NCBI RefSeq assembly: GCF_006345805.1
Contig: NC_043023.1
Coordinates: 14,756,001-14,820,000 of the forward strand
Direction: 5' to 3'
Length of the DNA stretch: 64,000 nt
Source of the DNA: Octopus sinensis
Lineage: Eukaryota
The notes below the pieces were generated by a model. That model searched no databases. It had not been told where the DNA came from and was given only the letters and a program-made list of their open reading frames with translations. Of the stretch, positions 1 through 64,000 are shown in pieces (the first letter of the stretch is position 1; every line of letters starts with the position of its first letter). The translations under genes and the position numbers were made by a program.

Positions 1-110
1 GTGCTCCAGCATGGCCACAGTCAAATGAATGTAAAAGAGTAACAGTTTCTGATATAAATAATCGTAATCTATACCAACTAAAAGGTATTTGAAGAAAATT
101 TTATTAAAAA

Positions 111-508
111 ACTAGCAGTATCGCCCGGCGTTGCTCGGGTTTGTAAGGGAAATAACTATATATGCATTTTTAGAGTTATAGCCAAAGAAATAGCAAAAAA
201 ATGCATTAAAAATGGGAAAAAAATTATGGTAAATTTTTTTTTAATCGTTGACTCATCGTAGACATTTTTAGAGAGTTACTTCCCTTATATAATAGCGAAA
301 AAATGCATTAAAATGGAAAAAAATGATGGTAAATTATTTTTAAAATCGTAGACTCATCGTAGACGCGCGCTAATATCCTGAAGGGCTCGATATGAATCAC
401 GACTATAAGATACCCAGTTTTGGTTAAACTGCACTGCAAAATGTGGGAGTAGTTAGGAATCTAAATCGTAGGAGACAGACACACAACCTCTCTTTTATAT
501 ATAAAGAT
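111..508. mobile_element. Non-autonomous Helitron/Helentron-like (DINE-1/HINE-type) element
   Basis: Starts ACTAGC followed by a GC hairpin (CCCGGCGTTGCTCGGG), ends CAGACACAC..TTTTATATATAAAGAT, no TSD, internal ~100-bp duplication. Confidence 0.6.
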
Positions 509-682
509 ATTCATTTTTCTGAAAGTTATGAGGAAATAAAATCGACTTATCTGAAATTCCTTTCCCTACCCTCAGAAAAGTTTTACAGTAGATTCCACTC
601 TGATCATAAACTACAGCATCAGAAAGATATTTCTAGAAAACTTTATTAAAGAGATATCCATTTGGAAGTTATGAGGAAACAT

Positions 683-2272
683 GGCGCAGGAGTGGCTGTG
701 TGGTAAGTAGCTTGCTAACCAACACATGGTTCTGGGTTCAGCCCCACTGCGTGGCATCTTGGGCAAGTGTCTTCTGCTATAGCCCCGGGCCGACCAATGC
801 CTTGTGAGTGGATTTGGTAGACGGAAACTGAAAGAAGCCCCAGCATATATAGGCACAGGAGTGGCCGTGTGGTAAGTCTTGCTAACCAACCACTGGTTCC
901 GGGTTCAGTCCCACTGCGTGCATCTTTGGGTGTCTTCTGCTATATGCCCCGGGCCGACCAATGCCTTGTGAGTGGATTTGGTAGACGGAAACTGAAAGAA
1001 GCCCATCATATATAGGCACACAGGAGTGGCTGTGTGGTAGTAAGTAGCTTGCTAACCAACCATGGTTCCGGGTTCAGTCCCACTGCGTGGCATCTTGGGC
1101 AAGTGTCTTCTGCTATAGCCCCGGGCCGACCAATGCCTTGTGAGTGGATTTGGTAGACGGAAACTGAAAGAAGCCCATCATATATAGGCGCAGGAGTGGC
1201 TGTGTAGTAAGTAGCTTGCTAACCAACCACATGGTTCCGGGTTCAGTCCCACTGCGTGGCATCTTGGGCAAGTGTCTTCTGCTATAGCCCCGGGCCGACC
1301 AATGCCTTGTGAGTGGATTTGGTAGACGGAAACTGAAAGAAGCCCATCATATATAGGCGCAGGAGTGGCTGTGTAGTAAGTAGCTTGCTAACCAACCACA
1401 TGGTTCCGGGTTCAGTCCCACTGCGTGGCATCTTGGGCAAGTGTCTTCTGCTATAGCCCCGGGCCGACCATGCCTTGTGAGTGGATTTGTAGACGAAACT
1501 GAAAGAAGCCCATCATATATAGGCACAGGAGTGGCTGTGTAGTAAGTAGCTTGCTAACCAACCACATGGTTCCGGGTTCAGTCCCACTGCGTGGCATCTT
1601 GGGCAAGTGTCTTCTGCTATAGCCCCGGGCGACCAATGTTTATGAGTGGATTTGGTAGACGGAAAACTGAAGAAGCCCATCATATATAGGCACAGAGAGT
1701 GGCTGTGTAGTAAGTAGCTTGCTAACCAACCACATGGTTCCGGGTTCAGTCCCACTGCGTGGCATCTTGGGCAAGTGTCTTCTGCTATAGCCCCGGGCCG
1801 ACCAATGCCTTGTGAGTGGATTTGGTAGACGGAAACTGAAAGAAGCCCATCATATATAGGCGCAGGAGTGGCTGTGTAGTAAGTAGCTTGCTAACCAACC
1901 ACATGGTTCCGGGTTCAGTCCCACTGCGTGGCATCTTGGGCAAGTGTCTTCTACTATAGCCTCGGGCCGACCAAAGCCTTGTGAGTGGATTTGATAGACA
2001 GAAATTGAAAGAAGCCTGTCGTATATATGTATGTATATATATATATATGTATGTGTGTGTATGTGTTTGTGAGTCTGTGTTTGTTCCCCTAGCATTGCTT
2101 GACAACCTATGCTGGTGTGTTTACGTCCCCGTCACTTAGCAGTTCGGCAAAAGAGACCGATAGAATAAGTACTGGGCTTACAAAGAATAAGTCCTGGGGT
2201 CGATTTGCTCGACTAAAGGCGGTGCTCCAGCATGGCCGCAGTCAAATGACTGAAACAAGTAAAAGAGTAAAA
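683..2272 (+). mobile_element. tRNA-derived SINE (family A) with 8 tandem 5' heads and one body
   Basis: Heads start ~683, 852, 1015, 1187, 1356, 1522, 1689 and 1859 (period ~169 bp), each with A-box-like TGGCTGTGTGG and B-box-like GGTTCAGTCCC. The last head continues through a microsatellite into the body ending ACAAGTAAAAGAGTAAAA. Confidence 0.9.
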
Positions 2273-2621
2273 CAAAGTCAAAGCATGTAGCAACCAAAAC
2301 TCCTTTTCACTTCCCAAAAAATGTTCACCTCAGATTCCAATATAATTTTGGAATCTAGGCTACCTGATAGGTATTAGTGGAAAATTTCACTAGAAAATAT
2401 TCGTTTTTCTGGAAGTTATGAGGAAACAAACTCGACTTGTACTCTTTACTTGTTTCAGTCATTTGACTGTGGCCATGCTGGAGCACCGACTTTAGTCGAG
2501 CAAATCGACCCCAGGACTTATTCTTTGTAAGCCTAGTACTTATTCTATTGGTCTCTTTTGCCGAACCGCTACACACCACACACACACGTATATGACTGAA
2601 ACAAGTAAAAGAGAGAGTAAA

Positions 2622-2623
<2 letters not shown>

Positions 2624-2669
<46 letters not shown>

Positions 2670-2737
2670 TATTATATATACATACATACATACATACATA
2701 CATACACACACACATACCTACCTACATATACATACAC

Positions 2738-2770
<33 letters not shown>

Positions 2771-3253
2771 CATACATACATACATACTGCATGCATCATA
2801 TATACATCATACATACATACACACATACCTACATACATACATACATACACACATACATGCATGCATACATACATACATACACACATACATACATACACAA
2901 TACCACTACATACATACATACACACATACACATATACACACATACATACATACATACATACATACATACACGCATGCATGCATACATACATACACACATA
3001 CATACATACATGCATGCATACATACATACACACATACATACATACATACATACATACACACATACACATATACATACACACATACATACATACATAAATG
3101 CATACATACATACATACACACATACATACATACATACATACATGCATGCATGCATACACATATACATACATACATACACACATACACACATACATACATA
3201 CATACATACACACATACCTCCATGCATACATACACATGTCTTGCAAACAAGAC

Positions 3254-3285
<32 letters not shown>
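2624..3285. repeat. (TA)n/(CATA)n microsatellite
   Basis: Direct inspection. Confidence 0.97.
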
Positions 3286-3567
3286 CGGCGGATTCGTTAT
3301 TTTTTTTCTCTTTATCTGCGTGAGTTGTTGAGTATTACTGTCTGGGAGATATCTTATGGTAGTGGAATAGTATTTAACTGCTATTTCTAAATTTCGGTAT
3401 GTGGTGAAGCAAATTTTTGCTGGACCCTAATTATAATTATGCTTATAATTATAGAATTTCTGTATAAGTTTACCCATAATGGCTCTTTTAAAATACCGAA
3501 CTGCTTGTAAAATTATTAATTATTAATCCATTAATTAATTATACCCTTTATTATTATAGATAGTTAA

Positions 3568-4227
3568 CTTTCTTTATTGGCCACCCAGGGCTGAACACAG
3601 AGGGACAAATACAAATGTAGAGCTTTTCTTTTCGAGGGTGGAAAAAGAAAAAAGAAAAAAAAGGAACCAAATGTAGAATTCCGATCAAAAGGGATCGGAA
3701 AAAAAATTATAAAATGGTGATCAAAAGGGATCTCTTTCCTCTCTTTTACTCTTTTACTTGTTTCAGTCATTTGACTGTGGCCATGCTGGAGCACCGCCTT
3801 TAGTCGAGCAAATCGACCCCGGGACTTATTCTTTGGAAGCCTAGTACTTATTCTATCGGTTTCTTTTGGCCGAACCGCTAAGTTACGGGGACGTAAACAC
3901 ACCAGCATCAGTTGTCGAGCAATGCTAGGGGGACAAAAGCAGACACAAACACACACATACATACATAATATATATATATATATTATAATATGTAATATAA
4001 TATTAATTAGAGACAATACCACTATTTTGCAAAACAAACAAGGAAAGACTTAATCAATACATAAAATTTTAATTAAAATTTTATGTATTGATTAAGTCTT
4101 TCCTTGTTTGTTTTGCAAAATAGTGGTATTGTCTCTAATTAATATTATATAATATTTTACTATAAAATTGGATTTAATCCTAAATCTGATTTTTTTCCCT
4201 GTAAATTTGGATTTATTCCCTAATATT

Positions 4228-4262
<35 letters not shown>

Positions 4263-4820
4263 TATGTATGACGGGCTTCTTTCAGTTTCCATCTACCAAA
4301 TCCACTCACAAGGCTTTGGTCGGCCCGAGGCTATAGTAGAAGACACTTGCCCAAGGTGCCACACAGTGGGAGTGAACCCAGAACCATGTGGTTGGTAAGC
4401 AAGCTACTTACCACACAGCCACCCCAACGCCTATCGTGTATCACAGAAAGAATTTTTTTTTTTAAAAAAGGTAAGAAACAAGATTAGGTTTCTCTGTGGA
4501 AAGAAAAGCCTACAGAAAAGACCACGGTAACCTCAGGCAGGGAGGAAATAAACACATGAGAGCAAAGTGCTCTCTCTCTCTCTCTTTTACGATTTACAGG
4601 ATCATGCTCAAAGGGGTTTCATCACTCGCACACACCATCTTTGCTACATTCACCCACCTTTTTTTGAAACTTTCACGAGACAAAACCCGTCTCTCCATTC
4701 TCACCTTCCTTTTCATGTGGTACTTGGAAAAGTTGCTGAGCGATTGGCCAGAGAGGTAAGTGTTTGTCTCTAATCCTTTCGCTCGGGTCCACCACACACA
4801 TTCTTTCACCATAGCCACAG
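3568..4820 (-). mobile_element. L1/Tx1-like LINE 3' end split by a SINE
   Basis: ORF end ECVWWTR...[24 protein letters not shown] (4594-4818), UTR at 4433-4590 and 3568-3735; ATC appears duplicated around the SINE. Confidence 0.55.
3737..4432 (-). mobile_element. SINE family A, full length, with an AT-rich palindromic insert in its central microsatellite
   Basis: Body 3737-3950 and head 4270-4432 are reverse complements of 1859-2272. Confidence 0.88.
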
Positions 4821-4825
4821 GTAGG

Positions 4826-4900
<75 letters not shown>

Positions 4901-4999
4901 GTAGATAGGTAGATAGGTAGATTAGACAGACAGATAGATAGATAGATAGATGAATAGATAGATAGATAGATAAATAGAGAGATAGAGAGATAAATAGAG

Positions 5000-5059
<60 letters not shown>

Positions 5060-5240
5060 TAGATGAATAGATAGACAGACAGACAAATAGATAGACAGAT
5101 AGATAGACAGACAGACGGACAGATAGATAGACAGACAGACAGATAGATAGACAGACAGATAGACAGACAGACAAATAGATAGATAGATAGATAGATAAAT
5201 AGATAGACAGACAGACAGACAGATAGACAGATAGTCAGAC

Positions 5241-5281
<41 letters not shown>

Positions 5282-5368
5282 CATGCATACATACATACAT
5301 ACATATACATGTACGTATACACACCCCCACACACACACACACATACACACACATATATACACACACAT
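4820..5368. repeat. (GATA)n/(GACA)n then (CA)n microsatellite
   Basis: Direct inspection. Confidence 0.97.
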
Positions 5369-5637
5369 CACCAAGGCTATATGCATGTGACTTACTGTAA
5401 ACTGTTCTCCGCTTTCCATATTTTTCTCTCTGTTGCTGTTGTCATCTTTGCTGATGTCGTTGTTGTTGTTGTTGTTGTCATTGAGTCTCCTGTTGTCACT
5501 GCAGCGGTGGCACCGTTGCTGTCGTCGGTGGTGGTCGTTACTTTGGAAGGTATGGTCCAGACCTGGCTGTATCCAGTGGTCTGTAGCTGACCACACAGCA
5601 TCTCTTCCATATACATGCCGCCCATTCTATGCTGCCC

Positions 5638-6090
5638 GACTGGATGGTCGGCTGGATGGTCGGCTGGATGGCTGACTGGTAGACTGGCTGGCTGGCTGGC
5701 TGGCAGGCTGGCTGACCGGATGGATGGATGGATGGATGGATGGATGGTTGGATGGATGGTTGGCCGGTAGACTGGCAGACTGGCTGGTTGGCTTGGTGGC
5801 TGGTTTGATGGATAGATGGATGGATGGATGGATAGTTGACTGGCTGGCTGACCGGATGGATGGAAGGCTAGCTGGTTGGATGGCTTGATGGTTGGCTGGT
5901 TGCCTGGTAGTTTGGCAGACCAGATGACTGGCTTGATGGTTAGTTGGCTCCCTGGATGGATAACTGTCTGGTTGGCTTGCTGGCTTGCTGGCCGGCTGGT
6001 CAGTTGGCTGACTAGATGGCTGGGCCGACAGATGGCTGGCTGGCTGGTTTGTTGGTTGTATGGATGAATGGTTCACTGGCCTGCTGGTTG
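5638..6090. repeat. Degenerate (TGGA/TGGC)n microsatellite
   Basis: Direct inspection. Confidence 0.9.
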
Positions 6091-6332
6091 TGTGTCCAAC
6101 AGAGTATGTTTGTATGTCTGATTGCAGGCTTCTGTGTGTGTGTGTGCACGCATGGCATGTGTGTGTATGTGTGTGGTTGTCATAGTTGAGTCTATCTGCT
6201 AAGTTACAAAGGTAAACACAAACACAAAGGTATTCACACACACACACACACACACGCGCACGCACAAGCATACATTCAGTACAAAGCCTCCCCAACTCAT
6301 GCACCTCTACACCCTCAATCCTTACAGATGCT

Positions 6333-6750
6333 GCGGCGAGCTGGCAGAAATGTTAGCACGCCGGACAAAATGCATAGCAGTATTTCGTCTGTCGTTACGT
6401 TCTGAGTTCAAATTCTGCCAAGGTCAACTTTATAATAATAAATAATGAAATTATTGTATACAGTGCTCAGGTGCACCACAACTTGTCAGAAAGTGCATAT
6501 AAAGTACATGCAGTAATGTAGAAATGTCTGGAAAGTGAACAATGTATGAGTCAGATACATGCTTGTGTGTGTATGGAGGGGAGAAAATCAAGTGTAGTGT
6601 TGGCGAATCTCAGGAAGCATGGAAGTCTTGAAGGATGCAGTGCTCCGACAACTAACAACCGATGCTTTGCCTTTCATCCTTTTGGGGTTGATTAAATAAG
6701 TACCAGTTACGCACTGGGGTCGATATAATCGACTTAATACCTATGTCTGT
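6333..6750 (+). mobile_element. SINE family B (GGCGGCGAGCTGGCAG head) interrupted by a CR1 3' fragment
   Basis: Head 6333-6430 and continuation CTTTGCCTTTCATCC at ~6666; B-box-like GAGTTCAAATT. Confidence 0.82.
6432..6665 (-). mobile_element. 5'-truncated CR1 3' end
   Basis: (AAT)n tail plus CAGTGCTCAGGTGCAC UTR and ORF2 end, homologous to 21485-21700. Confidence 0.85.
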
Positions 6751-6751
6751 C

Positions 6752-6972
6752 GTTGGGTGAAAAGTGGGCAGAAATTCTACAAGAGACAATCACAAAGCTC
6801 ATCAGTTCAATGCCAAAAAGAGTTTCTGAATTAAAAACTGCAAAGGGAACGTCAACTAAATACTAAAGTATGGAGTCCTAACTATCGACTACATTTTAAT
6901 TGTTCGCTTTGCATATTAAATAAAAGATTTTGAAAATTAAAGGTGTCTATTTATTTCCTGCATGTCTGTGTA
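6752..6972 (+). mobile_element. Tc1-like transposon extreme 3' fragment
   Basis: LISSMPKRVSELKTAKGTSTKY* is a typical Tc1 C-terminus. Confidence 0.65.
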
Positions 6973-7324
6973 CATGGCTTATCTGCATCATGTACCTGAA
7001 TCAAACTGGGGACAAATCAAATTCCCTGTCTACGACTGAATATGAATAATTTAAGGACCATTTACTGATGTGCCCGGGTGGTGCCCATGTGAAATTGAAT
7101 TCAATGACAAATTAAAAGCAGTGCTAGTGTTGTAAGCATTACTGACTTAGTGAATGTATTTTGTTTGTTGTCTCACCTGTCCATGTCTTTCGTGTGTTTT
7201 GACACCCAGTGTTGTGAGGGAACCACCCTGCAAATGCTATGCCGCAGCAAAGCAGCAAACAAACAAAACACATATACTGAATACATGTGGTCAATAATCA
7301 CCATCATCATCGTTTAATGCCCAC

Positions 7325-8790
7325 CAGGAACCGGCCAAGCAGGAGCTAGCCAGGCAGGAGCCGGTCAGGCAGGAGCTAGCCAGGCAGGAGCCGTTCAGGC
7401 AGGAGCTAGCCAGGCAGGAGCCGGTCAGGCAGGAGCTAGCCAGGTAGGAGCCGGTCAGGCAGGAGCTAGACAGGTAGGAGCCGGTCAAGCAGGAGCTAGC
7501 CAGGTAGGAGCCGGTCAGGCAGGAGCTAGCCAGGCAGGAGCCGGTCAGGCAGGAGCTAGCCAGGTAGGAGCCGGTCAGGCAGGAGCTAGCCAGGCAGGAG
7601 CCGGTCAGGCAGGAGCTAGCCAGGTAGGAGCCGGTCAGGCAGGAGCTAGCCAGGCAGGAGCCGGTAGGCAGGAGCTAGCCAGGTAGGAGCCGGTCAGGCA
7701 GGAGCTAGCCAGGTAGGAGCCGGTCAGACAGGAGCTAGCCAGGTAGGAGCCGGTCAGGCAGGAGCTAGCCAGGCAGGCCAGGAGCTAGCCAGGTAGGAGC
7801 CGGTCAGCAGGAGCTAGCCAGGCAGGAGCCGGTCAGGCAGGAGCTAGCCAGGTAGGAGCCGTCAGGCAGGAGCTAGCCAGGCAGGAGCCGTCATGCAGGA
7901 GCTAGCCAGGTAGGAGCCGTCAGGCAGATCTAGCCAGGCAGGAGCGGTCAGGCAGGAGCTAGCCAGGTAGGAGCCCGTTCAGGCAGGAGCTAGCCAGGTA
8001 GGAGCCGGTCAGGCAGGAGCTAGCCAGGCAGGAGCCGGTCAGGCAGGAGCCTAGCCAGGTCGGAGCCGTCAGGCAGGAGCTAGCCCGGCAGTAGCCGGTC
8101 AGGCAGGAGCTAGCCAGGTAGGAGCCGGTCAGGCAGGAGCTAGCCAGGTAGGAGCCGGTCAGGCAGGAGCTAGCCAGGCAGGAGCCGGTCAGGCAGGAGC
8201 TAGCCAGGTAGGAGCCGGTCAGGCAGGAGCTAGCCAGGCAGGAGCCGGTCAGGCAGGAGCTAGCCAGGTAGGAGCCGGTCAGGCAGGAGCTAGCCAGGTA
8301 GGAGCCGGTCAGGCAGGAGCTAGCCAGGCAGGAGCCGGTCAGGCAGGAGCTAGCCAGGCAGGAGCCGGTCAGGCAGGAGCTAGCCAGGCAGGAGCCGGTA
8401 GGCAGGAGCTAGCCAGGTAGGAGCCGGTCAGGCAGGAGCTAGCCATGTAGGGAGCCGGTCAGGCAGGAGCTACCAGGCAGGAGCCGGTCAGGCAGGAGCT
8501 AGCCAGGCAGGAGCGGTAGGCAGGACTAGCCAGGTAGGAGCCGGTCAAGGCAGGAGCTAGCCAGGTAGGAGCCGGTCAGGCAGGAGCTAGCCAGGTAGGA
8601 GCCGGTCAGGCAGGAGCTAGCCAGGCAGGAGCCGGTCAGGCAGGAGCTAGCCAGGCAGGAGCCGGTCACGCAGGAGCTAGCCAGGCAGGCAGGAGCTAGC
8701 CAGGCAGGCAGGAGCTAGCCAGGTAGGAGCCGGTCAGGCAGGAGCTAGCCAGGCAGGAGCCGGTCAGGCAGGATCTAGCCAGGTAGGAGC
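7325..8790. repeat. GC-rich 30-bp minisatellite (~48 copies)
   Basis: Unit GCCAGG[C/T]AGGAGCCGGTCAGGCAGGAGCTA, itself two related ~15-mers. Confidence 0.95.
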
Positions 8791-9213
8791 CTGCACCAGA
8801 TTTCTGTGACTGTTTTGGCACAGTTTCTACAACTGGGTGCCCTCCCTAACACCAACCACCGAGCCCAAGGTGCCACAGGACTGAACCCGGAACCATGTGG
8901 TTGGTAAGCAAGCTTGGTTTGGTAAGGATAAAAAAAAAGTACTCCATGTAGTGAGAGATGAATATCATTTAATATACACTATTTACAAAATAATTATTAA
9001 TAGTTTCATGCTTTAGAGATACAATAAATTGGTAGATGCATCTCCAAGCAATCTTTCAGATTCAGTTCATAATGTTAGATGTATGTGAAAACCAGGATGC
9101 TCATTTAATAGAAAACATGAGAAAAAAGAAGAAGAAAACACATGTAGAAGGTTGATACAAAAAGTGGAATGAGAAGAAGAAGAAACATAAGAAAAGCAAA
9201 AGATCATCTTCTT

Positions 9214-9375
9214 TGTAGAAATCATAATTAATCTAGTTAATCTAGAATAATATGTAGTTAATCTAGAATAATTTGTCTGTAGAAATCATAATTAATCTAG
9301 TTAATCTAGAATAATATGTAGTTAATCTAGAATAATTTGTCTGTAGAAATCATAATTAATCATAATTAATCTAGA
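9214..9375. repeat. ~64-bp AT-rich tandem repeat (~2.5 copies)
   Basis: TGTAGAAATCATAATTAATC recurs at ~9214, 9278 and 9342. Confidence 0.85.
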
Positions 9376-9762
9376 ACAAAGTAGTTGTATGTTGTCAATT
9401 TAATGTGACAGTCCCATGAAAGGAATAATACTACTGCTATTTAGCCCTGGGAGGCAGCACCACTTCCTGTCAGCCTTGACACATTTCCTGTGTCCTAATG
9501 TTTGCAAGGGGGAGATAAGCACCTCCATCCAGCTAAGCCAGCATCCAGAGACTAGTTCTGAGTCTTTGCTCATCATCAGTCTGGAGTAGCATGGCCTGCT
9601 AGTTGGAGATGCTTGTCTAGCTGATGCAGTTTGCGCAAAAAAAGCTGGCTGGCTTGAAATAATGCCACAAAATGCAGTATATTTAAGAGACAAAAATGTC
9701 TCAAATTTGGTTTAGATGTTTGACAACTCAGCACCGTCCATTGGACAGGGGGCATTTTGCTC

Positions 9763-9793
<31 letters not shown>

Positions 9794-9906
9794 CATATAT
9801 ACATATAAAACATTATTGGTGAATTGAAGAAATGGAGCTGAACGCAGATTGAACAGAAATCGTTTTATTTCATTCTACACGTGTTTTTGTTTTCCACGGA
9901 TTTCCT

Positions 9907-9996
9907 TTTTCTTCCTGAAGAGAAAGACACAATATGGTCCCATTATTCAATCGGATTTTGGTAATTTGTGCCTTTCGAAACACGTGTAGAATGAAA
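9907..9996 (+). ncRNA. Type I minimal hammerhead ribozyme motif in a Penelope-like LTR fragment
   Basis: CTGAAGA 9915-9921; stem II GAAAGACACAA/TTGTGCCTTTC; GAAA 9977-9980; C-ACGT-G; GUA cleavage triplet; stem I TTTCTTC/GAATGAAA. Confidence 0.72.
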
Positions 9997-10195
9997 TAAA
10001 ACGATTTCTGTTCAATCTGCGTTCAGCTCCATTTCTTCAATTCACCAATAATGTTTTAATTTCAATTATCCGCACCAACGCACGGTTGCAACGCCAGATG
10101 GTTGTACCTCCACCGTGCTGTTCACTGCTGTGATTTTGCTACTAAGTATCGGTTAAACTTTGATTAATCTACTACAATTATTCATCTTTCTATTT

Positions 10196-10196
10196 C

Positions 10197-10239
<43 letters not shown>

Positions 10240-10353
10240 CATATAATATATAATATATACATATAATATATATACATATATAATACCTATATATGTAATA
10301 TATACATAATATATATATATACTATAATTATATATATACATATATATTAATAC

Positions 10354-10404
<51 letters not shown>

Positions 10405-10577
10405 CATTATATATATATCTACATATTATATATATATATCATATAATATATTATACATATATATAATATTATCTATATATATATATATACATATATATAA
10501 TATATATACATATATTATATATAATATATATATATATATCTACATATATATATATATATATATTATATATATACATA

Positions 10578-10624
<47 letters not shown>

Positions 10625-10628
10625 AGAG

Positions 10629-10660
<32 letters not shown>

Positions 10661-10663
10661 TAC

Positions 10664-10727
<64 letters not shown>

Positions 10728-10870
10728 TATATATATATAATACATATATATATATATGTATATATGTACAATATATGTAGATAGAGAGAGAGACACAGCC
10801 AGAGATACATACAGACAGAGATAGAGACAGACAGACAGCCAGACAGAGGTAGATAAAGAGAGAGAGAGAA
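10196..10870. repeat. (TA)n/(GA)n microsatellite
   Basis: Direct inspection. Confidence 0.97.
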
Positions 10871-11159
10871 AAAAGTGAGAGCTAGTCACCTATGTACGCA
10901 ATTCCTCATTGTAGCAGAACTGAATGCTCTGTCAGACATTGTAAATATGTGCAAATATCTGCGTGTATTTGTGTGAATGTGTGCATATATCTTGCATAGT
11001 TCAATATTGTAGCCAGTGTACATATAACTGAATTTAAACATTGTTGTACTCCCATCAATATAATTGCAACACTGGTGTTTGTTGCTCTAAGAGGGACAGA
11101 CCATGATAGGTTGTATACCTCATCGATTTTCAGAAAAGTCAACCTCAGCTCATTTCATT

Positions 11160-11373
11160 TTCTCTTTTACTCTCTTTTACTTGTTTCAGTCATTTGACTG
11201 TGGCCATGCTGGAGCACCGCCTTTAGTCGAGCAAATCGAGCCCCAGGACTTATTCTTTGGAAGCCTAGTACTTATTCTATCGGTCTCTTTTGCCAAACTG
11301 CTAAGTTACGGGGAGGTAAACACACCAGCATCGGTTGTCAAGCGATGTTGGCGGGACAAACACAGACTCACAA

Positions 11374-11412
<39 letters not shown>

Positions 11413-11598
11413 TATACATACCTATGCATATATATGACGGCTTCTTTCAGTTTCCGTCTACCAAATCCACTCACAAGGCTTTGGTCGGCCTAAGGCTATA
11501 GTAGAAGACACTTGCCCAAAGTGTCAAACAAGTGGGACTGAACCCGGAACCATGTGATTCGTAAGCAAGCTACTTACTACACAGTCATTCCTACGCCT
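11160..11598 (-). mobile_element. SINE family A, full length
   Basis: Head, (CA)n and body match other copies. Confidence 0.88.
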
Positions 11599-11842
11599 CA
11601 TCAACTGTTGTTAGTTGAACTCCATAAAATATTAGAGAAAGAAATCTAACTGTTTCTTACAATACACACATCTAGAGCAAAATTTTTTTCATGGACCCTT
11701 AATACACTACTGTAGACCCCGAATTTACTCTTTTGCTTGTGTGGACCCCTGTAGTCATTTGATTTTTAAAAACTAGTTTTATAGAATCTTCTTTCAGAAT
11801 TCTTATTTTGTTGTTCCCACATTAACTTATGCAGGTTGAACT

Positions 11843-12120
11843 ACCGTAAATCCTCGAATATAATCCGCATTTTTTCCCAAAATTTAAAGGTCAAAATCCC
11901 TAGTGCATACTATATACGAGGTTAAAAATAAAAATTATTTTCTAAACAATGTCTGGGTCTCTATTTGCTGTCCGGCAATGTTTATTCAAACGCATTTTGT
12001 GATGTCAGACACGAAAATACCTTAAGCTAAGCCTGAAAGCAATGAAGTCATAAAAGAATCATCCATAACTTGCAGTAAGCAACATTTATTAAACGTTATT
12101 ACTGTTATTTCTTTATTTTC
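11843..12120. mobile_element. TcMar-type (Tc2/pogo-like) DNA transposon end fragment
   Basis: TA-CCGTAAATCCTCGAATATAATCCGCA terminus; partner end not seen. Confidence 0.45.
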
Positions 12121-12245
12121 TGTTTTGGCACAGTTTCTACAGCTGGATGCCCTTCCTAATGCCAACCACTCCATAAGTGTAGTGGCTGCTTTTTACGTCC
12201 CACCAGCACAGGTGCCAGGGGAGGCTGGCAACAGCCATGATCAGT

Positions 12246-12287
<42 letters not shown>

Positions 12288-12729
12288 ATATATATATATT
12301 ATATACTAAAAGGGGGATGACCACTACGTGAACATCCATATGTTAGAAGTAGATCCATTATAGTCTTACCACTACGAAAAGAATATTCTCAAGAAAATTT
12401 TTAGCTAACACTAGAATGTAAGAGAGTAAGACAAATGAAAAGAAACAAAATATAGATTAATCACAAACTAGTTTCGCTATTACCACTTACGTAATTATTT
12501 ACATAATTGTCCGTAGCTTGTCTTTGCAAATGTAATTTGCAGAACTATACACAGATTGTCCTCATGAGATTGAACATGTATACAGTTCTACCAATTACAC
12601 TTGGGGTTATCTTTCAAAAGTTTTCGTTTTGGCGCGCTGAAATATCAGAAATAATTCTGCAGTAAATAAATTTCTGCAGTGAATATTGTCGGTTGGAGAA
12701 CATAGTTTAAATTTAAATTATATATATAA

Positions 12730-13110
12730 GAGTAGGTGTGTGGTAAGTAGCTTGCTTACCAACCACATGGTTCTGGGTTCAGTCCCACTGTGTGGCAAGT
12801 ATCTTTTACTATAGCCTCGAGCTGACCAAAGCCTTGTGAGTGGATTTGGTAGATGGAAACTGAAAGAAGCCTGTTGTATATATGTATGTATATATATATA
12901 TATATATAATATATATAACCCACCACTACCAACATCGCTTGACGACTGATGTTGGTGTGTTTACATCCCCGTAACTTAGCGGTTTAGCAAATGGGACTGA
13001 TAGAATAAGTTCTAGGCTTATGAAGAATAAGTCCAGGGGGGTGATTTGTTTGACCTATAGGTGGTGTTCCAGCATGGCCGCAGTCAAATGACTGAAACAA
13101 ATAAAAGAAT
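12730..13110 (+). mobile_element. SINE family A, diverged
   Basis: Head, (TA)n and body match other copies with more substitutions. Confidence 0.82.
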
Positions 13111-13699
13111 ACATACATATATATATATATATATACACACACACATGCAAACACACACAAACACACACACACACATATACATATATACATATATATATAT
13201 ATATTATATATATATATATATTATATATATATACTTATAGATGCATACATTGTGATCCAGAACTGTCTCACTACTACAACCATCACAACTACCACCTCAA
13301 CCACTACCACCATCACAACACATGAATCAGCAAGATATCCTCCACACGACAATTCGACCTGCCTGAAATAGCAAGTGAATCTCCCTCAAAATTACATTTC
13401 ACCATCTTAAAAGAATTGCATGTTGGAAAATGCAGTTCCAGGTCCCCTTTCATGCAGGGGAAAATAAGACTGGAGGGCCATGGATGGAACGAATTTGATC
13501 ATGGTTAGATTTCCACTCAACCAATGCACCATTGTTTGACTACCAGCACGACACCAAGCAACAGCAAGCCAACGAAGACCACCACTAAGCAACAAGGTTG
13601 GGTGGGGGTGGGTGCGATGGGCATTTCCATGCACCAATTAACAGGTAATTGTCACACCTGAGTAATTTTGAAGCATGGCTGGTAGAACAGGTTTTTAAG

Positions 13700-15450
13700 A
13701 TGGTAGTGTTGATTGTGGTGGTGGCTGTAGCGGCTGTGGTGACAGTGGTTGTGGTGGTAGTAGTGGTGGGGGGGTGAGGATGGTGGGAGTGCTACTGCCT
13801 TTGGTGGAGGTTGTGGAGGTGAAGGTGTTGGTGATGGTGGTAACGGTGATTTTGGCGGTGGCTGTAGTGGCTGTGGTAGTGGTGGTGGTGGTGGTGGTGG
13901 AGGTGGTGGTGGTAGGGATGGTGGTGGTGATTGTGGTGTTGGCTGTAGCAACTGTGGTGACAGTAGTGGTGGTGGTTGCAGTGGCTATGGTGACAGTTGT
14001 GGTGGTGATGGTGGTGGTGGTAGTAGTGGTGGTGGTGGTAGTAGTGGTGGTGGTGGTGGTGAGGATGGTGGCGGTGATTGTGATTGTGGTGGTGGCAGTG
14101 ATGGTGGTGGTGGTGTGGGGGGTGGTGGTGTTGTGGTGGTTGGTGGTGGCGGCGGTGATTGTGGTGGTGGACAAGTGATGGTCGGTGGTGGTGGTGGTGG
14201 TGGTGGTGGTGGTGGCGGTGATTGTGGTGGTGGCAGTGATGGTGGTGTTGGTGGTGGTGGTTGGTGGTGGTGGTGGTGGTGGTGATGTGGTGGTGGACAG
14301 TGATGGTGGTGGTGGTGGTGGTGGTGGTGGGGTGGGGTGGTGGTGGATTGTGGTGGGGACAGTAGTGATGGTGGTGGTGGGGTGGTGGCGGTGATTTGGT
14401 GTGGTTTAGGTGGCAGTGATGGTGGTGGTGGTGGTGGTGGTGGTGGTGGTGGTGGTGGTGAGTGTGGTGGTGGCAGTGATGGTGGTGGGTGGTGGTGTTG
14501 GTGGTGGGTGGTGGCGGGTTGGGATTGTGGTGGTGGCAGTGATGGTGTGGTGGTGGTGGTGGTGGTGGTGGCGGTGATTGTGGTGGTGGCAGTGATGGTG
14601 GTGGTGGTTGGTGGTGGTGGTGGTGGGTGGTGATGGTGGTGGGTGGCAAGTGATGGTGGTGGGTGGTGGTGGTGGTGGTGGTGGCGGTGATTGTGGTTGG
14701 TGGCAGTGATGGTGGTGGTGGTGGTGGTGGTGGTGGTGGTGGTGATTGTGGTGGTGGCAGTGATGGTGGGGTGGTGGTGGTGGCGGTGTGATTGTGGTGT
14801 GGCAGGAGATGGTGGTGGTGGTGGTGTGTGGTGGTGGTGTGGCGGTGTTGATGTGGTGGTGGCAGTGATGGTGGTGGTGGGGTGGTGGTGGTGGTGGTGG
14901 TGGTGGTGGTGTGATTGTGGTGGTGGCAGTGATGGTGGTGTGTGTGGTGGTGGTGGTGGTTGGTGGTGGTGGTGGTGATTGTGGTGGTGGCAGTGATGGT
15001 GGTGGTGGTGGTGGTGGCGGTGATTGTGGTGGTGGCAGTGATGGTGGTGGTGGTGGTGGTGGTATGTGGTGGTGGTGGTGGTGATTGTGGTGGTGGCAGT
15101 GATGGTGGTGGTGGTGGTGTGGTGGTGGTGGCGGTGAGTGTGGTGGTGGCAGTGATGGGGTGGTGGTGGTGGTGGTGGTGTGGTGGTGGTGGGGTGGTGG
15201 TTGTGGTGGTGGTGGGAGGATGGTGGGGGTGATTGTGGTGGTGGCAGTGAGTGATGGTGGTGGTGGTGGTGTTGGTGGTGGTGGTGGTGGTGGTGGTGGG
15301 TGGTGGTGGTGAGGATGGTGGCGGTGATTGTGGTGGTGGCAGTGATGGTGGTGGTGGTGGTGGTGGTGGCGGTGTCGGCAATGGTGGTGGTAACATGGTG
15401 ATGGTAGTGGTGGTGGTGATGGTAGTGGTGGTGGTGGTGGTACTACCACT
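13700..15450. repeat. (GGT)n-based G-rich repeat with a recurring GATTGTGGTGGTGGCAGTGAT motif
   Basis: Direct inspection. Confidence 0.95.
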
Positions 15451-15498
15451 ACTGCTGCTGGTGTGGTCTTATGTGGTAGTGATGATAGCATTAGTGCC

Positions 15499-16190
15499 TG
15501 TGTATCTTGGACTACATTATCGAATGTACAGTATAGTAGTTAGTATTAGTGATTTTAGCCATTGCTTTTAGCCCTAGGTCAATCTTGATCCCTTAGACCT
15601 ATGGTCAAAGATGTTCCAACTGTGACCATCCCATTTTCTATCCAGACATAGTGTATCTTGGACTACATGATCTAATGTATAGTATAGTACTTAGTATTAG
15701 TGGTTACAGTTATTGTTTAGCCCCAGGTCAGTCTTGATCCAATAGACCTATGATCAAAAGACATTCCAGCTGTGACCATCCCATCTTGTATTCAAGCATA
15801 GTATATCTAGGACTACTTTATCTAATGTATAGTATATTAGTGGCTATAATTGTTGTTGTTTAACCCTAGGCCAATCCTGATCCAGCAGACCAATGATCAA
15901 AGACGTTCCAGCTGTGATCATCCCATCTTTTATCCAGACATAGTGTATCTAGGACTACATTATCCAAAGTACAGTATAGCAATTAGTGTAAGTGGCTTTA
16001 AGTGTTGTTTAACCTCATACCAGTTCTTACCCAGTAAACCTATGATCAAAGACGTTCCAGCTGTGACCATCCCATCTATTATTCAGACATAGTGTATCTA
16101 GGACTACGTTATCTAATGTACAGCATAGCAGTTAGTATTATGGATAAAAATGTTGTTGTTTAGCCCTAGGTCAATCCTGATTTAGGAGAC
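15499..16190. repeat. Diverged ~150-bp tandem repeat (~4.7 copies)
   Basis: GTGTATCT[T/A]GGACTAC recurs at ~15500, 15651, 15802, 15943 and 16092. Confidence 0.9.
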
Positions 16191-16418
16191 TGTTGATCAG
16201 GCTAAATTTGATGTCTCCCTTTTTGGTGAATGGTCAATGGCGTTGGAGAGCATAAAGATTAAAATTGTAGTTGAGAAAAAATTCACTGACATGGAGGAGT
16301 AGAAACCATCTTGATATTGTGTGGACAATTTTTGATTTTTTAGAATACTTTAATTTCCGGGTGGAATATTATTTATTTTACCTTTTATAAAAACTGTCAA
16401 GTTCAGTCCAAACTCCAT

Positions 16419-18300
16419 CTATGTATGTATGTGTGTATGTGTGTATGTGTGTATGTATGTATGTATGTATGTATGTGTGTATGTATGTATGTATGCATGT
16501 GTGTGTTTATGTGTGTATGTGTGTATGTATGTATGTATGTATGTGTGTATGTATGTATGTATGTATGTGTGTATGTATGTGTGTATGTATGTATGTATGT
16601 ATGTACGTATGTATGCATGTGTGTGTATGTATATATGTATGTATGTATGCGTGTGTGTGTGTATGTATGAATGTATGTATGTATGTGTATGTATGTGTGT
16701 GTATGTGTGTATGTGTGTATATGTATGTATGTATGTGTGCATGTGTGTATGTATGTATGTATGCATGTATGTACGTATGTATGTGTATGTATGTATGTAT
16801 GTATGTACGTATGTATTTATGTGTGTATAGATGTATAGATGTATGTATAGATGTATGTATGTATGTTTGTATGTATGTATGTGTGTATGTATGTATGTAT
16901 GTATTATGTATGTATGTGTGTATGTATTTGTGTATGTATGTATGTATGTATTATGTATGTATGTGTGTATGTATGTATGTATGTATGTATATATGTGTGT
17001 ATGTATGTATGTATGTATGTATATATGTGTGTATGTATGTATGTATGTATGTATGTATGTATGTATGTATGTATGTATGTATGTATGTATGTATGTATGT
17101 ATTGTATGTATGTATGTATGTATGTATATGTATGTATGTATATATGTATGTATGTATGCATGTATGTATTATGTATGTATGTATGCATGTATGTATGTAT
17201 GTATGTGTGTATGTATGTATGTATGTGTGTATGTATGTATGTATGTATGTATATATGTATGTATGTATATATGTATGTATGTACGTATGTGTATGTATGT
17301 ATGTATGTATAGATGTATGTATGTATGTATGTATGTATGTACTAATGTATGTATGTACGTATGTATGTATGTACGTATGTATGTATGTACGTATGTATGT
17401 ATGTATTTATGTATGTATGTATGTATGTATGTATGTATGTACTAATGTATGTATGTACGTATGTATGTATGTACGTATGTATGTATGTACGTATGTATGT
17501 ATGTATTTATGTATGTATGTATGTATGTATGTATGTATGTATGTATGTATGTATGCATATGTATGTATCTATGTATGTATGTATGTATGTATGTATGTGT
17601 GTATGTATGTATGTATGTGTATGTATGTGTGTATGTGTGTATGTGTGTATGTATGTATGTATGTATGCATGTGTGTGTATGTATGTATGTATGTATGTAT
17701 GTATGTATGTATGTATGCATATGTATGTATCTATGTATGTATGTATGTATGCATATATGTATGTATGTATAGAATGTATGTATGTATGTGTGTATGTGTG
17801 TATGTGTGTATGTATGTATGTATGTATGCATGTGTGTGTATGTATGTATGTATGTATGTATGTATGTATGTATGTATGTATGCATATGTATGTATCTATG
17901 TATGTATGTATGTATGCATATATGTATGTATGTATAGAATGTATGTATGTATGTGTGTATGTGTGTATGTTGTATGTATGTATGTATGTATGCATGTGTG
18001 TGTATGTATGTATGTATGTATGTATTATGTATGTATGTATCTATGTATGTATGTATGTATGCATATATGTATGTATGTATAGAATGTATGTATGTATGAA
18101 TGTATGTATGTATGTATGTATGTATGTATGTATGTATGTATGTATGTATGTATGTATGTATGTATTATGTATGTATGTATGTATGTATGTATGTATTATG
18201 TATGTATGTATGTATGTATGTATGTATGTATGTATGTTGTATGTATGTATGTATGTGTATGTATGTATGTATGTATAGATGTATGTATGTGTGTGTGTGT
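16419..18300. repeat. ~1.9-kb (GTAT)n microsatellite
   Basis: Direct inspection. Confidence 0.97.
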
Positions 18301-18632
18301 ATTAGGTTGTCAGGAAAGTTCTGAGTGTTTTTAAGCTAAATCTTTACATACTTCATTGAAAGTTAAAACTTCAGCATTGCTTGAAGTGGTAATGCATCTC
18401 TTCTCTATTCCTGACTAAAAAAATAGATCTACCTTTCATTCCGGTTACTCTTCATTGCTATTTGAAATGGATAACCAAAAATTTCATATTCGTGCTGTAA
18501 TGCTTTTCTTTTTCAAAAAGGAGAAAATGCTACAAAGACATTTGTGAAGTTTATGGTGATGATGCTGTGTAAATTTATCTTGGAAGATGACAGTCATAGT
18601 GGAAAACCTTCAAAATTGGGTGAAGATGTTTT

Positions 18633-18924
18633 ATAATAATAATAATAATAATAATGAAATTATTGTATATAGTGCTCAGGTGCACCACAATTTATCAAAA
18701 GTGCATATAAAGTATATGCAGTAATGTACAAATGTCTGGAAAGTGAACAGTGTATGAGTCAGATAGATGCTTGCATGTGTATGGAGGGGAGAAAATCAGG
18801 TGTAGTGTTGGCAAATCTCAGAAAGCATGGAAGTTTTGAAGGATGCAGTGCTCCGACAACTAACAACTGATGCCGGCAGTTTGTTCCATACTTCAGCAAC
18901 TCTCAGCGTGAAAAAAATGTTTCC
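18633..18924 (-). mobile_element. 5'-truncated CR1 3' end inserted in a mariner remnant
   Basis: FFTLRVAEVWNKLPASVV..STASFKTSMLSEI matches the CR1 ORF2 C-terminus. Confidence 0.88.
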
Positions 18925-19266
18925 TGAAAAAATTGAAGAAAACTCAAATATCATGACTAGAGAACTTGCAGAGAGGTTGCAAGTTGCTAAAAGTATGGCC
19001 CTTGAACACCTAATGAAGCTAGGATACATTTCTTGCTATAATGTATGGGTCCCTCATATATTCTCAGGAAAGAATTATTTGGACTGGTATCCCGTTTGTG
19101 ATATGCTTTTGAAATGGAATGAAAGAATGCCTTTTTTTGAAACAACTTGGAACTGGAGATGAACAATGGATTGTGTATGAAAATGTAGTGCAAAAAAATC
19201 CTGGAGTTTGCTATAAGGATCCTTCAAAGCAGCAACTAAAGATGAATATCCATGCCACAAAAGCTA

Positions 19267-19688
19267 TACTCTTTTACTCTTTTACTCTTTTACTTGTTTC
19301 AGTCCTTTGACTGTGGCCATGCTGGAGCACCGCCTTTAGTTGAGCATATCAACCCCGGGACTTATTCTTTGTAAGCCCAGTACTTATTCTATCGGTCTCT
19401 TTTGCCGAACCGCTAAGTGACGGGGACATAAACACACCAGCATCGGTTGTCAAGCAATGCTAGGGGGACAAACACAGACACACAAACATATACACACACA
19501 AACATATATATATATATATACATATATACGACAGGCTTCTTTCAGTTTCCGTCTACCAAATCCACTCACAAGGCATTGGTCGGCCCGGGGCTATAGCAGA
19601 AGACACTTGCCCAAGATGCCACGCAGTGGGACTGAACCCGGGACCATGTGGTTGGTTAGCAAGCTACTTACCACACAGCCACTCCTGC
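19267..19688 (-). mobile_element. SINE family A inserted in a mariner remnant
   Basis: Full head and body; transposase homology resumes on both sides. Confidence 0.88.
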
Positions 19689-20467
19689 TTTGACTTTGGT
19701 GGGATCATAAAGGCCTTATTTATTATAAGCTTCTCCCACAAAATCAGACCATTAATTCTGATGCGTACTGTCAAAAGCTGGTTAATTTGAACCCAAAAAA
19801 CCAAAGAACAGAGGCTGGAGATTGCCAACAGAAAAGAGGTGGTGTTTCAACAAGACAATGCCCGGTAGCATTTTTCCCAATGGCCAGGTAACAGAAGAGA
19901 TGGCAGTGTGGATTTCCACCTCAGCATCTGAAACTCAGAGTTTTATCATGGCTACCAAATAATTGTTACATATTACATTTACAGATATATATATATACAA
20001 CAGGCTTCTTTCAGTTTCTTTCTACCAAATCTACTCACAAGGCTTTGGTTGGCCCAGGGCTTTAGTAGAAAACACATGCCCAGGATGCCACGCAGTGGGG
20101 CTGAACCCGGAACCATGTGGTTGGTAAGCAAGCTTCTGACCACACCTGTATACACACACACACTCACACACACACACACACACACATACATATATATTTA
20201 TATACAGTCGTGTTGCATAAAACATGATGAATTCATTGTGTGTGTGTGTGTGTGCAACGTGGGGGTTAAACAGAGGATTACTGGATGAGGATGAGGGGGG
20301 GGGGGTGCTTTTGTCATCAGCCATGAGTTGTTCCAACGCAGGTGATATTTCTGCCTAATAGATGGTTACTAATGGTAACAATGGCTACATTGTGCTCACT
20401 ACTAACTGGACAGGTAACACAGTTTAACGACATTGAGCAAATGTGCATAGCTAGTGCGTGAGGTTGT

Positions 20468-20483
20468 GTATAAATATATATAC

Positions 20484-20530
<47 letters not shown>

Positions 20531-21129
20531 CGTATATATATAATATATATATATACATACATATATATATACATATATATACACACACACACGTATATAT
20601 ACATATACATATATATATGTGCATATATATACATATATATATATATACATATATATATACACACATATATATACACATACATATATATATATACACACAT
20701 ATATATACACATACATATATATATATATATACACACATATATATATATATATACACACATATAAACATACACACACACACATATATATACATATATATAT
20801 GTGTTTGTGTGTGTGTGTATATATATATATATTATATATATATATACATATACGTATATATAATATATATATATACATACATATATATATACATATATAT
20901 ACACACACACACGTATATATACATATACATATATATATGTGCATATATATACATATATATATATATATACATATATATATACACACATATATATACACAT
21001 ACATATATATATATACACACATATATATACACATACATATATATATATATATATACAACATTATATATATATATATACACACATATAAACATACACACAC
21101 ACACATATATATACATATATATATGTGTT

Positions 21130-21167
<38 letters not shown>

Positions 21168-21180
21168 CGTATATATATAT
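20468..21180. repeat. (TA/CA)n microsatellite with a ~320-bp internal duplication
   Basis: Rare motifs (CACACACGTA, ATGTGCATAT, ATAAACATAC, GTGTTTGTG) each occur twice in the same order. Confidence 0.92.
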
Positions 21181-21248
21181 AAGTTTTTTTTTAGTAATGA
21201 GATAAAAAACCAAGACGTATTAGATTTTAGAACATTTATAGACAGAAG

Positions 21249-21300
21249 GTCTTACAGCTGTTTCCAGGATATTTATTAATGATATCCCTTCATCAGAGAC
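21249..21300 (-). ncRNA. Type I minimal hammerhead ribozyme motif in a Penelope-like LTR fragment
   Basis: Minus strand GTCT-CTGATGA-AGGGATAT...ATATCCTG-GAAA-C-AGCT-G-TA-AGAC. Confidence 0.78.
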
Positions 21301-21476
21301 GATGTGGGTGGATGGTTAAGTAATAGTTAATTTAGATAGGACACAAAATAGAGAGTGAGGTGGAGGAAGGAAAATAGATGTGAGATATGTAGGGATTTTG
21401 AATTTGCAGATCTATTTTTTAGGCAAAATGGTATACATGTAAGATTCCAATAGTTTATGAATAAAATCCAACAGTC

Positions 21477-21530
<54 letters not shown>

Positions 21531-21579
21531 TGTGTACAGTGCTCAGGTGCACTACAACTCATCTAAAGTGTATATATAA

Positions 21580-24428
21580 TCAGGTGTAGTTTCGGCGGAT
21601 TTCGGAAAGCATGAGGGCCTTAAAAGATGCAGTGTCATGGCAGTCAACAACTGACGCAGGCAGTTTATTCCATGCTTCAGCAACTCTGAGCGTGAAAAAA
21701 TGTTTCCGAAAGTCATGGGAGCTGTGCTGTTTTCTGACTTTGTAGGCATGTCCACGTGTGTTAGACACATGGAGATCAAAAAGGTGTTCAGTGTTGTTGT
21801 TGGTGAGGTGGTTGATAACTTTGTGGGTGTTTACCAAGTCCGTCGCCAACGCCGGAGCTTCAGTGAATCCATGCCCAGGGAAACAAGGCGCTCAGAATAT
21901 GGTAGGTGTCTGATGGAGGGTATGCATTTGGTTGCACGTCTCTGGACAGATTCCAGGAGGTCAATGTTCTGTGCAAGATAGGGGCTCCAAACTGATGATG
22001 CGAATTCCAAGTGTGGTCGTACCATAGCTGTATACAGTTTTAAATAGATGGCTGGAGAGCGGCTAACAAAAGACCTGCTGAGTGATGCCAAGACACCCTC
22101 GGCCTTCCTGACAATCTTAGAGATATGCTTTGACCAACGCAAATCACTGCTGACAGTGATGCCTAGGTCACGCTCGCAAGAGGATTTCTTGATATCAGTG
22201 TTGTGGAGGGAGTATGTGAACGCATGGTTTTTTCTCCCAAAATGCATGGTGGTACACTTGTCCACAGCCAGTTTCAGTTGCCAGTCTGTGATCCATTGCT
22301 GCATTGTGTCTAGGTCTGATTGCAGGAAAGAGTTGTAGACATCAGGATCTGTCCTCTTGATTTCAAGGTACAGCTTGATGTCGTCTGCATATTTCAATAC
22401 TGTGGCATTCTTTAAATTGGCATCTATGTCGTTAATGTATGCCACAAACAAGAGGGGACCAAGGACAGATCCCTGTGGTACACCCGATGACATCTCATAT
22501 GGTGTAGAGTGCTGTCCTAGAACTGTGACTACCTCCTTTCGGCTGAGGATGAAGGATTTCAACCAGTTAAAAAGGTCATCCCCCACACCCATTGCAGAGA
22601 GTTTCACCATAAGCCTTTTGTGTGGCACAGAGTTGAAAGCCTTAGCAAAGTCAAGGTAGACAACATCCACCCATGAGCCACTGTCAGTAATCTGAGTAAT
22701 GTCCTCAAGGAACTCGACAAGCTGGTCACTGCAGCTGGAGTTAGGGACAAATCCATATTGTGAGGGTCGGATGAGACTGTGAGAGCTCCAGAAGTTCCAG
22801 AGTGTTTCTCTGACACACGATTCCATCAGTTTTGCAATACAGCTAGTGAGACTGACTGGGCGATAGTTGACAGGTGATGTGCGGTCGCCCTTTTTGAACA
22901 GAGGAATGACACTGGCAGTTTTCCACTGTTCCAGAGTAGCACCATTGTTGAGACAGTACTGGAAGAAAGTAGAGAGCTGGTGTAAAAGGAAGTACCTGCC
23001 ACGTTTGAGAAGCAGGTATGTAACTCCATCAAGACCAGGGGAGGCATAGTTGCGCTTATTTTGAAGGTGATGTCGCAGCATGGCAGGTGTAAATTCCATA
23101 GTTGTTATGGAATTTGCTGTTAGAGATGGTGAAGATGGTACATTTTGACTTTCAACAGTGAATATGTTTGCATAGCACTCGGCAATGAGTTCTGCGCATT
23201 CCTTGGGGTCGTCAGTGATCTGGTTTGTGTGAGGGTTGCGAAGAGGGCCCACTGGAGAGTGAGGTCTCTGCTTTGAGTGCACATATTTCCAGAAAACCTT
23301 GCTGTCAGGATTGGCTGCTATGCACTGTTCAAATTCAAGCACTGCTTTTTTTGTCACTTGCTTGAGATGGTTGGAGGATTTATTCCGCTTCTTCCTGTTG
23401 GTGTCTGATTTATGCAACCTGTATTCCCGTTCAGCAGTCCGACGTTCCCTCCTGGCAAGTCGGACCGCTGAAGTTTCCCAAATTGCCCTTTTGGGGCGGT
23501 TCTTCTTTTTTTGTTTACGTGGCACTGATGCTGCACATGCTGCCCATATTGAGTCCAGGATACTCTGGAGTATAGTATTCACATCTCCAGAGTTGTAGAA
23601 TTCACGCCAGTTTGGGTGCTGTAGTTCAGTGTGGTACAGGTTCCAATCTGCTCTCTTCCAATCGAAGGAAGCAGATTGGAGATGGTTCAGATTTTTGTTG
23701 CCCGCAAGAGCCAGATTGGCGATGATCATAGCATGATCAGAGTCACCTAGAGGTTCCTCCGTAGTGCAATTGATAACTGCTTCAGGAGTTGTGGTGAAGA
23801 GCAGGTCCAAGGTGTTGTCGCCTCTTGTTGGAGAGGTGACTACTTGTGACCAGTTTGAGTCCAGCACAAGCTCAACAAAATCGTTTGCACTCTGTGGCCA
23901 ATGGAAGGTCTCCCAATCGATCTCAGGATGATTGAAATCGCCTGCAATAAACACATAAGTGGCTGTTTTCCTGGCAGCAGCTCGGAGGACATTGCAAAGC
24001 TGTGTGTCCCGATGGTAACTTGGGGGACGATAAACAACGCCAAGCAGGAGTGTTGACATGGTCATACGCACGTCACAGAAAAAAACTTCTTCTTGTGATT
24101 CGTTCAAATCGGCACAAGGAATTACCAAAAAATTTGAACGAACGTAGACCATCACACCACCACCACGGCGGTTAGTGCGGTCCTTACGGAAGAAGTTGTA
24201 CCCCGTAATGTTGAAAACCCCATCACAGAGTAAGGAATGCGCCCATGTTTCCGTGACAGTGATGAAGTCAGGGTCAACACTTCTGACGTAGGCGTTGAAC
24301 AAATGTATTTTGTTGCATAAACTGCGAGCATTTAAGGACAACAATTTGTACCCTGCTCGCAGTTTATGATGGTGTGTAGAGGATGGCAGGTTGTTCTGGC
24401 TTAGTTTCCCTGAGTTGCTGTAGTCTTT
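21580..24428 (-). CDS. LINE ORF2: APE endonuclease + reverse transcriptase; one frameshift near 21850
   Basis: EN motifs (LNARSL, VTETW, GGGV, GDFN, LDL, SDH) and RT motifs (NYRPVSLTS, YLDFAKAF, GVPQGSVLGPLLF, YADD, ERDLGI, VRPHLEF, VQRRATK). C-terminus (TRGH...FFTLRV..WNKLP) continues in another frame (21580-21849). Frame is open without ATG up to a stop at ~24429. Confidence 0.9.
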
Positions 24429-25123
24429 TTAGTTATTGTGGGTAGAGAGCACTCAGACCAGCTGGTATCTCTCTTCCACGTTTCAGCAGTCTTGACAAAT
24501 CTCCAGATTTGTCCATCTCCCGAAGACTGAAGCTTTCCTGTAGAGCTGAGTTCCTATTCAGGGAAGCCACTACACGTAGCTTCGGACGTACATCGGACGG
24601 AAAGCCTGGGCGTGTTCGGAAGGTGGTCCGATTTTCCCGCCCAGCTTTAACTGAGGCCAGATGGTAAGAGGTTGCCTCAGTGGGGTCCGTAAAAGACAAC
24701 TTGATGAGCCTAGGTTTTGGGCCAGGTCGTCCAAGGCGGATAGCACCCGTTGGGGGAACGCAGCCTAGGTCTTTGGCTGAGTTGGCAGCAAAAGCCTGAA
24801 GATCAGCCATGTCTTCTGGCACCCCAATGGCAATGACTTCATGGGTGGCAGAATCCGCGGTCTTAAATGCGACAAGAGGTACAGGGAGGTTCTTTAGCAG
24901 AGCATTCCGATAAGACCCCTCATTGTGGAGTCCAACCTGAATGGTTGCTTTTATTCCTGCTACTTCCCCTTTTAAAGCACAGATCGATTGTTGCAGTTCT
25001 GCAAGAACCGCACTGGTCAATTGGTGTTGTTGTTGTTGCTGCTGTTGCTCTGGTTGTGGTTGATTTTGTTGTTGCTGTTGTTGTTGTTTGATGTCGTTGC
25101 TGCTGCTCTGGTTGTGGTTGATT

Positions 25124-25154
<31 letters not shown>

Positions 25155-25158
25155 TCTA
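24401..25158 (-). CDS. LINE ORF1 (coiled-coil plus RLG..KPRLIK motif), polyQ N-terminus, probable indel near 24520
   Basis: LAELQQSICALKGEV coiled coil and IRLGRPGPKPRLIKLSF motif typical of CR1/L2/Jockey-group ORF1. An alternative frame continues GDGQIWRFVK...TQGN* to TAA at 24401-24403. Confidence 0.7.
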
Positions 25159-25200
25159 GTTATGTATATATATGTATATATATATATATTATATATATAC

Positions 25201-25237
<37 letters not shown>

Positions 25238-25324
25238 GTATAGTATGTATATGTATGTATATGTCTGTATGTATAAATGAAAAATAAGAAAATGGAGATA
25301 TAGCATCTAAAAAAGATTTATTAT

Positions 25325-26044
25325 AGGCGTAGGAGTGGCTGTGTGGTACATAGCTTGCTTACCAACCACATGGTTCCAGGTTCAGTCCCACTGCGTGGCA
25401 CCTTGCGCAAGTGTCTTCTACTATAGCTTCGGGCTGACCAAAGCCTTGTGAGTGTATTTGGTAGATGGAAACTGAAAGAAGCCTGTCGTATATATGTATA
25501 TGTATGTGTGTGTATATGTTTGTGTGTCTGTGTTTGTCCCTCTAGCATTGCTTGACAACCGATGCTGGTGTGTTTAAGTCCCCATCACTTAGCGGTTCGG
25601 CAAAAGACACTGATAGAATAAGTTCTAGGCTTACAAAGAATAAGTCCTGGGGTCGATTTGCTCGACTAAAGGTGATGCTCCAGCATGGCCACAGTCAAAT
25701 GACTGAAACAAGTAAAAACGAAAGAAAGATATATCATATATTAGTGCTTTCGTCCATTCTAGTGGAGTCTTCAAATTGAACATATATACATATGTATATA
25801 TTTGTGTTTGTCCCCCAATTATCGCTTGAACAACCGATGTTAGTGTGTTACGTCGTCGTAAACAAGCGGTTCAGCAAAAGAGACTGATAGAATAAGTACA
25901 GGCTTACAAAGAATAAGTCCTGCGCCTATGAACATATATAGGCTATAGTAGAAGACACTTGCCCAAGGTGCCACGCAGTGGGATTGAACCCGGAACCATG
26001 TGGTTGGTAAGCAAGCTACTTACCACACAGCCATTCCTGCGCCT
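25325..26044. mobile_element. SINE family A full copy (+, 25325-25725) followed by body (+) and head (-) fragments
   Basis: Sequence identity to other copies. Confidence 0.82.
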
Positions 26045-26439
26045 ATATATATATGTATACACTCACACACACCTAGATTGTAAAGTTATATGTCTAAATA
26101 CATGTTATTCTGATACGGTTCCTTTTAACTCAGATGGATTAATCCGAGTTGTGGGTGTTAGGTTTATGTTAGTTAGGTATGGTTAAGATTGTAATTTGTG
26201 AATGAGTGCTTCGGTGCATGTAGGCATCTAGGTAAATGCTTTGGAAATAACTTACACATGCAAGTGCCACCAGTCGAAAGCTCCGCATACCAGAAGCCAG
26301 CAAGTGTATAGGGTCATCAGGAAAGAATGTGCTTCATTTCGGGGTCTACCTCTCAACGGTATCAATGCACACTGGCCCACCTCACTGATATGAGGCCCCA
26401 CTTGCTAAATCAACTGGTTATCAAATAAAGCTCAATATT

Positions 26440-26790
26440 CTTCTAGCCATCACTCATGATCTCTTTTTAACCAAATCCAGTGTTCCATAAATCTATTTTG
26501 AGAGTGACTCGCATGTTTGATTATAGACCAGGTCAGCTCATATATTGCCTTTGCTTCCTTGAACATCCACATCAAATCAGCCAGTGATGTTACATGCTAT
26601 TTAAGAATTTTTCAAAAGCTGGCAATGTGGTTACGATATTGATTTTTGAAAATATCTGCCAAGGCTCCAATATATACATAGGGGTCTCCTCTAGTGTTTA
26701 CAGTGCACTTCTATACCACATTTTTGATCATACATTGATTGTCCAAAGGACATTTGAATTTGTCTCTGCATGAGTATAACTGGTTGGTTC
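26440..26790 (-). pseudogene. Penelope-like GIY-YIG endonuclease remnant
   Basis: SCRDKFKCPLDNQCMIKNVV*KCTV...YVYIGA...YRNHIASF: Cys-rich linker plus VY-YIG, with stops. Confidence 0.7.
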
Positions 26791-26999
26791 TTTTGTTTGT
26801 TTTGTGCTGCAAGCACTAGATGAATTGGAACATGATATTAATTAATGATGATGATGACATACATATATACATTAGTATCAACAGGTGAGAATGAGTGTTC
26901 AATACCATATTTGTGGGTAAATATTCTTTATTTCTGAATTAACACGGCAACCAGTGGTTTCACGTAAAGGGATAATCACATTTATTCAAGCGAGCCACA

Positions 27000-27230
27000 T
27001 GGGAATGATAAGAATCCTCATCATCAAGAGTCCCCGTCTAATGCAGCCAGTTGTTGGGATGTTACTTTTGACACTTTCATTGTCAGCCTTTGTCATGTGT
27101 AGCATGTTCACTGTGTTGTGACCTGACCAGTCTTTGATGTTGTCAAACCAGGATTTTCCTTGTCACCTCTCTTTCAACCTACCTCAACAGTGCCCTGAAG
27201 AACGATTTTGCACAGGAAGCTATGGCAGAA
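27000..27230 (-). mobile_element. Old RTE-like LINE 3' fragment
   Basis: Degenerate QGKSWFDNIKDWSG motif. Confidence 0.5.
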
Positions 27231-27557
27231 TACAGGTGAGAATACACAAGGTCGATTAAAACTGCAATATTTCAAACTAAATACACAGACCAGGGGAGAT
27301 AATTAATGTAAATTTCTCAACTGTTATCTCCCTTGTATTGGTGTGGGAGGTCTGTAACAAGAATCTGTTTTCTATAGATAAATCACTTCCTTAATTGTCT
27401 TACATGAGAACACTCATACACACTTATATATATAAACACACACATATATATATACATATATATAGATACATATATATATATATGTATACGCTGCAATTGT
27501 TTTCGTTTCAGCACACGATCTCAGATCAAATTACTTACTATGCGAGTACATCTCCGT

Positions 27558-27558
27558 A

Positions 27559-27629
<71 letters not shown>

Positions 27630-27725
27630 GTATACGGCCGACCACATAGTGGCTTGCCCTCCAATATACATATATATATATATATAGCATACGGCCGACC
27701 ACATAGTGGCTTGCCCTCCAAATAT

Positions 27726-27774
<49 letters not shown>

Positions 27775-27958
27775 CATATATATATATATAATATACATAA
27801 ATATATATATACATATAGATACATATATATATATATACATATAGATACATATATATAGATATATATATATAGAGATATATAGATACATATATATATAGAT
27901 ATAGATACAAATATATATATAGATACAGATACAAATATATATATAGATACACACACAC

Positions 27959-27998
<40 letters not shown>
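27558..27998. repeat. (TA)n tract containing two copies of a 33-bp motif
   Basis: ATACGGCCGACCACATAGTGGCTTGCCCTCCAA at ~27632 and ~27689. Confidence 0.85.
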
Positions 27999-28001
<3 letters not shown>

Positions 28002-28380
28002 TGTTGCACAAAATAATGGAAACACCTTAAAATTTCAAGCAAAATTATTCTAATACGGGGTAGGACCAACTTTGGCAGTAATTACAGCTTGAATTCTATG
28101 AGGTATGGACTTGTACAAAATTTGAACTGTTTCCAAAGGAATTTTTGCCCGTTCTTCACCTAAAACAGTCTCCAGTTCTCGTAGCGATGATGGTGGAGGA
28201 TATCAACTCCTTACTTGTTTTTTCTAAAATGCAGCATAAATGTTCAATAATGTGGAGATCTGGGGACTGTGATGATCAGATAAGATGTTCAACTTCACTA
28301 GAATGTTCCTCATGCCATTCAGTAACAACTTTAGCTGTGTGAATTGGTGCATTATCATCCTGAAAGATTGCGTGGATCTT
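27998..28380 (-). mobile_element. Tc1-like transposon 3' fragment
   Basis: [44 protein letters not shown] followed by a TIR-like end next to (TA)n. Confidence 0.85.
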
Positions 28381-28584
28381 TACCTTTTGACCTACAGATT
28401 TAAAAAATAATTTTTTACATGTGTGCATGTATGTATATGTGTGTATGTATCCTTGTAGAGAGAGAGAGAGAGAGACTACTATAAAATTACAGTGTGTGTG
28501 AAAATCATTTTTTAAGGGAGAGAAATGCTTCAAGATGTGTTTCTGATCTATTCTTCTTTTTCATTGTCTTTAGGGGTCCTTTTC

Positions 28585-28825
28585 CTATGAGTAAAAGAGT
28601 AAACAGTACTTCCAAGTTCCGTAAAATCCATTTATTGGACATGCCCGTAGTTGTAGATCTTCTTCTTCTTGTCTTAAGACAGCATTCACCCAGGGTGGGT
28701 TGAGCTGGCTTCATTCCTCCTCAATGCTGCATCTCTCACAAACGCTGACCAGACCTGGCGATTTGTGGCTAGCGACCACATGATCTCCAACCACTCCCTA
28801 TTCCAGCGGCGAATGCCGTAGATAT
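28585..28825 (-). mobile_element. Left inverted-repeat arm: 3' end of an RTE-clade LINE
   Basis: Minus strand continues in frame from the array: GPHIYGIRRWNREWLEIMWSLATNRQVWSAFVRDAALRRNEASSTHPG*, then (AAG)n and ~70 bp more. Confidence 0.85.
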
Positions 28826-28832
28826 GGGGGCC

Positions 28833-31800
28833 TAGGTTGGGTTCCAAATCAGCCTTGACTGTCATCAGTCAGGTTTTTCATTGTCCACCACAACGCTTTT
28901 GCCAACCCTGAAGGGGAGCTGGGGCAATTGCTTCGTAGGTTGGGTTCCAGATCAGCCTTGACTGTTATCAGCCAGGTTTTTCATTGTCCACCACATCGCT
29001 TTCGCCAACGATGAGAGGGAAGCTGGGGCAATTGCTTCATAGGTTGGGTTCCAGATCAGCCTTGACTGTCATCAGCCAGGTTTTTCGTTGTCCACCACAT
29101 CGCTTTCGCAAACCATGAGAGGGAAGCTGAGGCAATTGCTTCGTAGGTTGGGTTCCAGATAAGCCTTGACTGTCATCAGCCAGGTTTTTCGTTGTCCACC
29201 ACATCACTTTCGCCAACAATGAGAGGGAAGCTGGGACAATTGCTTCGTAGGTTGGGTTCCAGATCAGTCTTGACTGTCATCAGCCAGATTTTTCATTGTC
29301 CACCACATCACTTTCGCCAACAATGAGAGGGAAGCTGGGGCAATTGCTTCGTAGGTTGGGGTCCAGATCAGCCCTGACTGTCATCAGCCAGGTTTTTCGT
29401 TGTCCACCACATCGCTTTCGCCAACAAGGAGAGGGAAGCTGGAGCAATTGCTTCGTAGGTGGGTTCCAGATCAGCCTTGACTGTCATCAGCCAGGTTTTT
29501 CGTTGTCCACCACATCGCTTTCGCCAACCCTGAGAGGGGAGCTGGGGCAATTGCTTCGTAGGTTGGGTTCCAGATAAGCCTTGACTGTCATCAGCCAGGT
29601 TTTTCGTTGTCCAGCACATCACTTTCGCCAGCAATGAGAGGGAAGCTGGGGCAATTGCTTCGTAGGTTGGGTTCCAGATCAGCCTTGACTGTCATCAGCC
29701 AGGTTTTTTGTTGTCCACCACATCGCTTTCGCCAACAATGAGAGGAGAGCTGGGACAATTGCTTCGTAGGTTGGGTTCCAGATCAGCCTTGACTGTCATC
29801 AGCCAGGTTTTTTGTTGTTCACCACATCGCTTTCGGCAACCATGAGAGGGAAGCTGGGGCAATTGCTTCGTAGGTTGGGTTCCAGATCAGCCTTGACTGT
29901 CATCAGCCAGGTTTTTTTTGTCCACCACATCACTTTCGCCAACAATGAGAGGAAGCTGGGGCAATTGCTTCATAGGTTGGGTTCCAGATCAGCCTTGACT
30001 GTCATCAGCCAGGTTTTTCGTTGTCCACCACATCGCTTTCGCCAACCCTGAGAGGGGAGCTGGGGCAATTGCTTCGTAGGTTGGGTTCCAGATCAGCCTT
30101 GACTGTCATCAGCCAGGTTTTTCGTTGTCCACCACATCGCTTTCGCCAACAATGAGAGGGGAGCTGGGGCAATTGCTTCGTAGGTTGGGTTCCAGATCAG
30201 CATTGACTGTCATCAGCCAGTTTTTCGTTGTCCACCACATCGCTTTCGCCAACAATGAGAGGGAAGCTGGGGCAATTGCTTCGTAGGTTGGGTTCCAGAT
30301 CAGCCTTGACTGTCATCAGCCAGGTTTTTCGTTGTCCACCACATCGCTTTCGCCAACCCTGAGAGGGGAGCTGGGGCAATTGCTTCATAGGTTGGGTTCC
30401 AGATCAGCCTTAACTGTCATCAGCCAGGTTTTTCGTTGTCCACCACATCGCTTTCGCCAACCCTGAGAGGGGAGCTGGGGCAATTGCTTCATAGGTTGGG
30501 TTCCAGATCAGCCTTAACTGTCACAGCCAGGTTTTTCGTTGTCCACCACATCGCTTTCGCCAACCCTGAGAGGGGAGCTGGGGCAATTGCTTCATAGGTT
30601 GGGTTCCAGATCAGCCTTAACTGTCATCAGCCAGGTTTTTCGTTGTCCACCACATCGCTTTCGCCAACCATGAGAGGGGAGCTGGGGCAATTGCTTCATA
30701 GGTTGGGTTCCAGATCAGCCTTAACAGTCACAGCCAGGTTTTTCGTTGTCCACCACATCGCTTTCGCCAACCCTGAGAGGGGAGCTGGGGCAATTGCTTC
30801 ATAGGTTGGGTTCCAGATCAGCCTTAACTGTCATCAGCCAGGTTTTTCGTTGTCCACATCGCTTTCGCCAACCCTGAGAGGGGAGCTGGGGCAATTGCTT
30901 CATAGGTTGGGTTCCAGATCAGCCTTAACAGTCACAGCCAGGTTTTTCGTTGTCCACCACATCGCTTTCGCCAACCCTGGGAGGGGAGCTAGGGCAATTG
31001 CTTCATAGGTTGGTTTCCAGATCAGCCTTAACTGTCATCAGCCAGGTTTTTTGTTGTCCACCACATCGCTTTCGCCAACCCTGAGAGGTGAGCTGGGGCA
31101 ATTGCTTCATAGGTTGGGTTCCAGATCAGCCTTAACTGTCATCAGCCAGGTTTTTCGTTGTCCACATTGCTTTCGCCAACCCTGAGAGGTGAGCTGGGGC
31201 AATTGCTTCATAGGTTGGGTTCCAGATCAGCCTTGACTGTCATCAGCCAGGTTTTTCGTTGTCCACCACATCGCTTTCGCCAACAATGAGAGGGAAGCTG
31301 GGGCAATTGCTTCGTAGGTTGGGTTCCAGATCAGCCTTGACTGTCATCAGCCAGGTTTTTCGTTGTCCACCACATCGCTTTCGCCAACAATGAGAGGGAA
31401 GCTGGGGCAATTGCTTCGTAGGTTGGGTTCCAGATCAGCCTTGACTGTCATCAGCCAGGATTTTTGTTTGTCCACACATCGCTTTCGCCAACCATGAGAG
31501 GGGAGCTGGGGCAATTGCTTCGTAGGTTGGGTTCCAGATCAGCCTTGACTGTCATCAGCCAGGTTTTTCGTTGTCCACCACATCGCTTTCGCCAACCCTA
31601 AAGGGGAGCTGGGGCAATTGCTTCATAGGTTGGGTTCCAGATCAGCCTTAACTGTCATCAGCCAGGATTTTCGTTGTCCACCACATCGCTTTCGCCAACC
31701 ATGAGAGGGGAGCTGGGGCAATTGCTTCGTAGGTTGGGTTCCAGATCAGCCTTGACTGTCATCAGCCAGGTTTTTCGTTGTCCACCACATCGCTTTCGCC

Positions 31801-34800
31801 AACGCTGAGAGGGGAGCTGGGGCAATTGCTTCATAGGTTGGGTTCCAGATCAGCCTTAACTGTCATCAGCCAGGATTTTCGTTGTCCACCACATCGCTTT
31901 CGCCAACTCTGAGTAGGGGAGCTGGGGCAATTGCTTCATAGGTTGGGTTCCAGATCAGCCTTAACTGTCACAGCCAGGTTTTTTGTTGTCCACCACATCG
32001 CTTTCGCCAACCCTGAGGGTGAGCTGGGGCAATTGCTTCATAGGTTGGGTTCCAGATCAGCCTTAACTGTCATCAGCCAGCTTTTTTGTTGTCCACCACA
32101 TCACTTTCGCCAACCCTGAGAGGTGAGCTGGGGCAATTGCTTCGTAGGTTGGGTTCCAGATCAGCCTTGACTGTCATCAGCCAGGTTTTTTGTTGTCCAC
32201 CACATCGCTTTCGCCAACAATGAGAGGAGAGCTGGGACAATTGCTTCGTAGGTTGGGTTCCAGATCAGCCTTGACTGTCATCAGCCAGGTTTTTTGTTGT
32301 CCACCACATCACTTTCGCCAACCCTGAGAGGGGAGCTGGGGCAATTGCTTCGTAGGTTGGGTTCCAGATCAGCCTTGACTGTCATCAGCCAGGTTTTTTG
32401 TTGTTCACCACATCGCTTTCGCCAACCATGAGAGGGGAGCTGGGGCAATTGCTTCGTAGGTTGGGTTCCAGATCAGCCTTGACTGTCATCAGCCAGGTTT
32501 TTTGTTGTCCACCACATCACTTTCGCCAACCCTGAGAGGGGAGCTGGGGCAATTGTTGCTTCGTGTTGGGTTCCAGATCAGCCTTGACTGTCATCAGCCA
32601 GGTTTTTCGTTGTCCACATCGCATTCGCCAACCCTGAGAGGGGAGCTGGGGCAATTGCTTCGTAGGTTGGGTTCCAGATCAGCCTTGATTGTCATCAGCC
32701 AGGTTTTTCGTTGTCCACATCGCTTTCGACAACAATGAGAGGAGAGCTGGACAATTGCTTCATAGGTTGGTTCCAGATCAGCCTTGATTGTCATCAGCCA
32801 GGTTTTTTGTTGTTCACCACATCGCTTTCGCCAACCATGAGAGGGAAGCTGGGGCAATTGCTTCGTAGGTTGGGTTCCAGATCAGCCTTGACTGTCATCA
32901 GCCAGGTTTTTTGTTGTGTCCACCACATCTTTCGCAAACCCTGAGAGGGGAGCTGGGGCAATTGCTTCGTAGGTTGGGTTCCAGATCAGCCTTGACTGTC
33001 ATCAGCCAGGTTTTTCGTTGTCTTGTCCACCACATCGCTTTCGCCAACCCTGAAGGGGAGCTGGGGCAATTGCTTCGTAGGTTGGGTTCCAGATCAGCCT
33101 TGACTGTCATCAGCCAGGTTTTTCGTTGTTCACCACATCGCTTTCGCCAACACTGAAGGGGAGCTGGGGCAATTGCTTCGTAGGTTGGGTTCCAGATGAG
33201 CCTTGACTGTCATCAGCCAGGTTTTTCTTGTTTTCACCACATCGCTTTCGCCAACCATGAGAGGGAAGCTGGGGCAATTGCTTCGTAGGTTGGGTTCCAG
33301 ATCAGCCTTGACTGTCATCAGCCAGGTTTTTTGTTGTCCACCACATCGCTTTCGTCAACCATGAGAGGAGAGCTGGGGCAATTGCTTCGTAGGTTGGGTT
33401 CCAGATCAGCCTTGACTGTCATCAGCCAGGTTTTTCGTTGTCCACCACATCGCTTTCGCCAACCCTGAGAGGGGAGCTGGGGCAATTGCTTTGTAGGTTG
33501 GGTTCCAGATCAGCCTTGACTGTCATCAGCCAGGTTTTTTTGTTTTCCACCACATCGCTTTCGCCAACCATGAGAGAGGAGCTGGGGCAATTGCTTCGTA
33601 GGTTGGGTTCCAGAACAACCTTGACTGGCATCAGCCAGGTTTTTTGTTGTCCACCACATCGCTTTCGCCAACCATGAGAGGGAAGCTGGGGCAATTGCTT
33701 CGTAGGTTGGGTTCCAGATCAGCCTTGACTGTCATCAGCCAGTTTTTTTGTTGTCCACCACATCGCTTTCGCCAACCATGAGAAAGGAGCTGGGGCAATT
33801 GCTTCGTAGGTTGGGTTCCAGATCAGCCTTGACTGTCATCAGCCAGGTTTTTTGTTGTCCACCACATCGCTTTCGCCAACCATGAGAGGGGAGCTGGGGC
33901 AATTGCTTCGTTGGTTGGGTTCCAGATCAGCCTTGACTGTCATCAGCCAGGTTTTTTGTTGTCCACCACATCGCTTTCGCCAACAATGACAGGAGAGCTG
34001 GGACAATTGCTTCGTAGGTTGGGTTCCAGATCAGCCTTGACTGTCATCAGCCAGGTTTTTTGTTGTTCACCACATCACTTTCGCCAACCATGAGAGGGAA
34101 GCTGGGGCAATTGCTTCGTAGGTTGGGTTCCAGATCAGCCTTGACTGTCATCAGCCAGGTTTTTTGTTGTCCACCACATCACTTTCGCCAACCCTGAGAG
34201 GGGAGCTGGGGCAATTGCTTCGTAGGTTGGGTTCCAGATCAGCCTTGACTGTCATCAGCCAGGTTTTTCGTTGTCCACATCGCTTTCGCCAACCATGAGA
34301 GGGGAGCTGGGGCAATTGCTTCGTAGGTTGGGTTCCAGATCAGCCTTGACTGTCATCAGCCAGGTTTTTCGTTGTCCACCACATCGCTTTCGCCAACAAT
34401 GAGAGGGAAGCTGGGGCAATTGCTTCGTAGGTTGGGTTCCAGATCAGCCTTGACTGTCATCAGCCAGGTTTTTCGTTGTCCACCACATCGCTTTCGCCAA
34501 CCATGAGAGGGAAGCTGGGGCAATTGCTTCGTAGGTTGGGTTCCAGATCAGCCTTGACTGTCATCAGCCAGGTTTTTTGTTGTCCACCACATCGCTTTCG
34601 CCAACCATGAGAGGGGAGCTGGGGCAATTGCTTGGAAGGTTGGGTTCCAGATCAGCCTTGACTGTCATCAGCCAGGTTTTTCGTTGTTCACCACATCGCT
34701 TTCGCCAACCATGAGAGGGAAGCTGGGGCAATTGCTTCGTAGGTTGGGTTCCAGATCAGCCTTGACTGGCATCAGCCAGGTTTTTTGTTGTCCACCACAT

Positions 34801-37800
34801 CGCTTTCGTCAACCATGAGAGGGGAGCTGGGGCAATTGCTTCGTAGGTTGGGTTCCAGATCAGCCTTGACTGTCATCAGCCAGGTTTTTTGTTGTCCACC
34901 ACATCGCTTTCGCCAACCATGAGAGGGGAGCTGGGGCAATTGCTTCGTAGGTTGGGTTCCAGATCAGCCTTGACTGTCATCAGCCAGGATTTTTGTTGTC
35001 CACCACATCGCTTTCGCCAACCATGAGAGGGGAGCTGGGGCAATTGATTGGAAGGTTGGGTTCCAGATCAGCCTTGACTGTCATCAGCCAGGTTTTTCGT
35101 GTTGTTCATCCCACATCGCTTTCGCCAACCATCAGAGGGAAGCTGGGGCAATTGCTTCGTAGGTTGGGTTCCAGATCAGCCTTGACTGTCATCAGCCAGG
35201 TTTTTCGTGTCACCACATCGCTTCGCCAACCTGCAAGAGGGAAGCTGGGGCAATTGCTTCGTAGGTTGGGTTCCAGATCAGCCTTGACTGTCATCAGCCA
35301 GGTTTTTCGTTGTTCACCACATCGCTTTCGCCAACCATCAGAGGGAAGCTGGGGCAATTGCTTCGTAGGTTGGGTTCCAGATCAGCCTTGACTGTCATCA
35401 GCCAGGTTTTTTGTTGTCCACCACATCGCTTTCGCCATCCTGAGGGGAGCTGGGGCAATTGCTTCAAGGTTGGGTTCCAGATCAGCCTTGACTGTCATCA
35501 GCCAGGTTTTTCGTTGTCCACCACATCGCTTTCGCCAACCCCCCTGATGGGGAGCTGGGGCAATTGCTTCGTAGGTTGGGTTCCAGATCAGCCTTGACTG
35601 TCATCAGCCAGGTTTTTCGTTGTTCACCACATCGCTTTCGCCAACACTGAAGGGGAGCTGGGGCAATTGCTTCGTAGGTTGGGTTCCAGATCAGCCTTGA
35701 CTGTCATCAGCCAGGTTTTTCTTTGTTCACCACATCGCTTTCGCCAACCATGAGAGGGAAGCTGGGGCAATTGCTTCGTAGGTTGGGTTCCAGATCAGCC
35801 TTGACTGTCATCAGCCAGGTTTTTTGTTGTCCACCACATCGCTTTCGCCAACCATGAGAGGGGAGCTGGGGCAATTGCTTCGTAGGTTGGGTTCCAGATC
35901 AGCCTTGACTGTCATCAGCCAGGTTTTTCGTTGTCCACCACATCGCTTTCGCCAACCCTGAGAGGGGAGCTGGGGCAATTGCTTGTAGGTTGGGTTCCAG
36001 ATCAGCCTTGACTGTCATCAGCCAGGTTTTTTGTTTTCCACCACATCGCTTTCGCCAACCATGAGGGGAGCTGGGGCAATTGCTTCGTAGGTTGGGTTCC
36101 AGATCAGCCTTGACTGCATCAGCCAGGTTTTTTGTTGTCCACCACATCGCTTTCGCCAACCATGAGAGGGAAGCTGGGGCAATTGCTTCGTAGGTTGGGT
36201 TCCAGATCAGCCTTGACTGTCATCAGCCAGTTTTTTGTTGTCCACCACATCGCTTTCGCCAACCATGAGAGGGAGCTGGGGCAATTGCTTCGTAGGTGGG
36301 TTCCAGATCAGCCTTGACTGTCATCAGCCAGGTTTTTTTGTTGTCCACCACATCGCTTTCGCCAACCATGAGAGGGGAGCTGGGGCAATTGCTTCGTTGG
36401 TTGGGTTCCAGATCAGCCTTGACTGTCATCAGCCAGGTTTTTTGTTGTCCACCACATCGCTTTCGCCAACAATGACAGGAGAGCTGGGACAATTGCTTCG
36501 TAGGTTGGGTTCCAGATCAGCCTTGACTGTCATCAGCCAGGTTTTTTGTTGTCCACCACATCACTTTCGCCAACCCTGAGAGGGGAGCTGGGGCAATTGC
36601 TTCGTAGGTTGGGTTCCAGTTCAGCCTTGACTGTCATCAGCCAGGTTTTTCGTTGTCCACATCGCTTTCGCCAACCATGAGAGGGGAGCTGGGGCAATTG
36701 CTTCGTAGGTTGGGTTCCAGATCAGCCTTGACTGTCATCAGCCAGGTTTTTCGTTGTCCACCACATCGCTTTCGCCAACACATGAGAGGGAAGCTGGGGC
36801 AATTGCTTCGTAGGTTGGGTTCCAGATCAGCCTTGACTGTCATCAGCCAGGTTTTTCGTTGTCCACCACATCGCTTTCGCCAACCATGAGAGGGAAGCTG
36901 GGGCAATTGCTTCGTAGGTTGGGTTCCAGATCAGCCTTGACTGTCATCAGCCAGGTTTTTCGTTGTCCACCACATCGCTTTCGCCAACCCTGAAGGGGAG
37001 CTGGGGCAATTGCTTCGTAGGTTGGGTTCCAGATCAGCCTTGACTGGCATCAGCCAGGTTTTTCGTTGTTCACCACATCGCTTTCGCCAACCCTGAAGGG
37101 GAGCTGGGGCAATTGCTTCGAAGGTTGGGTTCCAGATCAGCCTTGACTGTCATCAGCCAGGTTTTTCATTGTTCACCACATCGCTTTCGCCAACCATGAG
37201 AGGGGAGCTGGGGCAATTGCTTGGAAGGTTGGGTTCCAGATCAGCCTTGACTGTCATCAGCCAGGATTTTTGTTGTCCACCACATCGCTTTCGCCAACCA
37301 TGAGAGGGGCGCTGGGGCAATTGCTTCGAAGGTTGGGTTCCAGATCAGCCTTGACTGTCATCAGCCAGGTTTTTCGTTGTTCACCACATCGCTTTCGCCA
37401 ACCATGAGAGGGAGACTGGGGCAATTGCTTCGTAGGTTGGGTTCCAGATCAGCCTTGACTGTCATCAGCCAGGTTTTTTGTTGTCCACCACATCGCTTTC
37501 GCCAACCATGAGAGGGGAGCTGGGGCAATTGCTTCGTAGGTTGGGTTCCAGATCAGCCTTGACTGTCATCAGCCAGGTTTTTTGTTGTCCACCACATCGC
37601 TTTCGCCAACAGTGAGAGGAGAGCTGGGACAATTGCTTCGTAGGTTGGGTTCCAGATCAGCCTTGACTGTCATCAGCCAGGTTTTTTGTTGTTCACCACA
37701 TCGCTTTCGCCAACCATGAGAGGGAAGCTGGGGCAATTGCTTCGTAGGTTGGGTTCCAGATCAGCCTTGACTGTCATCAGCCAGGTTTTTCGTTGTCCAC

Positions 37801-40800
37801 ATCGCTTTCGCCAACCCTGAGAGGGGAGCTGGGGCAATTGCTTCGTAGGTTGGGTTCCAGATCAGCCTTGACTGTCATCAGCCAGGTTTTCGTTGTCCAC
37901 CACATCGCTTTCGCCAACCATGAGAGGGGAGCTGGGGCAATTGCTTCGTAGGTTGGGTTCCAGATCAGCCTTGACTGTCATCAGCCAGGTTTTTTGTTGT
38001 CCACCACATCGCTTTCGCCAACAATGAGAGGAGAGCTGGGACAATTGCTTCGTAGGTTGGGTTCCAGATCAGCCTTGACTGTCATCAGCCAGGTTTTTTG
38101 TTGTCCACCACATCGCTTTCGCCAACCCTGAGAGGGGAGCTGGGGCAATTGCTTCGTAGGTTGGGTTCCAGATCAGCCTTGACTGTCATCAGCCAGGTTT
38201 TTTCGTTGTCCACATCGCTTTCGCCAACCATGAGAGGGGAGCTGGGGCAATTGCTTCGTAGGTTGGGTTCCAGATCAGCCTTGACTGTCATCAGCCAGGT
38301 TTTTCGTTGTCCACCACATCGCTTTCGCCAACCATGAGAGGGAAGCTGGGGCAATTGCTTCGTAGGTTGGGTTCCAGATCAGCCTTGACTGTCATCAGCC
38401 AGGTTTTTCGTTGTCCACCACATCGCTTTCGCCAACCATGAAGGGAAGCTGGGGCAATTGCTTCGTAGGTTGGGTTCCAGATCAGCCTTGACTGTCATCA
38501 GCCAGGTTTTTCGTTGTCCACCACCACATCGCTTTCGCCAACCATGAAGGGGAGCTGGGGCAATTGCTTCGTAGGTTGGGTTCCAGATCAGCCTTGACTG
38601 TCATCAGCCAGGTTTTTCGTTGTTCACCACATCGTCTTTCGCCAACCCTGAAGGGGAGCTGGGGCAATTGCTTCGAAGGTTGGGTTCCAGATCAGCCTTG
38701 ACTGTCATCAGCCAGGTTTTTCGTTGTCCACCACATCGCTTTCGCCAACCATGAGAGGGGAGCTGGGGCAATTGCTTCGAAGGTTGGGTTCCAGATCAGC
38801 CTTGACTGTCATCAGCCAGGATTTTTGTTGTCCACCACATCGCTTTCGCCAACCATGAGAGGGGAGCTGGGGCAATTGCTTCGAAGGTTGGGTTCCAGAT
38901 CAGCCTTGACTGTCATCAGCCAGGTTTTTCGTTGTTCACCACATCGCTTTCGCCAACCATGAGAGGGAAGCTGGGGCAATTGCTTCGTAGGTTGGGTTCC
39001 AGATCAGCCTTGACTGTCATCAGCCAGGTTTTTTGTTGTCCACCACATCGCTTTCGCCAACCATGAGAGGGGAGCTGGGGCAATTGCTTCGTAGGTTGGG
39101 TTCCAGATCAGCCTTGACTGTCATCAGCCAGGTTTTTGTTGTCCACCACATCGCTTTCGCCAACCAAGAGAGGAGAGCTGGGACAATTGCTTCATAGGTT
39201 GGGTTCCAGATCAGCCTTGACTGTCATCAGCCAGGTTTTTTGTTGTTCACCACATCGCTTTCGCCAACCATGAGAGGGAAGCTGGGGCAATTGCTTCGTA
39301 GGTTGGGTTCCAGATCAGCCTTGACTGTCATCAGCCAGGTTTTTTGTTGTCCACCACATCACTTTCGCCAACCCTGAGAGGGGAGCTGGGGCAATTGCTT
39401 CGTAGGTTGGGTTCCAGATCAGCCTTGACTGTCATCAGCCAGGTTTTTCGTTGTCCACCACATCGCTTTCGCCAACAATGAGAGGAAGCTGGGGCAATTG
39501 CTTCGTAGGTTGGGTTCCAGATCAGCCTTGACTGTCATCAGCCAGGTTTTTCGTTGTCCACCACATCGCTTTCGCCAACCATGAGAGGGAAGCTGGGGCA
39601 ATTGCTTCGTAGGTTGGGTTCCAGATCAGCCTTGACTGTCATCAGCCAGGTTTTTCGTTGTCCACCACATCGCTTTCGCCATCCTGAAGGGGAGCTGGGG
39701 CAATTGCTTCAAAGGTTGGGTTCCAGATCAGCCTTGACTGTCATCAGCCAGGTTTTTCGTTGTCCACCACATCGCTTTCGCCAACCCTGAAGGGGAGCTG
39801 GGGCAATTGCTTCGTAGGTTGGGTTCCAGATCAGCCTTGACTGTCATCAGCCAGGTTTTTCGTTGTTCACCACATCGCTTTCGCCAACCTGAAGGGGAGC
39901 TGGGGCAATTGCTTCGAAGGTTGGGTTCCAGATCAGCCTTGACTGTCATCAGCCAGGTTTTTTGTTGTCCACCACATCGCTTTCGCCAACCATGAGAGGG
40001 GAGCTGGGGCAATTGCTTCGTAGGTTGGGTTCCAGATCAGCCTTGACTGTCATCAGCCAGGTTTTTTGTTGTCCACCACATCGCTTTCGCCAACCATGAG
40101 AGGGGAGCTGGGGCAATTGCTTCGTAGGTTGGGTTCCAGATCAGCCTTGACTGTCATCAGCCAGGTTTTTTGTTGTCCACCACATCGCTTTCGCCAACCA
40201 TGAGAGGGGAGCTGGGGCAATTGCTTGGAAGGTTGGGTTCCAGATCAGCCTTGACTGTCATCAGCCAGGTTTTTCGTTGTTCACCACATCGCTTTCGCCA
40301 ACCATGAGAGGGAAGCTGGGGCAATTGCTTCGTAGGTTGGGTTCCAGATCAGCCTTGACTGTCATCAGCCAGGTTTTTCGTTGTCCACCACATCGCTTTC
40401 GCCATCCTGAAGGGGAGCTGGGGCAATTGCTTCAAAGGTTGGGTTCCAGATCAGCCTTGACTGTCATCAGCCAGGTTTTTCGTTGTCCACCACATCGCTT
40501 TCGCCAACCCTGAAGGGGAGCTGGGGCAATTGCTTCGTAGGTTGGGTTCCAGATCAGCCTTGACTGTCATCAGCCAGGTTTTTCGTTGTTCACCACATCG
40601 CTTTCGCCAACCCTGAAGGGGAGCTGGGGCAATTGCTTCGAAGGTTGGGTTCCAGATCAGCCTTGACTGTCATCAGCCAGGTTTTTTGTTGTCCACCACA
40701 TCGCTTTCGCCAACCATGAGAGGGAAGCTGGGGCAATTGCTTCGTAGGTTGGGTTCCAGATCAGCCTTGACTGTCATCAGCCAGGTTTTTTGTTGTCCAC

Positions 40801-43800
40801 CACATCGCTTTCGTCAACCATGAGAGGGGAGCTGGGGCAATTGCTTCGTAGGTTGGGTTCCAGATCAGCCTTGACTGTCATCAGCCAGGTTTTTCGTTGT
40901 CCACCACATCGCTTTCGCCAACCCTGAGAGGGGAGCTGGGGCAATTGCTTTGTAGGTTGGGTTCCAGATCAGCCTTGACTGTCATCAGCCAGGTTTTTTT
41001 GTTGTCCACCACATCGCTTTCGCCAACCATGAGAGGGGAGCTGGGGCAATTGCTTCGTAGGTTGGGTTCCAGATCAGCCTTGACTGTCATCAGCCAGGTT
41101 TTTCGTTGTCCACCACATCGCTTTCGCCAACACATGAGAGGAAGCTGGGGCAATTGCTTCGTAGGTTGGGTTCCAGATCAGCCTTGACTGTCATCAGCCA
41201 GGTTTTTTGTTCGTTGTCCACCACATCGCTTTCGCAACCATGAGAGGGAAGCTGGGGCAATTGCTTCGTAGGTTGGGTTCCAGATCAGCCTTGACTGTCA
41301 TCAGCCAGGTTTTTCGTTGTCCACCACATCGCTTTCGCCATCCTGAAGGGGAGCTGGGGCAATTGCTTCAAAGGTTGGGTTCCAGATCAGCCTTGACTGT
41401 CATCAGCCAGGTTTTTCGTTGTCCACCACATCGCTTTCGCCAACCCTGAAGGGGAGCTGGGGCAATTGCTTCGTAGGTTGGGTTCCAGATCAGCCTTGAC
41501 TGTCATCAGCCAGGTTTTTCGTTGTCCACCACATCGCTTTCGCCATCCTGAAGGGGAGCTGGGGCAATTGCTTCAAAGGTTGGGTTCCAGATCAGCCTTG
41601 ACTGTCATCAGCCAGGTTTTTCGTTGTCCACCACATCGCTTTCGCCAACCCTGAAGGGGAGCTGGGGCAATTGCTTCGTAGGTTGGGTTCCAGATCAGCC
41701 TTGACTGTCATCAGCCAGGTTTTTCGTTGTTCACCACATCGCTTTCGCCAACCCTGAAGGGGAGCTGGGGCAATTGCTTCGTAGGTTGGGTTCCAGATCA
41801 GCCTTGACTGGCATCAGCCAGGTTTTTTGTTGTCCACCACATCGCTTTCGTCAACCATGAGAGGGGAGCTGGGGCAATTGCTTCGTAGGTTGGGTTCCAG
41901 ATCAGCCTTGACTGTCATCAGCCAGGTTTTTTGTTGTCCACCACATCGCTTTCGCCAACCATGAGAGGGGAGCTGGGGCAATTGCTTCGTAGGTTGGGTT
42001 CCAGATCAGCCTTGACTGTCATCAGCCAGGTTTTTGTTGTCCACCACATCGCTTTCGCCAACCATGAGAGGGAGCTGGGGCAATTGCTTCGAAGGTTGGG
42101 TTCCAGATCAGCCTTGACTGTCATCAGCCAGGTTTTTCGTTGTTCACCACATCGCTTTCGCCAACCATGAGAGGGAAGCTGGGGCAATTGCTTCGTAGGT
42201 TGGGTTCCAGATCAGCCTTGACTGTCATCAGCCAGGTTTTTCGTTGTTCACCACATCGCTTTCGCCAACCATGAGAGGGAAGCTGGGGCAATTGCTTCGT
42301 AGGTTGGGTTCCAGATCAGCCTTGACTGTCATCAGCCAGGTTTTTCGTTGTCCACCACATCGCTTTCGCCATCCTGAAGGGGAGCTGGGGCAATTGCTTC
42401 AAAGGTTGGGTTCCAGATCAGCCTTGACTGTCATCAGCCAGGTTTTTCGTTGTCCACCACATCGCTTTCGCCAACCCTGAAGGGGAGCTGGGGCAATTGC
42501 TTCGTAGGTTGGGTTCCAGATCAGCCTTGACTGTCATCAGCCAGGTTTTTCGTTGTTCACCACATCGCTTTCGCCAACCCTGAAGGGGAGCTGGGGCAAT
42601 TGCTTCGAAGGTTGGGTTCCAGATCAGCCTTGACTGTCATCAGCCAGGTTTTTCATTGTTCACCACATCGCTTTCGCCAACCATGAGAGGGAAGCTGGGG
42701 CAATTGCTTCGTAGGTTGGGTTCCAGATCAGCCTTGACTGTCATCAGCCAGGTTTTTTGTTGTCCACCACATCGCTTTCGTCAACCATGAGAGGGGAGCT
42801 GGGGCAATTGCTTCGTAGGTTGGGTTCCAGATCAGCCTTGACTGTCATCAGCCAGGTTTTTCGTTGTCCACCACATCGCTTTCGCCAACCCTGAGAGGGG
42901 AGCTGGGGCAATTGCTTCGTAGTAGGTGGGTTCCAGATCAGCCTTGACTGTCATCAGCCAGGTTTTTGTTGTCCACCACATCGCTTTCGCCAACCATGAG
43001 AGGGGAGCTGGGGCAATTGCTTTAGGTTGGGTTCCAGATCAGCCTTGACTGTCATCAGCCAGGTTTTTCGTTGTTCACCACATCGCTTTCGCCAACCATG
43101 AGAGGGAGCTGGGGCAATTGCTTCGTAGGTTGGGTTCCAGATCAGCCTTGACTGTCATCAGCCAGGTTTTTCGTTGTTCACCACATCGCTTTCGCCAACC
43201 ATGAGAGGGAAGCTGGGCAATTGCTTCGTAGGTTGGGTTCCAGATCAGCCTTGACTGTCATCAGCCAGGTTTTTCGTTGTCCACCACATCGCTTTCGCAA
43301 TCCTGAAGGGGAGCTGGGGCAATTGCTTCAAGGTTGGGTTCCAGATCAGCCTTGACTGTCATCAGCCAGGTTTTTCGTTGTCCACCACATCGCTTTCGCC
43401 AACCCTGAGGGGAGCTGGGGCAATTGCTTCGTAGGTTGGGTTCCAGATCAGCCTTGACTGTCATCAGCCAGGTTTTTCGTTGTTCACCACATCGCTTTCG
43501 CCAACCCTGAGGGGAGCTGGGGCAATTGCTTCGAAGGTTGGGTTCCAGATCAGCCTTGACTGTCATCAGCCAGGTTTTTTGTTGTCCACCACATCGCTTT
43601 CGCCAACCATGAGAGGGGAGCTGGGGCAATTGCTTCGTAGGTTGGGTTCCAGATCAGCCTTGACTGTCATCAGCCAGGTTTTTCGTTGTCCACCACATCG
43701 CTTTCGCCAACCCTGAGAGGGGAGCTGGGGCAATTGCTTTGTAGGTTGGGTTCCAGATCAGCCTTGACTGTCATCAGCCAGGTTTTTTTGTTGTCCACCA

Positions 43801-46800
43801 CATCGCTTTCGCCAACCATGAGAGGGGAGCTGGGGCAATTGCTTCGTAGGTTGGGTTCCAGATCAGCCTTGACTGTCATCAGCCAGGTTTTTCGTTGTCC
43901 ACCACATCGCTTTCGCCAACAATGAGAGGGAAGCTGGGGCAATTGCTTCGTAGGTTGGGTTCCAGATCAGCCTTGACTGTCATCAGCCAGGTTTTTCGTT
44001 GTCCACCACATCGCTTTCGCAACCATGAGAGGGAAGCTGGGGCAATTGCTTCGTAGGTTGGGTTCCAGATCAGCCTTGACTGTCATCAGCCAGGTTTTTC
44101 GTTGTCCACCACATCGCTTTCGCCATCCTGAAGGGGAGCTGGGGCAATTGCTTCAAAGGTTGGGTTCCAGATCAGCCTTGACTGTCATCAGCCAGGTTTT
44201 TCGTTGTCCACCACATCGCTTTCGCCAACCCTGAAGGGGAGCTGGGGCAATTGCTTCGTAGGTTGGGTTCCAGATCAGCCTTGACTGTCATCAGCCAGGT
44301 TTTCGTTGTTCACCACATCGCTTTCGCCAACCTGAAGGGGAGCTGGGGCAATTGCTTCGAAGGTTGGGTTCCAGATCAGCCTTGACTGTCATCAGCCAGG
44401 TTTTTCGTTGTTCCACCACATCGCTTTCGCCAACCATGAGAGGGAAGCTGGGGCAATTGCTTCGTAGGTTGGGTTCCAGATCAGCCTTGACTGGCATCAG
44501 CCAGGTTTTTGTTGTCCACCACATCGCTTTCGTCAACCATGAGAGGGGAGCTGGGGCAATTGCTTCGTAGGTGGGTTCCAGATCAGCCTTGACTGTCATC
44601 AGCCAGGTTTTTTGTTGTCCACCACATCGCTTTCGCCAACCATGAGAGGGGAGCTGGGGCAATTGCTTCGTAGGTTGGGTTCCAGATCAGCCTTGACTGT
44701 CATCAGCCAGGATTTTTGTTGTCCACCACATCGCTTTCGCCAACCATGAGAGGGGAGCTGGGGCAATTGCTTCGAAGGTTGGGTTCCAGATCAGCCTTGA
44801 CTGTCATCAGCCAGGTTTTTCGTTGTCCACCACATCGCTTTCGCCAACCATGAGAGGGAAGCTGGGGCAATTGCTTCGTAGGTTGGGTTCCAGATCAGCC
44901 TTGACTGTCATCAGCCAGGTTTTTCGTTGTTCACCACATCGCTTTCGCCAACCATGAGAGGGAAGCTGGGGCAATTGCTTCGTAGGTTGGGTTCCAGATC
45001 AGCCTTGACTGTCATCAGCCAGGTTTTTCGTTGTCCACCACATCGCTTTCGCCATCCTGAAGGGGAGCTGGGGCAATTGCTTCGTAGGTTGGGTTCCAGA
45101 TCAGCCTTGACTGTCATCAGCCAGGTTTTTCGTTGTCCACCACATCGCTTTCGCCAACCTGAAGGGGAGCTGGGGCAATTGCTTCGTAGGTTGGGTTCCA
45201 GATCAGCCTTGACTGTCATCAGCCAGGTTTTTCGTTGTTCACCACATCGCTTTCGCCAACCCTGAAGGGGAGCTGGGGCAATTGCTTCGTAGGTTGGGTT
45301 CCAGATCAGCCTTGACTGTCATCAGCCAGGTTTTCATTGTTCACCACATCGCTTTCGCCAACCATGAGAGGAAGCTGGGGCAATTGCTTCGTAGGTTGGG
45401 TTCCAGATCAGCCTTGACTGTCATCAGCCAGGTTTTTTGTTGTCCACCACATCGCTTTCGCCAACCATGAGAGGGGAGCTGGGGCAATTGCTTCGTAGGT
45501 TGGGTTCCAGATCAGCCTTGACTGTCATCAGCCAGGTTTTTCGTTGTCCACCACATCGCTTTCGCCAACCCTGAGAGGGGAGCTGGGGCAATTGCTTCGT
45601 AGGTTGGGTTCCAGATCAGCCTTGACTGTCATCAGCCAGGTTTTTCGTTGTCCACCACATCGCTTTCGCCAACAATGAGAGGAGAGCTGGGACAATTGCT
45701 TCATAGGTTGGGTTCCAGATCAGCCTTGACTGTCATCAGCCAGGTTTTTTGTTGTTCACCACATCGCTTTCGCCAACCATGAGAGGGAAGCTGGGGCAAT
45801 TGCTTCGTAGGTTGGGTTCCAGATCAGCCTTGACTGTCATCAGCCAGGTTTTTTGTTGTCCACCACATCACTTTCGCCAACCTGAGAGGGGAGCTGGGGC
45901 AATTGCTTCGTAGGTTGGGTTCCAGATCAGCCTTGACTGTCATCAGCCAGGTTTTTCGTTGTCCACCACATCACTTTCGCCAACAATGAGAGGGAAATTG
46001 GGGCAATTGCTTCGTAAGTTGGGTTCCAGATCAGCCTTGACTGTCATCAGCCAGGTTTTTCGTTGTCCACCACATCGCTTTCGCCAACCCTGAGAGGGGA
46101 GCTGGGGCAATTGCTTCGTAGGTTGGGTTCCAGATCAGCCTTGACTGTCATCAGCCAGGTTTTTCGTTGTCCACCACATCGCTTTCGCCAACCCTGAGAG
46201 GGGAGCTGGGGCAATTGCTTCATAGGTTGGGTTCCAGATCAGCCTTGACTGTCATCAGCCAGGTTTTTCGTTGTCCACCACATCGCTTTCGCCAACCCTG
46301 AGAGGGAAGCTGGGGCAATTGCTTCGTAGGTTGGGTTCCAGATCAGCCTTGACTGTCATCAGCCAGGTTTTTCGTTGTCCACCACATCGCTTTCGCCAAC
46401 CATGAGAGGGAAGCTGGGGCAATTGCTTCGTAGGTTGGGTTCCAGATCAGCCTTGACTGTCATCAGCCAGGTTTTTCGTTGTCCACCACATCGCTTTCGC
46501 CAACCCTGAGAGGGGAGCTGGGGCAATTGCTTCGTAGGTTGGGTTCCAGATCAGCCTTGACTGTCATCAGCCAGGTTTTTCGTTGTCCACCACATCGCTT
46601 TCGCCAACCCTGAGAGGGGAGCTGGGGCAATTGCTTCTAGGTTGGGTTCCAGATCAGCCTTGACTGTCATCAGCCAGGTTTTTCGTTGTCCACCACATCA
46701 CTTTCGCCAACAATGAGAGGGAAATTGGGGCAATTGCTTCGTAAGTTGGGTTCCAGATCAGCCTTGACTGTCATCAGCCAGGTTTTTCGTTGTCCACCAC

Positions 46801-49800
46801 ATCACTTTCGCCAACAATGAGAGGGAAGCTGGGGCAATTGCTTCGTAAGTTGGGTTCCAGATCAGCCTTGACTGTCATCAGCCAGGTTTTTCGTTGTCCA
46901 CCACATCGCTTTCGCCAACAATGAGAGGGAAGCTGGGGCAATTGCTTCATAGGTTGGGTTCCAGATCAGCCTTGACTGTCATCAGCCAGGTTTTTCGTTG
47001 TCCACCACATCGCTTTCGCCAACCCTGAGAGGGGAGCTGGGGCAATTGCTTCGTAGGTTGGGTTCCAGATCAGCCTTGACTGTCATCAGCCAGGTTTTTC
47101 GTTGTCCACCACATCGCTTTCGCCAACAATGAGAGGGAAGCTGGGGCAATTGCTTCATAGGTTGGGTTCCAGATCAGCCTTGACTGTCATCAGCCAGGTT
47201 TTTCGTTGTCCACCACATCGCTTTCGCCAACAATGAGAGGGAAGCTGGGGCAATTGCTTCGTAAGTTGGGTTCCAGATCAGCCTTGACTGTCATCAGCCA
47301 GGTTTTTCGTTGTCCACCACATCACTTTCGCCAACAATGAGAGGGAAGCTGGGGCAATTGCTTCGTAGGTTGGGTTCCAGATCAGCCTTGACTGTCATCA
47401 GCCAGGTTTTTCGTTGTCCACCACATCGCTTTCGCCAACCCTGAGAGGGGAGCTGGGGCAATTGCTTCGTAGGTTGGGTTCCAGATCAGCCTTGACTGTC
47501 ATCAGCCAGGTTTTTCGTTGTCCACCACATCGCTTTCGCCAACAATGAGAGGGAAGCTGGGGCAATTGCTTCGTAGGTTGGGTTCCAGATCAGCCTTGAC
47601 TGTCATCAGCCAGGTTTTTCGTTGTCCACCACATCGCTTTCGCCAACCCTGAGAGGGGAGCTGGGGCAATTGCTAGGTTGGGTTCCAGATCAGCCTTGAC
47701 TGTCATCAGCCAGGTTTTTCGTTGTCCACCACATCGCTTTCGCAAAACCTGAGAGGGAAGCTGGGGCAATTGCTTCGTAGGTTGGGTTCCAGATCAGCCT
47801 TGACTGTCATCAGCCAGGTTTTTTGTTGTCACCACATCGCTTTCGCCAACCCTGAGAGGGGAGCTGGGGCAATTGCTTCGTAGGTTGGGTTCCAGATCAG
47901 CCTTGACTGTCATCAGCCAGGTTTTTCGTTGTCCACCACATCGCTTTCGCCAACAATGAGAGGGAAGCTGGGGCAATTGCTTCGTAGGTTGGGTTCCAGA
48001 TCAGCCTTGACTGTCATCAGCCAGGTTTTTCGTTGTCCACCACATCGCTTTCGCCAACAATGAGAGGGAAGCTGGGGCAATTGCTTCATAGGTTGGGTTC
48101 CAGATCAGCCTTGACTGTCATCAGCCAGGTTTTTCGTTGTCCACCACATCGCTTTCGCCAACCCTGAGAGGGAAGCTGGGGCAATTGCTTCATAGGTTGG
48201 GTTCCAGATCAGCCTTGACTGTCATCAGCCAGGTTTTTCGTTGTCCACCACATCACTTTCGCCAACAATGAGAGGGAAGCTGGGGCAATTGCTTCGTAGG
48301 TTGGGTTCCAGATCAGCCTTGACTGTCATCAGCCAGGTTTTTCGTTGTTCACCACATCGCTTTCGCCAACCTGAAGGGGAGCTGGGGCAATTGCTTCATA
48401 GGTTGGGTTCCAGATCAGCCTTGACTGTCATCAGCCAGGTTTTTCGTTGTCCACCACATCGCTTTCGCCAACCATGAGAGGGGAGCTGGGGCAATTGCTT
48501 CATAGGTTGGGTTCCAGATCAGCCTTGACTGTCATCAGCCAGGTTTTTCGTTGTCCACCACATCGCTTTCGCCAACCGAGAGGGGAGCTGGGGCAATTGC
48601 TTCGTAGGTGGGTTCCAGATCAGCCTTGACTGTCATCAGCCAGGTTTTTTGTTGTCCACCACATCGCTTTCGCCTACCCTGAGAGGGGAGCTGGGGCAAT
48701 TGCTTCATAGGTTGGGTTCCAGATCAGCCTTGACTGTCATCAGCCAGGTTTTTCGTTGTCCACCACATCGCTTTCGCCAACCCTGAGAGGGGAGCTGGGG
48801 CAATTGCTTCGTAGGTTGGGTTCCAGATCAGCCTTGACTGTCATCAGCCAGGTTTTTTGTTGTCCACCACATCGCTTTCGCCTACCCTGAGAGGGGAGCT
48901 GGGGCAATTGCTTCGTAGGTTGGGTTCCAGATCAGCCTTGACTGTCATCAGCCAGGTTTTTCGTTGTCCACCACATCGCTTTCGCCAACCCTGAGAGGGG
49001 AGCTGGGGCAATTGCTTCGTAGGTTGGGTTCCAGATCAGCCTTGACTGTCATCAGCCAGGTTTTTTGTTGTCCACCACATCGCTTTCGCCTACCCTGAGA
49101 GGGGAGCTGGGGCAATTGCTTCGTAGGTTGGGTTCCAGATCAGCCTTGACTGTCATCAGCCAGGTTTTTCGTTGTCCACCACATCGCTTTCGCCAACCAT
49201 GAGAGGGAAGCTGGGCAATTGCTTCGTAGGTTGGGTTCCAGATCAGCCTTGACTGTCATCAGCCAGGTTTTTCGTTGTCCACCACATCGCTTTCGCCAAC
49301 CATGAGAGGGTAGCTGGGGCAATTGCTTCCTAGGTTGGGTTCCAGATCAGCCTTGACTGTCATCAGCCTGGTTTTTCGTTGTCCACCACATCGCTTTCGC
49401 CAACCCTGAGAGGGGAGCTGGGGCAATTGCTTCGTAGGTTGGGTTCCAGATCAGCCTTGACTGTCATCAGCCAGGTTTTTCGTTGTCCACCACATCGCTT
49501 TCGCCAACAATGAGAGGGAAGCTGGGGCAATTGCTTCGTAGGTTGGGTTCCAAATCAGCCTTGACTGTCATCAGCCAGGTTTTTCGTTGTCCACCACATC
49601 GCTTTCGCCAACCCTGAGAGGGGAGCTGGGGCAATTGCTTCGTAGGTTGGGTTCCAGATCAGCCTTGACTGTCATCAGCCAGGTTTTTCGTTGTCCACCA
49701 CATCGCTTTCGCCAACCCTGAAGGGGAGGTGGGGCAATTGCTTCGTAGGTTGGGTTCCAGATCAGCCTTGACTGTTATCAGCCAGGTTTTTTGTTGTCCA

Positions 49801-49880
49801 CCACATCGCTTTTGCCAACAATAAGAGGGAAGCTGGGGTAATTGCTTCGTAGGTTGGGTTCCAGATCAGCCTTGACTGTC
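28833..49880. repeat. ~21-kb tandem array, ~200 copies of a 103-104-bp RTE-LINE-derived unit
   Basis: Unit GGTTGGGTTCCAGATCAGCCTTGACTGTCATCAGCCAGGTTTTTCGTTGTCCACCACATCGCTTTCGCCAACCCTGAGAGGGGAGCTGGGGCAATTGCTTCGTA. The minus strand reads YEAIAPAP..GWRKRCGGQRKTWLMTVKADLEPNL. Copy number estimated as length/104. Confidence 0.97.
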
Positions 49881-49882
49881 AA

Positions 49883-50115
49883 ATATCTACGGCATTTGCC
49901 GCTGGAATAGGGAGTGGTTGGAGATCATGCGGTCGTTAGCCTCAAATCGCCAGGTCTGGTCGGTGTTTGTGAGAGATGCAGCATTGAGGATGAATGAAGC
50001 CAGTTCAACCCACCCCGGGTGAATACTGTAAGAAGAAGAAGATCTACAACTACAGGAATGTCCAATAAATGGATTTTATGGAACTAGGAAGCACTGTTTA
50101 CTCTTTTACTCATAG
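49883..50115 (+). mobile_element. Right inverted-repeat arm: same RTE 3' end in opposite orientation
   Basis: Reverse complement of 28585-28825; about 15 substitutions and one 8-bp indel by manual alignment. Confidence 0.9.
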
Positions 50116-50335
50116 TTATAGATGGCGCTATATAAATTAAGAACTTGAAATTAGTTGGTCTGTATCTTTCTTTTATCTTTTATTTGTTTCAGTCATTTGA
50201 CTGTGGCCATGCTGGAGCACCACCTTTAGTTGAACAAATCAACCCTAGGACTTATTCTTTGTAAGCCTAGTAATTATTCTATCGGTTGTCAAGTGATGTT
50301 GGGGGGGACAAACACAGACACACAAACATATACAT

Positions 50336-50369
<34 letters not shown>

Positions 50370-50462
50370 TAGAAGAAATGAGGTACTCAGAAATTCGGAT
50401 GGTTTTATATTTACAGATATTTATTAGTATGTTACATGTTTTTATACATCATATAACTTAGA

Positions 50463-50563
50463 TTTGGTGTCGTTATTCTTCTGTACGGATACAACCATGT
50501 GAAGTCAATTGTTGCTTGCGAGAGAATGATTTCCCAGACATCACAGTGATGTGGCTTATCTCC
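50463..50563 (-). pseudogene. Duplicated, frameshifted copy of the ZNF gene's last finger and stop codon
   Basis: Matches ~50878-50980 (TTCTGTACGGATACAACCATGTGAAGTCAA..GTTGCTTGCGAGAGAATGA) with substitutions and a ~2-bp deletion. Confidence 0.8.
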
Positions 50564-50887
50564 CGAGTCAGCAGAAGTTCGCCATTACCTTCTACCGGAG
50601 CCACATGGAGCTTAGGTGTTTCACTCATAAACACACACATCGCTCAGTCTGAGATTCGAACCCGTGATCCCTCGACTGTGAGTCTGCTGCTCTAACCACT
50701 AGGCCATGTGCCTCCACATGACAGAAGCAATCAATGAAGATGTTTCTTTTTCGGAATCGTAATTGAACCAATCCTATGACTGGCACCCGGCAGATGCCAG
50801 GACCCCTGGACTGGTGGTACGTAAAAAGCACTATCCGAATCGTGGTCGATGCCAGCGTCGCCTCCAGTCTTATAATGTTTGGTAACA

Positions 50888-53419
50888 TTATTTTTCTGTA
50901 CGGATACAACCATGTGAAGTCAACTGTTGCTTGCGAGAGAATGACTTTCCACAGGCGTCACAGTGATATGGCTTCTCTCCTGTATGAATATATTTGTGTT
51001 CGGTCAAGTGGAAATTTCGAAGGAATGACTTACCACACACATCACATCGATACGGCTTATCTCCTGTATGAGTATATTTATGTTCAACTAAATGAAGATT
51101 TCGAGTGAACACCTTACCACAAATATCACAATTAAACTGCCTCTTTCCTGTATGAATCTGCTTGTGTTCGGTCAAACTATGAAGCCAAGAGAATGATTTA
51201 TCACAGACGTCGCAACGATACGGCTTCTCTCCTGTATGACTGTGTTTATGTTCAGTCAAATAAAAATTCACTGAGAATGATTTACCACAGATATCACAGT
51301 CGTAAGGTTTCTCACCTGTGTGAATACGTTTGTGTTTGGGCAGGTTTCCTCTCTGAGAGAAAGCTTTACCGCAGATATCACAATGATATGGTTTCTCACC
51401 TGTATGAATATATTTGTGCTCAACCACACTGATTTTTTTGGACAGCGCCTTACCACAGATATCACAGTGATACGGTTTCTCACCTGTATGAATACGAATG
51501 TGTTCGGTCAAATTACTTTTCTGGGAGAACGTCTTCCCACAGGTGTTACAGTTGTATGGCTTCTCACCTGTATGAATACGAATGTGCTCTGTCAAATTAC
51601 CTCTCTGCGAGAACAACTTACCACAGATGTCACAGTGATATGGTTTCTCACCTGTGTGACTACGCTTATGCTCGGTTAAGCAGCTTTTCCGAGGGAACGA
51701 TTTTCCACAGATATCACACACGTGTGGTTTCTCACCTGTGTGAATTCGTTTGTGTGTGGTTAAATTCGTACTTGCCGGAAACGATTTACCACAGATATCA
51801 CAGCGATATGGCTTCTCTCCTGTATGATATCGTCTGTGTACAGTCAAGTCATGATTTCGGGAGAATGATTTACCGCAGATATCACAACGATACGGCTTCT
51901 CACCTGTATGAATACGTATGTGATCGGTTAAATTACTACTACCGGAGAACGATTTACCACAGATATCACACTGATGTGGATTCTCTCCAGAATGAGTGCG
52001 TTTATGTTCATTTAAGTGATAATACCGAGAAAATGAACTGCCACAGATATCACACTGATATGGCATATCTCCGGTATGAATATTTTTGTGTTCGGTCAAA
52101 TGACGACTACTTGAGAAAGATTTACCACAGATATCACAGTGATATGGTTTCTCGCCAGTATGAATGGATTTGTGATACATAAGGGTACTGTTTCGAGAGA
52201 ATGATTTACCACAAATATCACATTCATATGGTTTCTCTCCTGTGTGAGTGTATTTATGAGAAGTAAGACTATTCTTCCGAGAGAATGATTCACCACAAAT
52301 ATCACAGTGATATGGTTTCTCGCCAGTATGAATGGATTTGTGATACATAAGGCTACTGTTTTGAGAGAATGATTTACCACAAATATCGCATTCAAATGGT
52401 TTTTCTCCTGTGTGAGTGTATTTATGAGAAGTAAGACTAGTCTTCTGAGTGAATGACTTTCCACAGATATCACAACGATATGGTTTCTCTCTTGTATGAA
52501 TTCGTATATGCTCGGTTAAGTTACTACTACTAGAGGTGGATTTACCACAAATATCACAGTGATATAATTTCTCTGCCGTCTGAAGGCATTTCTGAGTACT
52601 TATGTCATCATTCTGAACGAATGATTCACCAGAGATGCCAATGGGATCAGGACCCTCTCCCGTATGAATCAGTTTGTGTTTAGTTAAGTTACTTTTCTGC
52701 GAGCATGATTTACCACAGACATTACAGCTAAATGGCTTTTCTCCTGTGTGAACACGTTTGTGACTACTTAAGTGATGGCTAAGAGAGAATGATTTTCCAC
52801 AGATATCGCAGTGAAACGGCTTCTCTCCTGTGTGAATGCGTATGTGATCGGTTACGTGGCGAACGCGAGAGAATGATTTACCACAGATATCACACGAATG
52901 TGGCATCTTCTTTGTATGAACACGCTTGTGCTTAGTTAAGAGGTCATTTTGAGAGAATGATATGCCACAGATATCACAGCGATATGGTTTCTCTCCTGTA
53001 TGAACACGCTTGTGCTTAGTTAAGAGGTCATTTTGAGAGAACGATGTGCCACAGATATCACAGTGATATGGTTTCTCTCCTGTATGAACACGCTTGTGCT
53101 TAGTTAAGAGGTCATTTTGAGAGAACGATGTGCCACAGATATCACAATGATATGGCTTCTCCCCTGTATGAATGCGTTTGTGCACAGTCAAGTGATGACT
53201 TAGAGAGAAGGATTTATCACAGATATCACACGAATGTGGCATCTTTTTTCTATGAACAAGTTGGTGTGTAGTGAGATCACATTTTTGAGAGAATGATTTT
53301 TTACAGATATCACAATGGTGTAATGGTGTTTTTGAATCTTTTGGCATCTCATCAGAAAAACCAAACCTTTCAATTTGTGTCTCACATTTACCTGTGCTCT
53401 CATCCAATTCATTTTCCAT
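50888..53419 (-). CDS. Multi-finger C2H2 zinc-finger protein, 843 aa, single coding exon
   Basis: Uninterrupted ORF with 27 intact CxxC-x12-HxxxH fingers joined by TGEKPY-type linkers, one degenerate internal finger ([12 protein letters not shown]...) and a final finger lacking its last His. Short N-terminus with no recognisable KRAB/SCAN/BTB/ZAD domain. Confidence 0.95.
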
Positions 53420-53689
53420 TATTTTCCTCCTCTCACCATACTACACAGATATTTTTCTTCTGAACCATTACCATATATTTCGTTTTTGGATTTGGTTTGC
53501 AAGATTCTTTATATGAGTTCGTGTGTTGAAGCATATTCTGTTGTGTCTGGAGAGAGTCATTTTCTTTTTGTGCCTTATTATGTAACACACTCACTGGTAA
53601 AATTTCCACATTTTTCTTATTTTTATTGTCCTAAAATTTTTTGTTGCACCTTGCAACCTTTCAATAGTTATAAATATATACATATATAA

Positions 53690-53905
53690 TTACATGTGAC
53701 CGCGTGTGTACCGTTGGCGATTTTTTTTCCTCTGTTTTCCCTTCTCTGGATCTTTCTTTCTCCTATGTTTCCGACGAAGAGCTCTGCTCGAAACGTTAAA
53801 CCCTCCTTCTTCCCTTCTTTCCTGAGCGTCCAATAATACTATATTTGTTCCACGTCCTCGTGTTGTTGTGTTTTTTTGTGCTTTCTTGTTTGGATTAACT
53901 TTATA
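53690..53905 (+). mobile_element. Penelope-like LTR fragment in (TA)n; second copy at 61408-61592
   Basis: Two near-identical copies carrying the variant hammerhead-like GTTTCCGACGAAGAGCTCYGCTCGAAACGTTAAAC. Confidence 0.55.
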
Positions 53906-54283
53906 TACATATATATATATGTATATATATATATATTTAATTCTTAACACATATTTCTTGGCCAATATTTCTGTAATTTTAGTCAATATCTGTAGATGCT
54001 GCTAATTACTTTGTAATCTGAGTTAAATTAGAATCCAAGGTCATCAGGTACACATTCCAGACAGTAAAGTAAAGACGTTTTTTTTTTTCACTATATACTT
54101 CAGTTCAGAGGAAACATATCATAGATTTTATGGAAAAAAAAAACAGTGAAATATGTGCTCTGTATAACGTGTTCTTCTGGTCCTTGAATAATAATAAGTG
54201 TTGGTGATGCATCCAGGGTAAAACATAATTCTTTAATTCCAATGTCATCTGATATCCTGAAATAATAGAAAAACAATGATATA

Positions 54284-54660
54284 CACTTGCGTCAGAAATT
54301 AATTAGCACTTCTCAAATTTCTACATTAAATAGGTTAAATCAATTAACCTATGAGCTGTTCAAAACGTCTTACGCGATGAGAAAACTTAGTATGGTGTGA
54401 TTTCGGTCCTTGCGAGGCGCTACCTATATCTATTAAACAAAGGAAGATTTGTCTGCATCCGCACTCCAAGTTGTTGCCCTGCTATGTCAACATCATAAGG
54501 CTGTAGACTCTCAAACTGCTCTGCAAACAAAGTTACGTCATCGTTCTGCGCAACAGTGAACTCGCAACAAAGCAATAGTTCGAGATATGGCCACTAGGTG
54601 ACAGCACATACCTTGAGTGAAGAGCAAATCAAGGGTGCTAATTAATTTCTGACGGTAGTG
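54284..54660. mobile_element. Tc1/mariner-type MITE
   Basis: 26-bp TIRs CACT..CGTCAGAAATTAATTAGCAC / GTGCTAATTAATTTCTGACG..AGTG, flanked by TA on both sides. Confidence 0.85.
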
Positions 54661-54755
54661 TAAGCTACGGAGGATATTTAAATGATTGAGATTCAAAAAA
54701 GGAAAATTTTACTGCATTTTTATATTAAGTGTAATTATAAACATTTACACAAATA

Positions 54756-54937
54756 GGTGTAGGAGTGGCTGTGTGGTAAGTAGCTTACTTACTAACCACA
54801 TGGTGCCGGGTTCAGTCCCACTGCATGGCACCTTGAGCCAGTGACTTCTGCTATAGCCTCGGGCCAACCAAAGCCTTGAGTGGATTTGGTAGACGGAAAC
54901 TGAAAGAAGCCCATCGTATATATGTATGTATGTATAT

Positions 54938-54981
<44 letters not shown>

Positions 54982-55700
54982 TATATATATATATATATTA
55001 TATGTATGTAGGCGTAGGAGTGGCTGTGTGGTAAGTAGCTTGTTTACCAACCACATGGTTTCGGGTTCATTCCCACTGTGTGGCACCTTGAGCCAGTGTC
55101 TTCTGCTATAGCCTTGGGCCGACCAAAGCCTTGTGAGTGGATTTGGTAGACGAAAACTGAAAGAAGCCCGTCGTATATATGTATATATATATATATATAT
55201 TATACTCTGCGATGACATAGTATACACGCACCAAGTATAGATGGGCTAGACACGTCGCCCGGCTCACTGATAATCGTTGGACGCACGCAGTTGTAGAGTG
55301 GTACCCGCATGAATGGAAAAGACCACCACGACGGTGGAGTTACGATTTCAGGAGGACGATTGGGATCACGTGGATGAGAAAGGCGCGATCCAGAGAGGAG
55401 TGGACAGCATACTCTGACCAGCGGTGTCAAATGGACGCCTGACGGACTGGTCGGTCAAGGTGATCAAAGTGATATATATTATATGTATATACTCTACTCT
55501 CTTTTACTTGTTTCAGTCATGTGACAGTAGCTATGCAGGAGCACCACCTTTAGTCAAGCAAATCGACCTCAAGACTTATTCTTTGTAAGCCTAGTACTTA
55601 TTCTAATGGTCTCTTTTGCCGAACCGCTAGGTTACGGGGATGTAAACACAGCAGCATCGGCTGTCAAGTGATGTTGGGCGGGGTGGACAAACACACACAC
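54756..55700. mobile_element. Cluster of SINE family A pieces: two heads (+) and one body (-)
   Basis: Heads at ~54756 and ~55011, body at ~55495-55700. Confidence 0.8.
55202..55473 (+). mobile_element. RTE-clade LINE 3' fragment (different family from the array)
   Basis: KYRWARHVARLTDNRWTHAVVEWYP...RPPRRW...WMRKARSREEW. Confidence 0.85.
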
Positions 55701-55965
55701 AAACACATACACACATTTAAGTATAAAATGAGACACTGCTGGCATAATTCCATTATATCTATACTCCACAACACCCGAAGTGAAATGTTTTGATTTTGTC
55801 GAGTTATATCGAAGGAATGCCGTTTTAGGGTTACAGAGATGCGTCGGGACCTCTGTATTTTACCATCAAAATATGGTCATACATACAGAAGCTTGGGGCA
55901 ACCAGTGCAGAGGTTGAGAAAGGTTCTTGAGGGTAAAGACGAACAAAAAGCTGCAAACGATTCTT

Positions 55966-56348
55966 ATTTCTTTATTGCCCACAAGGGGCTAAACATAGAG
56001 GGGACAAACAAGGACAGATAAACGGATTAAGTCGATTACATTGATTCCAGTGCGTAACAGGTACTTAATTTATCGACCCCGAAAGTATGAAAGGCAAAGT
56101 CGACCTCGGCGGAATTTGAACTCAGAACATAACAACAGACGAAATACCTATTTCTTTACTACCCACAAGGGGATAAACACAAAGGGGACAAACAAGGACA
56201 GACAAACGGACTAAGTCGCTTGTAATCGGCCCCGAAAGAATCAAAGGCAAAGTCGACCTCGGTGGAATTTGAACTCAGAACGTAACGGCAGACGAAATAC
56301 GGCGACGCATATCGCCCGGCGTGCTAACGTTTCTGCCAGCTCTCCGCC
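55966..56348 (-). mobile_element. SINE family B with duplicated body
   Basis: One head at 56348 and two bodies joined at GAAATACCTATTTC (~56141). Confidence 0.85.
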
Positions 56349-56822
56349 TATACTAACCATGTACTGTCAATAATACGGACTTACCTTAAGTTACAACTGT
56401 TCCGGGAAAATACCAGCATGTATCACAACCGTTAGGGGCATTCCTCAACCGTCTCTTGTGATTTTAAGCTCCTGTAATATTCATTTCTACCCTGAAATTG
56501 TATCGACAATCCGACTTGATACCAGTTGTTCGCTTGTCTATATTTTTATTCTTTTAGACATACCAACGTTATTTCTTCTTTCAGTAAAGCTGAGTCAACG
56601 GAGAAAGATTACAACTAGATGAAATTTCCTAGCGCTTTAAACGTACAGGTCTCCGATATCCATGTGGCGGAAAGCTATCAGTAGAATGGTACCCAGGAGT
56701 CGTGGCCTGGATGCGGCCCCGGCCCAATTAGAGTGTAAAGAGGTTAGGGTCCAAAACACTTGTCTCAGATGGGTGTTGTTCTAGCTCACTTGAGTTTCTA
56801 ATCGCTGTGTATGAAGCGTAAG

Positions 56823-57207
56823 TGGAGGCGCAATGGCCCAGTGGTTAGGGCAGCGGACTCGCGGTCATAGGATCGCGGTTTCGATTCCCAGACCGGGCGT
56901 TGTGAGTGTTTATTGAGCGAAAACACCTAAAGTTCCACGAGGCTCCGGCAGGGGATGGTGGTGATCCCTGCTGTACTCTTTCACCACAGCTTTCTCTCAC
57001 TCTTACTTCCTGTTTCTGTTGTACCTGTATTTCAAAGGGGGCGGCCTTGTCACTCTCTGTGTCACGCTGAATATCCCCGAGAACTACGTTAAGGGTACAC
57101 GTGTCTGTGGAGTGCTCAGCCACTTACACATTAATTTCACGAGCAGGCTGTTCCGTTGATTCGGATCTACCAGAACCCTCGTCGTCGTAACCGACGGAGT
57201 GCTTCCA
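56823..57207 (+). mobile_element. tRNA-derived SINE family D
   Basis: tRNA-like head TGGCCCAGTGGTTAGG...GGTTTCGATTCCC; related copies at 50570-50718 (-) and 59838-60423 (+). Confidence 0.8.
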
Positions 57208-57482
57208 TCATGAAGCGTATGTTTATATATATGACTGCTTGTGTGTGTGTGTGTGTGTGTGGTGAGATTATCAAAGCAATCAGTAGGTGCAAAACTTATG
57301 ACAGGTGCGTTAGGAATTTGGGAAAATATAAACACATAACGAACAAGGGGAGGTAACTATCACGTAACTCTCGAATCGTATAGCTCAGCTCCGATCCCAT
57401 ACTTCCTGTCAACACGTTGGTATCTTTTCCATCCCCTTGTCCCCTCCCTTCCTCCGCCGTCGTTGCATTACTTCCGGATCTG

Positions 57483-58300
57483 GGGATCTTTTCGGTTTGA
57501 CCGGCAGTTTTTTTTTATAATTTCCACGTAACTAAACACTTTTAAACTTCGTATACTGGTAGAATGGGATCTTTTCGGTTTAAACGGCAGTTTTTTTTCT
57601 AGCGGTATCATATGAAATTGTCACCCATAATCATGACCCTAGTATCGATCTATTGCATTTCAATCTGTTTTAGGGTTAGGGGTTGGGGGAAGGGTATCTT
57701 TTTTTCTTCACAAATGTAAATAAACCCAATCTGTTTCTTAAACTAGGAACATATTCATACGGCACAGAATGTTTTCACCTCAATAGGCGTCATTGATTGG
57801 TTGAAATTGCCGAAATTGAAGAAAAAAAACCCAACAAATACCTTACAAACTATAGAATTTTCTCAATAAAGCCAAGAGAAAAAGATGTTTTATAAACACA
57901 TTCTACCAGTATACGAAGTTTAAAAGTGTTTAGTTACATGGAAATTATTTTAAAAAACTGCCGTTCAAACCAAAAGGATCCTAGATTTGAAATGGTGACG
58001 AAAATGGCTTTTATTTCTTTCTAGAAATTAATAATAAAGTGATTATGAGCATTGAGTAATGGAATTTTAGCCAATAGAAAACCCACATTTCGATAAAACT
58101 AGGGAGAAAATTCTATAGTTTGTAAGATATTTGGTCTTTAATTTCTTGCATTTCGGCAATTTCAACCAATCAATGACGTCTATTGAGGTGAAAACATTCT
58201 GTGCCATATGAATATGTCCCTCGTTTAAGAAACAGATTGGGTTTATTTAGATTTCTGTAAAAAAAGATACCCTTCCCCCACCCCAAAATCTAACCCTAAA
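57483..58300. mobile_element. Two nested, oppositely oriented copies of one MITE
   Basis: Inner copy 57566-57980 has TIRs GGATCTTTTCGGTTT..CGGCAGTTTT. 57484-57566 is the reverse complement of ~57899-57980, and ~58105-58300 is the reverse complement of ~57670-57860. Confidence 0.75.
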
Positions 58301-58494
58301 GTCACCTTGCATAAACCTTTTGCATGGTCTTTCGACCTGCTAGAAAAAGCAGCCAATTTTCCCTTGAACTATACCATAACGTCTAAAAGAGACAAAGATA
58401 AAAATGAAACATTATTCCGCAGCACCCCGTTTGATTCTTTGTTTGGGGCAGGACGGATCTTGTTAAATTTCTTCCAAATTTTCACCAGACTAAA

Positions 58495-59625
58495 GGCGTA
58501 GGAGTGGCTGTGTGGTAATTAGCTTGCTAACCAACCACATGGTTCTGGGTTCAGTCCCACTGCGTGGCACCTTGGGCAAGTGTCTTCTGCTATAGCCCTG
58601 GGCCGACCAATGCCTTGTGAGTGGATTTGGTAGACGGAAACTGAAAGAAGCCCGTCACATATTATATATATATATATATATATAGGCGTAGGAGTGGCTG
58701 TGTGGTAAGTAGCTTGTTTACCAACCACATGGTTCTGGGTTCAGTCCCACTGCGTGGCACCTTGGGCAAGTGTCTTCTGCTATAGCCCTGGGCCGACCAA
58801 TGCCTTGTGAGTGGATTTGGTAGACGGAAACTGAAAGAAGCCCGTCACATATATATATATTATATATAGGCGTAGGAGTGCTGTGGGGTAAGAGCTTGTT
58901 TACCAACCACATGGTTCTGGGTTCAGTCCCACTGCGTGGCACCTGGGCAAGTGTCTTCTGCTATAGCCCTGGGCCGACCAATGCCTTGTGAGTGGATTTG
59001 GTAGACGGAAACTGAAAGAAGCCCGTCACATATATATATATAATATATAGGCGTAGGAGTGGCTGTGTGGTAAGTAGCTTGTTTACCAACCACATGGTTC
59101 TGGGTTCAGTCCCACTGCGTGGCACCTTGGGCAAGTGTCTTCGGCTATAGCCCTGGGCCGACCAATGCCTTGTGAGTGGATTTGGTAGACGGAAACTGAA
59201 AGAAGCCCATCATATATAGGCGCAGGAGTGGCTGTGTAGTAAGTAGCTTGCTAACCAACCACATGGTTCCGGGTTCAGTCCCACTGCGTGGCACCTTGGG
59301 CAAGTGTCTTCTGCTATAGCCCTGGGCCGACCAATGCCTTGTGAGTGGATTTGGTAGACGGAAACTGAAAGAAGCCTGTTGTATATATGTATATATATGC
59401 GTGTGTGTGTTTGTGTGTCTGTGTTTGTCCCCCCAACATCGCTTGACAACCAATGCTGGTGTGTTTATGTCCCTGTCACTTAGCGGTTCGGCAAAAGAGA
59501 CCGATAGAATAAGTACTGGGCTTACAAAAGAATAAGTCCCGGGGTCGATTTGCTCGACTAAAGGCGGTGCTCCAGCATGGCCGCAGTCAAATGACTGAAA
59601 CAAGTAAAAGAGAAAAAAGAAAGAA
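58495..59625 (+). mobile_element. SINE family A with 5 tandem heads and one body
   Basis: Heads at ~58495, 58685, 58869, 59050 and 59219, separated by short (TA)n; body follows the last head. Confidence 0.9.
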
Positions 59626-60011
59626 AAGAGACTATAATCCAAAGATCCTTACTCCCTACTCCGCCAATTCATTTCTCCAAATTTCCAGCATCCGACCTCT
59701 CCAAAGGCACTTTTAACTGTATCCCTTTCCACTCCGTATGGTTTACCTGCATTCGAACGTTTTACGAAAACCCTTGTCTGCCGGTACAAGGTAAAAGTGA
59801 CATAACAGCCACTTCTCACGCCTATATTTTGCAGGTATGTGAAGGCACGTGGTTTAGTGGTTAGGGTATTCGGCTCATGATCGTAAGGTCGCGAGTTCAA
59901 TTCCTGGCTGTGCATTATCTTAATAGAGTAAGGCACTCTATTTCACGTTGCTCCTAAGCTGGCAAAAATGAATAGTACCTGTATTTCAAGGGGCCAGCCT
60001 TGTCGCACTGT

Positions 60012-60345
60012 CATCATCATCATCATCATCGTTTAACGTCCGTTTTCCGCGCTAGCACGGGTTGGATGGTTCGACCGGGGTCTGGGGAGCCAGGGGCTGC
60101 CCCAGGCTCCAGTCTGATCTGGCAGTGTTTCTACAGCTGGATGCCCTTCCTAACGCCAACCACTCCGAGAGTGTAGTGGGTGCTTTTTACGTGCCACCTG
60201 CACAGGTGCCATAGGGGTCTGGCATCGGCCACGATCGGTTGGTGCTTTTTTATGTGCCACCGGCACAGAAGCCAGTGGAGGCTGCACTGGCAACGGCCAC
60301 GTTCGGATAGTGCTTTTTATGTGTCACCGGCACAGGTATCACAAC
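60012..60345 (-). mobile_element. SINE family C with (ATG)n tail and GGAAGGGCATCCAGCTGTAGAAA core, nested in a family D SINE
   Basis: Same core at ~8810-8860, 12125-12240, 62985 and 63765. Host SINE homology continues at 59838-60010 and 60347-60423. Confidence 0.75.
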
Positions 60346-60595
60346 TACTGTGTTATGTTGAATCTCCCTGAGAACTACGTCAAAGGTACGCGTGTCTGTG
60401 GAGTACTCAGCCACTTGCACATTCATCGGAAAGACTTCCGCCTGACACCCCCACTCCCCAATATCTCCGAATTTATTTTATTCAGAAACCCACGTTTTCG
60501 GCTACGGGTATTCCGGAAAAATGCCAAAAATCGGCATTTTTATATTTTCGGACTTACCTTAAGTTACAACTGTTCCAAGAGAATACCAAACTGCA

Positions 60596-61589
60596 GCCAT
60601 GCTGGAGCACAGCCTTTTAGTCAAGCAAGTCAACCCTTGGACTTATTCTTTGTAAGCCTAGTACTTATTCTATCGGTCTCTTTTGCCGAACCGCTAAGTG
60701 ATGGGGACGTAAACACACCAGCATCGGTTGTCAGGCAATGCTAGGGGGACAAACACAGACACACACACACATACATATATATACATATATACGACAGGCT
60801 TCTTTCAGTTTCCGTCTACCAAATCCACTCACAAGGCATTGGTCAGCCCGGGGCTATAGTAGAAGACACTTGCCCAAGATGCCACGCAGTGGGACTGAAC
60901 CCGGAACCATGTGGTTGGTTAGCAAGCTACTTACCACACAGCCACTCCTGTGCCTCCGAATTTATTTTTCTTTTTTTTGTCAGAAACCCACATTTTCGGC
61001 TACGGAGATTCCGGAAAAATGCCAAAAATCGGCATTTTAAAATTTTCGGACTTACCTTAAGTTACAACTGTTCCGAGAGAATACCAGAATGTGACCATGC
61101 TGGAGCACCACCTTTTAGTCGAGCAAATCGACCCCAGGACTTATTCTTTGTAAGCCTAGTACTTATTCTATCTGGTGTGCTAACGTTTCTGCCAGCTCAC
61201 CGCCTTCAATATATATCTTTATAGGGGTTTCTTTTAGTCAAAGAAATCAACCCCAAGACTTATTCTTTGTAAGCCTACTACTTGTTCTATTGGACTCTTT
61301 TGCCGAACTGCTAAGTTACAGGGACATAAACACACCAACACCAGTTGTCAAGTGGTGATGAAGGGACAAACACAAAGATACATACACATAGGTACTTATA
61401 TACATATTTTCAAAATGTGACCGCGTGTGTACCGTTGGCGATTTTTTCCTCTGTCTTCCCTTCTCCTACGTTTCCGACGAAGAGCTCCGCTCGAAACGTT
61501 AAACTCTCCTTCTTGAGCGTCCAATAATACTATATTTGTTCCACGTCCTCGCATTGTTGTTTTTTTGTGCTTTCATGTTTGGATTAACT

Positions 61590-61624
<35 letters not shown>

Positions 61625-61962
61625 CATACACACACACACCCAACTGGCTTCTTTCAGTTTCCCATCTACCAAATCCACTCACAAGACTTTGGTGAGCCTG
61701 AGGCTATAGTAAAAGAAACTTGCCTAAGTGCCACAGAGTGGGACTGAACCCAGAAGCATGCGGTTGGGAAGCAAGCTTCTTACCACACAGCCACACCTGT
61801 ACACATACATGCATTCAATGGGCTTCTTTCAATTTCCATCCACCAAATCCACTCACAAGCATTTGGCTGACCTGAAGCTATAGTAGAAGATTAACCCAAG
61901 GTGCCACACGGTGGAACTGAACCTGAAACCACGTGGTTGGGAAGCAAATTTCTTACCACACA
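60596..61962 (-). mobile_element. Cluster of SINE family A copies and fragments
   Basis: Near-full copy 60596-60953, bodies at ~61090 and ~61235, heads at ~61645 and ~61818. Confidence 0.8.
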
Positions 61963-62374
61963 TTGACTTTGGAATAATTCAGATACAGTTTCTGAGAAAT
62001 ACCCCAAAGGCAAGACCATGACTCTAGCTACGATGTTAGCCCCCGAGATCTTCCAAGATGCACTCATCCGATACTCTCAGCCTGGCCTGTTTCACAACCT
62101 CTGCCCAGATCCTTTGTTGATATTGGACACAGGATCTCTCAGTGTGGAGAGCAACAAGCTAACCCTTCTGAAATTTTGATGGAAGCTTTTAATTTAGATC
62201 ACTTTACCTGCTTTTGTTGATAGTTACCGTTTATAGTAATTCCATTCACATTTAGGATGCTTTATAGGAAAATTAAATCTACCCCAGTATTTCACTGCTA
62301 CCTTATTTCATCAACCCCACAATGATGACAAGTGCTAGTGTAAGTCTTCTATTATAATTCCATTGGTTTCTGGT

Positions 62375-62847
62375 TTAACCCTTTCGTTACCAACCCAGTT
62401 GAAACCGCCTCTGGGTCTGTAGTACAAATGCCTTGTTTTCATAAGTTTTGAATAAAAATCTTCCACCAAACCTTAGTCACAATTAATGTTCCCAACACTA
62501 GCTGAATGATAACTAAGTTATTTTACTAAATTCTTTGTTATATTTAAAGTAATTGAAAGAAACTTAGAACATCTCAACAGAAATAGGGTACCAAAAGGGT
62601 TAAAGTCACCATGATATTTTTAACCCTTTTGATATCAACCCAGCTGAAACCAGGTCTGGCTCTGAATACAAATGCCTTGTTTTCATAAGTTTTGAATAAA
62701 AATCTTCCACCAAACCTTAGCCACAATTTATGTTCCCAACACTAGCTGAATGATAACTAAGTTATTTTACTAAATTCTTTGTTATATTTAAAGTAATTGA
62801 AAGAAACTTAGAGCATCTCAACAGAAATATGGTAACAAAAGGGTTAA
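62375..62847. mobile_element. Two adjacent piggyBac-like MITEs (~220 bp each)
   Basis: TTAA-CCCTTT...AAAGGG-TTAA at 62375-62603 and 62620-62847; internal sequences nearly identical. Confidence 0.85.
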
Positions 62848-63115
62848 GCACAAAACCAGCAGATTTGTGGAGAGAGGTTAATTCAATACCACCGACATCA
62901 GTATTTTACAGGTGTGTACTTGGTGACCCTGTCAGTGCAGGTGCCACTTAAAAGCACCCAGCCCACACTATAAAGTGGTTGGTATTTGGAAGGACATCCA
63001 GCTGTAAAAATCTTGCCAAAACTGACCTCACCTGTGCTGGTGCCATGTAGAAAGCACTACTCACCTCAAACCGCCTGTGCTGGTACCATGAAAAAAGCAC
63101 CAAGTCTGGCTAGAA

Positions 63116-63757
63116 GGCGGCAAGCTGGCAGAAACGTTAGCACGCTGGGCGAAATGCTTAGTTGGTATTTCATCTGCTGTTACTTTCTGATTTCAAATTC
63201 CGAGGTCGGCTTTGCCTTTCATCCTTTCAGGGTCGATAAATTAAGTACCAGTTACACATTGGGTCGATGTAATCGACTTAATCTGTTTGTTCCCTTTGTG
63301 TTTAGCCCCTTGTGGGTAGTAAAGAAATAGGTATTTCATCTGCAGTTACGTTCTGAGTTCAAATTCTGCTGGGGTCGACTTTGCCTTTCATCCTTTCGGA
63401 GTTGATTAAATAAGTACCAATTTCTTTACTACCCACAAGGGGCTAAACACAGAGGGGACAAACAAGGACAGACAAAGGGATTAAGTCGATTATATCGACC
63501 CCAGTGCGTAACTGGTACTTATTTAATCGACCCCCGAAAGGATGAAAGGCAAAGTCGACCTCAGCGGAATTTGAACTCAGAATGTAACGGCAGACGAAAT
63601 GCGGCTATGCATTTCGCCCGGCGTGCTAACATTTCTGCCAGCTCGCTGCCAAATAAGTACCAGTTATGCACTGGGGTCGATATAATCGACTTAATTCTTT
63701 TGTCTGTCCTTGTTTGTCTCCTCTGTGTTTAGCCCCTTGTGGGCAATAAAGAAATAA
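63116..63757. mobile_element. Dimeric SINE family B (+) with an antisense SINE B (63420-63650) nested inside
   Basis: 12-bp TSD AAATAAGTACCA at 63408-63419 and 63651-63662 flanks the nested copy. Confidence 0.88.
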
Positions 63758-64000
63758 GTCCGCCTAGAAAGGTATCCAGCTGTAAAAATTCTGCCAAAAC
63801 CATCACAGAAGTCTGGTGCAGAAACCACCCCATCCATGCCAGAGTGGAAGGCAGATGTCAAACGATGATATGATGATGACGTCGACTCCAAAAGGATAAA
63901 GGGTAAAGTAGACCACATCAGAATCCCAATTCCGAGAATATCAAGAACTGAAACAAAATGCTGCAAAGCAATTTTCTCCCTTAACAAGAACATGACAACC

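What the first reader, a model, noticed from the sequence alone, without database searches (positions are those of the whole stretch)
28585..50115. 21.5-kb foldback-like unit: retrotransposon-derived satellite enclosed by inverted copies of the same retrotransposon's 3' end
Seen: 28585-28825 and 49883-50115 are reverse complements (~94% identical by hand count, one 8-bp indel, several CpG-type transitions). All ~200 units between them point one way. Each arm holds the RTE ORF C-terminus, stop, (AAG)n and ~70 bp more including an AATAAA. The LINE 5' part is entirely absent. The outer ends read C-TA|TGAGT...ACTCA|TA-G, which could be a TA target duplication. Known: foldback/MITE elements can carry internal tandem arrays, but their arms are normally DNA-transposon derived. 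Inference: this is either a composite mobile unit built from LINE sequence, or an inverted-duplication scar that seeded or bounded satellite growth. A transcript spanning it would form a ~233-bp dsRNA stem.
Basis: partly seen in the sequence, partly recalled or inferred. Interest (0 to 1): 0.88.

Follow-up and report, generated by a model that had tools for sequence, protein, structure and literature searches.

The report
Snap-back LINE insertion holding homegrown satellite
This is one retrotransposon insertion whose front end is a reversed copy of its own back end plus 63 bases of neighbouring DNA, likely made by the new DNA folding back on itself during insertion, and inside which a 103/104-base piece of the element later grew to about 203 copies; it is a one-off scar, not a new kind of mobile element.

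Summary
In detail: arms 28585-28825 and 49883-50115 are inverted (218/233 ungapped identity, one 8-bp gap) around 203 same-direction units. The interpretation changes. The ~70 bp after (AAG)n, with its AATAAA, is not LINE: 38 of 38 other family copies stop at the tail, and it belongs to an older repeat whose two halves continue on either flank. An 11-bp target-site duplication (28648-28658, 50113-50123), typical for this RTE-type family, brackets everything; there is no TA duplication. So this is one LINE insertion whose 5' end is an inverted copy of its own 3' end, tail, target site and 63 bp of flank, joined by 3-bp microhomology: a cDNA snap-back, known from R2 and akin to L1 inverted duplications. 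The form is unique (1 of 121 copies screened). The array is a 103-bp ORF segment duplicated with the same junction at more than 40 loci; it grew in place (a 104-bp variant: 110 of 110 genome matches lie here) and is the largest seen (203 versus at most 34 units). Side finding: duplicated copies crowd onto the five smallest chromosomes (14 of 19 versus 2 of 70), hinting at spread after insertion.

The parts
28457..28584 (-). Downstream remainder of the older host repeat X (original 3' flank, not duplicated)
   Evidence: 70-75% matches to dispersed X copies over 28457-28658; alignment
28585..28647 (-). 63 bp of host repeat X that was copied into the right arm; holds the AATAAA
   Evidence: absent from 38 of 38 other RTE 3' ends; 23 homologues at 78-92% elsewhere; length
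28648..28658 (-). 3' copy of the 11-bp target-site duplication
28659..28832 (-). True 3' end of the RTE-type LINE: ORF C-terminus, TGA at 28686-28688, very short 3' UTR, (AAG)n tail
   Evidence: 92-95% identical to dispersed copies over query 1-175; translation
28833..49881 (-). Array of ~203 units of a 103-bp ORF segment (mostly a locus-private 104-bp variant), in frame register with the 3' end; 5'-most unit starts at unit position 72
49882..49883 (.). Inner fold-back junction (one extra A, or CA-T microhomology with a 2-base insert)
   Evidence: sequence; not seen among listed public contigs
49883..50041 (+). Inverted copy of the LINE 3' end (arm positions 8-176, 8-bp deletion before the tail)
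50042..50115 (+). Inverted copy of the 3' TSD (50042-50052) plus 63 bp of flank; 5 of 69 positions differ from the left copy
50113..50123 (-). 5' copy of the 11-bp TSD (1 mismatch); overlaps the inverted arm by 3 bp (microhomology)
   Evidence: bridged by an exact 178-bp contig of run X1
50124..50155 (-). Upstream half of host repeat X (with an internal deletion), i.e. the original 5' flank
   Evidence: alignment with six X copies

Best explanation
A single 5'-truncated RTE-type LINE sits in an older repeat between two copies of an 11-bp target site, and its 5' end is a reversed copy of its own 3' end, tail, target site and 63 bp of flank, likely made when the first-strand cDNA snapped back on itself during target-primed reverse transcription; the 103-bp internal unit then grew in place to about 203 copies. 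Steps: (1, shown) insertion into repeat X with an 11-bp TSD. (2, inferred) reverse transcription stopped at unit position 72; the cDNA 3' end primed on its own strand near arm position 8 and was extended back through the tail, the TSD and 63 nt of the primer strand. (3, inferred) that end annealed to the upstream 11-nt overhang through 3 bases and was joined. (4, shown) the unit-to-unit junction is the family-wide one found at more than 40 loci; whether it came with the RNA or was captured later is open. (5, shown by private and block-wise variants) the array was amplified locally, most likely by unequal exchange. The locus has no transposase ends and is predicted to be immobile and without a function of its own.
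For: Both flanks are the two halves of one host repeat and overlap by exactly 11 bp; family TSDs found in 43 of 66 copies, 41 of them 9-15 bp (loose search, no null). The inverted copy starts exactly at the inner edge of the 5' TSD with 3-bp overlap. 38 of 38 other scored copies end at the tail, so the shared 63+11 bp proves both arms come from one insertion. Against each column's commonest letter in 66 copies the arms share 4 variants, all common family polymorphisms (11-29 of 66), and have 6 and 4 private ones in 145 columns, like the family median of 3.5-4.2%: the arms split at about the time of insertion. Only this copy of 121 has an inverted 3' end upstream. A 104-bp variant matches 110 times in the genome, all 110 in this array; multi-unit blocks recur, 655 shared vs 84 singleton variant cells. 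cDNA snap-back before 5' joining is documented for R2 (PMC11371274, passages).
Against: No listed public contig bridges the inner junction 49881/49883 (2151 pieces not shown). The right outer junction was seen in run X1 (possibly the source sample) and, with only 14 letters beyond it, in X2; not in X3, X4, X8, and no empty allele was seen. No clear microhomology at the inner junction. Dating from 145 columns cannot separate 'at integration' from 'soon after'. Published L1 inverted duplications that I read are of the upstream flank (PMC10191854; bioRxiv 2024.12.14.628481), not of the element's 3' end running into the downstream flank.
Confidence: 0.74

Rival explanations
1. The LINE inserted normally and a later replication or repair template switch (FoSTeS/MMBIR type) copied its 3' end and flank in reverse onto the 5' side.
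For: Same end product; 3-bp microhomology at the outer joint is typical of such events (own knowledge); 4 shared variants could be private history rather than source polymorphism.
Against: The joint falls exactly at the inner edge of the 5' TSD, a place singled out only during integration; the shared variants are all common in the family and private divergence per arm equals the family's.
Confidence: 0.14
2. The inner junction or array length is an assembly error joining unrelated pieces.
For: Inner junction not among listed contigs; many 1-bp homopolymer indels in the array point to noisy long reads.
Against: Arms differ at 15 positions plus 8 bp, so they are not a read chimera; the flanks are two halves of one repeat with a TSD; the outer right junction is exact in X1; the 104-bp variant has no other home in the assembly.
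Confidence: 0.06
3. A foldback/MITE-like composite that moves as a unit using LINE-derived inverted arms.
For: Outward look: long inverted arms around tandem repeats, as in Tetris (PMC4079207, passages).
Against: 1 of 121 copies has the form; none of 42 other array copies has an inverted 5' arm; the arm ends lie in the middle of a host repeat that continues on the left; the TSD is tied to the LINE tail, not to the arm ends; no TA duplication.
Confidence: 0.03
4. Two independent LINE copies inserted head to head by chance around a satellite.
For: The family is abundant (1474 candidates) and arm-to-arm divergence is like copy-to-copy divergence.
Against: Both arms share 74 bp of non-LINE DNA at 93% identity, which other LINE copies lack and other X copies match at about 80% over full length.
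Confidence: 0.01

Closest known systems
cDNA snap-back 5' junctions of R2 retrotransposon insertions (PMC11371274, passages read)
   Same: cDNA 3' end primes on its own cDNA before 5' joining, leaving antisense element sequence fused to the upstream flank
   Different: Seen in cultured cells with R2 proteins; here a germline RTE-type copy, with synthesis running on through the tail, TSD and 63 bp of downstream flank
L1 insertions with local inverted duplication / foldback (PMC10191854; bioRxiv 10.1101/2024.12.14.628481; passages read)
   Same: Short inverted duplication beside a TPRT site, TSD kept, 2-3 bp microhomology; rare (3 cases, 0.3%, in PMC10191854)
   Different: Those duplicate upstream genomic DNA on the reciprocal end; here the primary RT end (element plus downstream flank) is duplicated
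Twin-priming 5' inversions (PMC12016303, passages read)
   Same: Inverted element piece at the 5' end inside a TSD; this family makes them too (4 of 60 copies)
   Different: Twin priming inverts an upstream, non-duplicated piece and cannot bring in tail or flank
RTE-clade non-LTR retrotransposons (PMC2887409, passages read)
   Same: APE endonuclease plus RT in one reading unit, very short 3' UTR ending in (AAG)n/(GAA)n-type repeats, TSD of about 10-20 bp
   Different: No tree was built; about 9% of copies carry an internal 103-bp ORF duplication that breaks the frame
LINE-ORF-derived satellites (HinfI/CR1 in chicken, PROsat, cetacean common satellite; review PMC9659126, passages read)
   Same: Tandem array born from a 3'-proximal ORF piece of a LINE
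   Different: Here every stage (1, 2, 3-34, 203 units) is still inside TSD-flanked LINE copies with one shared junction
Foldback DNA transposons such as Tetris (PMC4079207, passages read)
   Same: Inverted arms plus tandem repeats seeding a satellite
   Different: Arms are LINE plus local flank, single copy, repeats lie between and not within the arms, no transposase-type TSD at arm ends

Membership tests
Foldback/MITE DNA transposon | Several dispersed copies sharing the terminal inverted repeats | tested here: not met
   1 of 121 copies screened; 38 of 38 other arm hits lack the outer 74 bp
Foldback/MITE DNA transposon | TSD directly outside both inverted ends | tested here: not met
   Left end lies inside host repeat X, which continues; 11-bp TSD sits at the LINE tail and at the right end
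Foldback/MITE DNA transposon | Autonomous partner transposase recognising the ends | not tested
   No search made; arm ends are host-repeat DNA
RTE-clade LINE | APE endonuclease and RT domains in the parent element | tested here: met
   RVT_1 E 2e-6 and Exo_endo_phos E 5.5e-4, both under the curated cut-off on fragments; best full-length relative 49% identical carries PF00078+PF14529+PF03372
RTE-clade LINE | Very short 3' UTR ending in short tandem repeats; variable TSD; 5' truncation | tested here: met
   Stop about 15 bp before (AAG)n; TSD in 43 of 66, mostly 9-15 bp; staggered 5' ends
RTE-clade LINE | RT phylogeny within the RTE clade | not tested
   No named references at hand; clade label rests on anatomy and recalled C-terminal motifs
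cDNA snap-back insertion | Antisense copy of already-made cDNA between the 5' flank and the sense body, inside the TSD | tested here: met
cDNA snap-back insertion | Formed in the same event as the insertion | tested here: inconclusive
   Arm divergence fits; no empty or arm-less allele seen
Twin-priming 5' inversion | Inverted piece is upstream element sequence not repeated in the sense part | tested here: not met
   Inverted piece duplicates the 3' end, tail and flank
TE-derived satellite | Head-to-tail units homologous to a TE segment, amplified locally | tested here: met

The most novel reading that the evidence does not exclude
The 103-bp duplication junction spreads sideways into already inserted single-unit LINE copies by ectopic gene conversion, mainly on the smallest chromosomes, so that dead LINE copies act as landing pads for a satellite. 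This locus began as a snap-back palindrome with a loop of only about 40 bases; being break-prone it captured units, and the inverted arms drove it to become the largest array of the family. It would be a complete, dated series from LINE to satellite with a structural trigger.
Probability: 0.27. Interest if true: 0.68.

Novelty: new variant of a known kind. Interest (0 to 1): 0.42.

Why it matters
It is a clean germline fossil of a snap-back integration that copied through the target site into downstream DNA, so far described mainly in cell-culture R2 and somatic L1 data, and it shows how a retrotransposon scar can mimic a foldback transposon. The family also offers a countable series from one unit to 203 with a strong chromosome bias, which makes 'how and where do LINE pieces become satellites' testable in one genome. 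As a single immobile locus it is of moderate interest only.

Tried and rejected
TA target duplication and MITE ends: rejected. AATAAA as the LINE's poly(A) signal: rejected, it lies in host repeat X. Telomerase-like repeated RT slippage making all units in one event: rejected for this array, because variants are shared in blocks and a private 104-bp form dominates. An RNA structure guiding the duplication junction: no support, z = -0.62. A clade of array-bearing copies: inconclusive; markers are few and barely linked, arrays sit on several backgrounds, one arm variant is in 8 of 40 arrays and 0 of 44 singles. Array units look less diverged than single units (2.0% vs 3.4% non-CpG), but the arrays were picked by likeness to the query, so this is not used. 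Expression: no RNA holder listed. Empty allele: none seen in the listed tables of seven run layings; a hole proves nothing. Rfam on host repeat X: nothing near a gathering score. One search's unit splitting lost units and was redone. Earlier scan findings: none. Literature searches listed no paper on this array or on an RTE snap-back; subscription papers and Repbase/Dfam entries were not searchable, so absence from print is not shown.

Full report
Observation. The window is G000:C27:14756001-14820000 of a 2.72-Gb assembly; SINE-like repeats, a C2H2 zinc-finger ORF and about 30 chromosome-size contigs suggest an octopus (recalled, not from a call). Arms 28585-28825 and 49883-50115 are reverse complements over 241 columns, 90.5% with one 8-bp gap, 218/233 ungapped. 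Between them lie 203.3 units of period 104, all on one strand. On the minus strand the last unit runs without a break into the left arm and reads as the end of an RT ORF (…WRKRCGGQRKTWLMTVKADLEPNLGPHIYGIRRW…, and intact copies).

The parent element. Longer copies carry endonuclease and RT pieces (Pfam RVT_1 and Exo_endo_phos below cut-off on fragments; a 1044-aa relative at 49% has both domains), a stop about 15 bp before an (AAG)n tail, staggered 5' ends and TSDs (43 of 66 copies, 41 of them 9-15 bp; loose search without a null). This fits the RTE description in PMC2887409 (passages); no tree was built.

The last 74 bp of each arm are not LINE. Of 40 scored arm matches (1474 candidates), the 38 outside the window all stop at query 165-184 of 250. 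The extra piece has 23 homologues at 78-92% elsewhere: an older repeat, X. X continues for about 130 bp left of the left arm, and its upstream half lies right of the right arm on the minus strand; the two halves overlap by 11 bp: ATCTACAACTA at 28648-28658 and ATCTATAACTA at 50113-50123. That is the insertion's TSD. The right arm holds a third, inverted copy (50042-50052) plus 63 bp of flank and overlaps the 5' TSD by 3 bp. The 'TA duplication' is this microhomology.

Mechanism. Read in element sense: 5' flank, TSD, reversed [63 bp flank, TSD, tail, arm 176 to 8], then unit position 72 onward, array, arm, tail, TSD, 3' flank. Tail, TSD and downstream flank are joined only on the primer strand once reverse transcription has begun, so the simplest source of the reversed piece is the cDNA priming on itself and running back into the primer strand, then joining the upstream overhang by 3 bases (inferred). 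Snap-back of this kind is a named junction class for R2 (PMC11371274, passages). L1 shows rare inverted duplications at TPRT sites, of upstream DNA (PMC10191854; bioRxiv 2024.12.14.628481; passages). Timing: in 145 columns the arms share 4 variants, each present in 11-29 of 66 family copies, and have 6 and 4 private ones; family medians are 3.5% and 4.2%; the non-LINE part differs at 5 of 69. This fits a split at or near insertion but cannot exclude 'soon after'.

Not a mobile unit. None of 42 other array-bearing copies has an inverted 5' arm, and of 121 copies screened only this one has its own 3' end inverted upstream; nine others gave 69-97% inverted matches to flank repeats only. These are samples, not the whole family (1474 candidates). 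Ordinary twin-priming inversions occur in 4 of 60 ORF-picked copies and differ in kind (PMC12016303, passages).

The array. The natural unit is 103 bp of ORF, bounded by a 3-bp CTA microhomology; duplication shifts the frame. Exact patterns find 23 copies with the duplication junction after the first unit and 243 without. Other arrays have 2-34 units, same register, own 5' ends; one insertion is present twice with 17.4 and 14.4 units (L091, L094). The junction motif matches 407 times in the assembly, 158 here and 219 in 42 fetched loci, so no comparable array is likely unless its junction is mutated (one 20-unit array scored 0). A 104-bp variant matches 110 times, all here, and multi-unit blocks recur: growth was local.

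Chromosome bias. Duplicated copies: 14 of 19 placed ones are on C26-C30, 3.7% of the assembly; single-unit copies in two fully listed subsets: 2 of 70; Fisher p 1.6e-10, or 6 of 7 vs 2 of 70 in matched subsets, p 8e-7. A duplicated master moved by the same machinery should scatter like the singles, so something after insertion is implied (inference). Marker analysis could not decide between a master lineage and ectopic transfer. That the one fold-back copy is also the largest array is suggestive but post hoc.

Reality checks. An exact 178-bp contig of run X1 spans 50013-50190; X2 (another study) reaches 14 letters past the joint; X3, X4, X8 show no cover of 50088-50168 at 95%. The inner junction was not among listed pieces. 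Arms differing at 15 sites are not a read chimera.

Transcript. An 850-codon zinc-finger ORF on the minus strand ends at 50888 and points at the right arm; AATAAA at 50420 and 50179 intervene. The arms could pair (-415 kcal/mol); expression is untested.

Verdict. Real; a new variant of known things (snap-back TPRT scar plus LINE-derived satellite), single and immobile. Interest 0.42. Papers seen only as listings: PMC9115989, PMC5932611; passages also from PMC4079207, PMC9659126, PMC13282606, PMC4209133. No supplements were read; repeat libraries in them could already hold this family.

Noticed in passing
genome-wide, C26-C30: RTE copies with the 103-bp duplication are strongly enriched on the five smallest chromosomes (14 of 19 vs 2 of 70) and, on large ones, tend to lie toward ends; same junction everywhere.
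   Followed up: partly
host repeat X, e.g. L042, L043, L045, L047; window 28457-28658 and 50113-50155: Intact X copies show a hammerhead-like core (CTGANGA, short stem, GAAA, palindrome, TC) just upstream of the RTE target site, as in Penelope-like pLTRs (PMC4209133 passages); recognised by eye, no Rfam hit. The window's copy has this core deleted.
   Followed up: partly
window 50888-53440 (-): 850-codon open frame with about 26 C2H2 zinc fingers, 773 bp from the right arm and pointing toward it.
   Followed up: partly
window 21831-25155 (-): Young LINE of another family: 865-codon endonuclease-RT frame (Pfam) preceded by a 240-codon frame with a poly-Q stretch.
   Followed up: partly
L156, L159, L172, L176: Four of 60 ORF-picked RTE copies have twin-priming-type 5' inversions.
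   Followed up: partly
L091 (C11323) and L094 (C29:7.17 Mb): Same insertion present twice with 17.4 and 14.4 units: allele or segmental copy with changed array length.
   Followed up: partly
L041 1448-2334 and 4778-6074 (C13): Another inverted duplication, 573 bp plus 312 bp at about 90% identity around a 2.4-kb spacer, also containing repeat X.
   Followed up: no
G000:C2:192620489-192621754: One duplicated and two single-unit RTE matches within 1.3 kb, suggesting a larger tandem of the 3' region.
   Followed up: no
window 683-2027 and 58494-59398: Tandem arrays of a 169-190 bp SINE-like unit (8 and 5 copies), plus a 30-bp minisatellite at 7325-8791: other short elements also go tandem in this region.
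   Followed up: no

What the first reader, a model, noticed from the sequence alone, without database searches (positions are those of the whole stretch)
28826..49880. Satellite monomer is an exact slice of RTE reverse-transcriptase coding sequence, born at an ACCTA microhomology
Seen: the minus strand of the 103-bp variant (CCCTGAAGGGG) reads in one frame YEAIAPAPLQGWRKRCGGQRKTWLMTVKADLEPNL and runs straight into GPHIYGIRRWN in the left arm. Unit junctions read CCCAACCTA-CGAAGC whereas the exit reads CCCAACCTA-GGCCCC. Both array edges retain the in-frame 103-bp form and share rare variants (CCAAATC, ACTGTTATC, CGCTTTTGCC). Inference: (A)CCTA homology nucleated the first duplication, the edges are ancestral and the centre was homogenised. 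This would be a LINE-to-satellite birth caught with its parent still attached.
Basis: partly seen in the sequence, partly recalled or inferred. Interest (0 to 1): 0.75.

Follow-up and report, generated by a model that had tools for sequence, protein, structure and literature searches.

The report
Satellite grown inside one retrotransposon insertion
A 21-kb tandem repeat is built from a 103-base slice of a LINE retrotransposon's coding tail and sits, with an inverted copy of the element's end, between what look like the two insertion scars of a single copy, so one garbled insertion probably seeded the whole array.

Summary
The array is real: 203 units plus a 32-nt stub at 28833-49881, and the unit is an exact slice of an RTE-like LINE ORF. 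(1) The slice is the ORF's C-terminal tail, about 130 residues past the RT domain. (2) Parent copies in four organisms read ATCTA, not ACCTA, at the unit boundary, so the exact microhomology is 3 nt (CTA). (3) The 103-bp form is parental but mostly interior (31 of 33), and the three edge-shared variants are real but derived. The parent's upstream part is missing here. In its place is a 233-nt inverted copy of the element's 3' end, tail and 74 nt of target flank. An 11-bp near-perfect direct repeat (10/11; null 0.3%) abuts the tail on the left and the inverted copy's end on the right, as an RTE target-site duplication would. Best reading (0.55): in one target-primed insertion the cDNA jumped back 103 nt, stalled, snapped back on itself and joined the far end. 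That left a 1.3-unit seed, which later grew from the centre. LINE-derived satellites and snap-back junctions are each known; I did not find the combination in my searches.

The parts
28585..28658 (+). Target-site flank (non-RTE, 74 nt) that is copied in inverted form at 50043-50115
   Evidence: one contig joins the unique left flank to this stretch in each of three organisms (table 8)
28648..28658 (+). Left copy of candidate 11-bp target-site duplication, abutting the tail
28659..28685 (-). Very short 3' UTR and (AAG)n microsatellite tail of the LINE
   Evidence: family contigs end at 28667-28679 with unrelated flanks in all four runs (table 7)
28686..28832 (-). Last 48 codons and stop of the LINE ORF (GPHIYG...HPG*), the still-attached parent 3' end
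28833..49881 (-). Tandem array: 203 units of 103/104 bp plus a 32-nt stub; unit = ORF slice YEAI...PNL
28833..28935 (-). Unit 0: 103-bp form, two TGA stops, five changes from the parent-like state
36915..37017 (-). Unit 78: the only unit identical to the parent-like state
49850..49881 (-). Terminal 32-nt stub (unit positions 1-32), where the antisense strand stops
49872..49882 (+). Inversion junction on the near-palindrome TTGACTGTCAA; 29 nt (28826-28854) are missing from the inverted copy
49883..50115 (+). Inverted arm: LINE 3' end, tail and 74 nt of left target flank; 15 substitutions in 232 aligned pairs and one 8-nt indel against the left copy
50113..50123 (+). Right copy of candidate target-site duplication (10 of 11 identical); its first 3 nt (TAG) are also the last 3 nt of the inverted arm

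Best explanation
One garbled target-primed insertion of an RTE-like LINE made the seed, and ordinary tandem-repeat turnover then made the array. The + strand is the first-strand cDNA. Step 1: priming at 28658, copying the tail, the last 48 codons and the 103-nt unit (anatomy shown). Step 2: the cDNA end, reading TAG, re-paired with CUA 103 nt nearer the RNA 3' end and copying resumed, giving the first tandem junction (3-nt microhomology shown; timing inferred). Step 3: synthesis stopped 32 nt later at a near-palindrome, the cDNA primed on itself, and DNA-templated synthesis ran back through the 3' end, the tail and 74 nt of target flank, skipping 29 nt at the start (product shown; mechanism inferred). 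Step 4: the new end, again TAG, paired with the tip of the far target overhang, closing an 11-bp duplication (shown as a 10/11 repeat; inferred to be the TSD). Step 5: the 1.3-unit seed, a 32-35-nt direct repeat at 103-nt spacing, grew by unequal exchange or slippage. A +1 G variant (104 bp) took over, and later expansions were central and pushed older units outward (layering shown; mechanism inferred). The array has no sign of function.
For: Unit is the C-terminal tail of single-ORF endonuclease/RT proteins. Parent continuation at 28938 seen in 26, 25, 26 and 22 contigs of the 2073, 1618, 1278 and 1161 laid, with the same first 19 letters in all four runs; by my hand translation it reads Q-P-G-E-F-I before Y. 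This matches homologues: I at that position in 30 of 65 anchored hits, T in 2. The 11-bp repeat abuts the tail and the arm end; 634 of 200,000 random junction pairs give as good a match. RTE TSDs are 6-12 bp (PMC2887409). All segments lie 5' to 3' on the + strand in the order of first-strand synthesis. The stop point is one of 3 of 96 unit positions with at least 8/9 self-complement. Arm-to-arm divergence is 6.5%, close to the 13 differences in 221 nt of organism C's contig, which also reaches into the tail, so arm and insertion are of similar age. Precedents: R2 snap-back and template jumps (PMC11371274); L1 fold-back inverted duplications of 52-220 bp in 4 events (PMC10191854); microhomology of 2 bp or more at truncated 5' junctions (PMC11702581). 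Outer blocks correlate with each other (+0.22) and not with the centre (-0.31, -0.39); 0 of 2000 shuffles as high.
Against: The TSD has one mismatch, was noticed after the fact, and no empty site was seen; the metagenome scan found 0. One contig of organism D leaves the flank at 28655 with other letters. The snap-back needs a second, 29-nt skip with no microhomology, and the junction region folds no better than shuffles (z 0.49). Three switches in one event is a lot; snap-back into flank is rare in the cited data (4 events, about 0.4%). Only run X1 shows a second contig over the outer arm; X3 and X7 show one each (contigs show presence, not absence). At 28634 organism C and that X1 contig have T where both window arms have A, which fits a later arm duplication better. 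No listed contig bridges a unit-to-unit junction (table 8 was cut), so the array is not confirmed outside this assembly, and other loci carrying the junction are not excluded.
Confidence: 0.55

Rival explanations
1. Stepwise DNA-level history, close to the first reader's. A longer RTE copy inserted normally. Slippage or unequal exchange at the CTA (ATCTA/ACCTA, 4 of 5) microhomology made the first duplication. A later break in the array was repaired by fold-back, which replaced the upstream RTE part with the inverted arm.
For: 3-nt exact and 4/5 near microhomology. Palindrome at the junction. Site 28634 and the single contig over the outer arm in organisms B and C fit a younger arm. Long arrays are break-prone (established knowledge).
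Against: The later repair would have to end exactly at the first bases of the old TSD. Arm divergence of 6.5% is about that between organisms A and C, and C's left flank carries three right-arm states (28608, 28614, 28621), so the arm is old.
Confidence: 0.24
2. The duplication arose earlier in a source copy elsewhere. An RNA that already carried two or more units (a non-autonomous element with an internal VNTR) was inserted here, and the snap-back and TSD belong to that insertion.
For: Both arms share three states that differ from the family majority (28780, 28798, 28814), pointing to a particular source copy. No whole genome is held to exclude other arrays.
Against: No evidence of a second locus. 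The supported loose ends at the unit boundary all show the plain parent continuation (413 rows not shown).
Confidence: 0.12
3. A fold-back or MITE-like DNA transposon with about 240-bp terminal inverted repeats, built from a captured RTE end and carrying an internal array (Tetris-like), inserted here.
For: Overall layout of inverted arms around a tandem array resembles Tetris (PMC4079207 abstract).
Against: No direct repeat flanks the outer ends of both arms; the 11-bp repeat lies inside the left arm, next to the tail. The outer arm is covered by only 1-2 contigs per run, against hundreds for the RTE part. Contigs join the arm to the same unique flank in three organisms.
Confidence: 0.06
4. 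Assembly artefact: the array length, or the inverted arm, comes from long-read misassembly.
For: Scattered private indels (units of 99-108 bp) look like read errors. No listed contig bridges the array junction.
Against: The arms differ at 15 sites, many of them family or organism-C states, which an assembler would not invent. Variants are spatially layered. Unit count may still be off.
Confidence: 0.03

Closest known systems
LINE ORF2-derived satellites: PROsat (Phodopus, L1 ORF2), chicken HinfI repeat (CR1 ORF2 and 3' UTR), common cetacean satellite (L1 3' end); passages of PMC9659126
   Same: A tandem repeat whose monomer comes from the 3' part of a LINE.
   Different: In the passages seen these are similarities to part of a monomer. 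Here the whole monomer is the slice, it is still in frame with the element's 3' end, and the array lies inside one apparent TSD. The review has no whole-word occurrence of 'RTE'.
5'-truncated RTE-clade insertions (PMC2887409 passages)
   Same: C-terminal ORF piece, very short 3' UTR, trinucleotide tail, TSD of 6-12 bp.
   Different: Internal unit amplified about 200-fold, and an inverted copy of the 3' end plus flank at the 5' junction.
Snap-back and template-jump junctions of R2 (PMC11371274 passages); fold-back inverted duplications at L1 insertions (PMC10191854 section 11; PMC11702581 passages)
   Same: cDNA end primes on cDNA or nearby target DNA before joining; inverted duplications of tens to about 200 bp; short microhomology at the join.
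   Different: Those are engineered or somatic events in human cells without later tandem growth. Whether their geometry equals this one could not be judged without the figures.
Tetris fold-back transposon and TIR-220 satellite of Drosophila virilis (PMC4079207 abstract)
   Same: Inverted arms with an internal repeat that grew into kb-size arrays.
   Different: Tetris is a mobile DNA transposon family with repeats inside its TIRs. Here the arms are a local duplication of an RTE end and its own flank.
Layered expansion of alpha-satellite arrays (PMC9549924 passages)
   Same: Semi-symmetric layers, most uniform in the middle, divergent at the edges.
   Different: 21 kb, no sign of centromere function, and only weak block duplications (best scores 4.2 and 4.0 against a shuffled maximum of 3).

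Membership tests
RTE-clade non-LTR retrotransposon (parent) | Single ORF of about 1000 aa with AP endonuclease and RT | tested here: met
   On homologues only: P0026 is 1024 aa with Exo_endo_phos and RVT_1; many 1000-1050-aa relatives lie on 3-4 kb contigs. The parent's own full ORF was not recovered.
RTE-clade non-LTR retrotransposon (parent) | Extremely short 3' UTR with simple-repeat tail | tested here: met
   Stop at 28686-28688, family ends at 28667-28679, AAG repeats.
RTE-clade non-LTR retrotransposon (parent) | No C-terminal cysteine-histidine knuckle (feature recalled; a zinc finger is called relatively rare in RTEs in PMC9115989) | tested here: met
   No CxxC in the last 250 aa of P0026, P0083 or P0062.
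RTE-clade non-LTR retrotransposon (parent) | TSD of 6-12 bp | tested here: inconclusive
   11-bp repeat, 10/11, null 0.3%; no empty site seen.
RTE-clade non-LTR retrotransposon (parent) | RT domain groups with RTE-1, JAM1, Bov-B or SR2 in a tree | not tested
   No hit carried an RTE name; no labelled references were at hand.
Reverse-transcriptase domain (Pfam RVT_1) | Monomer lies within the RT domain | tested here: not met
   Peptide aligns to 947-1014 of P0026; RVT_1 is 567-815. No Pfam hit for the peptide.
Satellite DNA derived from a transposable element | Long head-to-tail array with monomer homologous to a TE | tested here: met
Satellite DNA derived from a transposable element | Family spread over heterochromatin or several loci | not testable with these tools
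   No genome held.
Fold-back / MITE DNA transposon | TSD outside both terminal inverted repeats | tested here: not met
   Flanks outside the arm ends do not match; the only repeat found lies inside the left arm.
Fold-back / MITE DNA transposon | Termini dispersed in many copies | tested here: not met
   1-2 contigs per run cover 28583-28620; contig evidence only, so weak.
Twin-primed (5'-inverted) LINE insertion | Inverted piece comes from RNA upstream of the forward piece, with no duplicated tail or flank (recalled definition) | tested here: not met
   The inverted piece repeats the same 3' end, tail and target flank.

The most novel reading that the evidence does not exclude
A single reverse-transcription event wrote both the tandem seed and the inverted arm, so a 21-kb satellite was born from an RT template jump rather than from later DNA recombination, and all four birth junctions can still be read between the target-site duplications. 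If so, template jumps during LINE insertion are a general, countable source of new satellites, and such arrays should often be bracketed by TSDs.
Probability: 0.45. Interest if true: 0.72.

Novelty: new variant of a known kind. Interest (0 to 1): 0.52.

Why it matters
How the first duplication of a satellite arises is rarely observable, because the parent and the junctions are usually erased. Here the parent family is abundant, the junctions are intact, and related organisms carry the same flank. The order of events (insertion, first duplication, inversion, growth) can therefore be tested directly by comparing orthologous loci. It also warns that a microhomology read from the array alone is circular: the letters before the unit come from the previous unit, and the real parent shares only 3 nt.

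Tried and rejected
No whole genome is held, so no parent consensus or second-locus search on the assembly was possible. The word-indexed protein search found nothing among 13 candidates; the exhaustive search found 229 at E up to 0.001. Its top hit P0001 (15 stretches) is an unrelated 115-aa repeat whose weak scores add up, and was rejected. The Pfam scan of the peptide gave only FlaF at E 0.11. No other copy of the parent or arm lies in the rest of the window. Metagenome scans gave 0 hits for the target-site motif and 1 hit for a unit motif, a chance 23-nt match in unrelated DNA. The first unit segmentation missed anchors and was redone (replaced by 19). The monomer tree has 14 of 129 inner branches starred; position labels cluster (43 changes against a shuffled mean of 66.8, 0 of 200 as low), but it cannot order the units. 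Folding gave no unusual structure (z -0.99, 0.49, -1.04). Earlier-finding look-ups were empty. A circular-intermediate route (PMC3510499, abstract only) was considered; nothing here favours it. In one search, 84 of 149 hits lacked the anchoring motif and were dropped before counting.

Full report
Setting. The window is AT-rich animal DNA full of microsatellites, with a 27-finger C2H2 ORF to the right of the array. From recalled SINE sequence it looks like an octopus; no call names the organism. No whole genome is held.

The observation. Walking the array gives 203 full units and a 32-nt stub between 28833 and 49881, 96.8% identical to their consensus on average; 118 are 104 bp and 40 are 103 bp. 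On the minus strand the 103-bp form reads YEAIAPAPLQGWRKRCGGQRKTWLMTVKADLEPNL, exactly so in 7 interior units. The frame continues from unit 0 into GPHIYGIRRWN and on to a stop at 28686, but unit 0 itself has two TGA stops. The three rare variants each occur twice, once in units 0-1 and once in units 200-202. Independent mutation reproduced three shared changes in at most 886 of 100,000 trials, so the sharing is real. The 103-bp form, however, is in 33 units, 31 of them interior and most in the centre.

What the unit is. An exhaustive search found 229 proteins at E up to 0.001. The top hit is an unrelated repeat protein and was discarded. Among the rest, the peptide aligns to residues 947-1014 of a 1024-aa ORF with endonuclease at 46-288 and RT at 567-815, and 39 of 92 relatives of that ORF match it too. 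The unit is thus the C-terminal tail, not the RT domain. A single ORF, a very short 3' UTR and a trinucleotide tail fit the RTE clade as described in PMC2887409 (passages). No hit carried an RTE label and no RT tree was built, so 'RTE-like' is the safe name.

The microhomology test. Contigs of four runs from four organisms were laid on 28450-29000 (4 of 24 runs listed). Between 1161 and 2073 contigs per run were laid, so the parent family is abundant. In each run 22-26 contigs match up to 28938 and then leave with the same first 19 letters, starting ATGAATTCTCC on the + strand. On the sense strand this reads ATCTA before CGAAGC and, by my translation, Q-P-G-E-F-I-Y-E-A. Homologues agree: the residue before Y is I in 30 of 65 anchored hits and T, which ACCTA would need, in 2. 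The parent therefore shares CTA exactly, and 4 of 5 letters of ACCTA. The ACCTA seen at unit junctions is simply the end of the previous unit. A private change in the founding copy cannot be excluded. The same call shows that the edge variants are derived: the family has G at 28847, C at 28900 and C at 28966 in 90-99% of depth. No inserted G near 28911 is listed, so 103 bp is the parental length. One exception is 28880, where the array-consensus G holds only 20-27% of family depth. Only unit 78 equals the parent-like state; unit 201 differs by 1, unit 0 by 5 and unit 202 by 9.

What lies at the other end. No upstream parent sequence is present. After the stub, 49883-50115 is an inverted copy of 28585-28825: the ORF end, the tail and 74 nt beyond the tail, with 15 substitutions in 232 pairs and one 8-nt indel. 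The family's 3' end lies at 28667-28679, where contigs run into unrelated flanks, so those 74 nt are target DNA. The switch falls on TTGACTGTCAA, one of 3 of 96 unit positions with at least 8 of 9 self-complementary letters, and 29 nt are missing from the copy. TAGTTGTAGAT (28648-28658) abuts the tail, and TAGTTATAGAT (50113-50123) begins on the last three letters of the inverted arm. 634 of 200,000 random junction pairs from the rest of the window give such a match. RTE duplications are 6-12 bp.

Mechanism. Read 5' to 3' on the + strand, the pieces come in the order of first-strand synthesis: target primer, tail, ORF end, unit, jump back at TAG, stub, snap-back, copy of the cDNA and flank, join at TAG to the far overhang. 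The stub matters: positions 33-103 exist only if copying passed them before the stop at position 32, so in a one-event history the tandem junction precedes the inversion. Each step has a precedent. R2 proteins jump templates and their cDNA ends prime on cDNA or nearby target DNA (PMC11371274, passages). L1 insertions show fold-back inverted duplications of about 52-220 bp in 4 events (PMC10191854, section 11) and microhomology at truncated 5' junctions (PMC11702581, passages). Timing fits: organism C's contig joins the left flank to the tail with 13 differences in 221 nt and carries right-arm states at 28608, 28614 and 28621, about the same divergence as between the arms.

Against this reading: one TSD mismatch, no empty site, a 29-nt skip without microhomology, only one contig over the outer arm in organisms B and C, and site 28634, where C and one contig of run X1 have T while both window arms have A. 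I give the single-event model 0.55, a stepwise DNA-level history 0.24, a pre-duplicated source copy 0.12, a fold-back transposon 0.06 and artefact 0.03.

Growth of the array. In blocks of ten units, the outer left and outer right correlate (+0.22) and each anticorrelates with the centre (-0.31, -0.39); 0 of 2000 shuffles reached the first value. Rare substitutions fall from 1.8 per unit in the first ten units to 0-0.2 in units 80-189. The tree is poorly resolved, but position labels cluster on it. This is the semi-symmetric layering described for alpha satellite (PMC9549924, passages). The edges are the oldest, least homogenised units, not the most parent-like.

Known versus new. Satellites from LINE ORF2 or 3' ends are on record (PMC9659126, passages), as are arrays grown inside fold-back transposons (PMC4079207, abstract). 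RTE elements with microsatellite tails are described from octopus (PMC9115989, passages); I did not compare their sequences. Eight searches showed no title or abstract start describing a multi-kb array inside one TSD-bounded LINE insertion with a snap-back arm; most subscription journals are outside that library, and no supplements were read. Interest 0.52.

Noticed in passing
window 21831-25155 (-): A second, nearly intact LINE: an 865-aa open frame with endonuclease and RT domains, preceded by a 240-aa frame without Pfam hit, possibly ORF1. It is a different family from the array's parent.
   Followed up: partly
window 50888-53440 (-): 850-aa open frame with 27 C2H2 zinc fingers, ending about 770 bp from the right arm; a useful anchor for finding the orthologous locus.
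   Followed up: partly
window 683-2027 and 58494-59398: Tandem arrays of a 169-190-bp unit that I recall as an abundant cephalopod SINE (8 and 5 copies): further TE-derived tandem repeats in the same window.
   Followed up: no
window 28712: In three runs, 5-8 contigs leave the arm here with a common continuation, indicating a second LINE subfamily that shares only the last codons and 3' end; proteins P0003 and P0009 end in a matching way.
   Followed up: no
window 28621-28658: The target flank next to the tail is covered at several to tens of times single-copy depth, so the insertion landed in or beside another low-copy repeat; its other copies could reveal the empty site.
   Followed up: partly
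window 28880: Family depth favours the letter that makes a TGA stop (G only 20-27%), unlike the array consensus; may reflect a high-copy non-autonomous subfamily. Unexplained.
   Followed up: no
window 7325-8791: 30-bp minisatellite of about 48 copies with 60- and 90-bp higher periods.
   Followed up: no
window 27607-27728: Two copies of a 57-bp unit 900 bp left of the insertion.
   Followed up: no
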